A stretch of 64,000 nt of DNA from the NCBI RefSeq assembly GCF_003018235.1, contig NZ_CP027437.1, one strand, 5' to 3'. The notes under the pieces are model-generated. The model did not search any database. It worked only from the letters and a program-made list of their open reading frames with translations, and had not been told where the DNA came from. The stretch comes from Escherichia coli (GTDB taxonomy: Bacteria > Pseudomonadota > Gammaproteobacteria > Enterobacterales > Enterobacteriaceae). Both the position numbers and the translations under genes were made by a program. The stretch's first letter is position 1; each line of letters begins with the position of its first letter. Positions 1-64,000 of this stretch are shown here, piece after piece.

Positions 1-1007
1 AAGTTGCCCGCCAGCGCGCGGTGTTTACCGATCACATTACCATGATGGATGCGGTGAACGCCGAAGAAGTGGTGTGCATTGAAACCGGGCAGGCCTTTCG
101 TGACCATTTCGGCGGCCCTTACGCGGTGATCCACCGGGTTGATATTCACGCCTCGGTGTGGGAAGCGGTACTGACGCATCCGGACGTGGAATATCACACC
201 TCCACCAACGTCGTGGATATTCGCGAGACGGAAGACGATGTCACCGTGTTTGACGATCGCGGCAATAGCTGGACCGGCGATATTCTGATTGGCTGTGACG
301 GCGTGAAGTCAGTGGTGCGCCAGAGCTTATTGGGCGATGCGCCGCGTGTCACCGGACATGTTGTCTACCGTGCGGTTATCGATCGTGCCGATATGCCGGA
401 AGATTTGCGCATTAACGCACCGGTACTGTGGGCGGGGCCACATTGTCACTTGGTGCATTACCCTTTGCGCGGCGGCAAGCAGTATAACCTGGTGGTAACA
501 TTCCACAGCCGCCAGCAGGAAGAGTGGGGCGTGAAGGATGGTAGTAAAGAGGAAGTGCTCTCTTACTTTGAAGGGATTCACCCCCGTCCGCGCCAGATGT
601 TGGATAAACCGACTTCATGGCGACGCTGGTCAACCGCTGACCGTGAACCGGTGGCGAAGTGGGGAACGAAGCGCATAACGCTTGTGGGCGATTCGGCCCA
701 TCCGGTGGCGCAATATATGGCGCAGGGAGCCTGTATGGCGCTGGAAGATGCAGTAACGCTGGGTAAGGCGCTGGCGCAGTGTGAGGGTGATGCGGCGCAG
801 GCCTTTGCGCTGTATGAGTCGGTACGAATTCCGCGCACCGCGCGCATCGTCTGGTCGACCCGTGAAATGGGGCGGGTTTACCACGCCGCAGGGGTAGAAC
901 GCCAGGTACGTAATCTGCTGTGGAAAGGGAAATCGCAGGCAGAATTTTATCGCGGCATGGAGTGGTTGTACGGCTGGAAAGAAGATAACTGTTTGCAACC
1001 ACGCTGA
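1..1007 (+). CDS. FAD-dependent aromatic-ring monooxygenase (salicylate / 3-hydroxybenzoate hydroxylase family), C-terminal portion; 5' end lies outside the window
   Basis: ORF track 21..1007; the same frame stays open back to position 1. Contains the flavoprotein hydroxylase motif VGDSAHPVAQYMAQGACMALEDA (GD-AH...G-G). Not part of the K-12 dusC neighbourhood as I recall it. Confidence 0.75.
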   Translation, partial: VARQRAVFTDHITMMDAVNAEEVVCIETGQAFRDHFGGPYAVIHRVDIHASVWEAVLTHPDVEYHTSTNVVDIRETEDDVTVFDDRGNSWTGDILIGCDGVKSVVRQSLLGDAPRVTGHVVYRAVIDRADMPEDLRINAPVLWAGPHCHLVHYPLRGGKQYNLVVTFHSRQQEEWGVKDGSKEEVLSYFEGIHPRPRQMLDKPTSWRRWSTADREPVAKWGTKRITLVGDSAHPVAQYMAQGACMALEDAVTLGKALAQCEGDAAQAFALYESVRIPRTARIVWSTREMGRVYHAAGVERQVRNLLWKGKSQAEFYRGMEWLYGWKEDNCLQPR

Positions 1008-1034
1008 GCACTTCTTCACCCAATCAGGCGCACG

Positions 1035-1080
1035 GGCGGTCCCCTCGCCCCTTCGGGAGAGGGTTAGGGTGAGGGTAAAA
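1035..1080. repeat. G/C-tract imperfect palindrome (cccctcgcccc-ttc-gggagaggg ... gggtgaggg)
   Basis: Read directly from sequence; resembles small GC-rich intergenic palindromes of enterobacteria. Family assignment not possible without a search. Confidence 0.3.
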
Positions 1081-1125
1081 ATCTTGCCCGAATTAATCAG
1101 TAAGTCAGTTTGTCTGCAAACACAG

Positions 1126-1154
1126 GAGGCGCTAACATAGCGCCTCATTTTTTT
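1126..1154 (+). terminator. Intrinsic terminator-like hairpin: perfect 8-bp stem gaggcgct/agcgcctc, loop aacat, followed by T7
   Basis: Seen in sequence; lies downstream of the monooxygenase gene and only about 12 nt upstream of the dusC start codon. Confidence 0.6.
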
Positions 1155-1166
1155 GCGGGTGATGAT

Positions 1167-2117
1167 ATGCGTGTGTTACTGGCACCGATGGAGGGAGTGC
1201 TTGACTCTCTGGTGCGTGAATTGCTGACCGAAGTTAACGACTACGATCTGTGCATCACCGAGTTCGTCCGCGTGGTGGATCAACTGCTGCCGGTAAAAGT
1301 CTTTCATCGCATTTGCCCTGAGCTACAAAACGCCAGCCGGACACCATCCGGTACGCTGGTGCGCGTGCAGTTGTTGGGTCAGTTCCCACAATGGCTGGCA
1401 GAGAACGCCGCCCGTGCGGTGGAATTAGGTTCCTGGGGCGTGGATCTCAATTGCGGCTGCCCGTCGAAAACGGTCAACGGCAGCGGTGGTGGGGCAACGT
1501 TACTCAAAGATCCTGAACTCATCTACCAGGGTGCAAAAGCGATGCGCGAAGCTGTACCGGCGCATTTGCCCGTCAGCGTGAAAGTGCGTCTGGGCTGGGA
1601 CAGCGGTGAGAAGAAATTTGAAATCGCCGATGCGGTTCAACAGGCTGGTGCTACGGAGCTGGTGGTGCATGGACGGACAAAAGAGCAGGGTTACCGCGCG
1701 GAGCATATTGACTGGCAGGCGATTGGCGAGATTCGCCAGCGGCTGAATATTCCGGTGATTGCCAACGGCGAAATCTGGGACTGGCAGAGCGCGCAACAAT
1801 GCATTGCGATCAGCGGCTGCGACGCAGTGATGATTGGTCGCGGGGCGCTCAATATTCCCAACCTGAGCCGGGTAGTAAAATATAACGAACCGCGAATGCC
1901 GTGGCCGGAGGTGGTTGCTTTGCTGCAAAAATATACCCGTCTGGAAAAGCAGGGCGATACCGGGTTATATCACGTAGCGCGGATTAAACAGTGGTTGAGT
2001 TATTTGCGTAAAGAATACGATGAAGCAACGGAATTATTTCAGCATGTTCGGGTGTTGAATAATTCCCCTGATATTGCAAGGGCTATTCAGGCAATTGATA
2101 TCGATAAGCTGCGATAA
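1167..2117 (+). CDS. dusC: tRNA-dihydrouridine synthase C
   Basis: ORF 1110..2117; start chosen at ATG 1167 ([20 protein letters not shown]...), matching the remembered DusC N-terminus; Dus-family TIM barrel (NCGCP motif). Confidence 0.93.
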
Positions 2118-2219
2118 TAGTGGAATCGCAGTTTATCAGAGACAATGAATCGCTTATTCAGCGTCATCATCTTGTTGCGCTCCTTTCATGAGCTAAGCCA
2201 CATATTGCCACTGGCGCAA

Positions 2220-2420
2220 GGAGCGCGCAGGGGGAGGACAATCGCCTCCTCCCCCTGCCCCCCCGGGCTCTGGCGAACAAAATCGCCGCTGCGCGGTACC
2301 TTCAGCTTATCCCCTTCGGCTACCGGGTCGGGCGCGAGGAAACGTCCTTGTAAGACGCGCCCTCAGCCCACATCCATGTGGGCTGCCCCGGCCTTCGGGG
2401 AACGCTTCAGCGATTTTGAC
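2220..2420. other. GC-rich structured intergenic element with several hairpins (perfect 12-bp stem gcagggggagga/tcctccccctgc at 2226-2256; 10-bp stem cagcccacat/atgtgggctg at about 2354-2377)
   Basis: Seen in sequence. The 107-aa ORF 2145..2468 across it has no convincing RBS and is probably not coding. Confidence 0.3.
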
Positions 2421-2504
2421 GCCACCAACACCGGAGCTGTTTGCAAATCAAGTACACAAAATATCTAGTTCCTGACCTGACAACTTATATGCCATATCTG
2501 ATTT

Positions 2505-2588
2505 TTAAAATATCATCTTAAATACGCCAGTCACCACCAGTAGCCCAATCAGGAAAATAATCAATACAGCCCAGAGTATAATTTTCAT
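2505..2588 (-). CDS. yohP: Small hydrophobic membrane peptide YohP (27 aa, MKIILWAVLIIFLIGLLVVTGVFKMIF)
   Basis: Translated by hand from the minus strand (ATG complement at 2586-2588, TAA complement at 2505-2507); below the 60-aa cutoff of the ORF track; matches the remembered K-12 small protein. Confidence 0.8.
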   Translation of the reverse strand: MKIILWAVLIIFLIGLLVVTGVFKMIF

Positions 2589-2811
2589 TGGCGTTCCTTT
2601 ATTTGTGAGTGCTGAATAAGTATAGGAAAAAACGAAGCCCTTTGCCGTTATCCATAAACGATTAAGATAAATCGGAAGATATCATTCACTTAGTGTATAT
2701 TTTTCTGGATATGTCGTTTTATTGCTACTGATGTATTGCCACGCGGAACTAAAAAATATATCGCAACACACGGTAATCTCCGCGCACCTTTTCTTACCTG
2801 ATTATTCCCCC

Positions 2812-4248
2812 ATGAATCGTGATTCCTTTTATCCAGCCATCGCCTGTTTTCCGCTGTTACTGATGCTGACCGGGTGTGCGCCTATGCATGAAACCCGCCA
2901 GGCGTTAAGCCAGCAAACGCCCGCTGCACAAGTTGACACCGCATTACCCACGGCGCTGAAAAATGGTTGGCCAGACAGCCAATGGTGGCTGGAGTATCAC
3001 GATAATCAACTCACTTCATTAATTAACAATGCACTACAGAACGCACCGGATATGCAGGTGGCTGAACAGCGCATTCAGCTAGCTGAAGCCCAGGCGAAGG
3101 CAATTGCCACTCAGGATGGTCCGCAGATCGACTTTTCTGCGGATATGGAGCGGCAAAAAATGTCGGCAGAAGGGCTAATGGGGCCGTTTGCTCTGAACGA
3201 TCCGGCCGCAGGTACGACCGGTCCGTGGTACACCAACGGAACTTTTGGCTTAACGGCGGGCTGGCATCTCGATATCTGGGGAAAGAATCGGGCGGAGGTT
3301 ACTGCCCGCCTGGGTACGGTTAAAGCACGGGCGGCGGAACGCGAGCAAACCCGCCAATTGCTGGCTGGCAGCGTAGCCCGCCTGTACTGGGAGTGGCAAA
3401 CCCAGGCGGCGTTAAACACGGTCTTGCAGCAAATAGAAAAAGAGCAGAACACCATTATCGCGACCGATCGTCAGCTATATCAGAACGGGATTACTTCTTC
3501 AGTTGAAGGTGTGGAAACCGATATTAATGCCAGCAAAACCCGGCAGCAGCTCAACGATGTCGCGGGGAAAATGAAAATTATTGAGGCACGGTTAAGCGCA
3601 CTTACAAATCACCAGACAAAGTCATTGAAGCTTAAACCGGTCGCGTTGCCGAAAGTGGCAAGCCAGCTTCCTGATGAACTGGGGTACTCCTTACTGGCCC
3701 GGCGGGCAGATTTGCAGGCGGCGCACTGGTACGTTGAGTCATCGCTAAGCACTATTGATGCGGCAAAAGCGGCATTTTATCCTGACATCAACCTGATGGC
3801 CTTCCTGCAACAGGATGCGTTGCACTTAAGCGATCTGTTCCGTCATTCCGCGCAGCAAATGGGCGTTACGGCAGGCCTGACGCTACCCATTTTCGATAGT
3901 GGTCGTCTTAACGCCAATCTCGATATCGCAAAAGCCGAAAGCAACTTGTCTATCGCCAGCTACAACAAAGCGGTGGTTGAAGCGGTGAATGACGTGGCGC
4001 GGGCAGCCAGTCAGGTTCAGACACTGGCGGAGAAAAACCAGCATCAGGCGCAAATTGAGCGCGATGCCTTGCGTGTGGTAGGTCTTGCGCAGGCCCGCTT
4101 TAACGCGGGCATCATTGCTGGTTCCCGCGTCAGCGAAGCCAGAATCCCCGCGCTGCGTGAGCGGGCCAATGGCCTGTTATTGCAAGGGCAGTGGCTGGAT
4201 GCCTCCATTCAACTCACTGGTGCGTTGGGCGGGGGTTACAAACGCTGA
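2812..4248 (+). CDS. mdtQ: Outer-membrane efflux lipoprotein (OMF/NodT family); appears intact here
   Basis: ORF 2722..4248; start chosen at ATG 2812 (MNRDSFYPAIACFPLLLMLTGCAP) giving a lipobox LTGC; uninterrupted 478 codons. Confidence 0.85.
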   Translation: MNRDSFYPAIACFPLLLMLTGCAPMHETRQALSQQTPAAQVDTALPTALKNGWPDSQWWLEYHDNQLTSLINNALQNAPDMQVAEQRIQLAEAQAKAIATQDGPQIDFSADMERQKMSAEGLMGPFALNDPAAGTTGPWYTNGTFGLTAGWHLDIWGKNRAEVTARLGTVKARAAEREQTRQLLAGSVARLYWEWQTQAALNTVLQQIEKEQNTIIATDRQLYQNGITSSVEGVETDINASKTRQQLNDVAGKMKIIEARLSALTNHQTKSLKLKPVALPKVASQLPDELGYSLLARRADLQAAHWYVESSLSTIDAAKAAFYPDINLMAFLQQDALHLSDLFRHSAQQMGVTAGLTLPIFDSGRLNANLDIAKAESNLSIASYNKAVVEAVNDVARAASQVQTLAEKNQHQAQIERDALRVVGLAQARFNAGIIAGSRVSEARIPALRERANGLLLQGQWLDASIQLTGALGGGYKR

Positions 4249-4300
4249 TGATATGTGACTTCTATACTTAACGTTTATTCAGCGTTAAGTGGAGAACTCG

Positions 4301-5062
4301 ATGGCACAGGTAGCGATTATTACCGCCTCCGATTCGGGGATCGGCAAAGAGTGCGCGTTATTACTGGCGCAGCAAGGGTTTGATATTGGCATTACCTGGC
4401 ACTCAGATGAAGAAGGGGCAAAAGATACCGCGCGTGAGGTAGTTAGCCACGGCGTACGTGCGGAGATTGTGCAGCTGGATCTCGGTAAACTGCCAGAAGG
4501 TGCGCAGGCGCTGGAGAAACTCATTCAACGGCTGGGGCGTATTGATGTGCTGGTGAATAATGCTGGCGCAATGACCAAAGCGCCGTTTCTTGATATGGCT
4601 TTCGATGAGTGGCGCAAGATTTTTACCGTTGATGTCGATGGTGCATTTTTATGCTCACAAATTGCGGCCCGCCAGATGGTGAAACAAGGGCAGGGCGGTC
4701 GCATCATCAACATTACGTCGGTACATGAACATACGCCGCTGCCGGATGCCAGCGGCTACACAGCCGCTAAACATGCGCTCGGTGGGTTAACCAAAGCGAT
4801 GGCGCTGGAGCTGGTCAGGCATAAGATTTTGGTGAACGCAGTCGCGCCTGGGGCGATCGCCACGCCAATGAATGGCATGGATGACAGCGACGTGAAGCCC
4901 GACGCGGAGCCTTCGATTCCTCTGCGGCGTTTTGGCGCAACGCATGAGATTGCCAGCCTGGTAGCGTGGCTGTGCTCAGAGGGCGCAAATTACACCACCG
5001 GGCAGTCGTTGATAGTGGATGGCGGCTTTATGTTGGCGAATCCGCAGTTCAACCCAGAATAG
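4301..5062 (+). CDS. yohF: Short-chain dehydrogenase/reductase family oxidoreductase
   Basis: ORF 4289..5062; start at ATG 4301 (MAQVAIITASDSGIGKE); Rossmann TASDSGIG and SDR motifs. Confidence 0.9.
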   Translation: MAQVAIITASDSGIGKECALLLAQQGFDIGITWHSDEEGAKDTAREVVSHGVRAEIVQLDLGKLPEGAQALEKLIQRLGRIDVLVNNAGAMTKAPFLDMAFDEWRKIFTVDVDGAFLCSQIAARQMVKQGQGGRIINITSVHEHTPLPDASGYTAAKHALGGLTKAMALELVRHKILVNAVAPGAIATPMNGMDDSDVKPDAEPSIPLRRFGATHEIASLVAWLCSEGANYTTGQSLIVDGGFMLANPQFNPE

Positions 5063-5102
5063 CGCAGTGAGGTGCGTGGTTATTTCAATGGGTAAAATTT
5101 TG

Positions 5103-5124
5103 GTAGGCATGATAAGACGCACAA
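5103..5124. repeat. Left half of a REP palindromic unit (gtaggcatgataagacgc) split by the IS insertion
   Basis: Together with 6562..6576 (gcgtcgcatcaggca) it reconstitutes a REP-type palindrome once the IS and one ACAA copy are removed. Confidence 0.65.
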
Positions 5125-5654
5125 TGAACTGCACCCCAAATGTTGGACATAATCTGACATCTGAAGGTGCAGTTTATGAAACATTCATTTGAAGTAAAAC
5201 TTGCCGCTGTAAATCATTACCTGGCCGGTCATGCAGGCATCATTTCTACGGCAAAACTCTTTCAACTTTCTCACACCAGCCTCTCACACTGGATTAATCT
5301 TTTTCTTCTTCACGGTCCTCGGGCACTGGATTGCAGACACAAGCGTAGCTATTCTCCTGAAGATAAACTTTGCGTGGTTCTTTATGCTCTCGGGCATTCT
5401 GAGTCTCTACCCCGGGTAGCTGCCCGGTTTAACATTCCCAGCCACAACACGGTTAAAAACTGGATAAAAGGCTACCGCAAATCTGGTAATGAGGTCTTTA
5501 TCAGGCGCAGGAAGGAGAAAAGCATGACCCGTTCTGATGATACCCATGAAAACGAGGCAAACATGACGCCGGAAGAGATGAAGAATGAGCTGCGTTATCT
5601 TCGCGCAGAAAATGCATATCTGAAAGCCATGCAGGAGCATCTCCTGGAAAAAAA

Positions 5655-6556
<902 letters not shown>

Positions 6557-6557
6557 A

Positions 6558-6619
6558 CAAGCGTCGCATCAGGCATGGTGCCCCGGATGTCGGATGCGGC
6601 GCGAACGCCTTATCCAGGG
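6558..6619. repeat. REP/BIME palindromic units (right half of the interrupted unit plus a second unit ccggatgtcggatgcggcgcgaacgccttatccagg)
   Basis: Seen in sequence; canonical REP-like GCCGGATGCGGCG...CTTATCC motifs. Confidence 0.6.
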
Positions 6620-6627
6620 CAATGGTT

Positions 6628-7206
6628 TTACGCCTGATTATCCGGCTTTTTCTTCCCGCGTCGTTTCAGCCACCAGCGCACGCCTACCACCAGAACCACG
6701 ACCAGAATCAACCAGACCCAGTGCTTCAAATGCTGGTCGAGATTGTGCAACCACGGCGCAATCACCTGACCACCAGCGTAACCGATAGTGGTAAAAATCA
6801 ACGCCCAGGCAAATGCGCCGAGAATATTAAGCGGCAGAAAGATTTTCGGCGGCAGCTGGCTGGCACCAATCAGCGTCGGGCCAATCACCCGAAAGCCATA
6901 CATAAAGCGCGTACCAATGACAAACAGATACGGATGGCGTTGGATCAGTTTCTGCGCCCGCTCAATTTTATCCTGATGTTTCGAGAAACGGCGTAACAGC
7001 TTGCCGCCAAACCGCCGCCCGCACAGATAGAGCACCTGGTCGCCAATCATGCCGCCAAGCGCTACAGAAAGTACCACCAGCGGGAACTTTAATAGCCCCT
7101 GATGTGCCGCAACGCCTCCCAGCAAAGTCACGGTTTCACCTTCCGCCAGGCTACCGATAACCAGCGCGGCATAACCATATTGTGAGATGAGTGTATTGAG
7201 ATCCAT
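6628..7206 (-). CDS. yohD: DedA-family inner membrane protein
   Basis: ORF 6628..7242; start chosen at ATG complement 7204-7206 (MDLNTLISQYGYAALVIGSL). Confidence 0.9.
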   Translation of the reverse strand: MDLNTLISQYGYAALVIGSLAEGETVTLLGGVAAHQGLLKFPLVVLSVALGGMIGDQVLYLCGRRFGGKLLRRFSKHQDKIERAQKLIQRHPYLFVIGTRFMYGFRVIGPTLIGASQLPPKIFLPLNILGAFAWALIFTTIGYAGGQVIAPWLHNLDQHLKHWVWLILVVVLVVGVRWWLKRRGKKKPDNQA

Positions 7207-7375
7207 AGGCCAGTCTGTCTCCCTTTGGTTGCCTGTAAGCATACACCCTGTGAATCATTCACGCTGAAAAAGGACGTACATCAGACGGTGCAAATTACAT
7301 GGGCGAACAAAAAATAATCACAAGCTGACTTATACTTGAACTGTCAGGTTCATGAACTCACAACAAGGGGGCGGT

Positions 7376-7963
7376 ATGAGCCATGTCTGGGGACTGTTTT
7401 CCCATCCCGATCGTGAAATGCAGGTGATTAATCGCGAAAACGAAACGATTTCTCACCATTACACCCACCACGTTTTGCTGATGGCGGCGATTCCGGTGAT
7501 TTGCGCCTTCATTGGCACTACACAGATTGGCTGGAATTTTGGCGATGGCACTATCCTGAAGTTATCCTGGTTTACCGGACTGGCGCTGGCTGTCCTGTTT
7601 TATGGCGTTATGCTCGCTGGGGTCGCGGTGATGGGGCGGGTCATCTGGTGGATGGCGCGTAATTATCCGCAGCGTCCGTCACTTGCGCACTGCATGGTCT
7701 TCGCGGGCTACGTTGCAACTCCGCTGTTTTTAAGCGGTCTGGTGGCGCTTTATCCGCTGGTCTGGTTGTGTGCGCTGGTCGGCACGGTGGCACTGTTTTA
7801 CACCGGTTACCTACTTTACCTTGGTATTCCGAGCTTCCTGAATATCAACAAAGAGGAAGGCCTTAGCTTCTCCAGTTCGACGCTGGCGATTGGCGTGCTG
7901 GTACTGGAAGTGCTGCTCGCCCTTACCGTTATACTATGGGGCTACGGGTATCGTTTGTTCTAG
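7376..7963 (+). CDS. yohC: Yip1-family inner membrane protein
   Basis: ORF 7352..7963; start at ATG 7376 (MSHVWGLFSHPDREMQ); multiple transmembrane segments. Confidence 0.9.
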   Translation: MSHVWGLFSHPDREMQVINRENETISHHYTHHVLLMAAIPVICAFIGTTQIGWNFGDGTILKLSWFTGLALAVLFYGVMLAGVAVMGRVIWWMARNYPQRPSLAHCMVFAGYVATPLFLSGLVALYPLVWLCALVGTVALFYTGYLLYLGIPSFLNINKEEGLSFSSSTLAIGVLVLEVLLALTVILWGYGYRLF

Positions 7964-8136
7964 AAAGTTCTTTTGCGCTGCATTGCTGGCGTAAATGTCA
8001 GCAATGCAGCATTTCCTCACGATTCTCCTTTGACGATCGCACTTTTTGCTCGTTATGATGGCGTCGCTAGCCTCAGTAAATCCTTACTCCGGCGGTGCGC
8101 AACCCGTGCGCGTGAACCACTATCTGAATGCTCATC

Positions 8137-9069
8137 ATGCCGAAATTTCGAGTTTCTTTATTTAGCCTGGCCCTGATGCTGGCTGTGCCTTTTGCACCGC
8201 AGGCCGTTGCGAAAACGGCAGCCGCTACTACCGCTTCACAGCCGGAAATTGCTTCCGGTAGCGCGATGATTGTTGATCTGAATACCAACAAAGTGATCTA
8301 TTCGAACCACCCGGATCTGGTGCGTCCGATTGCGTCTATCAGCAAATTAATGACCGCGATGGTTGTGCTGGATGCGCGACTGCCGCTGGATGAAAAACTA
8401 AAAGTGGATATCAGCCAGACGCCGGAGATGAAAGGGGTCTATTCGCGCGTACGACTGAACAGCGAAATCAGCCGTAAAGATATGCTGTTGCTGGCGTTGA
8501 TGTCTTCAGAAAACCGCGCGGCGGCAAGCCTTGCGCACCATTATCCCGGTGGTTACAAATCCTTTATTAAGGCGATGAATGCGAAAGCGAAATCGCTCGG
8601 AATGAACAACACGCGCTTTGTTGAACCGACCGGATTGTCGGTGCATAACGTTTCAACTGCCCGTGACTTAACCAAACTGCTCATTGCCAGCAAACAATAT
8701 CCGTTGATCGGGCAGTTAAGTACCACCCGGGAAGATATGGCAACCTTCTCTAACCCGACGTATACGCTGCCGTTCCGCAATACTAACCATCTGGTGTATC
8801 GTGATAACTGGAATATTCAGTTAACCAAAACCGGTTTTACCAATGCGGCGGGCCATTGTCTGGTGATGCGTACGGTTATCAATAATAAACCGGTGGCACT
8901 GGTAGTGATGGACGCGTTTGGCAAATATACCCATTTTGCCGATGCCAGCCGCCTGCGTACCTGGATTGAGACCGGTAAAGTGATGCCTGTTCCGGCAGCA
9001 GCGTTGAGCTATAAAAAACAAAAAGCCGCCCAGATGGCGGCGGCGGGGCAGACGGCACAGAACGATTAA
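8137..9069 (+). CDS. pbpG: D-alanyl-D-alanine endopeptidase (penicillin-binding protein 7)
   Basis: ORF 8128..9069; start at ATG 8137 ([25 protein letters not shown] signal peptide); SxxK active site (ASISKLMT). Confidence 0.93.
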
Positions 9070-9074
9070 GTGAA

Positions 9075-9104
9075 TTACGGATGGCGATACTCTGCCATCC
9101 GTAA
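9075..9104. terminator. Bidirectional terminator-like hairpin (ttacggatggc...gccatccgtaa) followed by a T-run, between convergent pbpG and dld
   Basis: Seen in sequence. Confidence 0.5.
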
Positions 9105-9107
9105 TTT

Positions 9108-10823
9108 TTACTCCACTTCCTGCCAGTTTTTCCGCTTACTGGTTTTACCGATCCCCGGATTCATACTGTTGGTCGGATCGTTCTCGCGATAAAACTTCTG
9201 CAACGTCTCCGGTGCTTTATACAAATGACCGACGTTATGTTCGGCAGGGTATTGCGCGCCGCGCTGCTGTAGCAGTTCCAGCATCTGTTCTTTCAACGCA
9301 TGCACATCCACGCCTTTTTTAACGATGTAATCCTGATGGAAGACATAGCACATAAAATGGCCGTAATAGAGCTTGTGCACCAGCTGGCTGTCGATCTCCG
9401 GCGGTAAATGCTCATACCACTCGGTGTCGTTACGCCGCAGAGCGATATCCAGCGCCAGAATGTCTTCGACTTCATCGGAATGCACCGCCTGATAACGAAT
9501 TGCTGCGCCCGCAGCGGCGAAACGGTGTAAAAACGCTTTGCTGCCTTCCTCCGGCGTACAGACAAAGAAATCGCCCTCGGCCTGTTTGAAATAATCCACC
9601 AGCCACGATTTGGCTTCACCAACGCCATCGCCCGCCATTTTTAACAGCAGATGATGCTCGTATTTATCGCGCCAGTTTTTCATGCGCGGCGGTAAATGGC
9701 TGGGGAACAGGTGACCGAATTTTTGCATCGCACGGTCAGTAAAATGCGGACGGAAGAATTTCACTTTCTCCAGCATCGCATCGGTGCGTCCCTTGAGATT
9801 AAAGAAGAACGGCATCTTGTCGGTGCCTAACTTATCAATCATCAGGAAGGTGTCTTTGCCGTATTTTTCCGCAATATCGTAGATATCCCGGTGCATATAT
9901 TCCCCGGCAACCGGCAGATTTTCAAAGTTAGCCAGAATATGACGGCGGATTTCGGTCAGCACTTCCGGCTGGTTGGTGCCGATATAAAACACTTGCTGAT
10001 TTTTTTCCGCTTCGAAGGTATCAAGACGTACTGCAAAGACGGCCAGCTTCCCGGCGCAACCAGAAGATTCAAATAACCGATCCGGATCGGCGTTATAACG
10101 TGCGGGCGTGTCGGCTTCAATATCACGAACGCGGTGGACATAGTCATAATCGTGGGCGTGACGACCATCGTGACGCACATCGTCATCTTTGATGCGATCG
10201 TCATCCAGCTTGCTAAGGATCTGCTCCGGCGTTTCGCCCAGATCAATCCCCAGATGGTTCACCAGCGTCAGTTTGCCATCTTCATTTATACGCGCGAATA
10301 ACGACATTTCGGTATACGCCGGGCCACGCTGCACCAGCGAGCCGCCGGAGTTGTTACAAATACCGCCGATGACCGATGCGCCTATACACGATGATCCAAT
10401 CACCGAGTGCGGTTCGCGTCCCAGCGGTTTGAGGGCTTTTTCCAGCGAATAAAGCGTGGTGCCCGGATAGGCCAGCACCTGTTCGCCCTTGCCGAGAACG
10501 TGCAGCTTGTCGAGACGCAGGGTGCTGATGATCACGATATCGCGATCATAATCGTTACCGTTTGGCGTCGATCCTTCGGTCAGGCCTGTATTGGCAGCCT
10601 GCATCAGAATAATTTTGTCGGCGGTGACGCAGGCTTTCAGCACCCGCCACAATTCCAGTAGTGAGCCAGGGAAAACGACAGCCAGCGCGTCGCCCTGACC
10701 AGAACGGAAGCCCTTGCGATAGCGGGCCGTTTTTGCGGGATCGGTGAGCAGGTGTGAATGACCGACCAGACGGGCAAGTTCATTCAAAAAGGCTTTATTA
10801 TCAGTTGTTGTCATGGAAGACAT
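9108..10823 (-). CDS. dld: FAD-dependent D-lactate dehydrogenase (membrane-associated)
   Basis: ORF 9108..10856; start chosen at ATG complement 10821-10823 (MSSMTTTDNKAFLNELARLVG), 571 aa. Confidence 0.95.
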   Translation of the reverse strand: MSSMTTTDNKAFLNELARLVGHSHLLTDPAKTARYRKGFRSGQGDALAVVFPGSLLELWRVLKACVTADKIILMQAANTGLTEGSTPNGNDYDRDIVIISTLRLDKLHVLGKGEQVLAYPGTTLYSLEKALKPLGREPHSVIGSSCIGASVIGGICNNSGGSLVQRGPAYTEMSLFARINEDGKLTLVNHLGIDLGETPEQILSKLDDDRIKDDDVRHDGRHAHDYDYVHRVRDIEADTPARYNADPDRLFESSGCAGKLAVFAVRLDTFEAEKNQQVFYIGTNQPEVLTEIRRHILANFENLPVAGEYMHRDIYDIAEKYGKDTFLMIDKLGTDKMPFFFNLKGRTDAMLEKVKFFRPHFTDRAMQKFGHLFPSHLPPRMKNWRDKYEHHLLLKMAGDGVGEAKSWLVDYFKQAEGDFFVCTPEEGSKAFLHRFAAAGAAIRYQAVHSDEVEDILALDIALRRNDTEWYEHLPPEIDSQLVHKLYYGHFMCYVFHQDYIVKKGVDVHALKEQMLELLQQRGAQYPAEHNVGHLYKAPETLQKFYRENDPTNSMNPGIGKTSKRKNWQEVE

Positions 10824-11018
10824 TTTCCACTCCTTGTGGTGGCGAAAAAATATCACAAACTAGAATAGCGCCTTGTATGACAATTCAGCGAGTGAATATT
10901 TTGAAAATTCAGACAATAAACTGAGCATTCTTTTTCTCTCTCCATCATGCTTATGGCAAACTACGGTTTTTGCACCATTTTCGCTGCCACGTCGGGCAAC
11001 AAAGGAAGAAAAATCCAT

Positions 11019-13316
11019 ATGAAATGGCTATGTTCAGTAGGAATCGCGGTGAGTCTGGCCCTGCAGCCAGCACTGGCGGATGATTTATTCGGTAACCATC
11101 CATTAACGCCTGAAGCGCGGGATGCGTTCGTCACCGAACTGCTTAAGAAAATGACAGTTGATGAGAAAATTGGTCAGCTGCGCTTAATCAGCGTCGGCCC
11201 GGATAACCCGAAAGAGGCGATCCGCGAGATGATCAAAGACGGTCAGGTTGGGGCGATTTTCAACACCGTAACCCGTCAGGATATCCGCGCCATGCAGGAT
11301 CAGGTGATGGAATTAAGCCGCCTGAAAATTCCTCTTTTCTTTGCTTACGACGTGCTGCACGGTCAGCGCACGGTGTTCCCGATTAGCCTCGGTCTGGCCT
11401 CGTCTTTTAACCTCGATGCAGTAAAAACGGTCGGACGTGTCTCTGCTTATGAAGCGGCAGATGATGGCCTGAATATGACCTGGGCACCGATGGTCGATGT
11501 CTCGCGCGATCCGCGCTGGGGACGTGCTTCCGAAGGTTTTGGCGAAGATACGTATCTCACCTCAATAATGGGTAAAACCATGGTGGACGCGATGCAGGGT
11601 AAAAGCCCGGCAGATCGCTACTCGGTGATGACCAGCGTCAAACACTTTGCCGCATACGGTGCGGTAGAAGGCGGTAAAGAGTACAACACCGTCGATATGA
11701 GTCCGCAGCGCCTGTTTAATGATTATATGCCGCCGTACAAAGCGGGGCTGGACGCAGGCAGCGGCGCGGTGATGGTGGCGCTGAACTCGCTGAACGGCAC
11801 GCCAGCCACCTCCGATTCCTGGCTGCTGAAAGATGTTCTGCGCGACCAGTGGGGCTTTAAAGGCATCACCGTTTCCGATCACGGTGCAATCAAAGAGCTG
11901 ATTAAACATGGCACGGCGGCAGACCCGGAAGATGCGGTGCGCGTGGCGCTGAAATCCGGAATCAACATGAGTATGAGCGACGAGTACTACTCGAAGTATC
12001 TGCCTGGGTTGATTAAATCCGGTAAAGTGACGATGGCAGAGCTGGACGATGCTGCCCGCCATGTACTGAACGTTAAATATGATATGGGGTTGTTTAACGA
12101 CCCATACAGCCATCTCGGTCCGAAAGAGTCTGACCCGGTGGATACCAATGCCGAAAGCCGCTTGCACCGCAAAGAAGCGCGTGAAGTGGCGCGTGAAAGC
12201 CTGGTGTTGCTGAAAAACCGTCTCGAAACGTTACCGCTGAAAAAATCCGCAACCATTGCGGTGGTTGGCCCGCTGGCAGACAGCAAGCGTGACGTGATGG
12301 GAAGCTGGTCGGCGGCAGGTGTTGCAGATCAATCCGTGACCGTGCTGACCGGGATTAAAAATGCCGTCGGTGAAAACGGTAAAGTGCTGTACGCCAAAGG
12401 GGCGAACGTCACCAGTGACAAAGGCATTATCGATTTCCTGAATCAGTATGAAGAAGCGGTCAAAGTCGATCCGCGTTCGCCGCAAGAGATGATTGATGAA
12501 GCGGTGCAGACGGCGAAACAATCTGATGTGGTGGTGGCTGTAGTCGGTGAAGCACAGGGGATGGCGCACGAGGCCTCCAGCCGTACCGATATTACTATTC
12601 CGCAAAGTCAACGTGACTTGATTGCGGCGCTGAAAGCCACCGGTAAACCGCTGGTGCTGGTGCTGATGAACGGGCGTCCGCTGGCGCTGGTGAAAGAAGA
12701 TCAGCAGGCTGATGCGATTCTGGAAACCTGGTTTGCGGGGACTGAAGGCGGTAATGCAATTGCCGATGTATTGTTTGGCGATTACAACCCGTCCGGCAAG
12801 CTGCCGATGTCCTTCCCGCGTTCTGTCGGGCAGATCCCGGTGTACTACAGCCATCTGAACACCGGTCGTCCGTATAATGCCGACAAGCCGAACAAATACA
12901 CTTCGCGTTATTTTGATGAAGCTAACGGGGCGCTTTATCCGTTCGGCTATGGTCTGAGCTATACCACTTTCACCGTCTCTGATGTGAAACTTTCTGCGCC
13001 GACCATGAAGCGTGACGGCAAAGTGACGGCCAGCGTGCAGGTGACGAACACCGGTAAACGCGAAGGGGCCGCGGTAGTGCAGATGTACTTGCAGGATGTG
13101 ACGGCTTCCATGAGCCGTCCAGTGAAGCAGCTGAAAGGCTTTGAGAAAATCACCCTGAAGCCGGGCGAAACTCAGACCGTCAGCTTCCCGATTGATATCG
13201 AGGCGCTGAAGTTCTGGAATCAACAGATGAAATATGACGCCGAGCCTGGCAAGTTCAATGTCTTTATCGGCACTGATTCCGCACGCGTTAAGAAAGGCGA
13301 GTTTGAGTTGCTGTAA
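11019..13316 (+). CDS. bglX: Periplasmic beta-glucosidase (glycoside hydrolase family 3)
   Basis: ORF 10947..13316; start at ATG 11019 (MKWLCSVGIAVSLALQPALA signal peptide), 765 aa. Confidence 0.95.
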   Translation: MKWLCSVGIAVSLALQPALADDLFGNHPLTPEARDAFVTELLKKMTVDEKIGQLRLISVGPDNPKEAIREMIKDGQVGAIFNTVTRQDIRAMQDQVMELSRLKIPLFFAYDVLHGQRTVFPISLGLASSFNLDAVKTVGRVSAYEAADDGLNMTWAPMVDVSRDPRWGRASEGFGEDTYLTSIMGKTMVDAMQGKSPADRYSVMTSVKHFAAYGAVEGGKEYNTVDMSPQRLFNDYMPPYKAGLDAGSGAVMVALNSLNGTPATSDSWLLKDVLRDQWGFKGITVSDHGAIKELIKHGTAADPEDAVRVALKSGINMSMSDEYYSKYLPGLIKSGKVTMAELDDAARHVLNVKYDMGLFNDPYSHLGPKESDPVDTNAESRLHRKEAREVARESLVLLKNRLETLPLKKSATIAVVGPLADSKRDVMGSWSAAGVADQSVTVLTGIKNAVGENGKVLYAKGANVTSDKGIIDFLNQYEEAVKVDPRSPQEMIDEAVQTAKQSDVVVAVVGEAQGMAHEASSRTDITIPQSQRDLIAALKATGKPLVLVLMNGRPLALVKEDQQADAILETWFAGTEGGNAIADVLFGDYNPSGKLPMSFPRSVGQIPVYYSHLNTGRPYNADKPNKYTSRYFDEANGALYPFGYGLSYTTFTVSDVKLSAPTMKRDGKVTASVQVTNTGKREGAAVVQMYLQDVTASMSRPVKQLKGFEKITLKPGETQTVSFPIDIEALKFWNQQMKYDAEPGKFNVFIGTDSARVKKGEFELL

Positions 13317-13325
13317 TGCTTTAGC

Positions 13326-13353
13326 AAGGGCGCGACGTTTGCGCCCTTTGCCT
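13326..13353 (+). terminator. Terminator-like hairpin after bglX (gcaagggcgcgacgtttgcgccctttgc)
   Basis: Seen in sequence. Confidence 0.5.
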
Positions 13354-13390
13354 GATGTTCATATCTTAACTTGCTGAATTTTCGCCCTTT

Positions 13391-13425
13391 GTAGGCCGGA
13401 TAAGGCGCTCGCGCCGCATCCGGCA
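13391..13425. repeat. REP element (gtaggccggataaggcgctcgcgccgcatccggca)
   Basis: Canonical REP motif read from sequence. Confidence 0.6.
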
Positions 13426-13567
13426 GGAAACGCCGGACCAAATATGCCTCTTAAGTATTTATCTGATTCTGCAACTGAATCCGTCCGCTCAGGCTAATCC
13501 CGCCATTATCAACTATTCTTTTCTCTTAATTCGCTGAAAACAACAGTAAAAGAATGAGGAAAGCATC

Positions 13568-14485
13568 ATGCCACTCTCAAAGGTCTGGGCAGGTTCACTG
13601 GTTTTGTTGGCAGCCGTGAGCCTGCCGCTGCACGCGGCTTCCCCCGTTAAAGTCGGTTCAAAAATCGATACCGAAGGCGCGCTGCTCGGCAATATCATTT
13701 TGCAAGTACTGGAAAGCCACGGCGTACCGACGGTCAATAAAGTGCAACTCGGAACGACTCCTGTGGTGCGCGGGGCGATTACTTCCGGTGAACTGGATAT
13801 CTATCCGGAATATACCGGTAATGGCGCTTTCTTCTTTAAAGATGAGAACGATGCGGCATGGAAAAACGCGCAGCAAGGTTACGAGAAAGTCAAAAAACTC
13901 GATGCAGAGCAAAACAAGTTAATCTGGCTGACGCCCGCACCAGCGAATAACACCTGGACCATCGCCGTGCGTCAGGATGTGGCAGAGAAAAACAAACTCA
14001 CTTCGCTTGCTGACCTGAGTCGTTATCTGAAAGAGGGCGGCACCTTCAAACTGGCAGCCTCGGCAGAGTTTATCGAACGCGCCGATGCCTTACCCGCGTT
14101 TGAAAAAGCCTATGGCTTTAAGCTCGGTCAGGATCAGTTGCTGTCACTGGCTGGTGGCGACACGGCGGTGACGATCAAAGCCGCTGCCCAGCAAACCTCT
14201 GGCGTTAATGCCGCAATGGCTTACGGCACCGACGGCCCGGTCGCGGCGCTGGGGCTACAAACCTTAAGCGATCCGCAAGGCGTGCAACCTATCTACGCGC
14301 CTGCGCCAGTGGTGCGTGAGCCGGTGTTGAAAGAGTATCCGCAAATGGCACAGTGGCTACAGCCAGTCTTCGCCAGCCTCGATGCAAAAACATTGCAGCA
14401 ACTGAATGCCAGCATTGCAGTGGAAGGACTGGATGCCAAAAAAGTGGCTGCCGACTACCTGAAACAAAAAGGGTGGACGAAGTAA
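13568..14485 (+). CDS. osmF: Periplasmic substrate-binding protein of the osmoprotectant (glycine betaine family) ABC transporter
   Basis: ORF track 13568..14485, 305 aa with signal peptide; first gene of a four-gene ABC transporter operon. Confidence 0.92.
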   Translation: MPLSKVWAGSLVLLAAVSLPLHAASPVKVGSKIDTEGALLGNIILQVLESHGVPTVNKVQLGTTPVVRGAITSGELDIYPEYTGNGAFFFKDENDAAWKNAQQGYEKVKKLDAEQNKLIWLTPAPANNTWTIAVRQDVAEKNKLTSLADLSRYLKEGGTFKLAASAEFIERADALPAFEKAYGFKLGQDQLLSLAGGDTAVTIKAAAQQTSGVNAAMAYGTDGPVAALGLQTLSDPQGVQPIYAPAPVVREPVLKEYPQMAQWLQPVFASLDAKTLQQLNASIAVEGLDAKKVAADYLKQKGWTK

Positions 14486-14491
14486 TTTCCC

Positions 14492-15649
14492 GTGACTTAT
14501 CTACGTATTAATCCTGTTCTGGCGCTGCTGCTGTTGCTGACGGCAATCGCAGCAGCGCTGCCGTTTATCAGCTACGCGCCTAATCGTTTAGTCTCGGGTG
14601 AAGGGCGACATCTCTGGCAGCTGTGGCCGCAAACGATCTGGATGCTGGTGGGCTTTGGTTGCGCCTGGCTGACAGCCTGTTTTATTCCCGCTAAAAAAGG
14701 CAGCATTTTTGCACTCATTCTGGCGCAATTCGTCTTCGTATTGCTGGTGTGGGGAGCTGGAAAGGCGGCGACCCAACTGGCGCAAAATGGCAGTTCGCTG
14801 GCGCGTACCAGCCTCGGCAGTGGTTTCTGGCTGGCTGCGGCGCTGGCATTGCTGGCCTGTAGCGATGCCATCCGCCGAATCTCCACGCATCCGCTGTGGC
14901 GCTGGTTGTTGCATATGCAGATTGCCATTATTCCGCTGTGGTTGCTGTACTCCGGCACGCTTAACGATCTCTCACTAATGAAAGAATACGCCAACCGTCA
15001 GGATGTGTTTGACGACGCGCTGGCACAACATCTGACGTTGCTGTTTGGTGCGGTGCTGCCTGCGTTAGTGATTGGTGTGCCGTTGGGCATCTGGTGCTAC
15101 TTTTCCACCGCGCGGCAGGGGGCGATTTTTTCTCTGCTCAATGTCATTCAGACCGTGCCTTCGGTGGCGCTCTTTGGCCTGCTGATTGCGCCGCTTGCCG
15201 GACTGGTTACGGCCTTTCCGTGGCTGGGGAAGCTTGGCATAGCAGGAACCGGAATGACACCCGCACTGATTGCGCTGGTGCTCTATGCCTTGCTGCCGCT
15301 GGTGCGCGGCGTGGTAGTCGGCTTGAACCAGATCCCGCGCGATGTGCTGGAGAGCGCCAGAGCGATGGGCATGAGCGGGGCGCAGCGTTTCCTGCATGTT
15401 CAGTTACCGCTGGCGTTACCGGTATTTCTGCGCAGCCTGCGGGTGGTGATGGTGCAAACTGTAGGCATGGCGGTGATTGCGGCGTTAATCGGCGCAGGCG
15501 GTTTTGGTGCGCTGGTTTTCCAGGGGCTGCTAAGCAGCGCCATTGATTTAGTGTTGCTGGGGGTGATCCCGGTAATTGTTCTGGCGGTGCTGATCGATGC
15601 GCTGTTCGATTTACTTATCGCACTGTTGAAGGTGAAACGTAATGATTGA
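14492..15649 (+). CDS. yehY: ABC transporter permease
   Basis: ORF track; polytopic membrane protein with ABC permease signature region. Confidence 0.92.
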
Positions 15650-16568
15650 ATTTAGCCATGTCAGCAAACTGTTCGGCGCACAAAAAGCCGTTAACGATCT
15701 CAATCTCAATTTTCAGGAAGGGAGTTTTTCGGTGCTGATTGGCACATCTGGCTCCGGCAAATCCACCACCCTGAAAATGATTAACCGCCTGGTGGAACAT
15801 GACAGCGGAGAGATCCGCTTTGCCGGAGAAGAAATTCGCTCGCTGCCAGTACTGGAGTTGCGCCGCCGTATGGGCTATGCCATTCAATCTATTGGCCTGT
15901 TTCCCCACTGGAGCGTGGCACAAAACATTGCCACCGTGCCGCAATTACAAAAATGGTCGCGGGCGAGGATTGACGATCGTATCGACGAATTAATGGCGCT
16001 ACTGGGGCTGGAGTCAAATTTGCGTGAGCGTTATCCGCATCAGCTTTCCGGTGGTCAGCAGCAACGTGTGGGAGTGGCGCGCGCACTGGCTGCCGATCCG
16101 CAAGTCTTACTGATGGATGAACCTTTTGGCGCACTGGACCCGGTAACGCGCGGCGCGTTGCAACAAGAGATGACGCGCATTCACCGTTTGCTGGGGCGTA
16201 CCATTGTGCTGGTCACTCATGATATTGATGAGGCGCTACGGCTGGCAGAACATCTGGTATTGATGGATCACGGTGAAGTGGTGCAGCAGGGCAATCCGCT
16301 GACGATGCTGACTCGTCCGGCGAATGATTTTGTCCGCCAGTTTTTTGGACGTAGTGAACTGGGTGTGCGCCTGCTTTCGTTACGTAGTGTGGCGGATTAT
16401 GTGCGTCGCGAAGAACGGGCAGAAGGTGAGGCGCTGGTAGAAGAGATGACGCTACGCGATGCGCTCTCCCTGTTTGTTGCGCGGGGATGTGAAGTGCTGC
16501 CGGTGGTGAACACGCAGGGCCAGCCTTGCGGCACGCTGCATTTTCAGGATCTGCTGGAGGAGGCGTAA
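15642..16568 (+). CDS. yehX: ABC transporter ATP-binding protein
   Basis: Walker [10 protein letters not shown], signature LSGGQQQR, Walker B LLMDEP; overlaps the yehY stop. Confidence 0.93.
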
Positions 16569-16572
16569 GCGT

Positions 16573-17304
16573 ATGAAGATGTTGCGCGATCCGCTGTTCT
16601 GGCTCATTGCTTTGTTTGTGGCACTGATTTTCTGGCTGCCTTACAGCCAGCCGCTGTTTGCTGCCTTGTACCCACAACTGCCACGACCCGTTTATCAGCA
16701 AGAAAGTTTTGCAGCTCTGGCACTGGCTCATTTCTGGCTGGTGGGAATTTCGAGTTTGTTTGCGGTGATCATTGGTACTGGTGCCGGAATTGCTGTCACT
16801 CGCCCGTGGGGCGCGGAATTTCGCCCACTGGTGGAAACTATTGCCGCCGTTGGACAGACTTTTCCGCCCGTCGCGGTGCTGGCGATCGCCGTTCCGGTGA
16901 TCGGGTTTGGTCTGCAACCAGCGATTATCGCCTTGATCCTTTACGGTGTGCTGCCCGTCCTGCAGGCGACACTTGCCGGGCTGGGAGCGATTGATGCCAG
17001 CGTGACAGAAGTTGCGAAAGGTATGGGAATGAGTCGTGGTCAGCGACTGCGTAAGGTCGAGCTACCGCTGGCGGCTCCGGTGATTCTGGCGGGCGTGCGA
17101 ACTTCGGTGATTATCAACATTGGTACGGCGACGATCGCCTCAACGGTAGGGGCCAGCACGCTGGGTACGCCCATCATCATCGGGCTTAGCGGATTTAATA
17201 CCGCGTATGTGATCCAGGGGGCGTTACTGGTGGCACTGGCGGCGATCATCGCAGACCGCCTGTTTGAAAGGCTGGTGCAGGCGCTTAGCCAGCACGCAAA
17301 ATAA
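16573..17304 (+). CDS. yehW: ABC transporter permease
   Basis: ORF track 16573..17304; membrane permease. Confidence 0.92.
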
Positions 17305-17392
17305 AGGTATAACCTGCGAGCATGACGCCACCAATTCCGCCTAACGCCATAAACAGGAACAGGGCGATGACCCCAATTTTAGCTATGCGCAT
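17285..17392 (-). CDS. yohO: Small membrane peptide YohO (35 aa, [35 protein letters not shown])
   Basis: Hand-translated from the minus strand; the 3' end overlaps the last 20 nt of convergent yehW; below the ORF-track cutoff. Confidence 0.8.
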
Positions 17393-17451
17393 AATGCACT
17401 CCTTATGTTAACGAAAGGATTGTACAGTAAAGCGCATTTGTTAACGAATCA

Positions 17452-18183
17452 TTAAATGCCGAGTGGGAAAATATCATAGCCTTGTTCTTGCCAACTGGTG
17501 AGTTGCTGTTGTTGGGCGGAGGTTCGATTTTCACCGCACCACACCAGCAATGTACGGCCTTCGAACAGTTCAGGGCGTAGTTGATTGAGCGAGTGGGCGA
17601 GGACATCAATGCGCCATCCTTGTTGACTGGCAATCCAGCCCTCCAGCCACAGACGGGTGGTATCGTGAATATTCCAGCCAACCACCAGCGCATCTTTACC
17701 CTGTTTTTTACGTGCCGAAGCCAGACAGATGGCGATGTAGTTGATCAGTACGCCGTCGAGGATCGCCAGCAGCGCCTGGAGAGTCGGTTGTTGGCACTGA
17801 AGCCGTCGGCGCAGAGGAATAAACAGATGCGTGGTGAGCGTCTGGGCGGGGTAATCCTGACCGCGCTCTTTGATCCACGTTCGCAGGCTATGCAGATTGC
17901 CGCTTTGCAAGTAAGTCAGTAATGTTTCTTGCTGATCGCGCCAGCCGTTCTGCACATCAACATTTTCATTACTGAGCAGCATTTTAACTTTGCTGACCTG
18001 CACGCCGTTGTCGATCCAGCGTTTGATCTCGCGGATCCGGTCAATATCGGCATCGTTGAACAGCCGATGACCGCCGTCTGTCCGTTGCGGTTTCAGCAAT
18101 CCGTAACGCCTCTGCCACGCGCGTAACGTGACAGGGTTAATATCACAAAGCAACGCCACTTCACCAATTGTGTAAAGCGCCAT
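17452..18183 (-). CDS. mlrA: MerR-family transcriptional regulator
   Basis: ORF track; N-terminal MerR helix-turn-helix (MALYTIGEVALLCDINPVTLRAWQRRYGLL). Confidence 0.92.
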   Translation of the reverse strand: MALYTIGEVALLCDINPVTLRAWQRRYGLLKPQRTDGGHRLFNDADIDRIREIKRWIDNGVQVSKVKMLLSNENVDVQNGWRDQQETLLTYLQSGNLHSLRTWIKERGQDYPAQTLTTHLFIPLRRRLQCQQPTLQALLAILDGVLINYIAICLASARKKQGKDALVVGWNIHDTTRLWLEGWIASQQGWRIDVLAHSLNQLRPELFEGRTLLVWCGENRTSAQQQQLTSWQEQGYDIFPLGI

Positions 18184-18404
18184 CGTCTCACCCTTGCTCG
18201 CGAGGTCCCGGTTTAACTTTAGACGCAGTTTTGCGAACCAGGTAGTTTTGCCCGTTTTTTGTGCATTTATAGGGTGATTTTATTTTTGCCAGGCGATTTT
18301 GAGTGATCGTACTCACGAATTCTCATTTTTCTGCAAGAGTTCAAAGAAAGTTAAACGCAGGCAATGTATGTTACGCGTTTTAAAGGGAAGTGTGGTTTGC
18401 GGGT

Positions 18405-20090
18405 ATGTACGATTTTAATCTGGTGTTGCTGCTGCTTCAGCAGATGTGCGTTTTTTTAGTCATTGCGTGGTTAATGAGTAAAACGCCATTATTCATACCG
18501 TTAATGCAGGTCACGGTTCGTCTGCCGCATAAATTTCTCTGCTACATCGTCTTTTCCATCTTCTGCATCATGGGCACCTGGTTTGGGTTGCACATTGACG
18601 ATTCTATTGCCAATACCCGTGCGATAGGCGCGGTAATGGGCGGCTTACTCGGCGGTCCGGTCGTCGGTGGGCTGGTTGGCCTGACCGGCGGGTTACATCG
18701 ATATTCGATGGGGGGCATGACCGCGCTAAGTTGCATGATCTCGACCATCGTTGAAGGATTGCTCGGCGGCCTGGTACACAGCATCCTGATCCGTCGCGGG
18801 CGCACTGATAAAGTCTTTAACCCCATTACCGCTGGTGCCGTCACGTTCGTCGCTGAAATGGTGCAAATGCTGATCATCCTGGCGATCGCCCGACCTTATG
18901 AAGATGCGGTGCGTCTGGTGAGTAATATTGCTGCGCCAATGATGGTCACCAATACCGTCGGCGCGGCGCTGTTTATGCGTATATTGCTCGATAAACGCGC
19001 GATGTTTGAAAAATACACTTCAGCTTTTTCTGCCACTGCGCTGAAAGTGGCGGCCTCGACGGAAGGCATTTTGCGCCAGGGATTTAACGAAGTGAACAGC
19101 ATGAAAGTGGCACAGGTGCTGTATCAGGAGCTGGATATTGGTGCAGTCGCGATTACCGATCGAGAGAAATTGCTGGCCTTTACCGGAATTGGTGACGACC
19201 ACCATTTACCCGGCAAACCGATTTCTTCGACTTACACCTTAAAAGCGATTGAAACCGGTGAAGTGGTCTACGCTGATGGCAACGAAGTACCTTATCGTTG
19301 CTCTTTGCATCCGCAATGCAAACTGGGGTCGACGCTGGTAATTCCGTTGCGTGGTGAAAATCAGCGGGTGATGGGCACCATCAAATTGTATGAAGCCAAA
19401 AACCGTTTATTTAGTTCAATCAACCGCACGCTGGGCGAGGGGATTGCGCAACTGCTTTCGGCGCAGATCCTCGCCGGGCAATATGAGCGGCAAAAAGCGA
19501 TGCTCACCCAGTCAGAGATCAAACTGCTTCACGCCCAGGTGAACCCCCATTTTTTGTTTAATGCGCTTAACACCATTAAAGCGGTGATCCGTCGCGACAG
19601 CGAACAGGCCAGCCAGCTGGTGCAGTATCTTTCCACTTTTTTCCGCAAAAACTTAAAGCGGCCTTCGGAGTTTGTTACTCTCGCCGACGAAATTGAACAT
19701 GTGAATGCTTATCTGCAAATTGAAAAGGCGCGCTTCCAGTCGCGGTTGCAGGTCAACATTGCTATTCCGCAAGAATTATCCCAGCAGCAATTGCCCGCGT
19801 TTACCCTGCAACCGATAGTGGAAAACGCCATTAAACATGGGACATCACAACTGCTGGATACAGGGCGAGTGGCAATCAGCGCCCGACGTGAGGGGCAACA
19901 TTTGATGCTGGAGATCGAAGACAATGCCGGTTTGTATCAACCGGTAACCAATGCCAGTGGGCTGGGGATGAATCTGGTGGATAAGCGTTTACGTGAACGG
20001 TTTGGCGATGACTATGGGATAAGCGTCGCCTGTGAGCCTGATAGTTACACCCGAATAACGTTACGACTACCATGGAGGGACGAGGCATGA
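18405..20090 (+). CDS. btsS: LytS-type sensor histidine kinase (5TM Lyt domain, GAF, HisKA_3, HATPase)
   Basis: ORF 18390..20090; start at ATG 18405 ([13 protein letters not shown]); NPHFLFN histidine motif. Confidence 0.92.
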
Positions 20091-20806
20091 TTAAAGTCTT
20101 AATTGTCGATGATGAACCGTTAGCACGGGAGAACCTGCGCGTATTTTTGCAGGAGCAGAGCGATATTGAAATCGTTGGTGAGTGTTCAAACGCCGTGGAA
20201 GGAATCGGCGCGGTGCATAAACTGCGCCCGGATGTGCTGTTTCTCGATATCCAGATGCCGCGCATCAGTGGTCTGGAAATGGTGGGGATGCTCGACCCGG
20301 AACATCGTCCGTATATTGTTTTTCTCACCGCGTTTGACGAATACGCTATTAAAGCCTTTGAAGAACATGCCTTTGACTATCTGCTGAAGCCAATTGATGA
20401 AGCGCGACTGGAGAAAACGCTGGCGCGTTTGCGTCAGGAACGCAGCAAGCAGGATGTTTCGCTGTTACCGGAAAATCAACAGGCGCTGAAATTTATCCCT
20501 TGTACGGGGCATAGTCGGATTTATTTGCTGCAAATGAAAGATGTGGCATTTGTAAGCAGTCGGATGAGCGGTGTCTACGTTACCAGCCACGAAGGGAAAG
20601 AGGGCTTTACCGAATTGACATTACGTACCCTGGAAAGTCGTACACCACTACTGCGCTGCCATCGTCAGTATCTGGTTAACCTCGCGCATTTACAGGAGAT
20701 TCGTCTGGAAGATAACGGTCAGGCCGAGTTGATTTTGCGTAATGGCTTAACCGTGCCGGTCAGCCGCCGTTATCTGAAAAGCTTAAAAGAGGCGATTGGC
20801 CTGTAA
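20087..20806 (+). CDS. btsR: LytTR-family response regulator
   Basis: ORF 20072..20806; start ATG 20087 overlaps the btsS stop (ATGA); receiver domain ([14 protein letters not shown]). Confidence 0.92.
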
Positions 20807-20852
20807 AAGACTGCTAAAATGGCTTTTTGCCTCATCAACACCTGAAGGCCTC

Positions 20853-21323
20853 ATGCTAAGTAACGATATTCTGCGCAGCGTGCGCTACATTTTGAAAGCC
20901 AATAATAATGACCTGGTGCGTATTCTGGCGCTGGGTAATGTCGAAGCCACTGCGGAACAGATCGCCGTCTGGCTACGTAAAGAAGACGAAGAGGGTTTTC
21001 AGCGTTGTCCGGACATTGTTTTGTCGTCATTCCTCAATGGCCTGATTTATGAAAAACGCGGCAAGGATGAGTCTGCTCCGGCACTGGAGCCGGAACGTCG
21101 CATTAATAACAACATCGTGCTGAAAAAATTACGCATCGCGTTTTCGCTGAAAACCGATGACATTCTGGCGATCCTCACCGAACAGCAGTTCCGCGTTTCG
21201 ATGCCGGAAATTACGGCGATGATGCGTGCACCGGATCATAAAAACTTCCGCGAATGCGGCGATCAATTTTTACGTTATTTTCTGCGTGGACTGGCAGCGC
21301 GCCAGCATGTGAAGAAAAGCTAA
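20853..21323 (+). CDS. yehS: DUF1456-family protein
   Basis: ORF 20796..21323; start at ATG 20853 (MLSNDILRSVRYILKAN), 156 aa. Confidence 0.88.
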   Translation: MLSNDILRSVRYILKANNNDLVRILALGNVEATAEQIAVWLRKEDEEGFQRCPDIVLSSFLNGLIYEKRGKDESAPALEPERRINNNIVLKKLRIAFSLKTDDILAILTEQQFRVSMPEITAMMRAPDHKNFRECGDQFLRYFLRGLAARQHVKKS

Positions 21324-21332
21324 GACGGGTAT

Positions 21333-21357
21333 GGCGGCCATGCGAAACATGGCCGCC
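21333..21357. terminator. Perfect 10-bp hairpin (ggcggccatg-cgaaa-catggccgcc) between convergent yehS and yehR; no strong T-run
   Basis: Seen in sequence. Confidence 0.4.
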
Positions 21358-21363
21358 GACAGA

Positions 21364-21825
21364 TTATTTCACTTCTTTAAAACCAGCGGCTTTCATCACC
21401 TGTTCCATTTGCGCCATAGTGATACCTTTTTTGGCATCTTCAGCAGAAACGTTGATTCCTGAAATACCCTGCAGGGCTTTAAAATCCACTTTTTCCATAT
21501 CGATAGTCACGTTTTCCTGCGCGTAGGTATCGGTATAGGTTAATTTTTCTTCAACACCCGCGATGTTTTTGTATTTGGCGCTTAACGGCTCAAGTGTCTT
21601 GGCAGCATCTTCTTTGGTGGTTGCACCAATGGAGGCAAATTGAATTTTGGTTTCAGAAGATTGCTTAAGCACCTTGTCACCTTTGTAGACATAGGTAATG
21701 GCAATTTCAGTGCCGTTCAGATTGGCGCTGAATTTCTTCGATTCTTCTTTGTCACCGCAGCCAGCAAGAGAGAAAACCAGAACAGATGCAACAACAAGGG
21801 AAAACAGCTTATTGAAAGCCTTCAT
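21364..21825 (-). CDS. yehR: Lipoprotein (DUF1307 family)
   Basis: ORF 21364..21837; start at MKAFNKLFSLVVASVLVFSLAGC (lipobox LAGC). Confidence 0.9.
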   Translation of the reverse strand: MKAFNKLFSLVVASVLVFSLAGCGDKEESKKFSANLNGTEIAITYVYKGDKVLKQSSETKIQFASIGATTKEDAAKTLEPLSAKYKNIAGVEEKLTYTDTYAQENVTIDMEKVDFKALQGISGINVSAEDAKKGITMAQMEQVMKAAGFKEVK

Positions 21826-21949
21826 GTAAAACTCCATTTTATTTAATCAAGGAACTGGTGACTCTCACCAGGGGCTATATAGGATATGCCTAATACCGTG
21901 GCGTGAGCAGTCCGGAACTGGAGTAGAACTCTTAGTAAAAAGCACTATT

Positions 21950-24232
<2,283 letters not shown>

Positions 24233-25913
24233 CCCAGGCACGAGTCTTTGTCATCATTACCTGTGGTTCCAGTGTCAATTGCCCATCAACAAAACTGACA
24301 AAGCCAGAAACCAGACACACGGGGTCGTCTGTTTGTTGCAAAAGCGCCGCCATGCGTTCAACGGCATAAGGCGCGCTGGCTGAGGCTGGCAGTGATAACG
24401 TCAGCAGATTATCTTCACCTTCGCCGCTGATTACCTGCGCATCCAGCGTCTGGCGGCTGCTATCCCAACCGAGCGAAATACACTCAGCGACCGGCAGAAT
24501 AAATAAGTTATCGACCTGATTAAGAGGCCGTATGCAGGCGGGGGGGCGCTGGTGTAAATATTCCCGCAAAGCCACAATGCCCGGCTGGCGTAACGGCGCG
24601 CTCAACATTTGCCAGGCAACAGGCGACAGCGGCACAACGCTGCTTAATCGGTTGCGGGTAGCTAACAGCAGCTCGCCATCGGCACTGCGTTTTGCTGCTT
24701 GTGAAATAATTTGCCCGCCCGCCAGTGCGCCAGCCTGAAAACTAAACAGCCGACGCGTAGCTGCCGGTGAGTTTTCCTGTTCACTTCGCGGCCAACTGCG
24801 CGAAAGGTGCAAAATACTGCCGGTGTCGGGATCGGTAAACCAGATGCGTAAACCATAATGCTCAATATCCTGCCAGCAACGCATACCTAAAGACACCAGC
24901 CGCAGATGATCAAGCTTTGCTTCTCCGGCAATGCCAGAGCCAACGACCGTGCGCCACGGCACAGGAGGAACTTCACCAACACTGTCGCGCCGGGCCATCT
25001 CTTGTGCGCAATTTAATCGACTGTTTAATGCCGCAAGCTGACGTAAGCATTCTCCGGTATGATAGTGGCTGGCGCGGGCGTGGAAGGCATCAACGCTGGC
25101 GCGCAGTTGCCGTAGCGATTCACTCACCCATCGCCAGTTGCAGCGTTCCGCTGCTTGCTGCGCGCGGCTGAAAGCGGCCTCGTAGTGAATAAGCGGCTGG
25201 CTGATGCCGCCCAGCCATAATGCCTGGCTTAGTTGCTGAACATATTGACGACACGTTTTGCCTTCTTCGCTGGCAAACGGATCGTCAGATGATGTGACGT
25301 GTTCGCTGCGCATCTGCCAGATTAAATGAGTCAATTCCGCTTGCTGCGCTTTTGCCTGGACAAAGGCCTGTACTGCCAGTACGACATGTTCGCAAAGTGT
25401 GCCTTCAATACAATCACAACGGGCGAAACGAATGCTGCTACGGGAATAAAAACGCACATCGCTCATCGGTAAGCGGGCAGAGGGAATTTCGCCCGGCGTA
25501 CAGAACAACTCAATGGTGATGCCTTTAGCGACCAGCGCCTGTGCGCGTTTGCGGGTGGTATCGGGCAGGGTAGCCAGTTCTTCCAGCCAGATTGCCGGAT
25601 CCCACTCTTCTTCTTTTTCCGTGGGCTGGACGGTGGCACAAAGTCGTTGATAACTTAACACCAGCATCACGCGATGACGGCACATGCCGCTGGCCCCGCA
25701 GGTGCACTGAGCCTCTTTCAGTGCCTGGCCGTTCGCCAGCTGGGTACGGACACCGTCACTGAAGGTGGCGATTAAAGCGCCGTTCTCATGGCTGATTTCC
25801 GGGACGTTGCCATTTTCCAGTTCCTTAAGGCTGCGCTTAACAAAACCGGCATTGCTTAACGCCGTCAGGGCCTGCGGTGTCAGTTCTAATAATTCCGGAC
25901 GTAGTGAATTCAT
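24233..25913 (-). pseudogene. yehQ: yehQ 5' portion (SWIM zinc-finger protein), truncated by the IS100-like insertion
   Basis: ORF 24213..25937; start ATG complement 25911-25913 overlaps the yehP stop (ATGA); SWIM-type Cys/His motifs CTCGASGMCRHRV and CDCIEGTLCEHV; the last six codons plus stop derive from the IS end. Confidence 0.8.
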
Positions 25914-27046
25914 GACTGAAGATTCTCCGCAAGCCATGATGCCAGTTCGCCCGGTGTCATGGCGGCTATTTGTGCGCCGACATTAACCAGCGCCTGGGCC
26001 GTATCGCGGTCATAGCAAGGCGTTGCTGTGCTATCGAGCGCTGCCAGTCCCAGCACTTTGATGCCGCTCTGGACACACTTTTTCACCTGATGCGTCAGCA
26101 ATGATGATGAACCTCCTTCATAAAAATCGCTCACGAGGATAATGACGCTTTTTGCTGGTTGTTCAATAAGTTGCCGACCATACTCCACGGCACTGGCGAT
26201 ATTGGTCCCGCCGCCCAACTGTACTTTCATTAATAACTCTACCGGATCGGCAACGTCTGCCGTGAGATCAACGACGCTTGTGTCAAACGCCACCAGATGG
26301 GTACGAATGCCGGGTAACTGCCACAAACAGGCCGCCATCACCGCAGAGTGGATCACCGAATCGACCATCGAGTCGCTTTGATCAACCAGTAAGACCAGTT
26401 GCCATTGTTCGCTTTGGCGTTTAATGCGGCTGTTAAAGCGGGGGGATTCGATATACAACTTGCCGTGTTGCGGGTGCCAGTGTTGCAGGTTGGCGCGCAG
26501 AGTACTTTTGAAATCAAAGTTTCGCGCCAGTGGAATAAATGAGCGGCGACGGCGATCGCGGACACCAGAAAAAGCCTGACGAACTTCCTTTGCCAGTCGA
26601 GCCATAATTTCTTCAACAACCTGGCGCACTATCCGGCGGGCGGCAGCCAGTACTTCGGGATTCATCAGATGTTTGGTGTGCAAAACGGCGCGTAGCAGGC
26701 TTTCAGAAGGCTGCATACGTTCCAGCACGTCGAGATTCGTCACCACATCTTCAATGCCATAGCGCAGTACGGCATCGCTTTCCAGCCGCTCAATCACCTG
26801 TTGCGGAAACAGCGTGTGAATACTGTTGATCCACTCAGGAGTGGTGAGATTTGAGCCACCTAATCCACCAGAGCGTTCACCACGCTGGAGCCGTTCAGGA
26901 TCGCGCCCATACAGCCACTCCAGCGCGTGGTCTATCTGCCGGGCGTTGTCATCCAGCCCACAAAGCGTCGTTTCTGCCGCTTCGCCAAGAATTAATCGCC
27001 AGCGTTGTAGCTCACGGGTGGTCAGAAGATCGTTCAGTTCAGACAT
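25910..27046 (-). CDS. yehP: von Willebrand factor A (VWA) domain protein
   Basis: ORF 25910..27274; start at MSELNDLLTTRELQRW, 378 aa; MIDAS-like motif LLVDQSDSM (DxSxS). Confidence 0.88.
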   Translation of the reverse strand: MSELNDLLTTRELQRWRLILGEAAETTLCGLDDNARQIDHALEWLYGRDPERLQRGERSGGLGGSNLTTPEWINSIHTLFPQQVIERLESDAVLRYGIEDVVTNLDVLERMQPSESLLRAVLHTKHLMNPEVLAAARRIVRQVVEEIMARLAKEVRQAFSGVRDRRRRSFIPLARNFDFKSTLRANLQHWHPQHGKLYIESPRFNSRIKRQSEQWQLVLLVDQSDSMVDSVIHSAVMAACLWQLPGIRTHLVAFDTSVVDLTADVADPVELLMKVQLGGGTNIASAVEYGRQLIEQPAKSVIILVSDFYEGGSSSLLTHQVKKCVQSGIKVLGLAALDSTATPCYDRDTAQALVNVGAQIAAMTPGELASWLAENLQS

Positions 27047-29318
27047 GGAAAACTCCCCAGTGTTGCAGCGATGCCAGTGCCTGCTGTTCGAGTTGTTGAT
27101 GATGTGCAATGGCTTGCGGAGGACAATGCAACGGCATTTGCAGCGCTGAAACAGGAAGCTGCGCAAGCTGGTAATGCTCAAGCACCTGATGCGCCAGTGT
27201 CCCGCGTTCTCGTGGCGGTAGCCAGGCCATCGCCGCGCGCAAATCGGGCAGGGCGTTAATAAAATCGTCGTCACTCAGTTGATTTAAATGACTACTGAAA
27301 CCGGCGATAAATGCTGGTTGGCAGGCCAGTTGATGACGGGCGAGCGCCAGCAAACCGTGCAGCGCCTCGCCGGATTGTGCCGGGGATAACTGCGCCAGCA
27401 TCGTCAGCGCCGCTTCGGCACTGGCGTTGGGATGTTCCAGACGCATCAGTGCGCCAAGAGCCGCGCCGCGATCCAGCGCCGGGACATGAATCGCCTGACT
27501 GCGTCGCTCCAGTAAGGCTACCGCCGCAGAAAGCGAAACGCCGGGTAAATTAACGCCGCTATGTAGATCGCGCAGGATATGGCAAAGCGCCTGCCAGCTA
27601 TGCAGGTGAGTGTGAAACTCCTTTTCATCTGGTCTGCCGTTAGATTCACACAGCCACAGCGTGCGATCGATAGCCGCGCATAACGTCGTTTGTAATATCT
27701 GCGCGCTTTGCATACCGCTAATTTCATCCAGCCGCCATAAGGCATATAGCACTTCCAGCGCCTGGCCCATTTCGGCAAATTGATTTTCCTGGGCGATTAA
27801 TAATGTGAGTTGCTCCAGTAATTGTTGACTGAAGGACGCCAGACCCGCTAACGCCGCCTGGCTTAGACATGCGGTAATGCTGCCGATTCCACCCGCGTCC
27901 AGCATATCGGCTTCTAATTTATTGCGTGCGGCTTCCTGGAGCGTGGCACCAAAGCAGGCGGCCTCAATTAATGCCGCATGCTGGCTAAGCGGGCGGGTTA
28001 ATTTCCAGCGTTCTTCACCGTTGCCTGCAAGTGTCAGTGTGCTTCCCTGCTGGCGTACAATCCCTGGGATCTCCAGTATTGCCAGCCGATGTAACACCTG
28101 ACTTTGCGCTAGTCCATTGGGGTTAAAGCGATTTAAGGTAAGCTCCGCCGGAAGGGAGATTGCGGTACGTTCCAGTTCGCAGGTGACATCTTTTGGCAGA
28201 GGCGGTTGTGGCGTAGAAGGGGCAAGTTTACCGAATCCGTCACCCGCTAATGTGTCTATCAACGTTAGCAGAATCGGATCGGTATCGGGATGAATAATGC
28301 CGCGATAGCTCCATGGCAACGGCGCATTCAGGGCTTCTTTAATCAGCGAGCCTGCTAAGGCATCCAGCCAGTCAGTGCGTAACGGCAGTGTATGACCGCG
28401 CAACTGTGCCAGCGCCATCGCATGCAGATGAGCGGCAGCCATATCCGCGGTCGAAGCAGGCAAGTGGTGTTGGCGCAAACGGGTAAGAACCGTTTTTAGC
28501 AGTTGTTCTCCCGCCTGCTGTAAGCCCCACTGCCAGCACCAGCTTTGCCAGACCGGGGCAGGCATTCCGGAAAGGTATCCTGCCAGCACATCAAGGCGCT
28601 TTTCACTGTAGGGTGTGAGATAACAACCTGTAACGGCATCTGCCAGCGACGGCAATTCTGGCGTGTTAATTTCCTGCGGACATTCGCGCCACATTTTTGC
28701 CAGTGCCGGAGCGTGCCAGCCACCGCAGACAACTAACACGTCGCCATTATTTTGCTGCACCGCCCATGCAATCCAGCGAGCCATAAAGGCTTCGCGCTGA
28801 CGATTGAGTGCATCGCCGGGGAAATCGCCCCGCAGTTGGGCAAAATAGTGTGCCAGTGCAGAGGGTAATGCAGTTTGCTGGCTTTCATCTTCGAACAAGT
28901 GATCCCACAGGGTATCGCTGTTATCCATGCGGGCGGCACGCAGCAGCAAGGTCTGGCTTTCCTCTTGCGTATCAGGCGAATCGTCCTCTTCTTCACTCTG
29001 TGCCCAGCAAGGCAAATCGATGAAGTAAGTTTGTGCCTGAATACGACGAGCGGCTTGTAGCGCCTGCCACTCCGGCGAAAATTCAGCAAATGGCGTCCAG
29101 GCACCACGCCCGGGGGCTGCACCGTCCTGATACTGGCAATAACTGTAAATAGCTACCGGAAGCTGGTGGGCTAAAAACAGTTCGTCTACCCGGTCATTAA
29201 AATCAGCCGGGCCTTCAATCAACACGTATCGTGGCCGCTGGCTTTCGATTAACGATTTCACCAGCCGGGCGCAGGCCGGGCTATGATGCCGGATGCCGAC
29301 AATTAACGGCTCGCTCAT
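27039..29318 (-). CDS. yehM: Large uncharacterised protein of the yehLMPQ cluster
   Basis: ORF 27039..29486; start at MSEPLIVGIRHHSPACARLV, 759 aa; overlaps the yehP start by 8 nt. Confidence 0.85.
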   Translation of the reverse strand: MSEPLIVGIRHHSPACARLVKSLIESQRPRYVLIEGPADFNDRVDELFLAHQLPVAIYSYCQYQDGAAPGRGAWTPFAEFSPEWQALQAARRIQAQTYFIDLPCWAQSEEEDDSPDTQEESQTLLLRAARMDNSDTLWDHLFEDESQQTALPSALAHYFAQLRGDFPGDALNRQREAFMARWIAWAVQQNNGDVLVVCGGWHAPALAKMWRECPQEINTPELPSLADAVTGCYLTPYSEKRLDVLAGYLSGMPAPVWQSWCWQWGLQQAGEQLLKTVLTRLRQHHLPASTADMAAAHLHAMALAQLRGHTLPLRTDWLDALAGSLIKEALNAPLPWSYRGIIHPDTDPILLTLIDTLAGDGFGKLAPSTPQPPLPKDVTCELERTAISLPAELTLNRFNPNGLAQSQVLHRLAILEIPGIVRQQGSTLTLAGNGEERWKLTRPLSQHAALIEAACFGATLQEAARNKLEADMLDAGGIGSITACLSQAALAGLASFSQQLLEQLTLLIAQENQFAEMGQALEVLYALWRLDEISGMQSAQILQTTLCAAIDRTLWLCESNGRPDEKEFHTHLHSWQALCHILRDLHSGVNLPGVSLSAAVALLERRSQAIHVPALDRGAALGALMRLEHPNASAEAALTMLAQLSPAQSGEALHGLLALARHQLACQPAFIAGFSSHLNQLSDDDFINALPDLRAAMAWLPPRERGTLAHQVLEHYQLAQLPVSALQMPLHCPPQAIAHHQQLEQQALASLQHWGVFHV

Positions 29319-29328
29319 GCATCTTTCC

Positions 29329-30417
29329 TCACGGCAGGCGGTGGCGGGCTTGATAATAAGCCTGCCAGTGAGCTTCTTTATGTGTGGCGACTCGCTGTTC
29401 GAAGTAACGGCGCAGACGAGCGCGATCTTCTTCGTTATCTTTGACGATGGTTCCGGCAATACAGTCCACCAGATCGGCTGGCTCACCTGCGCGATTCGCT
29501 AAAAACCAGGCGCGGACGCCCACAGCGTGGGCCACGTTCACGGCTTCAGCGGTGGACATAATCGCTGTTAGTGTATCCATTGACGTTTTCTTTTCGCCGT
29601 TGGCACGCAGATCGCGGAAGGTGCGGACCAGTAACTCCAGTACCGCGTCAGGCACTTTATGCGGAATACCGCTATGGGCCAGCAAACGCGCCGAAGCACT
29701 GGCGACAAGCTCCAGCTCCTGGGCGAAATCCATAATCGGAAAGACAGTTTCAAAATCGAAGCGACGCTTTAGCGCGGCACTCATCTCATTGACGCCACGA
29801 TCGCGCGTATTGGCAGTGGCAATAATATTAAAGCCTTCTCGCGCATAGAGCTGACTGGCTTCACCAGTGAGTTCCGGCACCGTCATCACCCTGTCAGAAA
29901 GCATACCTAACAGACAGTCTTGCACTTCCAGCGGTGTACGCGTTATCTCTTCAAAACGGACGATTTTGCCGTCGCGCATTCCCTGGTAAAGCGGGGCAGG
30001 GACCAGCGCTTCCGTTGATGGACCATGATTGATAAGCAGGGCGTAGTTCCAGCCGTACTTGATTTGATCTTCGGTAGTAGATGCGCCGCCCTGGATGGTT
30101 AACCCGGCATCGCCGCTAATAGCGGTTGCCAGTAATTCAGACAGGAGAGATTTTGCGGTGCCAGGTTCCCCCACCAACATCAAACCGCGTCCGGTGGCAA
30201 GAGTGACTAACATACGTTCGACAGCGGAGGGACTAATCACCACTTTACGGCTAATATTTTGCGCGCTATCGCCAAGGATAAAAGCACGGGCCGCAGGCAA
30301 ACTTAACTGCCAACCGGGCGGGCAAGGTGCGTTATCATTTTGTTTTAATTTTGCCAGTTCATCGGCGTATAACACAGCAGCAGGCGGACGCTGCAGATGA
30401 TTATTCTGCGGTGACAT
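29329..30417 (-). CDS. yehL: MoxR-type AAA+ ATPase
   Basis: ORF 29329..30483; start at MSPQNNHLQRPP, 362 aa; Walker A GEPGTAKS, Walker B-like region. Confidence 0.88.
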   Translation of the reverse strand: MSPQNNHLQRPPAAVLYADELAKLKQNDNAPCPPGWQLSLPAARAFILGDSAQNISRKVVISPSAVERMLVTLATGRGLMLVGEPGTAKSLLSELLATAISGDAGLTIQGGASTTEDQIKYGWNYALLINHGPSTEALVPAPLYQGMRDGKIVRFEEITRTPLEVQDCLLGMLSDRVMTVPELTGEASQLYAREGFNIIATANTRDRGVNEMSAALKRRFDFETVFPIMDFAQELELVASASARLLAHSGIPHKVPDAVLELLVRTFRDLRANGEKKTSMDTLTAIMSTAEAVNVAHAVGVRAWFLANRAGEPADLVDCIAGTIVKDNEEDRARLRRYFEQRVATHKEAHWQAYYQARHRLP

Positions 30418-30528
30418 ATATTCATCCCTGAAATGTATTAATGAAATAAACGATATTTTACGCGCAATAAATGTTTGGCGCATTAGTTGTTTGAGCGAAA
30501 AATATCTGGAAAGCAGATCACAGTAAAT

Positions 30529-30625
30529 AAAAAAACCTGCTGGTGAGGCAGGTTCTTTTATTTACTATTTTCAGGCCTAACACCACAGCCTGTGCAACAT
30601 CGTGTTCCAACGAACGAATTATAAC
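30529..30625 (-). ncRNA. orzO: Candidate Orz-like antitoxin sRNA (copy 1), ending in hairpin acctgcctcaccagcaggt + U7
   Basis: Minus-strand intrinsic terminator at 30529-30552; body contains about 20 nt (complement of gcaacatcgtgttccaacgaacg) able to pair with the leader of the adjacent toxin mRNA (30757-30782). 5' end not determined. Confidence 0.5.
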
Positions 30626-30849
30626 CACGGCTGGACCCCGTTGCAATTAAGATAATGAGATTTATAATCCAGACCGTTGGGACGTTGCGCCGGATCGAAC
30701 CTATTTCAAGTCCTGGCTACCGGACGGGTGGTGCTGCAGGTGGTGCCCTGATCCGGGGTGCAACATCGTGGTCCAACATACGTAAACCAGTATCGACAGG
30801 CAGTGTAAGGGTAAGGTGCTGGTGTTGCGCTCCTTAATAAGAAGAGCGG

Positions 30850-30939
30850 ATGGACACGCTGACACAAAAGTTAACCGTGCTCATTGCTGTACTGGAGCTA
30901 TTAGTGGCTCTGTTACGGTTGATTGATTTGTTGAAGTAA
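30850..30939 (+). CDS. zorO: Type I toxin, Zor family: 29-aa hydrophobic peptide MDTLTQKLTVLIAVLELLVALLRLIDLLK
   Basis: Hand-translated; SD-like AAGAG upstream; followed by terminator hairpin; sequence matches my memory of ZorO from E. coli O157:H7. Assignment of O versus P to a given copy is arbitrary. Confidence 0.75.
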   Translation: MDTLTQKLTVLIAVLELLVALLRLIDLLK

Positions 30940-30960
30940 CGGGCAAATTGAAACGCATCT

Positions 30961-30989
30961 AAGGGGGAAAACCGCTTCCCCCTTTAATA
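30961..30989 (+). terminator. Intrinsic terminator after the toxin gene (aagggggaaaaccgcttccccctt + T-rich)
   Basis: Seen in sequence. Confidence 0.55.
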
Positions 30990-31134
30990 AAATGATTACT
31001 GTTTTTATTAATTCATCATATAACTCATTTTTATTTATAAATTCATCGATTTTATATTCAACGCACCATTTGACCGGGATGTGAATATTTATGGTGGGCT
31101 ATTGGCAAAAAATATCTGGAAAGTAGATCGCAGA

Positions 31135-31230
31135 AAATAAAAAAACCTGCTGGTGAGGCAGGTTCTTTTATTTACTACAGTGACGCTAACTTGCTGATTG
31201 TGCAACATTTCGTACCAACGAATAAATTAT
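31135..31230 (-). ncRNA. orzP: Candidate Orz-like antitoxin sRNA (copy 2), same terminator as copy 1
   Basis: Terminator at 31135-31164; pairing segment (complement of gcaacatttcgtaccaacgaata) matches the leader of toxin copy 2 (31367-31391) but differs from copy 1. Confidence 0.5.
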
Positions 31231-31457
31231 AACCATATCCACACTCCATTGCAATTCAGTGAGTGAGATTTATAATCCTGCCCGTTGGGAGGTTGTGCCG
31301 GATCGGACCAATTTTAAGTCCTGGCTGCCGGACGGGTGGTGCCGCAGGCGGTGCCCTGATCCGGAGAGCAACGTTTCGTACCAACATACGTAAACCAGTA
31401 TCGACAGGCAGTGTAAGGGTAAGGTGCTGGTGTTGCGCTCCTTAATAAGGAGAGCGG

Positions 31458-31547
31458 ATGGACACGCTGACACAAAAGTTAACCGTGCTCATTGCCGTAC
31501 TGGAGTTATTAGTGGCTCTGTTACGGTTGATTGATTTGTTGAAGTAA
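31458..31547 (+). CDS. zorP: Type I toxin, Zor family (second copy; identical 29-aa peptide with synonymous changes)
   Basis: Hand-translated; differs from copy 1 only at synonymous positions (GCT/GCC, CTA/TTA). Confidence 0.75.
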   Translation: MDTLTQKLTVLIAVLELLVALLRLIDLLK

Positions 31548-31568
31548 CGGGCAAATTGAAACGCATCT

Positions 31569-31597
31569 AAGGGGGAAAAACGCTTCCCCCTTTAATA
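31569..31597 (+). terminator. Intrinsic terminator after toxin copy 2 (aagggggaaaaacgcttccccctt)
   Basis: Seen in sequence. Confidence 0.55.
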
Positions 31598-31656
31598 AAG
31601 CTATACTCGTCATACTTCAAGTTGCATGTGCTGCGACTTGAATTATCTAGAGTATA

Positions 31657-31974
31657 TTATTCTATTTCTTGGTTGAATATATTCTGTAGTTCACGATTAA
31701 AAATTGCTATTACAGTTTCAGGTGATTCACCTCGTAATTTCCGCTCATCAATACACTCATCTCTTATATAAATCAACGCATCATTTATTAGCGGGTCAGC
31801 ATCTTCTCGATCACGTTGATGAAATGTTGGATGTAGCCGGAATCGCTCCAGTCGATAGACGGAACCTGTAAATAATTCAGAGCATTTATGGATCTCAAGT
31901 CTGAAGGAAAACGGATCTTCAGGTACAGGGACCTCATAATCGTAAATAGCAACCAGCTCTTTTTGCACGATCAT
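31657..31974 (-). CDS. yehK: Uncharacterised small protein (105 aa), AT-rich gene
   Basis: ORF track; position between yehI and the zor/orz units. Confidence 0.8.
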   Translation of the reverse strand: MIVQKELVAIYDYEVPVPEDPFSFRLEIHKCSELFTGSVYRLERFRLHPTFHQRDREDADPLINDALIYIRDECIDERKLRGESPETVIAIFNRELQNIFNQEIE

Positions 31975-32034
31975 CGCTTTCCCCGCTGGTAAGTCGTGTT
32001 GATAACGGGCAGTTGCATCACTGCCCGCTGTGTT

Positions 32035-35000
32035 TTAATGGAAAATGACGTCAGGTGCGCTTAACGCCTCACTCAAATCAAACACATCAAGTTCGGCAAA
32101 AGTGACGGATTTATTGTCACGGTACACTCGAAGAGAACGGAAGCTCATTAGCGCTTTGCTATCAACATTGTAGTGGTTAAAACCGGGTGAAAACTTAAGG
32201 ACCAGCCGGTACTCACCCAGGTCATAGACAAATGCGTCCTCATAGCCTGACTCCCAGCCTTTGTATCGCATTCCCATAAGTTGCCCAACGGTAGCGGATT
32301 TACCTTCCCAGCGAGTCAGGCTGTTACTGGTTGACTCGTCAGGTGTGAGCAGCACCGTGCGGCGCGACAACTGGCGAAAAGGCGGCATAATTTCGTAATC
32401 GGCAAAAAGCTGTGCAAATTCACTGCGCATTTCTGCTGTCATTTCTAACGGGTGGGCAATGCCAATCAGAGCATCCGCAGGAAGGTCAATGGGCTCATCC
32501 TGCGCATTGCAGAACTCCCCCTCTGCGGCCACACGAAAGGCGTTGAGTAAACGACGCGGTTCATTTGCCGGATAAACCCCCCATATTAATCGCTGGGTAA
32601 CCAGGCGGGTAAAGGGATGATTAACAAACAGAGAATGAAAATCTGCCAGCGACCAGCGTCGGGTGGTACGTAGGGCAGCTTCAAGACGCGGGAGCAGGTT
32701 TTTGCTCACCTGAGTAGCATCTTTTTTTAGCCCTTTTAGTCGGGCCAGTGCCTCGGGCGCTTTTAGTTGATCGTCATCGGCACGCAACCGGGGAACGCTT
32801 TTCTGGCGAACGTTTTGTTGATCAAAGGTAACCGGGTTGAGGTTTTCATCGAAGCGAACGGTAAACTGCCGGGGACCAAAATCAAAAATCAACGCCTGCG
32901 GATCATCAAGACCCAGTGTTGGGACTAATCTGTCCGCTAACTCTTCCTGGCTTAGCCCGCGATTTTCTGCGACCACCTGAAGAAATTCCGCTGCGTTTTC
33001 ACGTAATGAAGAGGATTTCGCCCGTTGTGATACATGATGCAGCTGTATCAGCGCCATATCATTATTCATCAAGGTAAGTATATTCAGACCAATGACAGCA
33101 CGGGCAGATTTGCCTTCTTGTGGCCAGGCGAGGATCTGTGTCGTCAGATCCCGAGCCGTGCTTTCGTCACCAAAGAGACTTAACGCCAGAAATGCCCAGT
33201 TGTCTTTTGCGGGGGCACCAGCTTGTTGCCACGCAGTGAAGAGATCCCAGGCAAAAGCGGCCAGCGTTTGTGGCTGGCAAAACGTTTTCAGTTGTTCCAG
33301 ACCGCTATAAAAACGTCCGCCCTGGGTAAAGCGCAGCATTTCGCCGATAATTTCCAGAGCGTCATCGGTAACAGGCTGATTATTAGTGATAAGTCGCGGC
33401 CTGGACCACATTGCCGGATGCCAGAAATCAGGGGCTTTTGGAATGCGTGCCGGGTAAATGTCCATTGGACCCTGTTTAAGCAACTGCTCCAGGGCAGGCC
33501 ATACATCAGCGCGTTGCCAGCGGTTTGCCACGGTTTGCAGCAACTCGCCATGTCCCTGTTCGTACAGTAAACGCAGGGCAAGTAATGCGGCTTCGCTATT
33601 ATCGCTGGGTTTGGTAAAGACAAGAGGGATAAGTGCAGTAGCCGTATGTTCCGGCCATTGTAAAATCCACTGGCGAGCCAGATCACGCTGCACCGCGAAA
33701 CGTCGCCAGACGCGGGCAACGGGCAGGGCCAGTTCTGTTGCGCCAAAATTTAAAATTAACGGAAATGTTTCTTTTGGACGATGTAAAAAAGCCAACATCA
33801 GACCTGGTAGCGCATCCAACCCGAGGATACTGAGAAAATAGTCCTCACCCGCGAACAGATGTTTTTTCTCATTGATACGCAGCCAGAAGGTCAAAGCCAT
33901 CTCACGCGGCAACTGTGCCAATAAATACAGGTTCCAGACACTCTTTTCCGGACGATAACGTGAGTAGTTGTCATTTTCCCATATGTTAATTAACGCTTCT
34001 TCGTGACCGCTGCGAAGCGCCTGTTCTGCTAATTGTGCTTCCGGGGAGTTCCAGCCATTCAGGATCTCTTCAACCCGTCCCTGGTAGTAATGCCACTGAA
34101 CAATGAGTGAATTGCGTGCAGCATCCAGTTTTCCGGGGAGTATATAATTCAGAAACAGCCATACATCATCCCCAAAACCCAGTTCCTGTAATACAACTCG
34201 TCCACTTTTTTGTTCCATGCGTTCCGCAAGAGATTCCGTGCTGAAATAACGGGCAGACTCAGTGGCGGCAAGCCTCTCTTGTTCGCCTGGTTGCCAGTAA
34301 ACTTGCGGGGTTAATTCGAGCGGTGCCAAATCAAGACGTGGAGCTGTCATTTTTTTCTTACTACGCCACGGTGGTGAAACGAGGATTTCAGGCAGATTGC
34401 TGTTATCGGTGCCATCAATAACCGGTTTGGGCGGTGCCAATAAATAACTATTCAGTACTGCCCGGGCTTGAGTACTTAACCACTGCATCACCTCTTCTGC
34501 CAGTTGTGTCTGCGATGCCATCAGCGTTTGTAACAACGTACGCCAGTATTCATCTCGAGCTTTTTGCTGGGCAGGCAGCTTTTTGTCTTCGATGATTGGA
34601 TAACCAGGGCGGGCTGGTGGTTCTTTTAACGCCAGCAGTTCTGCCAGTGCCGCGAGCGTCGCGTGGGGGAAGTTTTTACTGTATTTAGCCACACGTTGCA
34701 GGCTGGGTTTGTTTTTATCAGCAACTAACAGCAAGGTGCGGATGACTTGCGGATGGTTAATTTGTACCAGCAGACTGCCGCAATCTTCTTTATGGGCATA
34801 TATCGCGAGGCGCGGAACGACTGCCAGTCCTTGTTCGCGCAAAAGGGCAGCGCAGGCCGCGTAGCCGAAGTGGTTTTCATGCGACATGTAGCTGGCTTCT
34901 CGATCGCTAAATATATCCTGGCTCCAGTAGCGTTCGAGTTTTCTCACCGCTTTGGGGTCAGTAGCAACAACTTTTAACCACTCCTTAGAATGAAAATGAG

Positions 35001-35667
35001 TCCGCGGGCATTCAAGGCTTACCAACTCATTGGCGATTTCTGGTTTTTCGGGGAGGATCAGCGCAATAAAAGGGCGGCGAACTTTGGTTATTCCTGGCAG
35101 TGCGGCAATGAGTTTGTCGGCGCAACGCTGCCAGCAGCTTTCCTCTGCCAGAGAGAGGTGTTTACGCAGTCGGAGATCGAATTCGTTATAGGTTTCTGAG
35201 CGATAACCATAGCCATAGTCCTCGTTCTGATACTGCAATGTGACTACCAGAGGATCACTCTCATAACACCGTGCAATAAACTGGCGTGCAATCACCACCT
35301 CAGTCGCATATTCCAGCCCCTCTTGTTGGACGATTTCGTCGAGCAACTGTTGGCTGTCATTTTGCGCGATACAGGCTAGCGCCGCCATTGTGCGGGCCGG
35401 GACTGAGGGTTTGTGTTCGCCGATCAAGTTGATGGCCTGCGTAATGGCGGACTGCCACTCCAGTGAAAAATTTTCATAACGCCAGACAATGTTTTTTTTC
35501 TTCTCAGCTTTTTGTAGCAATTCATCACCCAGTGTCTGAATGATGCTTTCAGTGATAACAGGCACCGGTTCGCCCGGCCATTTGCGATGACTGAGTGGTG
35601 TTTTGCCTTTTTTATATTTCAGTTCCAGTTGGGCGTTATCCGCCAGCCACGGTAATTCCTTGTCCAT
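32035..35667 (-). CDS. yehI: Giant uncharacterised protein (1210 aa), molR/yehI family (DUF4132-like C-terminal region), lacks the N-terminal WGR domain
   Basis: ORF track 32035..35667; paralogous to the two upstream genes over most of its length. Confidence 0.88.
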   Translation of the reverse strand: MDKELPWLADNAQLELKYKKGKTPLSHRKWPGEPVPVITESIIQTLGDELLQKAEKKKNIVWRYENFSLEWQSAITQAINLIGEHKPSVPARTMAALACIAQNDSQQLLDEIVQQEGLEYATEVVIARQFIARCYESDPLVVTLQYQNEDYGYGYRSETYNEFDLRLRKHLSLAEESCWQRCADKLIAALPGITKVRRPFIALILPEKPEIANELVSLECPRTHFHSKEWLKVVATDPKAVRKLERYWSQDIFSDREASYMSHENHFGYAACAALLREQGLAVVPRLAIYAHKEDCGSLLVQINHPQVIRTLLLVADKNKPSLQRVAKYSKNFPHATLAALAELLALKEPPARPGYPIIEDKKLPAQQKARDEYWRTLLQTLMASQTQLAEEVMQWLSTQARAVLNSYLLAPPKPVIDGTDNSNLPEILVSPPWRSKKKMTAPRLDLAPLELTPQVYWQPGEQERLAATESARYFSTESLAERMEQKSGRVVLQELGFGDDVWLFLNYILPGKLDAARNSLIVQWHYYQGRVEEILNGWNSPEAQLAEQALRSGHEEALINIWENDNYSRYRPEKSVWNLYLLAQLPREMALTFWLRINEKKHLFAGEDYFLSILGLDALPGLMLAFLHRPKETFPLILNFGATELALPVARVWRRFAVQRDLARQWILQWPEHTATALIPLVFTKPSDNSEAALLALRLLYEQGHGELLQTVANRWQRADVWPALEQLLKQGPMDIYPARIPKAPDFWHPAMWSRPRLITNNQPVTDDALEIIGEMLRFTQGGRFYSGLEQLKTFCQPQTLAAFAWDLFTAWQQAGAPAKDNWAFLALSLFGDESTARDLTTQILAWPQEGKSARAVIGLNILTLMNNDMALIQLHHVSQRAKSSSLRENAAEFLQVVAENRGLSQEELADRLVPTLGLDDPQALIFDFGPRQFTVRFDENLNPVTFDQQNVRQKSVPRLRADDDQLKAPEALARLKGLKKDATQVSKNLLPRLEAALRTTRRWSLADFHSLFVNHPFTRLVTQRLIWGVYPANEPRRLLNAFRVAAEGEFCNAQDEPIDLPADALIGIAHPLEMTAEMRSEFAQLFADYEIMPPFRQLSRRTVLLTPDESTSNSLTRWEGKSATVGQLMGMRYKGWESGYEDAFVYDLGEYRLVLKFSPGFNHYNVDSKALMSFRSLRVYRDNKSVTFAELDVFDLSEALSAPDVIFH

Positions 35668-35676
35668 GCTCTTTCC

Positions 35677-38600
35677 TTATTCAAACAGGGCTTCAATATC
35701 GTTAATTAGCTCGCTGGCGGTGATGGCATCGAGTACGGAGAACTGCGCTTCCTGTGTTGAATTACTCCCCCAGCCATAGCTTTCCGCTTTGCCTTCCCAT
35801 AGCCACAGCTTGCTTAAGAGCTGCTCAGCGCTAAGTTCGGCTGGTGACATACCCACCGCAAAACCTTCGTCGATTTCCATGATTAACGACCAGCGACCGA
35901 GAGGTTTGATCATCCAGCCGATCCAGCCTCCATCCTGCGGGGTGCCCTTTATCCAGCCTTTATTCGCCAGCCCCATTACCCGACCGCTCGGGCATTTTCT
36001 GCCTGCCCAGCGGGTCAGTTCGCTGGCATTGCGCTCGGTTTCTGTCAGGGCGTAACTGTTACGGTCGAGCTGGCGGAACGGCGGTAGCAGTTCGTAGTCG
36101 GCAAAAAGCTGCCCAAATGCGGCGGCATCCGTCGGTGATATTTCCAGAACGTGAGGAATACCAACAGAGATATCGCCTTCCGGCAGGGTGAAAAGATCAT
36201 CGTCAGCGGTGCTGTAGCTGTTATCTTCCGCTACCCGGAAACAGGCCAGTAGCTGGTTGTCGGCGCTATAAACGCCCCAAATCAGACGGCGGGTTAAGTG
36301 GCGAACCAGCGGATGCACAACCAGGAAGAGTTGGAAGTTTTCCGGCGACCAGCGGCGGCGCAGGCACATGGCGGATTCAAGCCTTGCCACCTGCTGGGCG
36401 GCGACGGTACGCGCATCTTTTTTCAGCAGTTTGTAGCGGTTAACAGCATCGTTCGCCTGTGATTCATCATCGCTTTTGTTTGGTTTGGGCAGGTCTTTCA
36501 GACGGCTGCCGGAAGCGTCACGCACAAACGGTTTTAAGGTTTCATCAAAGCTGACGGTGAACTGGCGTGGGCCGAAATCCAGCAGCAACGAACCGTTATC
36601 ATCCAGACCGAGATCTGGTGCTAACTGATCTTCAAGCTCCGCCACCGTGAGTTCGCGACTTTCAGCAATGTCGGCAATTTTTTCTTTCGCCCGCTCCTGT
36701 AAAGCTTTGAATTTCAGTTTCTGAGCAATGCCGTTAAGCTGCATCAGAGCGATATCACTACCGATAGCGGCGAGGATATCAAGCCCGACGGTGGCGCGTT
36801 TATGCTGGGATTCACCAGGCCAGGCGCGTATTAATGGCGTCAGTTTGCGGGCGGTGTCATCGTTACCAAGAACGCCTAACGCAGCGAACGCCCAACTCTC
36901 TTTCGACGGCGCGCCCGCAGTCAGCCAGGCGGTAAACAGATCCCAGGCAAATTCAGCCAGTGAGTCGGCGGTACAGGCATCTTTCACCTGCAATAATCCC
37001 GGATACAGTGCCTCTTCCTGAGGGAAGCGGAGCATTTCACCGAGGTGCTGGAGTGCGCTATCGGGCAGTGATTGGGCGTTTGCTTTTAATACCGGGCGCG
37101 TCCAGAGCGATGGCTGATAAAAGGCCGGAAGAGTGGGGATTTTTGTCGGGTGATTATCTAAGGGATCGAGCGCAAGCAGAGCGTTCATCGCGTCTGTTAC
37201 TTCCGGCTGGTTATAACGCCGGGCGATTTCTTGCAGTAATGGCTGATGACCGTTTTCGCTAAGCATACGCAAGGCAGCGCGGGCGTTATCCTGTGCTTCA
37301 CCGGCTTTGCCGAGCGCGGCAGGCAGCAGGCCGGTAATGGCGTGTTCCGGGTATTTCAGCAGCCAGCTACGGGCGTCTTGTCGTAGGGTTTTGAGTTTGT
37401 TGAAGGCGCGGGCAATGAATGGAGCCAATTCGACAGCCGCGAAATATTGTGCCACGGGAAGAGCTTCCTGCGGATAGCGAGATGCTGAGTGGATAAAACC
37501 TGTTAAACCAGCAAGTCGAAGATGCAACATTACTTGTTTTGCACCTGTATGTGGTTCTTTACTAAGGATATTCCACATCTCAATAGCTTTATTTATGGGT
37601 AAAACATGGAGTGAAGAAAGCTTCCATTCGCCCTGATAAGGGGCGTTATAGGACTTAAAAGCATCGATCAAAGTTAAATAATCTTCACGCTGCCAAGCAT
37701 CCAACGCTATTTCTGGAATATCAATATAGCCTCTATGTTTGTTCCAATCCCAGCGGTCGAATCCCAGGGAATTCAGAAAACCTTTTTCTCCCTCTGCTTG
37801 CTGACGAGGTTGCCAATTATGCTGCACTTGAAGTCTTTTGCTTTTTGTTTCATTTATTGTACAGAAAGATTCCAGGGGTAATGGTGCTAAATCCAGCACT
37901 GGAATCGGCGATTTTTTCTTTTTAGCCTGCCACGGCGGTGAGACTAATACGGCAGGCAGCATATCGGCGTTCGCATAAACTGAAGGTTGTGTTAGTTGTT
38001 GCTGGCATGACTTAAGAACGGTAACTGTCGGGGCAGATAGCCAGGAGATCACCCCTTCTACTAATGTTGGTTGTGAGATAAGCATCGTCATTAGCATCAT
38101 GCGCCAGCGCTTTTCATCTTTTTGTGCCAGAAGTTCTGCTAATGCCGCCAGCGCTGCATGTGGAAAGCGAACGAAAGCCTTTGTCATGCGATCGTGGCAA
38201 CGCTTTCCCTGCTCACTTGCATGGATAAGTAGTGTAAGTGCTTGCGGGTGGTTGATATGCATCAACACTTCCCCACATGTGTCACCAGCAGCGTAAGGGG
38301 CAAAACGGGCCAACGCAGCGACACCTTGCTCCTTGAGTACTGTCGCACACCAGATTTTACCGCCGTAATAATCATCAAATACCTGCCCTGGCTGTCCTGG
38401 ATAGTATTACCCCAGTTCTGCCAATACCTGCTCGTCGGTGGTCGTCAGTTTTAGCCATTCCAGCGCATATACCCCTTTTTGTCCGCAAAGATGTCTGGCA
38501 ATCTCATGAGCTACTTCTGGTTTTTCCGGCAACAATAGTGCGACCAGCGGCTGGTTCCAGGCGGGCATGTTTCCGAGAGCGGCAATCAGTTTGTCGGCGC

Positions 38601-39435
38601 AGCGCTGCCATACATCGTCATTTGCAAGTGAGAGATGCTTACGCAGGCGCATTTCAACCGAAGCGAAGCGTGACAGATAGTCAGGCTGCTTGTTATCCGG
38701 GGTAAAAGTAATGAGGTGGGCATCATAATTCCAGTCAAATCGGATGAATTGCAATGCGATGACAACCTCAGTGGCATATTCCAGACCACCTTCCTGGACA
38801 ATTTGATCCATTAACTCTTCGTGATCGTTACGATTGAAGCCTTGCTCCAGCGCAACCAGTACCGCCAGAACCATCGGTAGTAGTGTGGTGCTAATCGGCG
38901 AGTCGATAAGGCCCACTGCTTGTGTAATCGCCTGCTGCCAGTCCAGTGAACAGGTGCTGTAATTGAAGGTGATCACCTTTTTAAAACGCCGGTGAGTATT
39001 CGCGGCGACGGAGCGTAGCAGGGTTAATTCATTCTCCTTTGGCACAGGATCGCCAGGCCAGCGTCGATGACTTAGTGTGGTTGGCGCAACCTCTGTCGGT
39101 AAAATGATTTGGGCGTCGTCTGCCAGCCAGGGGAGGTGGTCTCCAGTCAATGCTGGTTTGTCTTGTGGCAAAGGGGCTATTTCAGGGCATTCGATAACCT
39201 GGGTGGGTACAGATGTCGGTGTCATCACGGATACTTCTTCTACGTAGCCCTTTTTTGTTTTCTCCGCAATCAGCTTCAGTTCCGCTTTTTCCGCCGCCGC
39301 AGTATCTGCAAAGCTTTTTACCTGACTTTGCCCGTTAGTGCCAACTTTACCCCAGGTTATATGCAGTTCGTTTCTCTGCTGTTCCACCGCCCAGAATTTA
39401 TGTGATTTTTCGTCCTGATAAATATAGGTTTTCAT
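35677..39435 (-). pseudogene. molR/yehI-family paralog with N-terminal WGR domain, interrupted by a single in-frame TAA (complement of 38407-38409)
   Basis: ORFs 38407..39435 (342 aa) and 35677..38313 (878 aa) are in the same frame with no other stop between them; about 1252 codons if read through. Confidence 0.7.
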
Positions 39436-39447
39436 TGCTAAATCCTT

Positions 39448-42400
39448 TTAATCAAACAGTGATTCAATGTCGTTAATCAGCTCGCTGGCGGTGATGTCGT
39501 CGAGCACGGAGAAAGTGGGTGAGGATTGTTTACCATAGCGATCATAAGGGGCGGTGATTTTTACGCTTTCGACAGGCAGCAGGTCGCTATACCCCGTTTC
39601 GCCATAAATTAATGAAAAAGGTTCTGTTTCAAGTTCGAGAGCACCATAAGGGGTAAATTTGCGCATCGCATAGACGCTGCCGCTTTCTTCCAGACGTTGC
39701 CAGCCTCTGCGTTCCAGCCCGACAATGCGTCCGGCCTGGCAGAGACGTCCGTTCCAGCGTGACAATTCATGGACATTACGTTCGTTATCAGCAAGGTGGT
39801 AACTACCACGTTCGAGCTGTTGGAAAGGGGGAAGCAGTTCGTAATCAACGTAAATTTGCCTGAATGCAGCGGCGGATTCAGGGGGGATTTCCAGCACATG
39901 CGGTATACCGATGTTTCCTGCTGGCAGCGTGAATAACTCATCCTGCGCATCGCTGTAAGTGCTGTCTTCTGCCACGCGAAAACAGGTGATAAGAGCGTTT
40001 TCATCGTTATAAACCCCCCATAACAGCCGTCGGGTTAAGTGACGTACCAGCGGATGCTCCACCAGAAACAGGCGGAACTGCTCTGCCGTCCAGCGTCTGC
40101 GCTGGCACATAGCCTGTTCCAGACGATCAATCTGCTGGCTGGCTATGGCGCGTACATCTTTTTTCAACTGTTTGAAGAGATTAACCGCGTCAGTTGCCTG
40201 AGTTTTTTCATCGCTCTGGTTTGGTTTGGGCAAATCTTTCAGGACTTTGCCGTTTGCGTCGCGCACTACAGGTTTTAAAGTTTCGTTAAAACCAACGGTA
40301 AATTGACGTGGGCCGAAATCCAGTGTCAGCGAGCCACTGCTATCAAGCCCTAAATCCGGTGCCAGGCGGTCTTCCAGTTCAGCCATAGTCAGCCCACGGT
40401 TTTCAGCGACCATGTTGATTTTGTCGCTGGCATGTTCCTGCAATGCGGCGAATTTAATTTTTTGCGCAATGCCATTAAGCAGCATCAGCGCAATATCACT
40501 ACCGATACTGGCTAACACATCCAGCCCGTAAACCGCGCGTTTATGCTGGGATTCACCCGGCCAGGCGCGGATGAGCGGGGTTAGTTTACGCGCGGTGTCG
40601 TCATTGCCTAGAATCCCCAGCGAGGTAAATGCCCAGTTTTCTTTTGCGGGTGCGCCAGCTTCTGTCCATGCCGTGTAGAGATCCCAGCCAAAGTCAGCCA
40701 GTGATTCGCGGGTGAAGGTCTCTTTGATGATCGCCAGCCCAGCGTAGGAGGTAATGTCGCGTGGAAAGCTCAACATTGTGCCGAGGTGGCGCATAGCGTC
40801 ATCTGGCAGAGGCAGGTTGTTACTTTTAAGCCGAGGTCTGTGCCATAAGGTGAACTGATAAAAGCCGGGCAGTGGGGCGATTTTTGCAGGATATTCTTCC
40901 AGTGGGTCGCTATCAAATAATGTTGCCAGCGCAGCTAAAACATCAGGTTGATTATATCCTTGGGCGATTTCCTCAATCGTTTCTCGCTGGTTTAATTTCA
41001 CTAGCAGGAGGAGTGCCTGGCGGGAATATTCCCGATTTTGGCACGGTTTGCCCAGCGCCAAAGGTAGTAGCCCGGCGGCGGCATGGCGCGGGTTATTTGC
41101 CAGCCAATTAACGGCATCCTTGTAACCCATTTTTTTCTGTAACCGCTGCGCCATTGGTAAGGCTAGGTCACTGGCCCCAATAAAGAGGGTGAATATCCAC
41201 AGTCGTTGATGATCTCGTTGCAAGCAGGTCATAAACGCAGGAATGGCCGTACTGCCAAAAATCCCCAGAATCTCTTTCTCACCTGAATATCGCTCCTCAA
41301 TGATTATTTGGTTGAGAAATGAAATCGCCTGTTGTCCCGGTAAGTAACAAAGCGCAGATAGATTCCAGCTTTTGTTGGCATTGTTGTGATATTTCGCAAA
41401 CTCAACTTTTAGTGCTGGAAAATCAAAGCGCAACAAGGCATCAACAGCGCTTTGCGGTATATATTTTTTTTCATGTAAGTCATCTTCGCAATGCAGCCAT
41501 TCATTAAAACCTAATTGCCAAAGGATTTGTTGTTCTGGTGTAAAAGGAATGAAAGATGTCTCCCAGCTTTCTTTTTCAATTAGTGGCAGTTCGGTAAATA
41601 AGGTTTGCTGTGATGCCTGATATTGCGCGATTTCATAGAATCTGGATATGTCAGTATGACTGATTAACTCTGTAATTCCTGGTGTGATATCCGTGACGGC
41701 AGGGATGGGAAGTACCGGCAAATCAAATACGGGTATTACATTCTTTTTCTTATTTATTACCCACGGTGGAGCGACAAACAGCTCTGGCAACATATCCGCA
41801 GTGGCATATTCACATTCTTCAGCGACTGACTGCGGACGACATTCAGATAAGATGCCAGCGGCTTTGGCATTAACCCAGGGAATGACGTCGCATACTAACT
41901 CTGGCGTGATGGTAATCAGTTTGATAAGTGCGTTGCGCCACTGTGCATCTTCATGTATTGCCAGCAAAGTTGCATAAGCGGCAATAGCCGCAGCGGGATG
42001 TTTTTGGCAGGCTTTGCTTAAGTATTCCAGGTGCTTTTTCTTGCCATTTACACCGAGGATCAGAATCTGAATCGCATCCGGGTGATTCGTTTTCCATAGC
42101 CATTTGACAAGATTTTCAGTCTCGCTGTTGCGCTCGAAAAGATAAGTGGGATTGTCAGAATGCTCTTCCGTAAACTCAAGAAGGATCTGGCTTACACCCC
42201 GAATTCCATTATTCGCCAGCAACATTGCCAGATAAGCGCGAAAATTACGAAAATCACGATACAACGGTGGGAAGTCGTATTTTTCCACTGTAGTCAGAGC
42301 AGTATCATCGGTTATCACCAGTCTTAACCAGGTCATCGCCGGAACGTTTTGATCTGCATAATGTAGCGCCATAGCATTGGCGATATCCGGGCGTTCAGGG

Positions 42401-43254
42401 ATCAGTAACGCCGCAAAAGGTTGCCGTGCTGGGGATAGCGAGGGAATAGCCGCGAGTACCTTATCTACACAGCGTTGCCACTCATCTTCTGAAGCGAGTG
42501 AAAGATGATGACATAGACGTTGATGCCAGTTCGGTAGCGATTCTGCTTTGAGATCAGGGGGAATGATGGTGGTGACGTCGGCTTTTACTGGTTTATATCT
42601 AAGTTGAAGAGCGAGAAGGGCAATTTCAACGGCACTTTCCAGACCACAGCGAATGACTAAGTCATCGACCAGTTCATCTGCAGAGTAAGAGTTCCAGAAA
42701 CTCCAGAGCAATGCTGCATCAGATTGCACACTCCCTGTCTGTTGATTACCCTGAACTCGCATTTGTAACTCAGCAAAAGCCTGCTGCCAGTTTTCTGGAT
42801 AAGAACGGTAATTGTTGGCGGGATCATATGCTCTGGTGTTATTCGCGATGAGCTGCCATATTTGACCATCTTTGTGCAGATAATTGATCTCTCTGGGGCG
42901 AGAGCGATGAGGAAAAGCAAATCGATTAATATCGTCAGTTAGCCGAATGACCGCATCATCAGCCAGCCAGGGGCGTTGGTTTTTACTCTCAGGGGAAGTT
43001 TCAACTTCAGGAGTGGCTTTGGTAATGGGGGGGATATGCACGTTTGCTGAAGCATTTTCCACATAGCCTTTTTTCGTTTTCTCCGCGATAAGATTCAGTT
43101 TCGCTTTTTCCGCTGCTGCAACATCAGCAAAATTTTTTACCTGGCTTTGCCCTTGGGTACCAACTTTTCCCCAGCTGATATGCAACTCGTTTCCCTGCTG
43201 CTCCACCGCCCAGAATTTATGTGATTTTTCGTCCTGATAGATATAACTCTTCAT
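39448..43254 (-). CDS. molR: Giant WGR-domain protein (1268 aa), molR family; appears intact
   Basis: ORF track; N-terminus MKSYIYQDEKSHKFWAVEQQGNELHISWGKVGTQGQ (WGR-like). The K-12 counterpart is remembered as a pseudogene. Confidence 0.8.
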   Translation of the reverse strand: MKSYIYQDEKSHKFWAVEQQGNELHISWGKVGTQGQSQVKNFADVAAAEKAKLNLIAEKTKKGYVENASANVHIPPITKATPEVETSPESKNQRPWLADDAVIRLTDDINRFAFPHRSRPREINYLHKDGQIWQLIANNTRAYDPANNYRSYPENWQQAFAELQMRVQGNQQTGSVQSDAALLWSFWNSYSADELVDDLVIRCGLESAVEIALLALQLRYKPVKADVTTIIPPDLKAESLPNWHQRLCHHLSLASEDEWQRCVDKVLAAIPSLSPARQPFAALLIPERPDIANAMALHYADQNVPAMTWLRLVITDDTALTTVEKYDFPPLYRDFRNFRAYLAMLLANNGIRGVSQILLEFTEEHSDNPTYLFERNSETENLVKWLWKTNHPDAIQILILGVNGKKKHLEYLSKACQKHPAAAIAAYATLLAIHEDAQWRNALIKLITITPELVCDVIPWVNAKAAGILSECRPQSVAEECEYATADMLPELFVAPPWVINKKKNVIPVFDLPVLPIPAVTDITPGITELISHTDISRFYEIAQYQASQQTLFTELPLIEKESWETSFIPFTPEQQILWQLGFNEWLHCEDDLHEKKYIPQSAVDALLRFDFPALKVEFAKYHNNANKSWNLSALCYLPGQQAISFLNQIIIEERYSGEKEILGIFGSTAIPAFMTCLQRDHQRLWIFTLFIGASDLALPMAQRLQKKMGYKDAVNWLANNPRHAAAGLLPLALGKPCQNREYSRQALLLLVKLNQRETIEEIAQGYNQPDVLAALATLFDSDPLEEYPAKIAPLPGFYQFTLWHRPRLKSNNLPLPDDAMRHLGTMLSFPRDITSYAGLAIIKETFTRESLADFGWDLYTAWTEAGAPAKENWAFTSLGILGNDDTARKLTPLIRAWPGESQHKRAVYGLDVLASIGSDIALMLLNGIAQKIKFAALQEHASDKINMVAENRGLTMAELEDRLAPDLGLDSSGSLTLDFGPRQFTVGFNETLKPVVRDANGKVLKDLPKPNQSDEKTQATDAVNLFKQLKKDVRAIASQQIDRLEQAMCQRRRWTAEQFRLFLVEHPLVRHLTRRLLWGVYNDENALITCFRVAEDSTYSDAQDELFTLPAGNIGIPHVLEIPPESAAAFRQIYVDYELLPPFQQLERGSYHLADNERNVHELSRWNGRLCQAGRIVGLERRGWQRLEESGSVYAMRKFTPYGALELETEPFSLIYGETGYSDLLPVESVKITAPYDRYGKQSSPTFSVLDDITASELINDIESLFD

Positions 43255-43394
43255 CCGCGTTCCCTGTATTTATATCCAGTTATAAGCGGATGCTAGCAGT
43301 TAATGAAAAAAATTAAGAGCGTTGAACAAACAAGAAAACAACTTTAGGAATTTATAAAGAAAAGGCGCTGTCGATGCAGCGCCTTGAAGGGGGA

Positions 43395-45428
43395 TTATTT
43401 CACCTGATGACCCGGTTTAGCACCGGCATCCGGGCTTAGCAGGAAAATATCTTTCCCGCCAGGACCGGCAGCCATCACCATGCCTTCAGAGATACCGAAG
43501 CGCATTTTACGTGGTGCCAGGTTAGCCACCATAATGGTGTGACGGCCAATCAGTGCCTGCGGATCCGGGTAAGCAGAACGAATGCCGGAGAAGACATTGC
43601 GTTTTTCACCGCCGAGATCCAGCGTCAGGCGTAGCAGTTTGTCAGAACCTTCAACAAACTCTGCGTTTTCAATCAGCGCCACGCGCAGGTCAACTTTGGC
43701 GAAGTCGTCAAAGGTGATGGTTTCCTGAATCGGATCATCTGCCAGTGGGCCAGTAACTGGCGCGGCAGCTGCTTTCACTTCTTCTTTAGACGCTTCCACC
43801 AGTGCTTCAACCTGCTTCATATCGATGCGGTTATACAGCGCTTTGAACGGATTCACTTTGTGGCCCAGCAGCGGTTGCTGGATACCATCCCAGGTCAGTT
43901 CCGTATTTAGGAATGCTTCTGCGCGCTCGGTCAGTTTCGGCAGTACCGGCTTCAGGTAAGTCATCAGCACGCGGAACAGGTTTATGCCCATCGAGCAAAT
44001 TGCCTGCAGGTCAGCATCGCGGCCTTCCTGTTTCGCCACCACCCACGGAGCCTGTTCATCGACATAGCGGTTAGCCAGATCAGCCAGCGCCATGATTTCG
44101 CGCACTGCTTTACCAAATTCGCGGCTTTCCCACGCTTCACCAATCACTTCAGCGGCATCAGTGAAGGTTTTGTACAACTGCGGGTCAGCCAGTTCGCTTG
44201 CCAGCACGCCGTCAAAACGCTTGTTGATAAAGCCCGCATTACGAGAGGCCAGGTTAACCACTTTGTTAACGATATCGGCATTCACGCGCTGAACGAAATC
44301 TTCCAGGTTGAGATCGATATCATCAATGCGCGAAGAGAGTTTCGCAGTGTAGTAGTAACGCAGGCTGTCGGCGTCAAAATGATTCAGCCAGGTGCTGGCT
44401 TTAATAAAGGTACCGCGAGACTTAGACATCTTCGCGCCGTTCACCGTCACATAGCCATGAACAAACAGGTTGGTCGGCTTACGGAAGTTGCTGCCTTCCA
44501 GCATTGCTGGCCAGAACAGACTGTGGAAGTAAACAATATCTTTACCGATGAAGTGGTACAGCTCGGCGGTGGAGTCTTTCTTCCAGTATTCATCGAAGCT
44601 TACGCTGTCGCCGCGCTTGTCGCACAGATTCTTGAAAGAACCCATATAGCCAATCGGCGCATCTAGCCAGACGTAGAAATATTTACCCGGCGCGTTCGGA
44701 ATTTCAAAACCGAAGTACGGCGCGTCGCGGGAGATATCCCACTGTTGCAGGCCGGATTCAAACCACTCCTGCATTTTATTTGCCACCTGCTCCTGCAACG
44801 CACCGCTGCGGGTCCATGCCTGCAACATTTCGCTGAAAGAGGGCAGATCAAAGAAGAAGTGTTCAGAATCACGCATTACCGGCGTAGCGCCAGAAACCAC
44901 CGATTTCGGCTCGATCAATTCAGTCGGGCTGTAGGTCGCGCCGCAGACTTCGCAGTTATCGCCGTATTGATCCGGGGATTTACATTTCGGGCAGGTGCCT
45001 TTCACAAAACGGTCCGGCAGGAACATGCCTTTTTCCGGATCGTACAGCTGAGAGATGGTGCGGTTTTTAATAAAACCGTTTTCTTTCAAGCGAGTATAGA
45101 TAAGCTCAGACAACTGGCGGTTCTCTTCGCTGTGCGTCGAGTGATAGTTGTCATAGCTGATGTTAAAGCCTGCGAAATCAGTCTGATGCTCCTGACTCAT
45201 TTCGCCAATCATCTGCTCCGGGGTGATACCAAGCTGCTGAGCTTTCAGCATGATCGGTGTACCGTGGGCATCGTCGGCGCAGATGAAGTTGACCTCGTGG
45301 CCGCGCATTCGCTGGTAACGGACCCAGACATCAGCCTGGATGTGCTCCAGCATATGGCCGAGGTGGATTGAGCCGTTAGCGTACGGCAGTGCGCACGTCA
45401 CCAGAATTTTCTTCGCGACTTGAGTCAT
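43395..45428 (-). CDS. metG: Methionyl-tRNA synthetase
   Basis: ORF 43395..45437; start at [25 protein letters not shown] (HIGH motif), KMSKS present, 677 aa. Confidence 0.97.
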
Positions 45429-45559
45429 AGTAGGCATTACTTCTTAATAGTGAAAAGGGGTTAGATAGTACCAAATGGGAAAATGTTAAGTAAGTACTTC
45501 TCTATATTCTTCAGGTAAACTATCAGCTGATGGTTTATCTATACAAAAAAGGAGTCGGG

Positions 45560-46669
45560 ATGAACGAACAATCCCAGGCCAAATCACCAGAAGCCTTGCG
45601 CGCAATGGTCGCCGGGACACTGGCCAATTTTCAGCACCCAACCCTGAAGCATAACCTCACCACGCTGAAAGCGTTGCACCATGTCGCCTGGATGGACGAC
45701 ACGTTGCATGTGGAACTGGTTATGCCATTCGTCTGGCATAGCGCGTTTGAAGAGTTAAAAGAGCAATGTAGCGCCGAACTGCTGCGTATCACCGGGGCGA
45801 AAGCTATCGACTGGAAACTGTCGCACAATATCGCCACCTTAAAACGCGTGAAGAATCAGCCGGGTATTAATGGCGTGAAGAACATCATTGCGGTCAGTTC
45901 CGGTAAAGGCGGCGTGGGTAAATCCTCCACGGCGGTAAACCTGGCGCTGGCACTGGCGGCGGAAGGGGCGAAAGTCGGCATTCTGGACGCCGATATCTAC
46001 GGCCCATCAATTCCCACCATGCTGGGCGCAGAAAATCAGCGTCCAACTTCGCCGGACGGTACCCATATGGCACCGATTATGTCTCATGGCCTGGCAACCA
46101 ATTCAATTGGTTATCTGGTCACTGACGACAATGCGATGGTGTGGCGTGGACCGATGGCGAGCAAGGCGTTAATGCAGATGTTGCAGGAAACCTTGTGGCC
46201 GGATCTCGACTATCTGGTGCTTGATATGCCGCCAGGCACCGGTGACATTCAATTGACGCTGGCGCAAAACATTCCAGTAACTGGTGCAGTCGTGGTCACC
46301 ACCCCGCAGGACATCGCGTTGATCGATGCGAAAAAAGGCATTGTGATGTTCGAGAAAGTCGAGGTTCCGGTGCTCGGTATTGTCGAGAACATGAGTGTGC
46401 ATATTTGCAGTAACTGTGGTCACCATGAACCGATTTTCGGTACCGGTGGTGCAGAGAAACTGGCTGAAAAATACCACACACAGCTGCTGGGGCAGATGCC
46501 GTTACACATCTCCTTACGTGAGGATCTCGATAAAGGCACGCCAACGGTTATTAGCCGTCCGGAGAGCGAATTTACCGCTATCTACCGCCAGCTGGCTGAC
46601 CGCGTTGCAGCTCAGCTCTACTGGCAGGGTGAAGTCATTCCAGGCGAGATTTCCTTCCGCGCGGTCTAA
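45560..46669 (+). CDS. mrp: Fe-S cluster carrier ATPase (Mrp/ApbC/NBP35 family)
   Basis: ORF 45530..46669; start at MNEQSQAKSPEALRAM; P-loop SGKGGVGKS; CxxC motif. Confidence 0.95.
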   Translation: MNEQSQAKSPEALRAMVAGTLANFQHPTLKHNLTTLKALHHVAWMDDTLHVELVMPFVWHSAFEELKEQCSAELLRITGAKAIDWKLSHNIATLKRVKNQPGINGVKNIIAVSSGKGGVGKSSTAVNLALALAAEGAKVGILDADIYGPSIPTMLGAENQRPTSPDGTHMAPIMSHGLATNSIGYLVTDDNAMVWRGPMASKALMQMLQETLWPDLDYLVLDMPPGTGDIQLTLAQNIPVTGAVVVTTPQDIALIDAKKGIVMFEKVEVPVLGIVENMSVHICSNCGHHEPIFGTGGAEKLAEKYHTQLLGQMPLHISLREDLDKGTPTVISRPESEFTAIYRQLADRVAAQLYWQGEVIPGEISFRAV

Positions 46670-56947: not shown

Positions 56948-57694
56948 ATGGAACAAGCGCATACCCAGCTGATTGCCCAACTGAACGAGCGTATTTTAGC
57001 GGCGGATAACACGCCGCTTTATATTAAGTTTGCCGAAACGGTAAAAAATGCCGTGCGCAGCGGGGTGCTGGAGCATGGCAATATTTTGCCCGGTGAGCGT
57101 GATTTAAGTCAGTTAACCGGCGTTTCGCGCATTACGGTGCGCAAGGCGATGCAGGCGCTGGAAGAAGAGGGCGTGGTGACGCGTTCGCGTGGTTACGGCA
57201 CGCAGATCAACAACATCTTCGAATACTCGTTGAAAGAAGCGCGAGGTTTTTCTCAGCAGGTGGTATTGCGCGGGAAAAAGCCCGATACGCTATGGGTTAA
57301 CAAGCGTGTCGTGAAATGTCCCGAAGAAGTCGCGCAGCAGCTGGCGGTCGAAGCGGGAAGTGATGTCTTTTTGCTTAAGCGTATTCGCTATGTCGATGAA
57401 GAAGCGGTATCGATTGAGGAATCGTGGGTTCCGGCGCATTTAATTCATGATGTTGATGCCATCGGAATTTCTCTTTATGACTATTTCCGCAGCCAGCACA
57501 TTTACCCACAACGTACACGTTCCCGCGTTAGCGCCCGGATGCCAGATGCCGAGTTTCAGTCACATATTCAGTTAGATAGCAAAATACCGGTGCTGGTGAT
57601 CAAGCAAGTGGCGCTTGACCAACAGCAACGGCCTATTGAATACAGCATTAGCCACTGTCGCAGCGATCTATACGTTTTTGTGTGCGAGGAGTAG
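56948..57694 (+). CDS. yegW: GntR-family transcriptional regulator (HTH + UTRA domain)
   Basis: ORF track; 3' end overlaps convergent yegV. Confidence 0.88.
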   Translation: MEQAHTQLIAQLNERILAADNTPLYIKFAETVKNAVRSGVLEHGNILPGERDLSQLTGVSRITVRKAMQALEEEGVVTRSRGYGTQINNIFEYSLKEARGFSQQVVLRGKKPDTLWVNKRVVKCPEEVAQQLAVEAGSDVFLLKRIRYVDEEAVSIEESWVPAHLIHDVDAIGISLYDYFRSQHIYPQRTRSRVSARMPDAEFQSHIQLDSKIPVLVIKQVALDQQQRPIEYSISHCRSDLYVFVCEE

Positions 57695-58633
57695 TTCTTC
57701 GCGCGTTGGCGCACAATCACCGCCCCGATGCCCGACAACCCACGACGCCACTGCATTGCCCAGTAATACGGCATCCGCCAGTGGCAGACCAGAGGCCAGC
57801 CCGGAAAGTACGCCACCGGCATGACTGTCGCCCGCCCCAATGGTGTCGACAACTTGCGTTGGAAATGCCGGAATGCAGCCAGAAGCGTCGTTGCTGAAAT
57901 ACCATGCGCCCTCTTTATCGAGACGAATGATCAACGGCGCGGCAAATTTCTCCTGCCATTGCTTGCCAAGTGTTGTTATCTCTGCGGATAAAGCAAAACG
58001 TTCGGCGGCAATCTCAGCCTCCTGACGATTGAGTGACACTAAAGGTCGACAGGCCATGATCCGCGCCAGTAATGCGTCCGGGATATCGCCAATACGTGGG
58101 CCAAAATCGATAAACGGCGTCACGTCTTGCAGCTTTTCCAGCCATTCCACTAACAATTCGCCGCAGGGCGAGGCCAGTTGATAACCGGAAAAATAGAGCA
58201 GGCTGCCAGGCGCAACGGTTAATCGCGCCAGCCACTGGCGATTCCACTGATTTTCCACACCGCTGAATGACATAAAAGTACGTTCGCCATCCGGCTCAAC
58301 CAGCGCCAGACACCAGCCGTTATCGCCTTCGGCGTTATCGATCAGGCTGATTAAGCCCTCTTTTGCCATCCGGTTGCGAATAATCTCCGCCCACACGCCC
58401 TGACCGAGCGGCAAGGCGTTACCCGCTTCGATGCCGAGGCGCTTTAACGCCACGGCAATATTCAGTGCGCAGCCGCCAACGTTAACGCTCTGCTGTTTCA
58501 GTTCGATATCGCACCCACGCCAGGGGAGGGCATAAGCGTCGGCGATCACATCAATGACCGCCGCGCCGACGACCATCACCGGCTGACGCGAGGTTAATTC
58601 AGGCAGCAGCGTGTGTAATCGAGCGCCGCTCAT
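57668..58633 (-). CDS. yegV: PfkB-family sugar/nucleoside kinase
   Basis: ORF track; GAGD motif (DTIGAGDSHAGG). Confidence 0.88.
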   Translation of the reverse strand: MSGARLHTLLPELTSRQPVMVVGAAVIDVIADAYALPWRGCDIELKQQSVNVGGCALNIAVALKRLGIEAGNALPLGQGVWAEIIRNRMAKEGLISLIDNAEGDNGWCLALVEPDGERTFMSFSGVENQWNRQWLARLTVAPGSLLYFSGYQLASPCGELLVEWLEKLQDVTPFIDFGPRIGDIPDALLARIMACRPLVSLNRQEAEIAAERFALSAEITTLGKQWQEKFAAPLIIRLDKEGAWYFSNDASGCIPAFPTQVVDTIGAGDSHAGGVLSGLASGLPLADAVLLGNAVASWVVGHRGGDCAPTREELLLAHKNV

Positions 58634-59634
58634 ACCGCCTCCCGTTGTTGACGATATTTCGCCAGCGCTGTGGCATAGCGGTTGAAATCAAGCTGATTTA
58701 CCGCATCCAGTTCCGCCTTTAATGCAGGATCGATAGCGTTAATGCCATGCAACGCGCCGCAAATTGCCGTCGCCATAGCACCGATGGTGTCTGTGTCGCC
58801 GCCAAGGTTAGCGCACAGGACGGCGCAACGGTTCGGGTCGGTTTGTGCCAGTTCAACCAGCGCAATGGCGCACGGAACGGACTCAATAGTGCTGGTACCT
58901 GCGCCAACGACCTGGTAAAGCTGTTCGCTGGCGGATTCGGTGCCGTCGGCATTGCGCACAATTTTCAGCGCAATCTCCAGCTGTGCCGCCAGTGAGGCGC
59001 TGAAGGTGGTGATGCGTTTTTGCTGGGCATGTCGGGCAATTGAAGGCAGTGAATCAACAATCGCTGACCAGCTTTCTCCGTCAATGGCACGAGAAATCGC
59101 CCATGCGATGACTACCGCGCCTGCAACCGCCAGATCGGATTTATGGGTCGGGCTGGACGCCAGGGCCACATCATCAATAAAGGAATCAACATCGTGCGCC
59201 GGAAGCAAACAACCTAATGGCGAGACGCGCATCGCTGCGCCGTTGGTCACGCCATTGTTTTCCAGTTCAGCAACGGGTTTACCGTCGCGAATGGCGTTGA
59301 GAGCAATCTTCGAGGTCGGACCTAGTACGTTTTTGTTAAAGGCGTCGAAACGCAGCGCCCAGTCGAGAATATTACGCCCAATCAGATCCGGATCGATCTT
59401 GCCTTTACGTTCCAGCAACGCATCCGCCAGACACAGCGCCATCGAGGTATCGTCGGTGAATTCGGCGCGGTTAAAATAACAGGCCGCGTTATTCTCCTTT
59501 GGTCCAGGCAGAAAACGGTCAATCCAGCCAAAGTGTGCTTTAACACGGCTGCGTGGCCAAAGCTCGGAGGGCATCCCCATCGCATCCCCTAACGCCTGCC
59601 CATAAAGAGCACCGAGAATACGTTCTGTTTTCAT
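58630..59634 (-). CDS. yegU: ADP-ribosylglycohydrolase family protein
   Basis: ORF track; overlaps the yegV start. Confidence 0.88.
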   Translation of the reverse strand: MKTERILGALYGQALGDAMGMPSELWPRSRVKAHFGWIDRFLPGPKENNAACYFNRAEFTDDTSMALCLADALLERKGKIDPDLIGRNILDWALRFDAFNKNVLGPTSKIALNAIRDGKPVAELENNGVTNGAAMRVSPLGCLLPAHDVDSFIDDVALASSPTHKSDLAVAGAVVIAWAISRAIDGESWSAIVDSLPSIARHAQQKRITTFSASLAAQLEIALKIVRNADGTESASEQLYQVVGAGTSTIESVPCAIALVELAQTDPNRCAVLCANLGGDTDTIGAMATAICGALHGINAIDPALKAELDAVNQLDFNRYATALAKYRQQREAV

Positions 59635-60908
59635 TTAACTTCCCCTTGTGTCAACGCAATATCGCGATCATCGACCTTGATAGCCGTAATTTCGTTGTCG
59701 GATTCGCGGAAAAAAATCATGAACAGCACGGCGATAATGGCAATCATCACCGCGCCAAAAGTCCACATCCCGGACCAGTTGAAAGTCAGTCCGTTTACCG
59801 GTTCCTGATAAGCGAACATCTTTTCCATCATCACACCGCCAAGACGATAGCCGAGCAAACTGCCGAAGCCCTGGCAGCAGAGCGTGATCAGCCCCTGCGC
59901 GGCGGTACGCATATGCACGGGGGCTTTTTTATCGACATAGATGTAAGCGGTAACGTAGTAAAAATCGTAACTTACGCCGTGCAGCAAAATGCCGAGGAAC
60001 AGTAACGCGTAGGTGAAATATTCATCCGCACTACCGTAAATAAAGAAGCCATAGCGGATCGCAGCGGTGATCAGACCAAGCGATAATACCTTTTTGATAC
60101 CAAAGCGTTTGGTGAAAAACGGCAATGCCAGCATAAAGAATATTTCAGAGAACTGGCCGAGCGTCATCCAGCCAGTGGCGTTTTTCATACCGACTTCGGT
60201 CAGATAACCGTTGGCAAAGATGTAATAGAACGCCAGTGGCATCGCAAACAGGAATGAACAGAAGAAAAAGACGAGGAAGTTTTTATCGCGCAGCAGGATC
60301 AGCGCATCCAGGCCGAGCATGACTTTAATGTCCATTTTGCCGGTGCTTTTTGGCGGCGTGTCGGGCAGGAAAAACGCAAACACACCGAGCAGAGCAGAAC
60401 TTCCGGCGGTAATCAGCAGCGGGATGTTAGTCGGTGAGATATCGGCATACCCCAGCATTTGCGGCAAGAAACCACATGCCAGACCAGAGGCAATCCAGCC
60501 GATAGTGCCCATCACACGAATGCGCGGGAAATCACGCTCCACATCCGGCACGTTGGCAAAAGCGATACTGTTAGTCAGCGCAATGGTCGGCATATAGGTT
60601 AGCGAGTAGGCCAACAGTAACGGGAAGAACCCGGCAAAAGTGGTCTGTTGCGCAGCGAAATACATCAGTACCGCGCCAGCGAACATCAATACCGCCAGCA
60701 CTTTCTGCGCCGAGAAAAAGCGGTCAGTGATGGAGCCAACCAGAATCGGCGACAGGATCGCCGCAATGGCTGTGCAGGCATACGACCAGCCAATTTCTCC
60801 GGCACTAAAACCGCTTTTACTTAACCACAACCACAATGGCACAAACCACGCGCCCCAGATAAACCATTCAACAAACATCATGAACGACAGCTTTGCTGTT
60901 GTTTTCAT
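59631..60908 (-). CDS. yegT: Nucleoside permease (MFS, NHS family)
   Basis: ORF track; 425 aa polytopic membrane protein; first gene of a yegT-yegU-yegV operon. Confidence 0.88.
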   Translation of the reverse strand: MKTTAKLSFMMFVEWFIWGAWFVPLWLWLSKSGFSAGEIGWSYACTAIAAILSPILVGSITDRFFSAQKVLAVLMFAGAVLMYFAAQQTTFAGFFPLLLAYSLTYMPTIALTNSIAFANVPDVERDFPRIRVMGTIGWIASGLACGFLPQMLGYADISPTNIPLLITAGSSALLGVFAFFLPDTPPKSTGKMDIKVMLGLDALILLRDKNFLVFFFCSFLFAMPLAFYYIFANGYLTEVGMKNATGWMTLGQFSEIFFMLALPFFTKRFGIKKVLSLGLITAAIRYGFFIYGSADEYFTYALLFLGILLHGVSYDFYYVTAYIYVDKKAPVHMRTAAQGLITLCCQGFGSLLGYRLGGVMMEKMFAYQEPVNGLTFNWSGMWTFGAVMIAIIAVLFMIFFRESDNEITAIKVDDRDIALTQGEVK

Positions 60909-61164
60909 CTTTTAATTCCTTCATGACAGGTAATGTAAGGTACGCGATGACAATACCACTTAATAATACCTTTTAAATACCTTTGCGGTGAAAACTTGAC
61001 CGCGCTAACATTTTTTCTGATGAATCGAGCCAACAGAAAACGCTGAAAAAACATCCAAAAGATGGAAAAACTCGCCCGTAACGACCAGGATTATGATTGC
61101 CCGCAAAAGGCGGGCCAGGACAATCCATAGCCGATATCCAATCGGAATTTACGGGAGCATAGTA

Positions 61165-62217
61165 ATGACAGATATTGCGCAGTTGCTTGGCAAAGACGCC
61201 GACAACCTTTTACAGCACCGTTGTATGACTATTCCTTCTGACCAGCTTTATCTCCCCGGATATGACTACGTAGACCGCGTGATGATTGACAATAATCGCC
61301 CGCCTGCGGTGTTACGTAATATGCAGACGTTGTACAACACCGGGCGTCTGGCTGGCACAGGATATCTTTCTATTCTGCCCGTTGACCAGGGCGTTGAGCA
61401 CTCTGCCGGAGCTTCATTTGCCGCTAACCCGCTCTACTTTGACCCGAAAAACATTGTTGAACTGGCGATCGAAGCGGGCTGTAACTGTGTGGCGTCAACT
61501 TACGGCGTGCTGGCGTCGGTATCGCGGCGTTACGCGCATCGCATTCCATTCCTCGTCAAACTTAATCACAACGAGACGCTAAGTTACCCGAACACCTACG
61601 ATCAAACGCTGTATGCCAGCGTGGAGCAGGCGTTCAACATGGGTGCGGTGGCGGTTGGTGCGACTATCTATTTTGGTTCGGAAGAGTCACGTCGCCAGAT
61701 TGAAGAAATTTCTGCGGCTTTTGAACGTGCACACGAGCTGGGCATGGTGACAGTGCTGTGGGCCTATTTGCGTAACTCCGCCTTTAAGAAAGATGGCGTT
61801 GATTACCATGTTTCCGCCGACCTGACCGGTCAGGCGAACCATCTGGCGGCGACCATTGGCGCGGACATCGTCAAACAGAAAATGGCGGAAAATAACGGCG
61901 GCTATAAAGCGATTAATTACGGTTACACCGACGATCGTGTTTACAGCAAATTGACCAGCGAAAACCCGATTGATCTGGTGCGTTATCAGTTAGCTAACTG
62001 CTATATGGGCCGGGCCGGGTTGATAAACTCCGGCGGTGCTGCAGGCGGTGAAACTGACCTCAGCGATGCAGTGCGTACTGCGGTTATCAACAAACGCGCT
62101 GGCGGAATGGGGCTGATTCTTGGACGTAAGGCGTTCAAGAAATCGATGGCTGACGGCGTGAAACTGATTAACGCCGTGCAGGACGTTTATCTCGATAGCA
62201 AAATTACTATTGCCTGA
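61165..62217 (+). CDS. fbaB: Class I fructose-bisphosphate aldolase
   Basis: ORF 61093..62217; start at [16 protein letters not shown], 350 aa. Confidence 0.93.
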
Positions 62218-62253
62218 TACGCCTCATACGAACAGCACCACCCCGTAGGACGG

Positions 62254-62373
62254 ATAAGGCGTTTACACTGCATCCGGCAACCTATGCCTGATGCGACGCG
62301 GAAGCGTCTTATCATGCCTACGCAGCGCTGCCACATATGTTTACGCCGCATCCGGCATAAAAACACGCACACT
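62254..62373. repeat. Cluster of REP palindromic units (BIME)
   Basis: Three REP-like motifs (ggataaggcg...gcatccggca; gcctgatgcgacgc...gcgtcttatcatgcctac; gccgcatccggca). Confidence 0.6.
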
Positions 62374-62387
62374 TCGTTACGGCTTCC

Positions 62388-62418
62388 CCTGGGAGGCCGT
62401 TTTTTTTGCCTGTCATTC
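62388..62418 (+). terminator. Hairpin followed by T8, downstream of fbaB
   Basis: Seen in sequence. Confidence 0.5.
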
Positions 62419-62468
62419 TGGCTTAATTTTCATATTGTCGTTTTTGTGATCGTTATCTCGACATTTAA

Positions 62469-64000
<1,532 letters not shown>

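Follow-up and report, generated by a model that had tools for sequence, protein, structure and literature searches.

Copy-specific pairing between antitoxin sRNA and toxin leader in a tandem zor-orz type I toxin-antitoxin locus of Escherichia coli

The tisB/istR-1 system is present in single copy, is SOS-controlled, and faces no problem of discrimination between paralogues. It resembles zor-orz in that the sRNA is divergently encoded, the sRNA 5' end pairs ~100 nt upstream of a sequestered ribosome-binding site, at a standby site that becomes accessible only on 5' processing, and RNase III cleaves the duplex (PMC3919570, PMC5397157). The ibs/sib family also has several paralogous copies per genome, in which short recognition sequences allow each sRNA to tell its own mRNA apart, a parallel cited in PMC3919570. 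However, two recognition domains are present in the Sib RNAs, which are cis-antisense and fully overlapping, whereas the Orz RNAs are divergently encoded and carry a single 18-nt domain (PMC3919570). In ColE1 RNAI/RNAII and R1 CopA/CopT, a few single-stranded nucleotides set the specificity of kissing, and hence the compatibility of related elements, as in the V1 model of zor-orz (PMC3919570), but these systems control replication and their sequences are unrelated.

The closest described locus is that of E. coli O157:H7 EDL933 (Fozo et al. 2010; PMC3919570; PMC5397157). Overexpression of zorO is toxic, and rescue by cognate OrzO depends on RNase III. OrzO represses zorO, whereas OrzP at an equal expression level gives no rescue. 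The first 18 nt of OrzO are enough for repression, as is a 6(1)11 pairing pattern in OrzO, but 16 discontinuous pairs are insufficient even at low toxin induction. Specificity has been traced to three nucleotides, V1, which read GAA in OrzO and ACG in OrzP, and swapping these 3 nt switches specificity in both directions. The V1 target is single-stranded, and a kissing-complex model has been proposed (all PMC3919570). The 'exposed after processing' (EAP) region of the zorO leader spans +73 to +102 (PMC5397157).

Other variants, including zorQ/orzQ, have the same architecture and conserved duplex ends, but differ in a central core that co-varies between Orz and leader (PMC11264685). The 2024 mSystems survey that describes them raises the possibility that variability of the pairing region guards against crosstalk, and reports that 99.8% of Orz RNAs can repress the cognate zor; its Table S11 covers cognate pairing in 2,439 loci (PMC11264685).

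The stretch of E. coli DNA analysed here (64 kb; hereafter the window) contains a tandem zor-orz type I toxin-antitoxin locus, copy 1 being of the zorP-orzP type and copy 2 of the zorO-orzO type. The order P then O is that of E. coli O157:H7. Also as in O157:H7, yehL and yehK flank the locus, both in the window and in the 10 E. coli loci fetched. The Rfam model OrzO-P (RF02083; gathering score 60) gives two minus-strand matches, of 99.9 and 88.8 bits. The further hallmarks of the family are present as well: a 29-aa hydrophobic ORF, a divergent sRNA promoter, 18–19 nt of complementarity in the EAP region, the V1 triplet, and the chromosomal location. The RefSeq annotation lists nothing at the locus and a search of NCBIfam with the 29-aa toxin returned no family; the locus is therefore identified by its Rfam matches, its sequence identity to O157:H7, and the published papers. 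The DNA of the locus is 98.9% identical to that of O157:H7 and the pairing segments are identical, so that the published experiments apply directly to the locus in the window.

In copy 1, the orzP-type antitoxin sRNA gene (~83 nt; 30529–30611, minus strand; 99.9-bit match at 30529–30604) ends in an intrinsic terminator hairpin and a U-run. It has the O157:H7 sequence, the sole difference, at 30510, lying outside the gene. The 5' pairing segment of OrzP, GUUGGAACACGAUGUUGC (30594–30611, minus strand), pairs with 30760–30777. A promoter scan places a pair of divergent promoters at 30618–30668: the orzP –10 element TATAAT at 30618–30623 (minus strand), the zorP –10 element TATAAT at 30663–30668 (plus strand), and, common to both, a palindromic –35 element, TTGCAA, at 30641–30646. 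The zorP +1 is positioned 7 nt past the –10 element and 174 nt ahead of the ATG, in agreement with the published 174-nt zorO UTR. The zorP-type 5' UTR (174 nt; 30676–30849, plus strand) has an Orz-like 5' end, GUUGGGACGUUGC, an EAP region, and a Shine-Dalgarno sequence that is sequestered in a consensus fold of nine UTRs. [quoted passage not shown] The ORF list gives a 29-aa toxin ORF at 30850–30939 (plus strand), encoding MDTLTQKLTVLIAVLELLVALLRLIDLLK. The likely zorP terminator is a GC-rich hairpin, AAGGGGGAAAACCGCTTCCCCCTT, with a short T run (30961–30990, plus strand), a sequence that folds into its own stem. With this putative terminator the zorP mRNA is predicted to be ~312 nt, which fits the published transcripts of ~310 and ~280 nt.

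Copy 2 is organized in the same way. The orzO antitoxin sRNA gene (81 nt; 31139–31219, minus strand; 88.8-bit match at 31139–31212) is identical to that of O157:H7, and the OrzO 5' pairing segment, GUUGGUACGAAAUGUUGC (31202–31219, minus strand), pairs with 31368–31385. The divergent promoters (31226–31276, promoter scan) comprise the orzO –10 element at 31226–31231 (minus strand), the common palindromic –35 element TTGCAA at 31249–31254, and the zorO –10 element at 31271–31276 (plus strand). These two divergent pairs account for all four sigma-70-like sites that the promoter scan found within 30400–31700; the hexamers TTGCAA/TATAAT are listed as conserved in Table 3 of PMC11264685. The zorO 5' UTR (174 nt; 31284–31457, plus strand) is identical to that of O157:H7 zorO, the structure and function of which have been described (PMC5397157). 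It contains the OrzO target site, GCAACGUUUCGUACCAAC (31368–31385, plus strand; +85 to +102), and OrzO-dependent cleavage within the base-pairing region has been reported (PMC3919570). The 29-aa toxin ORF (31458–31547, plus strand) encodes the same protein as copy 1, MDTLTQKLTVLIAVLELLVALLRLIDLLK, which is identical to the zorO product of O157:H7. A GC-rich hairpin, AAGGGGGAAAAACGCTTCCCCCTT, with a short T run (31569–31598, plus strand) also folds into its own stem and is the likely zorO terminator.

EDL933 thus shares with the window the pairing segments, the promoters, the 174-nt UTR length, and the V1 code. Its zorO-orzO copy is identical to that of the window as far as the terminator, including the zorO-orzO sequences for which toxicity and RNase III-dependent rescue were published (PMC3919570). 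The two differ in the copy 1 toxin: O157:H7 ZorP has S3 at this position, whereas copy 1 of the window encodes T3, and hence the ZorO protein of O157:H7 copy 2. The zorP of the window further differs by two substitutions that are very rare: 30757 A>G, which falls in the GGAG motif of the EAP region, and 30842 G>A, in the Shine-Dalgarno sequence.

A sequence-only reading of the window had proposed four strings as the pairing regions of the two sRNAs and the two leaders. Each of these 23-nt strings is present exactly once, on the plus strand, at 30594–30616, 30760–30782, 31202–31224, and 31368–31390. Pairing is possible over nucleotides 1–18 of each string and no further; the final 5 nt of the sRNA-region strings (GAACG and GAATA) fall between the –10 element and the Orz start, outside the RNA. 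The Orz +1 is assigned to 30611 and 31219, because the published V1 numbering (+9 to +11) then reads ACG in copy 1 and GAA in copy 2.

Between the copies, the sRNA segments differ at 4 of 18 positions (8, 9, 10, and 13) and the leader segments at 6 of 18 (6, 8, 9, 10, 12, and 13). In accordance with the claim that sRNA and leader have changed together within each copy, all four sRNA changes are mirrored by the same base in the leader. By our own arithmetic, the chance that both positions and bases would match is ~6e-5. The two additional leader changes give a G·U pair in copy 2 (position 6) and an A·G mismatch in copy 1 (position 12). The ends of the duplex, GUUGG and GUUGC, are common to both copies, and it is the centre (Orz +6 and +9 to +11) that differs. 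When up to three mismatches are allowed over the whole 64-kb window, each Orz 18-mer matches itself and its own leader only, against a chance expectation of 0.05–0.06.

The energies of all four sRNA/leader combinations show the asymmetry that had been predicted from weaker pairing across copies. The cognate OrzP/zorP duplex consists of 17 Watson-Crick pairs with an A·G mismatch at Orz +7, a 6(1)11 pattern, and has an energy of −26.5 kcal/mol; the cognate OrzO/zorO duplex consists of 17 Watson-Crick pairs and one G·U pair, at −28.1 kcal/mol. The non-cognate 18-nt duplexes have 13 Watson-Crick pairs, one or two G·U pairs, and three or four internal mismatches, and reach −15.7 and −16.9 kcal/mol, a difference of ~10 kcal/mol in both directions. 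Cofolding that takes intramolecular structure into account, with full-length and processed leaders, gives −15 to −21 kcal/mol for cognate and −6.6 to −11 kcal/mol for non-cognate combinations. Duplex prediction between the full sRNA and the full UTR was set aside as uninformative: with intramolecular structure left out of account and very large loops permitted, all combinations came out at −53 to −62 kcal/mol. Given its internal A·G mismatch, the OrzP/zorP duplex has just the 17 discontinuous pairs that are the published minimum. Weak cross-talk from the non-cognate duplexes is conceivable at high sRNA levels.

The published experiments bear on the same point. Cross-complementation covers one direction, in which OrzP fails on zorO, and in compensatory mutagenesis a zorO V1 mutation restores repression by an OrzO V1 mutant (PMC3919570). 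Insulation of the paralogous modules by copy-specific segments, as put forward in the sequence-only reading, is thus supported, and is the conclusion already published for this locus (PMC3919570). No published test of OrzO on zorP or of OrzP on zorP was found in the literature searched, and the 2014 paper (PMC3919570) mentions zorP in its abstract and introduction but not in its results; we infer that OrzP represses zorP and that OrzO does not, and also that orthogonality brings an advantage where two copies coexist. The best explanation of the locus, and one that we regard as very probable, is that it comprises two tandem zor-orz modules in which each Orz forms a strong duplex with its own leader only.

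In the proposed mechanism, which follows PMC3919570 and PMC5397157, a sigma-70 promoter in each module would drive an mRNA of ~310 nt, comprising the 174-nt leader and the ORF of the 29-aa membrane toxin, and a divergent promoter with the same palindromic –35 hexamer would drive an Orz sRNA of ~81–83 nt from the opposite strand. [quoted passage not shown] This pairing would trigger RNase III-dependent decay and block a probable ribosome standby site, so that no toxin is made. Since the duplex centre (Orz +6 and +9 to +11) differs between the copies and the leader has changed to match, a strong duplex would form only within a module.

In the consensus fold of the nine UTRs, the variable core of the target (+90 to +96) is an unpaired loop flanked by helices in which the 5' end of the mRNA itself takes part. 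A single-sequence minimum-free-energy fold shows the pairing between 5' end and target for the copy 2 leader and lacks it for the copy 1 leader; we therefore relied on the consensus fold. The predicted open loop agrees with the V1 target being single-stranded and with the kissing-complex model. In a test for inverted duplication, the arms around the shared –35 element give z = 3.5–5.0, mostly from the promoter hexamers, and the transcribed 5' ends alone give z = 1.8–2.5, which is at most suggestive of an ancient inverted duplication.

The sample of natural variation comprised 30 modules drawn from 22 sources. Of the 30, 29 retain cognate pairing, with −22.6 to −28.1 kcal/mol for adjacent Orz/leader pairs, and cross-class combinations among distinct variants mostly fall between −6 and −18 kcal/mol. 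Two O-like variants reach −23.4 kcal/mol on each other's leaders, and the Orz of variant L008 reaches −20.8 to −21.8 kcal/mol on the leaders of variant L022 and of the P class. L022 itself shows a change from U-A to G·U that involves both partners. At least three classes (P, O, and Q) are common, with few intermediates in the sample, and the slot combinations seen are P+O, P+Q, and O+Q. The Q leader core, AUGGCGACU, is absent from the window; other strains have it, in P+Q and in O+Q tandems. Among 5426 E. coli genomes, the P-type leader occurs in 2802 genomes (2806 places), the O-type leader in 1254 (1254 places), and the Q-type leader in 1098 (1101 places). One strain, 602354, has two matches to the Q-type leader, but only one of them is in the yeh locus, which is an ordinary P+Q tandem; the other is at a different chromosomal site, so this is no same-class tandem. 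A scan of species-representative contigs with a 21-nt leader pattern matched only Escherichia whittamii, in which P and O are likewise combined and the pairing segments are identical; exact matching of this kind probably misses diverged homologues, and the result is thus a poor guide to how many species have the locus.

The copy-specific pairing could also have arisen by neutral divergence, with the upstream half of the module drifting after duplication, purifying selection keeping each Orz matched only to the neighbouring leader, and insulation emerging as an unselected by-product without a role of its own. Of the alternatives this is the most probable, though we judge it unlikely. Divergence indeed extends beyond the pairing segments over the whole upstream half of the module (identity between copies of 40% in the middle of orz, 75% in the promoter spacers, and 88% in UTR +1 to +84), and the P+O combination in E. 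whittamii means that class combinations may be inherited. Yet no other part of the zor transcript has diverged as much as the target segment, with 67% identity against 88% upstream and 99% downstream, and the classes are discrete. Moreover, although three or more slot combinations exist, no more than seven places could hold same-class duplicates, against ~1,770 two-copy genomes (estimated as 5161 leaders minus 3388 genomes with a full module), in counts that ignore shared ancestry and carry no phylogenetic correction, whereas, by our own arithmetic, ~40% of pairs would be same-class if the classes assorted at random with their observed frequencies. Insulation may have been selected for, or may simply follow from each Orz and its leader staying matched.

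Matched changes could instead have been produced by template switching or short-patch conversion between the sRNA-gene segment and the target, which are direct repeats 166 nt apart on one strand, so that a single event within a module would alter both. The four shared changes are identical bases at identical plus-strand positions, and the conserved flanks GCAAC and CCAAC could act as microhomology. We nevertheless consider such copying improbable. A length of 18 nt is far below that usually needed for homologous recombination. The repeats are non-identical in every common class, with leader position 6 or 12 differing from the sRNA gene, and at position 13 the orz gene of L022 has C and its leader T, against A in both for the O type, a state that simple copying cannot yield.

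That the copies are redundant, with appreciable cross-repression in vivo at native levels and sequence differences of little consequence, is very improbable. In its favour, the non-cognate duplexes retain intact ends of 5 nt and 5–7 nt, and P-type orz genes occur in 4681 genomes, far more than the 2802 with a P-type leader, so that OrzP may act elsewhere or on further targets. Against it, OrzP overexpressed to the level of OrzO did not rescue from zorO, and the 14–15 pairs of the non-cognate duplexes fall short of the 16 discontinuous pairs already found insufficient (PMC3919570).

Within the reading of two insulated modules, a more speculative extension, which we hold to be rather doubtful, treats the family as a constant clamp with a variable code. 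The Orz-like 5' end of zor (GUUGG...GUUGC, with the core missing) would pair in cis with the flanks of the target and leave a 7-nt core open, orthogonality itself would be selected, and the zorP substitutions would reflect damping. If so, the core would be constrained by Orz only, which could explain the three or more common and several rare orthogonal classes, hardly any of which is present twice in the same genome; orthogonality would be selected as in plasmid incompatibility groups; and the two rare substitutions in zorP, each in a different ribosome-binding-like motif, would reflect selection that damps a copy whose antitoxin pairing is at the functional minimum.

The locus is already characterised and the idea of insulation is published (Wen, Won and Fozo 2014). 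Because the principle and its experimental proof appeared in 2014 and the population survey in 2024, the finding adds no new biology; its value here is that a sequence-only reading recovered the true pairing sites. For the family, the locus provides a clear natural example of two near-identical RNA-controlled toxin modules that coexist without cross-regulation owing to a handful of nucleotide differences within an 18-nt duplex.

[quoted passage not shown] A repeat search and alignment show that copy 1 and copy 2 share a 300-nt block with 87% identity and a 73-nt block with 95% identity. On the minus strand, each copy carries a match to the OrzO-P model of Rfam (RF02083; 30529-30604, 99.9 bits; 31139-31212, 88.8 bits; gathering score, 60), reproduced when the whole window is scanned with Rfam. 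Downstream of each orz gene is a plus-strand, 29-codon toxin ORF (30850-30939 and 31458-31547) encoding MDTLTQKLTVLIAVLELLVALLRLIDLLK. The locus is flanked by yehL and yehK, and its 1,141-nt stretch is 98.9% identical to the equivalent chromosomal site of E. coli O157:H7 and 99.5% identical to strain PS10-3. In the alignment, none of the four pairing segments differs from its counterpart in the characterised O157:H7 locus, and copy 2 equals O157:H7 without differences from the Orz terminator through its own terminator. None of the RefSeq genomes inspected annotates the zor ORFs or orz sRNAs, and the 29-aa Zor toxin is not covered by any NCBIfam model. Outside the locus, the window contains two more Rfam matches: a Peptidase-S11 RNA motif (8052-8132, plus strand, 72.8 bits) and a TPP riboswitch (54297-54393, plus strand, 71.2 bits). 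Both score above their gathering scores and are ordinary for this chromosome region.

The variable region V1, sRNA positions +9 to +11, is GAA in OrzO and ACG in OrzP (PMC3919570). The Orz 5′ end of copy 1 (30611, minus strand; GUUGGAACACGAUGUUGC) has ACG at V1, and that of copy 2 (31219, minus strand; GUUGGUACGAAAUGUUGC) has GAA. Therefore, copy 1 is zorP-orzP and copy 2 is zorO-orzO. Each Orz start follows a TATAAT box at a distance of 6 nt. With the sRNA 5′ end set from the published V1 positions, the Rfam model begins 7 nt further downstream, and RF02083 therefore lacks the initial 7 nt of the functional pairing segment (30605-30611 and 31213-31219). Transcription of the toxin genes begins at 30676 and 31284, in each case 174 nt ahead of the ATG; the zorO 5′ UTR has been published as 174 nt (PMC5397157). 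A promoter scan of 30400-31700 yields exactly four sigma-70-like sites, arranged as two back-to-back pairs. The orz and zor promoters of each module have in common a palindromic -35 hexamer, TTGCAA (30641-30646 and 31249-31254), with spacers of 17 and 16 nt to the TATAAT boxes, and orz and zor RNAs both begin with GUUGG. Because one -35 serves both divergent promoters, toxin and antitoxin transcription may compete for one RNA polymerase contact.

The sequence-only reading had quoted four strings as putative copy-specific sRNA-leader pairing segments that changed together within each copy, pair more weakly across copies, and suggest insulation between the modules. The strings are present once each (30594-30616, 30760-30782, 31202-31224, and 31368-31390). 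Only their first 18 nt bear on pairing. In the two sRNA strings, the final five bases precede the Orz start and so are absent from the RNA. The segments do differ between copies, at four positions in Orz and six in the leader, and all four Orz changes are matched by the identical base at the identical leader position. Of the two additional leader changes, one creates a G.U pair in copy 2 and the other an A.G mismatch in copy 1, at Orz +7. When up to three mismatches are allowed, neither Orz 18-mer has any match in the 64-kb window beyond itself and its own leader; 0.05-0.06 matches would be expected by chance.

When the 18-nt segments are paired in register, OrzP and zorP form 17 Watson-Crick pairs and no G.U pair with one mismatch (predicted duplex energy, -26.5 kcal/mol), and OrzO and zorO form 17 Watson-Crick pairs and one G.U pair without mismatch (-28.1 kcal/mol). 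Cross-copy pairing is indeed weaker: 13 Watson-Crick pairs, two G.U pairs, and three mismatches for OrzP on zorO (-15.7 kcal/mol), and 13, one, and four, respectively, for OrzO on zorP (-16.9 kcal/mol). Cofolding of the whole sRNAs with full-length or 28-nt-processed leaders, which includes intramolecular structure, puts the binding free energy at -15 to -21 kcal/mol for cognate combinations, as against -6.6 to -11 kcal/mol for non-cognate ones. Therefore, the predicted discrimination is ~8-12 kcal/mol in both directions.

The observation is thus confirmed and its interpretation as insulation is supported; both had already been published for the very same sequences. Cells are rescued from zorO toxicity by OrzO in an RNase III-dependent manner (Wen, Won and Fozo 2014, PMC3919570), and the first 18 nt of OrzO suffice for repression when grafted onto other sRNAs (PMC3919570). 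OrzP, at a level equal to OrzO, does not rescue cells from zorO, and V1 swaps switch specificity: OrzO with V1 changed to ACG loses repression, OrzP with V1 changed to GAA gains it, and a compensatory zorO V1 mutation returns control to the OrzO V1 mutant (PMC3919570). A minimum of fifteen continuous or 17 discontinuous pairs is required, and a 6(1)11 pattern, which the natural OrzP/zorP duplex has, is functional (PMC3919570). In a later survey, 99.8% of Orz are able to repress the cognate zor, a third type, zorQ/orzQ, is described, and variability of the pairing region is put forward as a possible safeguard against crosstalk (PMC11264685). We found no experiment on zorP regulation in the papers searched, the 2014 paper mentioning zorP only in its abstract and introduction; the outcomes for OrzO on zorP and OrzP on zorP are therefore predictions.

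As an independent check against natural variation, we compared 30 modules from 22 sources (the window, nine E. coli genomes, Escherichia whittamii, and metagenome contigs). Adjacent Orz/leader pairs sort into discrete classes, of which P, O, and Q are common. The others are an Orz variant with a Q-type leader (locus L008), two O-like variants (loci L012/L020 and L022), and a divergent class with a 1-nt bulge (locus L013). Adjacent pairs have duplex energies of -22.6 to -28.1 kcal/mol in 29 of the 30 modules, and cross-class combinations mostly have -6 to -18 kcal/mol. A few combinations of closely related variants exceed this: the two O-like variants reach -23.4 kcal/mol on each other's leaders, L008 Orz reaches -20.8 kcal/mol on the L022 leader and -21.8 kcal/mol on the P leader, and OrzP reaches -20.2 kcal/mol on the L022 leader. 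Among the four main classes, Orz +7 and leader +96 (30605 and 30771 in the window) pair only in O and are mismatched in the other three (P, A.G; Q, A.A; L008 type, G.A); the resulting 6(1)11 pattern is tolerated according to the 2014 paper (PMC3919570). In L022, both partners have changed at one position (U-A to G.U), with different bases on the DNA strand, which favours compensatory mutation over copying from one direct repeat to the other.

Two-copy sources in this sample are P+O, P+Q, or O+Q; the same class twice is never seen. In 5,426 complete E. coli genomes, class-specific 40-nt queries, unable to seed across classes, detect the P leader in 2802 genomes (2806 places) and the P Orz gene in 4681, the O leader in 1254 (1254 places) and its Orz gene in 1260, and the Q leader in 1098 (1101 places) and its Orz gene in 856. 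Same-class duplicates account for at most seven extra places, and the one inspected is not tandem, as compared with an estimated ~1,770 two-copy genomes (5,161 leaders minus 3,388 genomes with a full module). Random assortment at the observed class frequencies would give ~40% same-class pairs, a comparison uncorrected for shared ancestry. For class O, the leader and Orz counts almost agree; for Q, the lower Orz count fits the existence of variant Orz genes, for example those of the L008 type. A P-type orz without a P-type leader occurs in ~1,880 of the 5,426 genomes, and the K-12 locus (L009, 915-932) retains a P-type orz without leader target or toxin. The P excess reflects the known orphan OrzP (OrzPmg), which is expressed in MG1655 (PMC11264685).

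Within the toxin transcript, the two copies diverge most in the target segment (67% identity); the UTR upstream of it is 88% identical, and everything downstream 98-99%. When nine leaders representing five classes are folded to a consensus, mRNA nucleotides 1-6 pair with +97 to +102 and 9-14 with +84 to +89. The mRNA 5′ end is thus base-paired to both conserved flanks of the Orz target (30676-30689 with 30759-30777; 31284-31297 with 31367-31385), and in L013 pair 5:98 is altered on both sides. The variable core (+90 to +96) is left in an unpaired loop, in agreement with the published proposal of a single-stranded V1 target that initiates a kissing contact (PMC3919570). We infer that the core would be constrained only by Orz, as the fold suggests. 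The zor mRNA 5′ end, GUUGGGACGUUGC (GUUGGGA(C/G)GUUG(C/U)), resembles the Orz 5′ end minus the specificity core, a likeness that is statistically weak (z = 1.8-2.5 for the transcribed parts alone). The "exposed after processing" (EAP) region of the UTR (+73 to +102), whose 3′ end holds the Orz target, opens once the first 28 nt are removed and is probably a ribosome standby site, so OrzO blocks translation too (PMC5397157).

Over 1,741 nt, only 8 positions separate the window from the closest complete genome, and two of these are in zorP translation signals. At 30842, G>A changes the Shine-Dalgarno sequence from AAGGAG, present in 99.8% of surveyed loci (PMC11264685), to AAGAAG, found in one of the 5,426 genomes, and also breaks one pair of the SD-sequestering hairpin. 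At 30757, A>G converts GGAGUG, a conserved motif of the EAP region, into GGGGUG, found in none of the 5,426; mutating this motif matters for toxicity (2024 paper, PMC11264685). By our arithmetic, the chance of at least two of 8 substitutions falling in the motifs (~10 bases in 1,741 nt) is ~0.001. As judged from these substitutions, zorP may be attenuated in this lineage.

Escherichia whittamii (L010, 11995-12799, minus strand) carries a P+O tandem with pairing segments identical to those of the window and Q6R in the copy 1 toxin. Therefore, either the P/O split predates E. coli or the locus has been transferred. The sole exception among the 30 modules (L019) is on a contig from a bat-gut metagenome co-assembly (reverse strand, 6966-7606), where the leader adjoining an OrzP gene is of Q type (predicted duplex, only -13.8 kcal/mol); an orzQ gene comes next, at the end of the contig. 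Either a chimeric assembly or natural recombination may account for this arrangement; in the latter case, its toxin would be under in-trans control of the sRNA of the next module.

Follow-up and report, generated by a model that had tools for sequence, protein, structure and literature searches.

How many giant genes does the molR-yehI locus of Escherichia coli properly contain, and what might their products do? Together with yehLMPQ, these genes are long-standing unknowns that have been studied mostly in K-12. The question arises from a 64,000-nucleotide stretch of E. coli contig NZ_CP027437.1 (hereafter the window), in which the position common to K-12, between metG and yehK/yehL, is occupied by three giant genes. 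The explanation developed here combines an ancestral array, recombination-driven loss and a putative adaptor or recognition role of the encoded proteins; as a whole, we consider it probably correct.

Organization of the array

The ORF list and alignments revealed that gene A, gene B and yehI are three homologous giant genes that follow one another head to tail, all encoded by the minus strand and in a common frame (Table 1). The initial annotation, made from sequence inspection, had described such a tandem, with a stop and a few codons of SD-like sequence between the genes. ORFs and coordinates agree with this description, the spacers being 12 and 9 nt long. The stops at both junctions are TAA, and the 12-nt A-B spacing is identical in other E. 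coli and in Klebsiella spallanzanii. Pairwise blastp comparison, which the annotation had proposed as a check, detects homology over nearly the full length of all three genes (E-values 0 to 4e-170): identity is 44% between A and B (1303 columns), 38% between B and yehI (1177 columns) and 31% between A and yehI (1243 columns).

Table 1. Features of the array and its surroundings. Positions refer to the window.
Feature	Position	Strand	Description
Gene A (molR-like)	39448-43254	-	1268 aa, intact; WGR, linker, alpha-solenoid, DUF4132 (ORF, Pfam, structure models)
Gene B (middle paralog)	35677-39435	-	1252 codons, one nonsense codon inside
yehI	32035-35667	-	1210 aa, intact; alpha-solenoid and DUF4132, without WGR
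A-B spacer AAGGATTTAGCA	39436-39447	-	12 nt, SD-like AAGGA; junction TAA-AAGGATTTAGCA-ATG
B-yehI spacer GGAAAGAGC	35668-35676	-	9 nt, SD-like; junction TAA-GGAAAGAGC-ATG
WGR domain of A	43048-43233	-	residues 8-69
DUF4132 domain of A	39700-40251	-	residues 1002-1185; Pfam PF13569, E = 5.4e-50
5' homology block of A	43057-43254	-	first 198 nt, 84% identical to block of B (blastn, diagnostic-site analysis)
5' homology block of B	39238-39435	-	WGR-coding; residues 1-72 match a WGR region
3' homology block of A	39448-39513	-	last 66 nt, 88% identical to end of B
3' homology block of B	35677-35742	-	last 66 nt; 98-100% identity across every B and K-12-type allele
In-frame TAA, codon 343 of B	38407-38409	-	AAA in close relatives
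LexA (SOS) box AACTGGATATAAATACAGGG	43262-43281	-	CTG-N10-CAG; ends 7 nt before ATG of A; predicted from sequence
Terminator-like hairpin after metG	43362-43385	-	9-bp stem with 6 G-C pairs, then T-run (scan)
yehL-yehM-yehP-yehQ	24213-30483	-	MoxR-type AAA+ (AAA_5), DUF5682, CoxE-like VWA, SWIM (Pfam)

Each protein of about 1200-1270 aa consists of an optional WGR domain, a linker, an alpha-solenoid, HEAT-like repeats and a DUF4132 alpha/beta domain. That the first two genes open with a similar WGR-like domain, as the annotation had noticed, follows from Pfam for A (PF05406, E = 3.3e-17) and from NCBIfam for B, whose N-terminus matches a WGR-containing region also matched by A (E = 4.9e-17); the WGR region of B is 85-91% identical to that of A. 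Its observation that yehI begins at the LPWLAD motif and lacks the domain is likewise correct. The motif corresponds to residue 95 of A and residue 101 of B in the alignment, and the Pfam scan of yehI finds DUF4132 (E = 3.1e-47) but no WGR, a domain that K-12 yehI lacks as well; both domains are found in A. Assignment of B to DUF4132 is based on its alignment to A (44% identity over the full length, 60% in the C-terminal part). The C-terminal part of A was modelled with pLDDT of 89.7 as HEAT-like repeats followed by the alpha/beta domain, and many residues of this part are invariant.

The modelled WGR domain resembles those of PARP1/2/3: 70 of its residues superpose on PARP3 WGR at 1.4 A, and it also fits onto DNA-bound PARP1. 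PARP WGR domains are described as recognising DNA breaks (PMC6294510, PMC13061835). In contrast to PARPs, the motif in A and B reads WGK rather than WGR, yehI is devoid of the domain, and Pfam detects no ADP-ribosyl transferase or PARP catalytic domain in A or yehI, where the remainder is solenoid and DUF4132.

Age of the paralogs

We wondered if the array could be a recent, strain-level tandem duplication or amplification, in which unequal crossing-over had added a copy to a two-gene array like that of K-12. Head-to-tail order, short uniform spacers and common frame do resemble a duplicated unit, and the gene ends are 84-88% identical in DNA. However, protein identity between A and B is just 44%, pS between them amounts to 0.5-0.9 along the genes, so that synonymous sites are saturated, and K. 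spallanzanii possesses orthologs of A (55%), B (65%) and C (56%) in unchanged order. The A-type 5' end of the K-12 gene (see below) moreover requires an ancestral A gene. Recent tandem (segmental) duplication is contradicted by the pS values and the Klebsiella orthologs, and the idea deserves hardly any credence. The same two observations point to an old three-gene state followed by loss, not gain. By their divergence and conserved order, A, B and yehI are evidently ancient paralogs.

The one-frame arrangement itself looks like chance. Frames of the Klebsiella array are 0,0,2, and a common frame is found in 13 of 40 tandem pairs from other taxa, which is the chance rate; a meaning of the shared frame is thus unsupported. 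A single giant ORF or a programmed read-through fusion was also considered and rejected, as in-frame order is not kept in these relatives and the stops are TAA.

Copy number and recombination

The annotation further suspected that copy number varies among E. coli. Among 5426 complete genomes, some part of the locus is present in 5421, the 3' part of B in 5327 and the A body in 1643. These counts imply about 1550 three-gene genomes (~29% of 5,426), a number obtained by subtraction rather than direct typing, and the K-12 form in ~70%. As the annotation stated, K-12 contains only a fragmented molR, namely a frameshifted pseudogene (b2115-b2117), and yehI (b2118), i.e. one gene where the window has two. 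K-12 yehI is 96.3% identical to yehI of the window and gene B shares 92% identity with K-12 molR over the 3' half, whereas the A body (~3.6 kb) has no K-12 counterpart and the N-terminal half of the window B belongs to another allele class (75% or undetectable DNA identity).

Diagnostic sites in K-12-type genes carry A-type states as far as about nt 167, beyond which they switch to B-type. In the three-gene strain EBJ003, B is collinear with the K-12 gene and its start is B-type. K-12 'molR' is thus, by its diagnostic sites, an A::B chimera whose crossover lies in the WGR-coding 5' end, near nt 167, and the 5' block of A is the recombination site behind it. This crossover joined codons 1 to ~55 of A to the remainder of B, giving rise to the single 'molR' of K-12 and ~70% of E. 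coli. The two-gene form of K-12 is accordingly a deletion product in which the first and second genes became fused, and the window carries the ancestral three-gene form. Apart from the fusion, K-12 molR is also disrupted by a frameshift and stops.

Another breakpoint is seen when EC190759 is compared with GN04096. The two are 99.8% identical on either flank of an exact in-frame deletion of 3774 bp (1258 codons), with the crossover in the last ~66 nt, within the shared stretch. The 3' block of A is the recombination site behind this type of deletion, by which B was removed in a small minority of genomes. The two in-frame breakpoints support the annotation's proposal of recombination between repeats. 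They show that copy number shifts through homologous recombination at the only two stretches still similar in DNA, namely the WGR-coding ~200 nt at the start of the genes and the ~66 nt at their end. This accounts for 'molR' appearing as one, two or three genes in annotations. Because K-12 holds a fused and broken remnant, work in this strain cannot reveal the function of the locus, and intact three-gene strains are the ones to use.

Allele classes

Sequence diversity is distributed unevenly along the proteins. Residues 100-450 of B share 40-59% identity between E. coli classes, compared with 39-59% to Klebsiella, whereas for residues 701-1252 identity amounts to 94-98% within E. coli and to ~80% when compared with Klebsiella. 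The solenoid of B therefore falls into deeply diverged allele classes, whose distance is comparable to that between E. coli and Klebsiella. In A and yehI, the 500-700 segment likewise occurs in deeply diverged modules and the C-terminal part is nearly uniform. Alignments thus show the solenoid of B and the 500-700 segment of A and yehI to behave as independently reassorting allele modules.

Multi-allelic loci that are reshuffled through conserved flanks include hsdS specificity genes and Rhs/CDI orphan modules. The array resembles them in that conserved ends surround deeply diverged modules and that recombination in the ends alters gene number and makes in-frame chimeras. Unlike them, it lacks an invertase or site-specific recombinase as well as toxin and immunity domains, and it shows no signs of programmed switching. 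From the breakpoints, array events are best described as ordinary homologous recombination fixed in lineages.

Upstream region

On the metG side, the terminator-like hairpin apparently sets metG apart from the array. The putative LexA box, with 2-3 substitutions, recurs ahead of the first gene at each of eight E. coli loci inspected, K-12 included; the genes of Erwinia, Serratia and Edaphovirga have no such box upstream. K-12 molR is known to be LexA-regulated and to have an SOS box (review PMC6590174). In Deinococcus, one DUF4132 gene and one WGR gene belong to the DdrO damage regulon (PMC8533742).

The yehLMPQ partner cluster

Pfam assigns YehL to AAA_5 (3e-34), YehM to DUF5682 (2e-99), YehP to VWA_CoxE (4e-71) and, marginally, YehQ to SWIM (1.1e-3). 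We examined 71 DUF4132 loci for association with homologs of these genes. A YehL homolog is present in 50 of them and all four partners, in conserved order, in 39; tandem DUF4132 arrays occur in 18. One to about twelve DUF4132 genes lie directly upstream of a single MoxR AAA+/DUF5682/VWA/SWIM cluster, with a median gap to yehL of 49 nt in the loci of other taxa. This linkage is seen in Proteobacteria, Myxococcota, Actinobacteria and Acidobacteria (e.g. Burkholderia, Cystobacter, Massilia). In E. coli, yehK and a 1.2-kb toxin-antitoxin insert intervene between the array and yehL, so that co-expression of the array with yehLMPQ is not assured. The toxin-antitoxin pair beside the array is of type I.

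YehL has given its name to one of seven MoxR subfamilies, and MoxR-VWA pairs are chaperone-like maturation factors (PMC3893208). YehL (AAA_5) and YehP (VWA_CoxE) resemble the pairs RavA-ViaA, CoxD-CoxE, NorQ-NorD and CbbQ-CbbO, but the YehL-type cluster adds DUF5682, SWIM and at least one WGR-solenoid-DUF4132 protein. Its partner gene is multiplied and hypervariable, a trait undescribed for characterised MoxR-VWA pairs. A conserved five-component cluster can thus be defined in several bacterial phyla, one component of which is repeatedly multiplied and occurs in very old allele classes. Since this pattern is usual in recognition molecules, it offers a lead for YehL-subfamily MoxR ATPases, bacterial WGR and DUF4132 alike.

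A different comparison concerns the vWA-MoxR ternary conflict systems, reportedly defined by Kaur, Burroughs, Iyer and Aravind in 2020 as a MoxR ATPase, a vWA protein and a large variable third component. These systems are not known to include DUF5682 or SWIM partners. The locus shares the three components in outline, and YehL matches bpMoxR weakly (E = 0.0023, below significance); however, the third component here is WGR/DUF4132 rather than VMAP or a beta-propeller, and no effector domain was found.

Possible function

Gene order, domain content and variation patterns suggest how the proteins may work. The DUF4132 end would dock every paralog onto a shared YehLMPQ ATPase machine, the variable solenoid would serve as recognition surface and WGR may bind a nucleic-acid end. 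The DUF4132 paralogs are most likely variable recognition or adaptor subunits for this machine. In E. coli, the array might thus supply alternative subunits made after DNA damage, with a genome-surveillance or conflict-type role. Several observations count against this reading: pseudogenes are frequent, PADLOC hits and phage-borne copies are lacking and plasmid copies rare, the locus keeps a fixed position, the LexA box is missing in other genera, and a scan along the array genes yielded no window with dN/dS >1 and hence no sign of ongoing positive selection. A bolder version is possible, if on balance doubtful: the WGR-solenoid-DUF4132 genes may form the diversifying recognition arm of an uncharacterised, widespread surveillance or immunity machine (MoxR AAA+/DUF5682/VWA/SWIM) that is DNA-damage-induced in E. 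coli, with conserved ends acting as recombination handles to swap, lose and multiply modules (1 to ~12 copies) and with allele classes under balancing selection across genera.

It might be argued instead that the locus is a decaying relic, useless in E. coli, whose variation and deletions reflect relaxed constraint. Disrupted copies are indeed common (K-12 molR, gene B of the window, yehI frameshifted in H106, and A, B and yehI all together in O157:H7 ATCC 43889), one sublineage of ST131 carries a transposon in this region and tolerates it (PMC9334617), and dN/dS of 0.2-0.3 is about ten times higher than that of metG (0.02). Yet these values are well below 1, and in the C-terminal part (dN/dS ~0.1, pN 0.01-0.03 vs pS 0.1-0.3) purifying selection clearly persists. 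With intact three-gene arrays in several E. coli lineages, a cluster kept across four phyla and deep allele classes that predate any relaxation within E. coli, decay strikes us as very unlikely. Little better founded is the proposal that the paralogs serve a housekeeping MoxR-VWA chaperone as substrates or adaptors in the maturation of a metallo-enzyme or other complex; we regard this as quite unlikely. It would suit the old name 'molybdate metabolism regulator', the domain assignments of YehL and YehP with their CoxD/CoxE, NorQ/NorD and RavA/ViaA precedents, and a chromosomal locus of fixed position that is absent from phages. But molR was named in K-12, where it is a pseudogene; the conserved neighbours in the 71 loci are L, M, P, Q and DUF4132, the only families searched, without a metallo-enzyme or molybdenum gene; and WGR is the sole candidate DNA-binding regulator domain. 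Trans-species allele classes, arrays of up to ~12 genes and frequent loss would also be left unexplained.

Dedicated defence against phages or mobile elements, with the paralogs as diversified sensors and YehLMPQ as effector or activator, draws on several features: hypervariable sensor-like modules adjoin a conserved core, paralogs are expanded, the array is under probable SOS control (the box in sequence, K-12 molR literature), a type I toxin-antitoxin pair lies next to it, and the weak bpMoxR match is to a family of MoxR-vWA ternary conflict systems. We nevertheless consider this unlikely. None of nine proteins (A, both B parts, yehI, yehK and yehL/M/P/Q) matches a PADLOC-DB v2 family at E <= 0.01, and Pfam scans of A, yehI and YehL/M/P/Q detect no nuclease, NADase, protease or pore domain. 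No phage-borne copies were found, and few copies reside on plasmids. Mobile defence islands typically move about, whereas this locus occupies a single fixed position in almost every E. coli genome (5421/5426). Recognition or adaptor subunits of the YehLMPQ machine remain the preferred reading.

The nonsense codon of gene B

The annotation gave B a length of about 1252 codons. The length holds, but reading is not uninterrupted, as the TAA at codon 343 had been overlooked. In the three closest B alleles (TB06051, XH990 and GN04096) this codon is AAA (Lys), and B of the window otherwise shares 98% identity with its intact counterparts in TB06051 and XH990. Given this TAA and the AAA of its nearest relatives, B in this sequence is either a newly arisen pseudogene or a split gene, unless the TAA is a base-call error. 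On the reading preferred here, a private nonsense mutation would knock out B in the window. The analysis also flags B alleles that are intact but appear in RefSeq as fragments of a pseudogene.

Organization of the array

The window carries three giant paralogs in a row: A (molR-like), B (the middle paralog) and yehI, in the minus-strand gene order metG, A, B, yehI, yehK, yehL, yehM, yehP, yehQ. Homology of the three had been proposed in the initial annotation and is borne out by blastp, in which A and B are 44% identical over 1303 columns, B and yehI 38%, and A and yehI 31%. According to Pfam, A contains WGR and DUF4132 domains and yehI DUF4132 alone; the WGR start of B is the same as in A. 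An NCBIfam scan added nothing but a WGR-region match to a Leptospira family and weak AAA matches. As also noted before, yehI begins at the LPWLAD motif, which in A and B comes after the WGR domain and a linker (blastp).

Features of the array and neighbouring sequences (window positions)
Feature	Position	Strand
metG	43395-45437	-
Gene A, 1268 aa	39448-43254	-
Gene B, 1252 codons	35677-39435	-
In-frame TAA in B, codon 343	38407-38409	
yehI, 1210 aa	32035-35667	-
8-bp G+C-rich hairpin CGGGCAGTTGCATCACTGCCCG	32006-32027	
Tandem repeat of ~608 nt, two copies	30495-31613	
29-aa ORF MDTLTQKLTVLIAVLELLVALLRLIDLLK, identical in both repeat copies	30850-30939, 31458-31547	+
OrzO-P antitoxin sRNA (Rfam RF02083, 99.9 and 88.8 bits)	30529-30604, 31139-31212	-
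Region of G+C 0.36-0.39	46500-48000	

B had been taken for an open gene, which overlooked an in-frame TAA. The corresponding codon is AAA in all three closest B alleles (E. coli TB06051, XH990 and GN04096), which are open throughout, so the TAA is private to the window sequence. Either this copy of B was knocked out recently, or the stop reflects a base error. Window B is 98% identical to both TB06051 and XH990 B. In these two genomes, B is one uninterrupted 1252-codon ORF (6814-10572 and 4301-8059, respectively). RefSeq/PGAP nevertheless splits each into two partial pseudogenes ("WGR domain-containing protein, missing C-terminus" and "DUF4132, missing N-terminus"), which is probably an annotation artefact for that allele class.

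The genes are joined by TAA-AAGGATTTAGCA-ATG (A-B) and TAA-GGAAAGAGC-ATG (B-yehI), short SD-bearing spacers that would fit operon-type coupling. It is true that all three genes share one reading frame in the window, but no meaning of this is supported. Klebsiella genes lie in frames 0,0,2, and among 40 pairs of tandem DUF4132 genes in other bacteria, 13 have a common frame, which equals chance expectation. Nothing in these two comparisons favours read-through between paralogs.

Age of the paralogs

A and B have reached saturation at synonymous sites over the length of the genes (pS 0.5-0.9), which contradicts recent duplication as the origin of the three genes. Amino acid identity of A and B is 85-91% in residues 1-66 (WGR), 20-48% in residues 67-790, 50-85% in residues 793-1190, 18-39% in the variable residues ~1190-1287 and 82% in the last 17 residues. 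At DNA level, similarity is still recognisable by blastn in three stretches only: 198 nt at the 5' end (84%), 1 kb within the conserved C-terminal part with DUF4132, referred to as C-part (71%), and the last 66 nt (88%). Gene conversion was rejected as the cause of the conserved ends, since pS of the WGR block is still high (0.52-0.58); in the last 17 codons it is just moderately lower (0.36). Most of the end conservation is explained by protein-level constraint. In gene A of SCU-105 (4347-4550, first ~150 nt), a tract of the WGR block at ~nt 66-146 reads B-like, which suggests that occasional gene conversion may occur between the 5' homology blocks.

Klebsiella spallanzanii possesses three genes that are best matches of A (55%), B (65%) and yehI (56%). 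Its A-B spacer is also 12 nt long, and homologs of yehL and yehM follow the array. Because these orthologs stand in the same order, the three-gene state is ancestral.

Copy number and deletion breakpoints

K-12 has one frameshifted molR pseudogene and yehI. Some part of the locus was found in 5,421 of 5,426 complete E. coli genomes, an A-type body in 1,643 and a B-type 3' part in 5,327. By subtraction, three genes are present in ~1,550 genomes (29%), the K-12 arrangement in ~3,780 (70%) and an A + yehI form in at most ~94. Strains with all three genes intact include GN04096, PK-F-10122 and SCU-105. The earlier suggestion that copy number varies through recombination between repeats holds in that two breakpoints fall in A/B homology blocks; the direction of change is loss.

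Both flanks are 99.8% identical between EC190759, which has two genes, and GN04096, which has three intact ones; the two differ by an exact deletion of 3,774 bp (1,258 codons). The crossover maps to CATCACCGCCAGCGA, a sequence that A and B share in their last 66 nt. In K-12-type genes (K-12, H106, GN05476), the diagnostic bases are those of A from the start codon (ATGAGACACTTTATC...) as far as ~nt 167 and those of B beyond it. B of the three-gene genome EBJ003 aligns collinearly with the K-12-type gene along the full 3,795 nt (92.6%), but has a B-type start. K-12 "molR" is thus a chimera in which A is fused in frame to B. It was made by recombination inside the WGR-coding block, the frameshift and stops having come later.

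Other lesions were observed as well. O157:H7 ATCC 43889 has A with an internal stop, a truncated or partly deleted B and a frameshifted yehI, and its 87.8% A allele recurs in other O157 genomes. IS1 is inserted in the K-12-type gene of genomes H109 and H110, and matches are split in H13 and H39. Insertion of the blaCTX-M-15 transposon TnMB1860 in the metG/DUF4132/yeh region has been described in an ST131 sublineage (PMC9334617).

Allele classes

The C-terminal 550 residues of B differ little among E. coli strains (94-98% identity), whereas residues ~100-450 and ~500-700 form deeply diverged classes (32-71% per 100-residue window). As wholes, the variable solenoid segments of B, modules 1 and 2, are 40-62% identical between classes, with pS of 0.6-0.9, and they reassort independently of each other. 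GN04096 and PK-F-10122 differ in module 1 and are 95-99% identical in module 2; window B compared with GN04096 B gives the opposite pattern. The variable segment of A is 501-700 (53-79% identical) and that of yehI 401-600, milder than in A.

At a coverage of at least 80%, module 1 belongs to the K-12 class in 4,025 genomes, to the window class in 689 and to the PK class in 154. Subtraction leaves about 460 of the 5,327 genomes with the B 3' part, among which is a shorter PC6/O157 type with B of 1,010 aa. Module 1 classes of E. coli are 40-59% identical to each other and 39-59% to Klebsiella B; the nearest relative of the PK class is Klebsiella B (59%), ahead of every other E. coli class. The C-part alleles of E. 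coli, in contrast, form a tight group with ~80% identity to Klebsiella. This solenoid-confined variation is trans-species-level polymorphism or repeated import. Overall dN/dS is 0.2-0.3, compared with 0.02 for metG, and a search for positive selection yielded no 100-codon window with pN > pS.

Protein architecture and partner genes

The structure model of A residues 1-820 (pLDDT 82) consists of a WGR sheet-plus-helix (1-61), a disordered linker (70-90) and helices throughout the rest; a loop-rich stretch at ~480-600 coincides in part with variable module 2. The last 468 residues (pLDDT 89.7) are modelled as HEAT-like repeats followed by an alpha/beta domain containing the Pfam DUF4132 region. 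The alpha/beta part gave no convincing match among solved structures, and PDB sequence search retrieved WGR proteins only. Among 40 homologs, 49 positions of the C-part are invariant.

C-part homologs with ~50% identity occur in Burkholderiales, Xanthomonadales, Myxococcota, Actinobacteria, Acidobacteria and others. Those of Burkholderia, Cystobacter and Massilia adjoin AAA_5, DUF5682, VWA_CoxE and SWIM genes; the window yehLMPQ proteins match the first three families, and SWIM marginally. YehL is the name-giver of one of seven MoxR subfamilies (PMC3893208). Using iterated profile searches, 71 loci were annotated. A YehL homolog is present in 50 of them, all four partner genes in 39 and at least two tandem DUF4132 genes in 18, and the DUF4132 gene usually lies directly upstream of the cluster (median gap 49 nt). 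In Massilia mucilaginosa CCM 8733 (WHJH01000004, about 171.8-216.6 kb), ~twelve tandem WGR/DUF4132 paralogs spanning ~45 kb precede one AAA_5-DUF5682-VWA-SWIM-like cluster. Solitary DUF4132 genes without partner cluster are also found elsewhere in several Massilia species.

Homologs were absent from 50,697 phage records and present in only 30 of 72,556 plasmid records. Several E. coli "plasmid" records with the locus (H125-H133, H82), including entries of 181 kb to 4.9 Mb, have the look of chromosome pieces or misfiled chromosomes and not of true plasmid copies.

Regulation and possible function

Reading the sequence revealed a 20-mer LexA (SOS) box, AACTGGATATAAATACAGGG (CTG-N10-CAG), whose 3' edge is 7 nt upstream of the A ATG and which is kept upstream of the first gene at every E. 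coli locus examined. The strict LexA pattern CTGT-N8-ACAG has no match at the locus; the 20-mer has CTGG. A published list of LexA-controlled genes includes molR, with a known SOS box (PMC6590174). In Deinococcus, depletion of the damage-response repressor DdrO derepresses a DUF4132 gene and a WGR gene (PMC8533742). The box was not found upstream of Erwinia, Serratia and Edaphovirga genes.

We propose that the conserved DUF4132 end would couple every paralog to one common MoxR/VWA machine, with the variable solenoid as putative recognition surface. WGR would bind nucleic-acid ends, and in E. coli the paralog set might come into use once DNA is damaged. The outcome may be related to repair, to defence against mobile elements or to the maturation of some client complex. 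A PADLOC scan of nine proteins gave no matches, and effector domains were not seen either. The locus has a fixed chromosomal position, and many of its copies are pseudogenes. Neither domain content nor partner-gene context supports the name "molybdate metabolism regulator".

The genes are already annotated in RefSeq. Our analysis shows the anatomy of the array, its ancient paralogy, two recombination routes to two-gene forms, mosaic allele classes and conserved yehLMPQ-type linkage. In the literature searched, no description was found of K-12 molR as a chimera, of three genes as the ancestral state, of module-level allele classes or of recurrent arrays upstream of a yehLMPQ-type cluster. Reshaping of a paralog array by homologous recombination is an ordinary phenomenon; the system behind this array is uncharacterised and its variation pattern unusual.

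Neighbouring sequences

The hairpin lies in the 60 nt that separate the yehI stop from the yehK start and may act as terminator or attenuator between the array and downstream genes. The tandem repeat in the yehK-yehL gap carries, in each copy, the ZorO/OrzO-type type I toxin-antitoxin pair known from O157:H7, where it sits between yehI and yehL; MG1655 lacks it (PMC2887945). On the other side, just past apbC, G+C content is lower than before, and genes near this region are annotated in related genomes as yehE and yehD fimbrial protein.

Follow-up and report, generated by a model that had tools for sequence, protein, structure and literature searches.

Organization of the locus

The window, by which we mean the whole 64-kb stretch of Escherichia coli DNA analysed here, contains a region ordered metG, three tandem paralogs, yehK and yehLMPQ, as placed by megablast against 5426 complete E. 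coli genomes. Annotations of four E. coli genomes, K-12 among them, show the same context. All three paralogs lie on the minus strand. Paralog 1 (39448–43254; 1268 aa, WGR and DUF4132 domains) and paralog 3, which is yehI (32035–35667; 1210 aa, DUF4132, naturally without WGR), are intact, and the middle paralog (35677–39435) lies between them, with a 12-nt spacer on the side of paralog 1 and a 9-nt spacer before yehI. No promoter-like or terminator-like site was found on the minus strand between the three paralogs, and a terminator-like hairpin follows metG (43362–43385, minus strand). Given such short spacers, the lack of intervening sites and the hairpin upstream, the three genes are probably co-transcribed as one transcription unit.

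The middle paralog is read in a single minus-strand frame of 1252 codons with exactly one internal stop, a TAA at codon 343 (38409–38407, local sequence CTG GGG TAA TAC TAT). The initial annotation had proposed that two minus-strand open reading frames in the program-made list, 38407–39435 (342 aa, ATG start) and 35677–38313 (878 aa, TTG start), share a frame interrupted only by this TAA. Our translation agrees: the two starts are 1122 nt apart (39435 − 38313, or 374 × 3), and the 909 sense codons that follow the stop contain no second lesion. The codons beyond the stop also continue to align with the paralogs, as had been noted from the INHPQ motif; the alignment of the three paralog proteins is unbroken across the stop and past it, including this motif (INHPQ/TNHPD), and in the column of the stop, paralog 1 has K and paralog 3 (YehI) has R. 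With only one stop in 1252 codons, and with colinearity both to two paralogs and to hundreds of intact orthologues of 1252 aa, a chance pattern of open reading frames is ruled out.

The stop separates the two recognizable domains of the protein. Pfam was run separately on the 342-aa N-terminal fragment (38410–39435, minus strand), which is predicted to be translated, and on the remainder (35677–38406, minus strand), which comprises 909 sense codons and the natural stop. WGR (PF05406) occupies residues 7–67 of the fragment (window 39235–39417; E = 2.8e-18), and DUF4132 (PF13569) occupies residues 633–818 of the remainder (window 35953–36510; E = 6.9e-51, with the full model covered), placing them on opposite sides of the TAA. 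A full HMMER scan of 1.84 billion representative proteins returned 5946 relatives at E ≤ 1e-3, and most of the top matches are colinear proteins of 1100–1300 aa. With both domains present, colinearity with relatives of approximately 1200–1300 aa and the expected locus context, the middle paralog is assigned on sequence grounds to the WGR + DUF4132 (MolR/YehI) family. Many relatives in the family-wide comparison lack WGR or the region that follows it, and we propose a layout of WGR, a variable accessory module (residues ~100–480), a conserved core starting at a VSPPW motif, and DUF4132.

Searches of PADLOC, NCBIfam and the PDB yield no clue to function. None of the four proteins or fragments matched a PADLOC model at E ≤ 0.01, which places them outside the defence systems of PADLOC-DB; NCBIfam gave a single below-cutoff similarity, in the WGR region, to a Leptospira family; and the sole relative in a PDB sequence search, 2ra8, covers residues 2–69, the WGR domain. 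A literature search on the yehI and yehL genes returned a genome announcement only.

At codon 343 a single base separates the window from intact alleles

Intact versions of the middle paralog are common in E. coli. At least 80% of the gene is covered in 689 of the 5426 complete genomes, and intact 1252-aa alleles form a cluster of 132 members, with single sequences present on 652, 59, 38 and fewer contigs. The ST131 gene encodes an intact 1253-aa ‘DUF4132 domain-containing protein’ (WP_000860751.1). This protein and the 1252-aa alleles P0040–P0048 occupy the orthologous position between paralog 1 and yehI and share the length and domain order of the window gene, but they carry AAA (Lys) at codon 343 and form one full-length polypeptide, whereas the window carries TAA (38407–38409, minus strand).

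At the DNA level, the middle paralog of the window and its closest allele are 98% identical. The initial annotation had predicted that orthologues would show a sense codon one substitution away from TAA, and AAA is what we found in the closest complete-genome allele (L001), in the ST131 allele (L002) and in all 14 of the closest complete genomes. Within a 63-nt stretch that includes the site, T in place of A (window 38409, coding strand) is the sole difference from L001. A 301-nt query centred on the stop matched none of the 5426 complete genomes at 100%, and the best 14 matched at 99.7%, that is, with one mismatch. When the T in this query was reverted to A, the same 14 genomes rose to 100.0%, and the farther matches listed gained approximately 0.3–0.4%. 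By this 301-nt comparison, TAA at codon 343 is absent from all 5426 complete E. coli genomes.

The substitution pattern of the gene indicates that the lesion is young. Between the window and its closest intact allele, dN/dS is 0.12 over the whole gene and 0.106 for the part that follows the stop; the comparison with the ST131 allele gives 0.22. The value of 0.106 shows that the divergence downstream of the stop arose under purifying selection, and since no second lesion has accumulated in the 909 codons, a recent mutation is the reading that fits both. An exact-protein look-up among 15 billion proteins did not find the window allele with K343 restored. The immediate intact ancestor is therefore unsampled, and the age of the mutation is bounded only.

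These comparisons also bear on how the locus is annotated and how it varies. In the genome that carries the closest allele (strain AHM8C212RI, L001 6778–10536), PGAP gives two ‘incomplete’ partial pseudogenes even though no stop interrupts its 1252 codons; elsewhere this allele type is recorded as an intact ‘WGR and DUF4132 domain-containing protein’, which amounts to an annotation inconsistency. Between the window (35677–39435) and the ST131 allele (L002 6765–10526), dS is approximately 0.31 with 426 differing alignment columns, an allelic divergence that, by this measure, is very deep for E. coli. In nearly all genomes, identity in the metG–apbC region beside the paralogs reaches 95% or more (best 99.1%), and the middle paralog of O157:H7 strain TR01 is a further mosaic allele that matches the window at both ends only. 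By these alignments, the paralog locus is hypervariable and recombinogenic.

The stop is inherited within a shallow clone

The remaining 861 codons from an in-frame ATG at 38262, the start chosen by gene callers, correspond to a predicted product (P0009) that is found on seven contigs. We examined five Logan contigs assembled from different SRA runs, namely SRR22548703, SRR11357309, SRR18191694, SRR21721971 and SRR29299487, and all five contain the TAA. Each is 99.96–99.97% identical to the window over 7.8 kb, lying two to three SNPs away. Private SNPs distinguish them from the window and from each other, so that they represent separate isolates. An NCBI draft assembly (GCA_019876205.1) has the same TAA and is 99.993% identical to the window over 13.8 kb. 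Exact look-up of the 342-aa product returned no encoding contig on record. The TAA is seen only in genomes that are 0–3 SNPs from the window over 7.8–13.8 kb; it is real and is inherited within one very shallow clone.

A sequencing error had been one of three explanations offered for the stop in the initial annotation. A miscalled base in the source genome, with a true A and an intact gene, has one point in its favour, that the window differs from the closest alleles by one base; yet the same T recurs in at least six further assemblies made from separate runs, including the five sequence-distinct Logan assemblies and the NCBI draft, which excludes an error confined to the source genome. An artefact shared through one DNA preparation is unlikely, as the assemblies carry private SNPs, and we give this explanation a negligible probability. 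A recent nonsense mutation, the second option, gains from the same data: orthologues have AAA, and the TAA is limited to near-identical clone-mates.

Internal restart, functional split and readthrough

The third option was a gene made as two polypeptides through internal re-initiation. Several in-frame codons downstream of the stop could serve as starts. These are TTG 38313 (codon 375), GTG 38268, TTG 38265, ATG 38262 (38260–38262, minus strand, codon 392), with a weak GGGGAAG element upstream, and ATG 38187. The first four lie 32–49 codons after the stop, with Shine–Dalgarno-like elements that are weak or poorly spaced. Such a distance is too great for efficient termination–reinitiation. No new start signal was found in the 301 nt around the site, which are identical to intact alleles except for the stop base, and the residues at codons 375 and 390–392 are unchanged in those alleles; the candidate starts are therefore not newly evolved. 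No promoter-like site was found on the minus strand between the stop and the candidate restarts. The 878-aa product that would start at TTG 38313 is absent from the collection of 15 billion proteins by exact-protein look-up.

Among the best 150 of the 5946 relatives, none starts at the position of the stop, and those aligned to the start of the post-stop part have at least 186 residues N-terminal to it. Shorter relatives that appear complete begin at the VSPPW motif, which lies around residue 487 in the E. coli protein, or have WGR fused directly there; P0120 and P0190 are examples of WGR-less family members that start at the motif. The stop thus falls within a stretch, residues ~100–480, that behaves like a separable accessory module. 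YehI and the other WGR-less or short relatives share the conserved C-terminal core and DUF4132 with the post-stop part of the window gene, but each of them is naturally one polypeptide with a start of its own.

Could the 342-aa WGR fragment and a core of roughly 861–878 aa, started at TTG 38313 or ATG 38262, together retain activity? The downstream frame is fully open, an in-frame ATG with a weak purine-rich element upstream lies 49 codons past the stop and is used by gene callers to predict the 861-aa P0009, and this product would hold the complete conserved core. WGR-less relatives occur naturally (YehI, P0120 and P0190), so a C-terminal fragment could in principle fold and act, and the stop falls inside the separable accessory module. 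The split is nevertheless confined to one near-clonal group, with every other allele unsplit; within the 301 nt around the site, no base change has made or improved a ribosome-binding site; the available starts are distant from the stop and badly served by Shine–Dalgarno-like elements; and none of the best 150 representatives begins where the post-stop part begins. A natural split gene would be expected to show the split in diverged relatives, together with a dedicated ribosome-binding site and start, and no diverged allele with the stop was found. We consider a functional split unlikely, and the proposal of two polypeptides made by re-initiation finds no support in a start-site change or in a distribution beyond one near-clonal group. 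Nor did we encounter what would have spoken against a recent mutation, many strains sharing the stop along with independent start signals: the 301 nt match intact alleles at all but one base. Decoding of the TAA as sense, for example by an ochre suppressor tRNA, would yield a full-length protein, and the sole point in favour of such programmed readthrough or suppression is an indirect one, the open frame after the stop. The stop occurs in no other allele, and this column reads K or R in all other alleles and in the paralogs. The stop context is TAA-T, reportedly the most efficient termination signal in E. coli. The 64-kb window contains no tRNA gene and thus no local suppressor. We regard readthrough as extremely improbable.

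Other breaks near codons 343–345

The middle paralog is also interrupted close to this position in ST131. In sublineage L1a of ST131 clade C2, the transposon TnMB1860 (IS26/blaCTX-M-15) has been reported to disrupt the ‘DUF4132 region’ (PMC9334617; also PMC7406970). Our comparison places an IS26-bounded region with blaCTX-M-15, blaOXA-1 and aac(6′)-Ib-cr directly after codon 344 of the ST131 middle paralog, 3 nt from the position of the TAA (L009/L010 9001 and L014 ~613, equivalent to window 38404). The junctions read GGGGAAATAC|GGCACTG and CAGTGCC|GAAATACTATCC. They are present in 47 complete genomes, and the flank is of the ST131 type in 47 of 47; the insertion is therefore one ancestral event in one ST131 sublineage (PMC9334617). 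TnMB1860 strikes the same paralog at nearly the same place as the window TAA, but there a transposon has inserted into another allele, in another lineage, and the case is already in the literature, whereas the window has a point mutation.

Two truncated proteins from draft assemblies end at the same place. P0003 (342 aa) is encoded on 20 draft contigs of another clone, with the closest intact allele type; the one P0003 contig retrieved, from GCA_023342575.1, stops with the A that opens codon 343 (L003 7027, equivalent to window 38409). Look-ups of C-terminal partial proteins that would begin at codons 341–346, made to explain the P0003 contig ends, found none. P0005 (344 aa) ends after codon 344. 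An IS26 junction in a non-ST131 allele was considered as its source and was rejected for complete genomes, where all 47 junctions have the ST131-type flank.

Codons 343–345 might accordingly be read as a hotspot or selected site, at which inactivating the middle paralog or uncoupling WGR is advantageous. The transposon after codon 344 in 47 complete genomes, the 20 assemblies whose P0003 contigs break off at the opening base of codon 343, and the end of P0005 after codon 344 all point that way. However, the IS26 event is a single insertion, the contig ends count as assembly breaks rather than as demonstrated lesions, and the other lesions in the family are elsewhere (in K-12, codon 275 and around nt 2850; in O157, a frameshift), a scatter that fits random decay. 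We judge a hotspot or selected site to be very unlikely. A related and more speculative view, to which we attach a low probability, is that the clone might express a WGR-less core (861 aa from ATG 38262, like YehI) together with a free WGR fragment, and that the breaks at codons 343–345 mark a tolerated or favoured cut point. If this were true, the clone would amount to a natural experiment in domain uncoupling, in a family with links to a MoxR-AAA/VWA/SWIM module.

Probable recent decay of the middle paralog

We consider it highly probable that the TAA is a recent, clone-specific A-to-T nonsense mutation that has produced a young pseudogene and marks early decay of the yeh module. A single transversion changed Lys343 (AAA) to an ochre stop in the middle one of three tandem MolR/YehI-family genes. 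Translation would then end after 342 residues, giving a fragment with WGR and part of the accessory helical module, and would leave the following 909 codons, with the conserved core and DUF4132, largely untranslated. The C-terminal product is in all likelihood lost, and it is this predicted loss of the core and DUF4132 that makes the gene a young pseudogene. This is gene decay of an ordinary and recent kind, at a locus already known for it, and not a designed split.

The mutation may also be felt by the next gene. Through Rho-dependent polarity, an untranslated stretch of 2.7 kb could lower the expression of yehI, which is closely coupled to the middle paralog. A scan of the C/G ratio shows a modest C-rich, G-poor stretch approximately 350–400 nt after the stop, and polarity on yehI is plausible.

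K-12 provides an older counterpart of this break. Its molR locus (yehF, b2115, and the yehH pseudogene, b4499) belongs to the same WGR + DUF4132 family and fills the same slot between metG and yehI, and there too an in-frame stop leaves a WGR-bearing coding sequence, YehF (274 aa), comparable to the N-terminal fragment of the window, with the rest a pseudogene. The two differ in that K-12 has one gene in the slot and the window two, in the codon of the stop (275 versus 343) and in an extra frameshift near nt 2850 of the K-12 gene. Judged by these differences, the K-12 break is an older, independent decay event. The C-terminal 315 residues of the K-12 gene (L012 4475–8270) are 95.6% identical to the middle paralog of the window and the first 939 only 66%, which suggests that the K-12 slot holds a hybrid or a different allele. 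In O157:H7 strain TR01 (L011 6148–9133 and 22687–23562), the annotation gives a frameshift in the middle paralog, and the nearby rcnA has an internal stop.

The TAA is one more independent inactivation at a repeatedly decaying E. coli locus, alongside the K-12 molR pseudogene, the O157 frameshift and the ST131 TnMB1860 insertion. In practice, a single pseudogene with an internal stop, not two genes, is the appropriate annotation for the 342-aa and 861/878-aa open reading frames, and the SNP could act as a clone-specific marker. The significance beyond annotation is small.

A second lesion lies in the same module. An IS21-family element of 1954 bp (22279–24232, minus strand), with terminal inverted repeats and a 5-bp target duplication (CTGGG), encodes IstA (23124–24146, 340 aa) and IstB (22345–23127, 260 aa). 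It splits yehQ (21953–25913) at approximately codon 561 of 667, leaving a truncated minus-strand gene of 566 aa (24213–25913; 561 native residues and 5 from the end of the element) and a 3′ remnant (21953–22276). Two lesions in the yeh module of one clone fit relaxed selection on the whole system, and relaxed selection with early decay of the entire module in this clone would be the most economical reading. Together, the TAA and the yehQ insertion suggest that the yeh WGR/DUF4132–MoxR–VWA–SWIM module is dispensable in the clone. The truncated 566-aa YehQ and the TAA are both present in Logan run SRR18191694.
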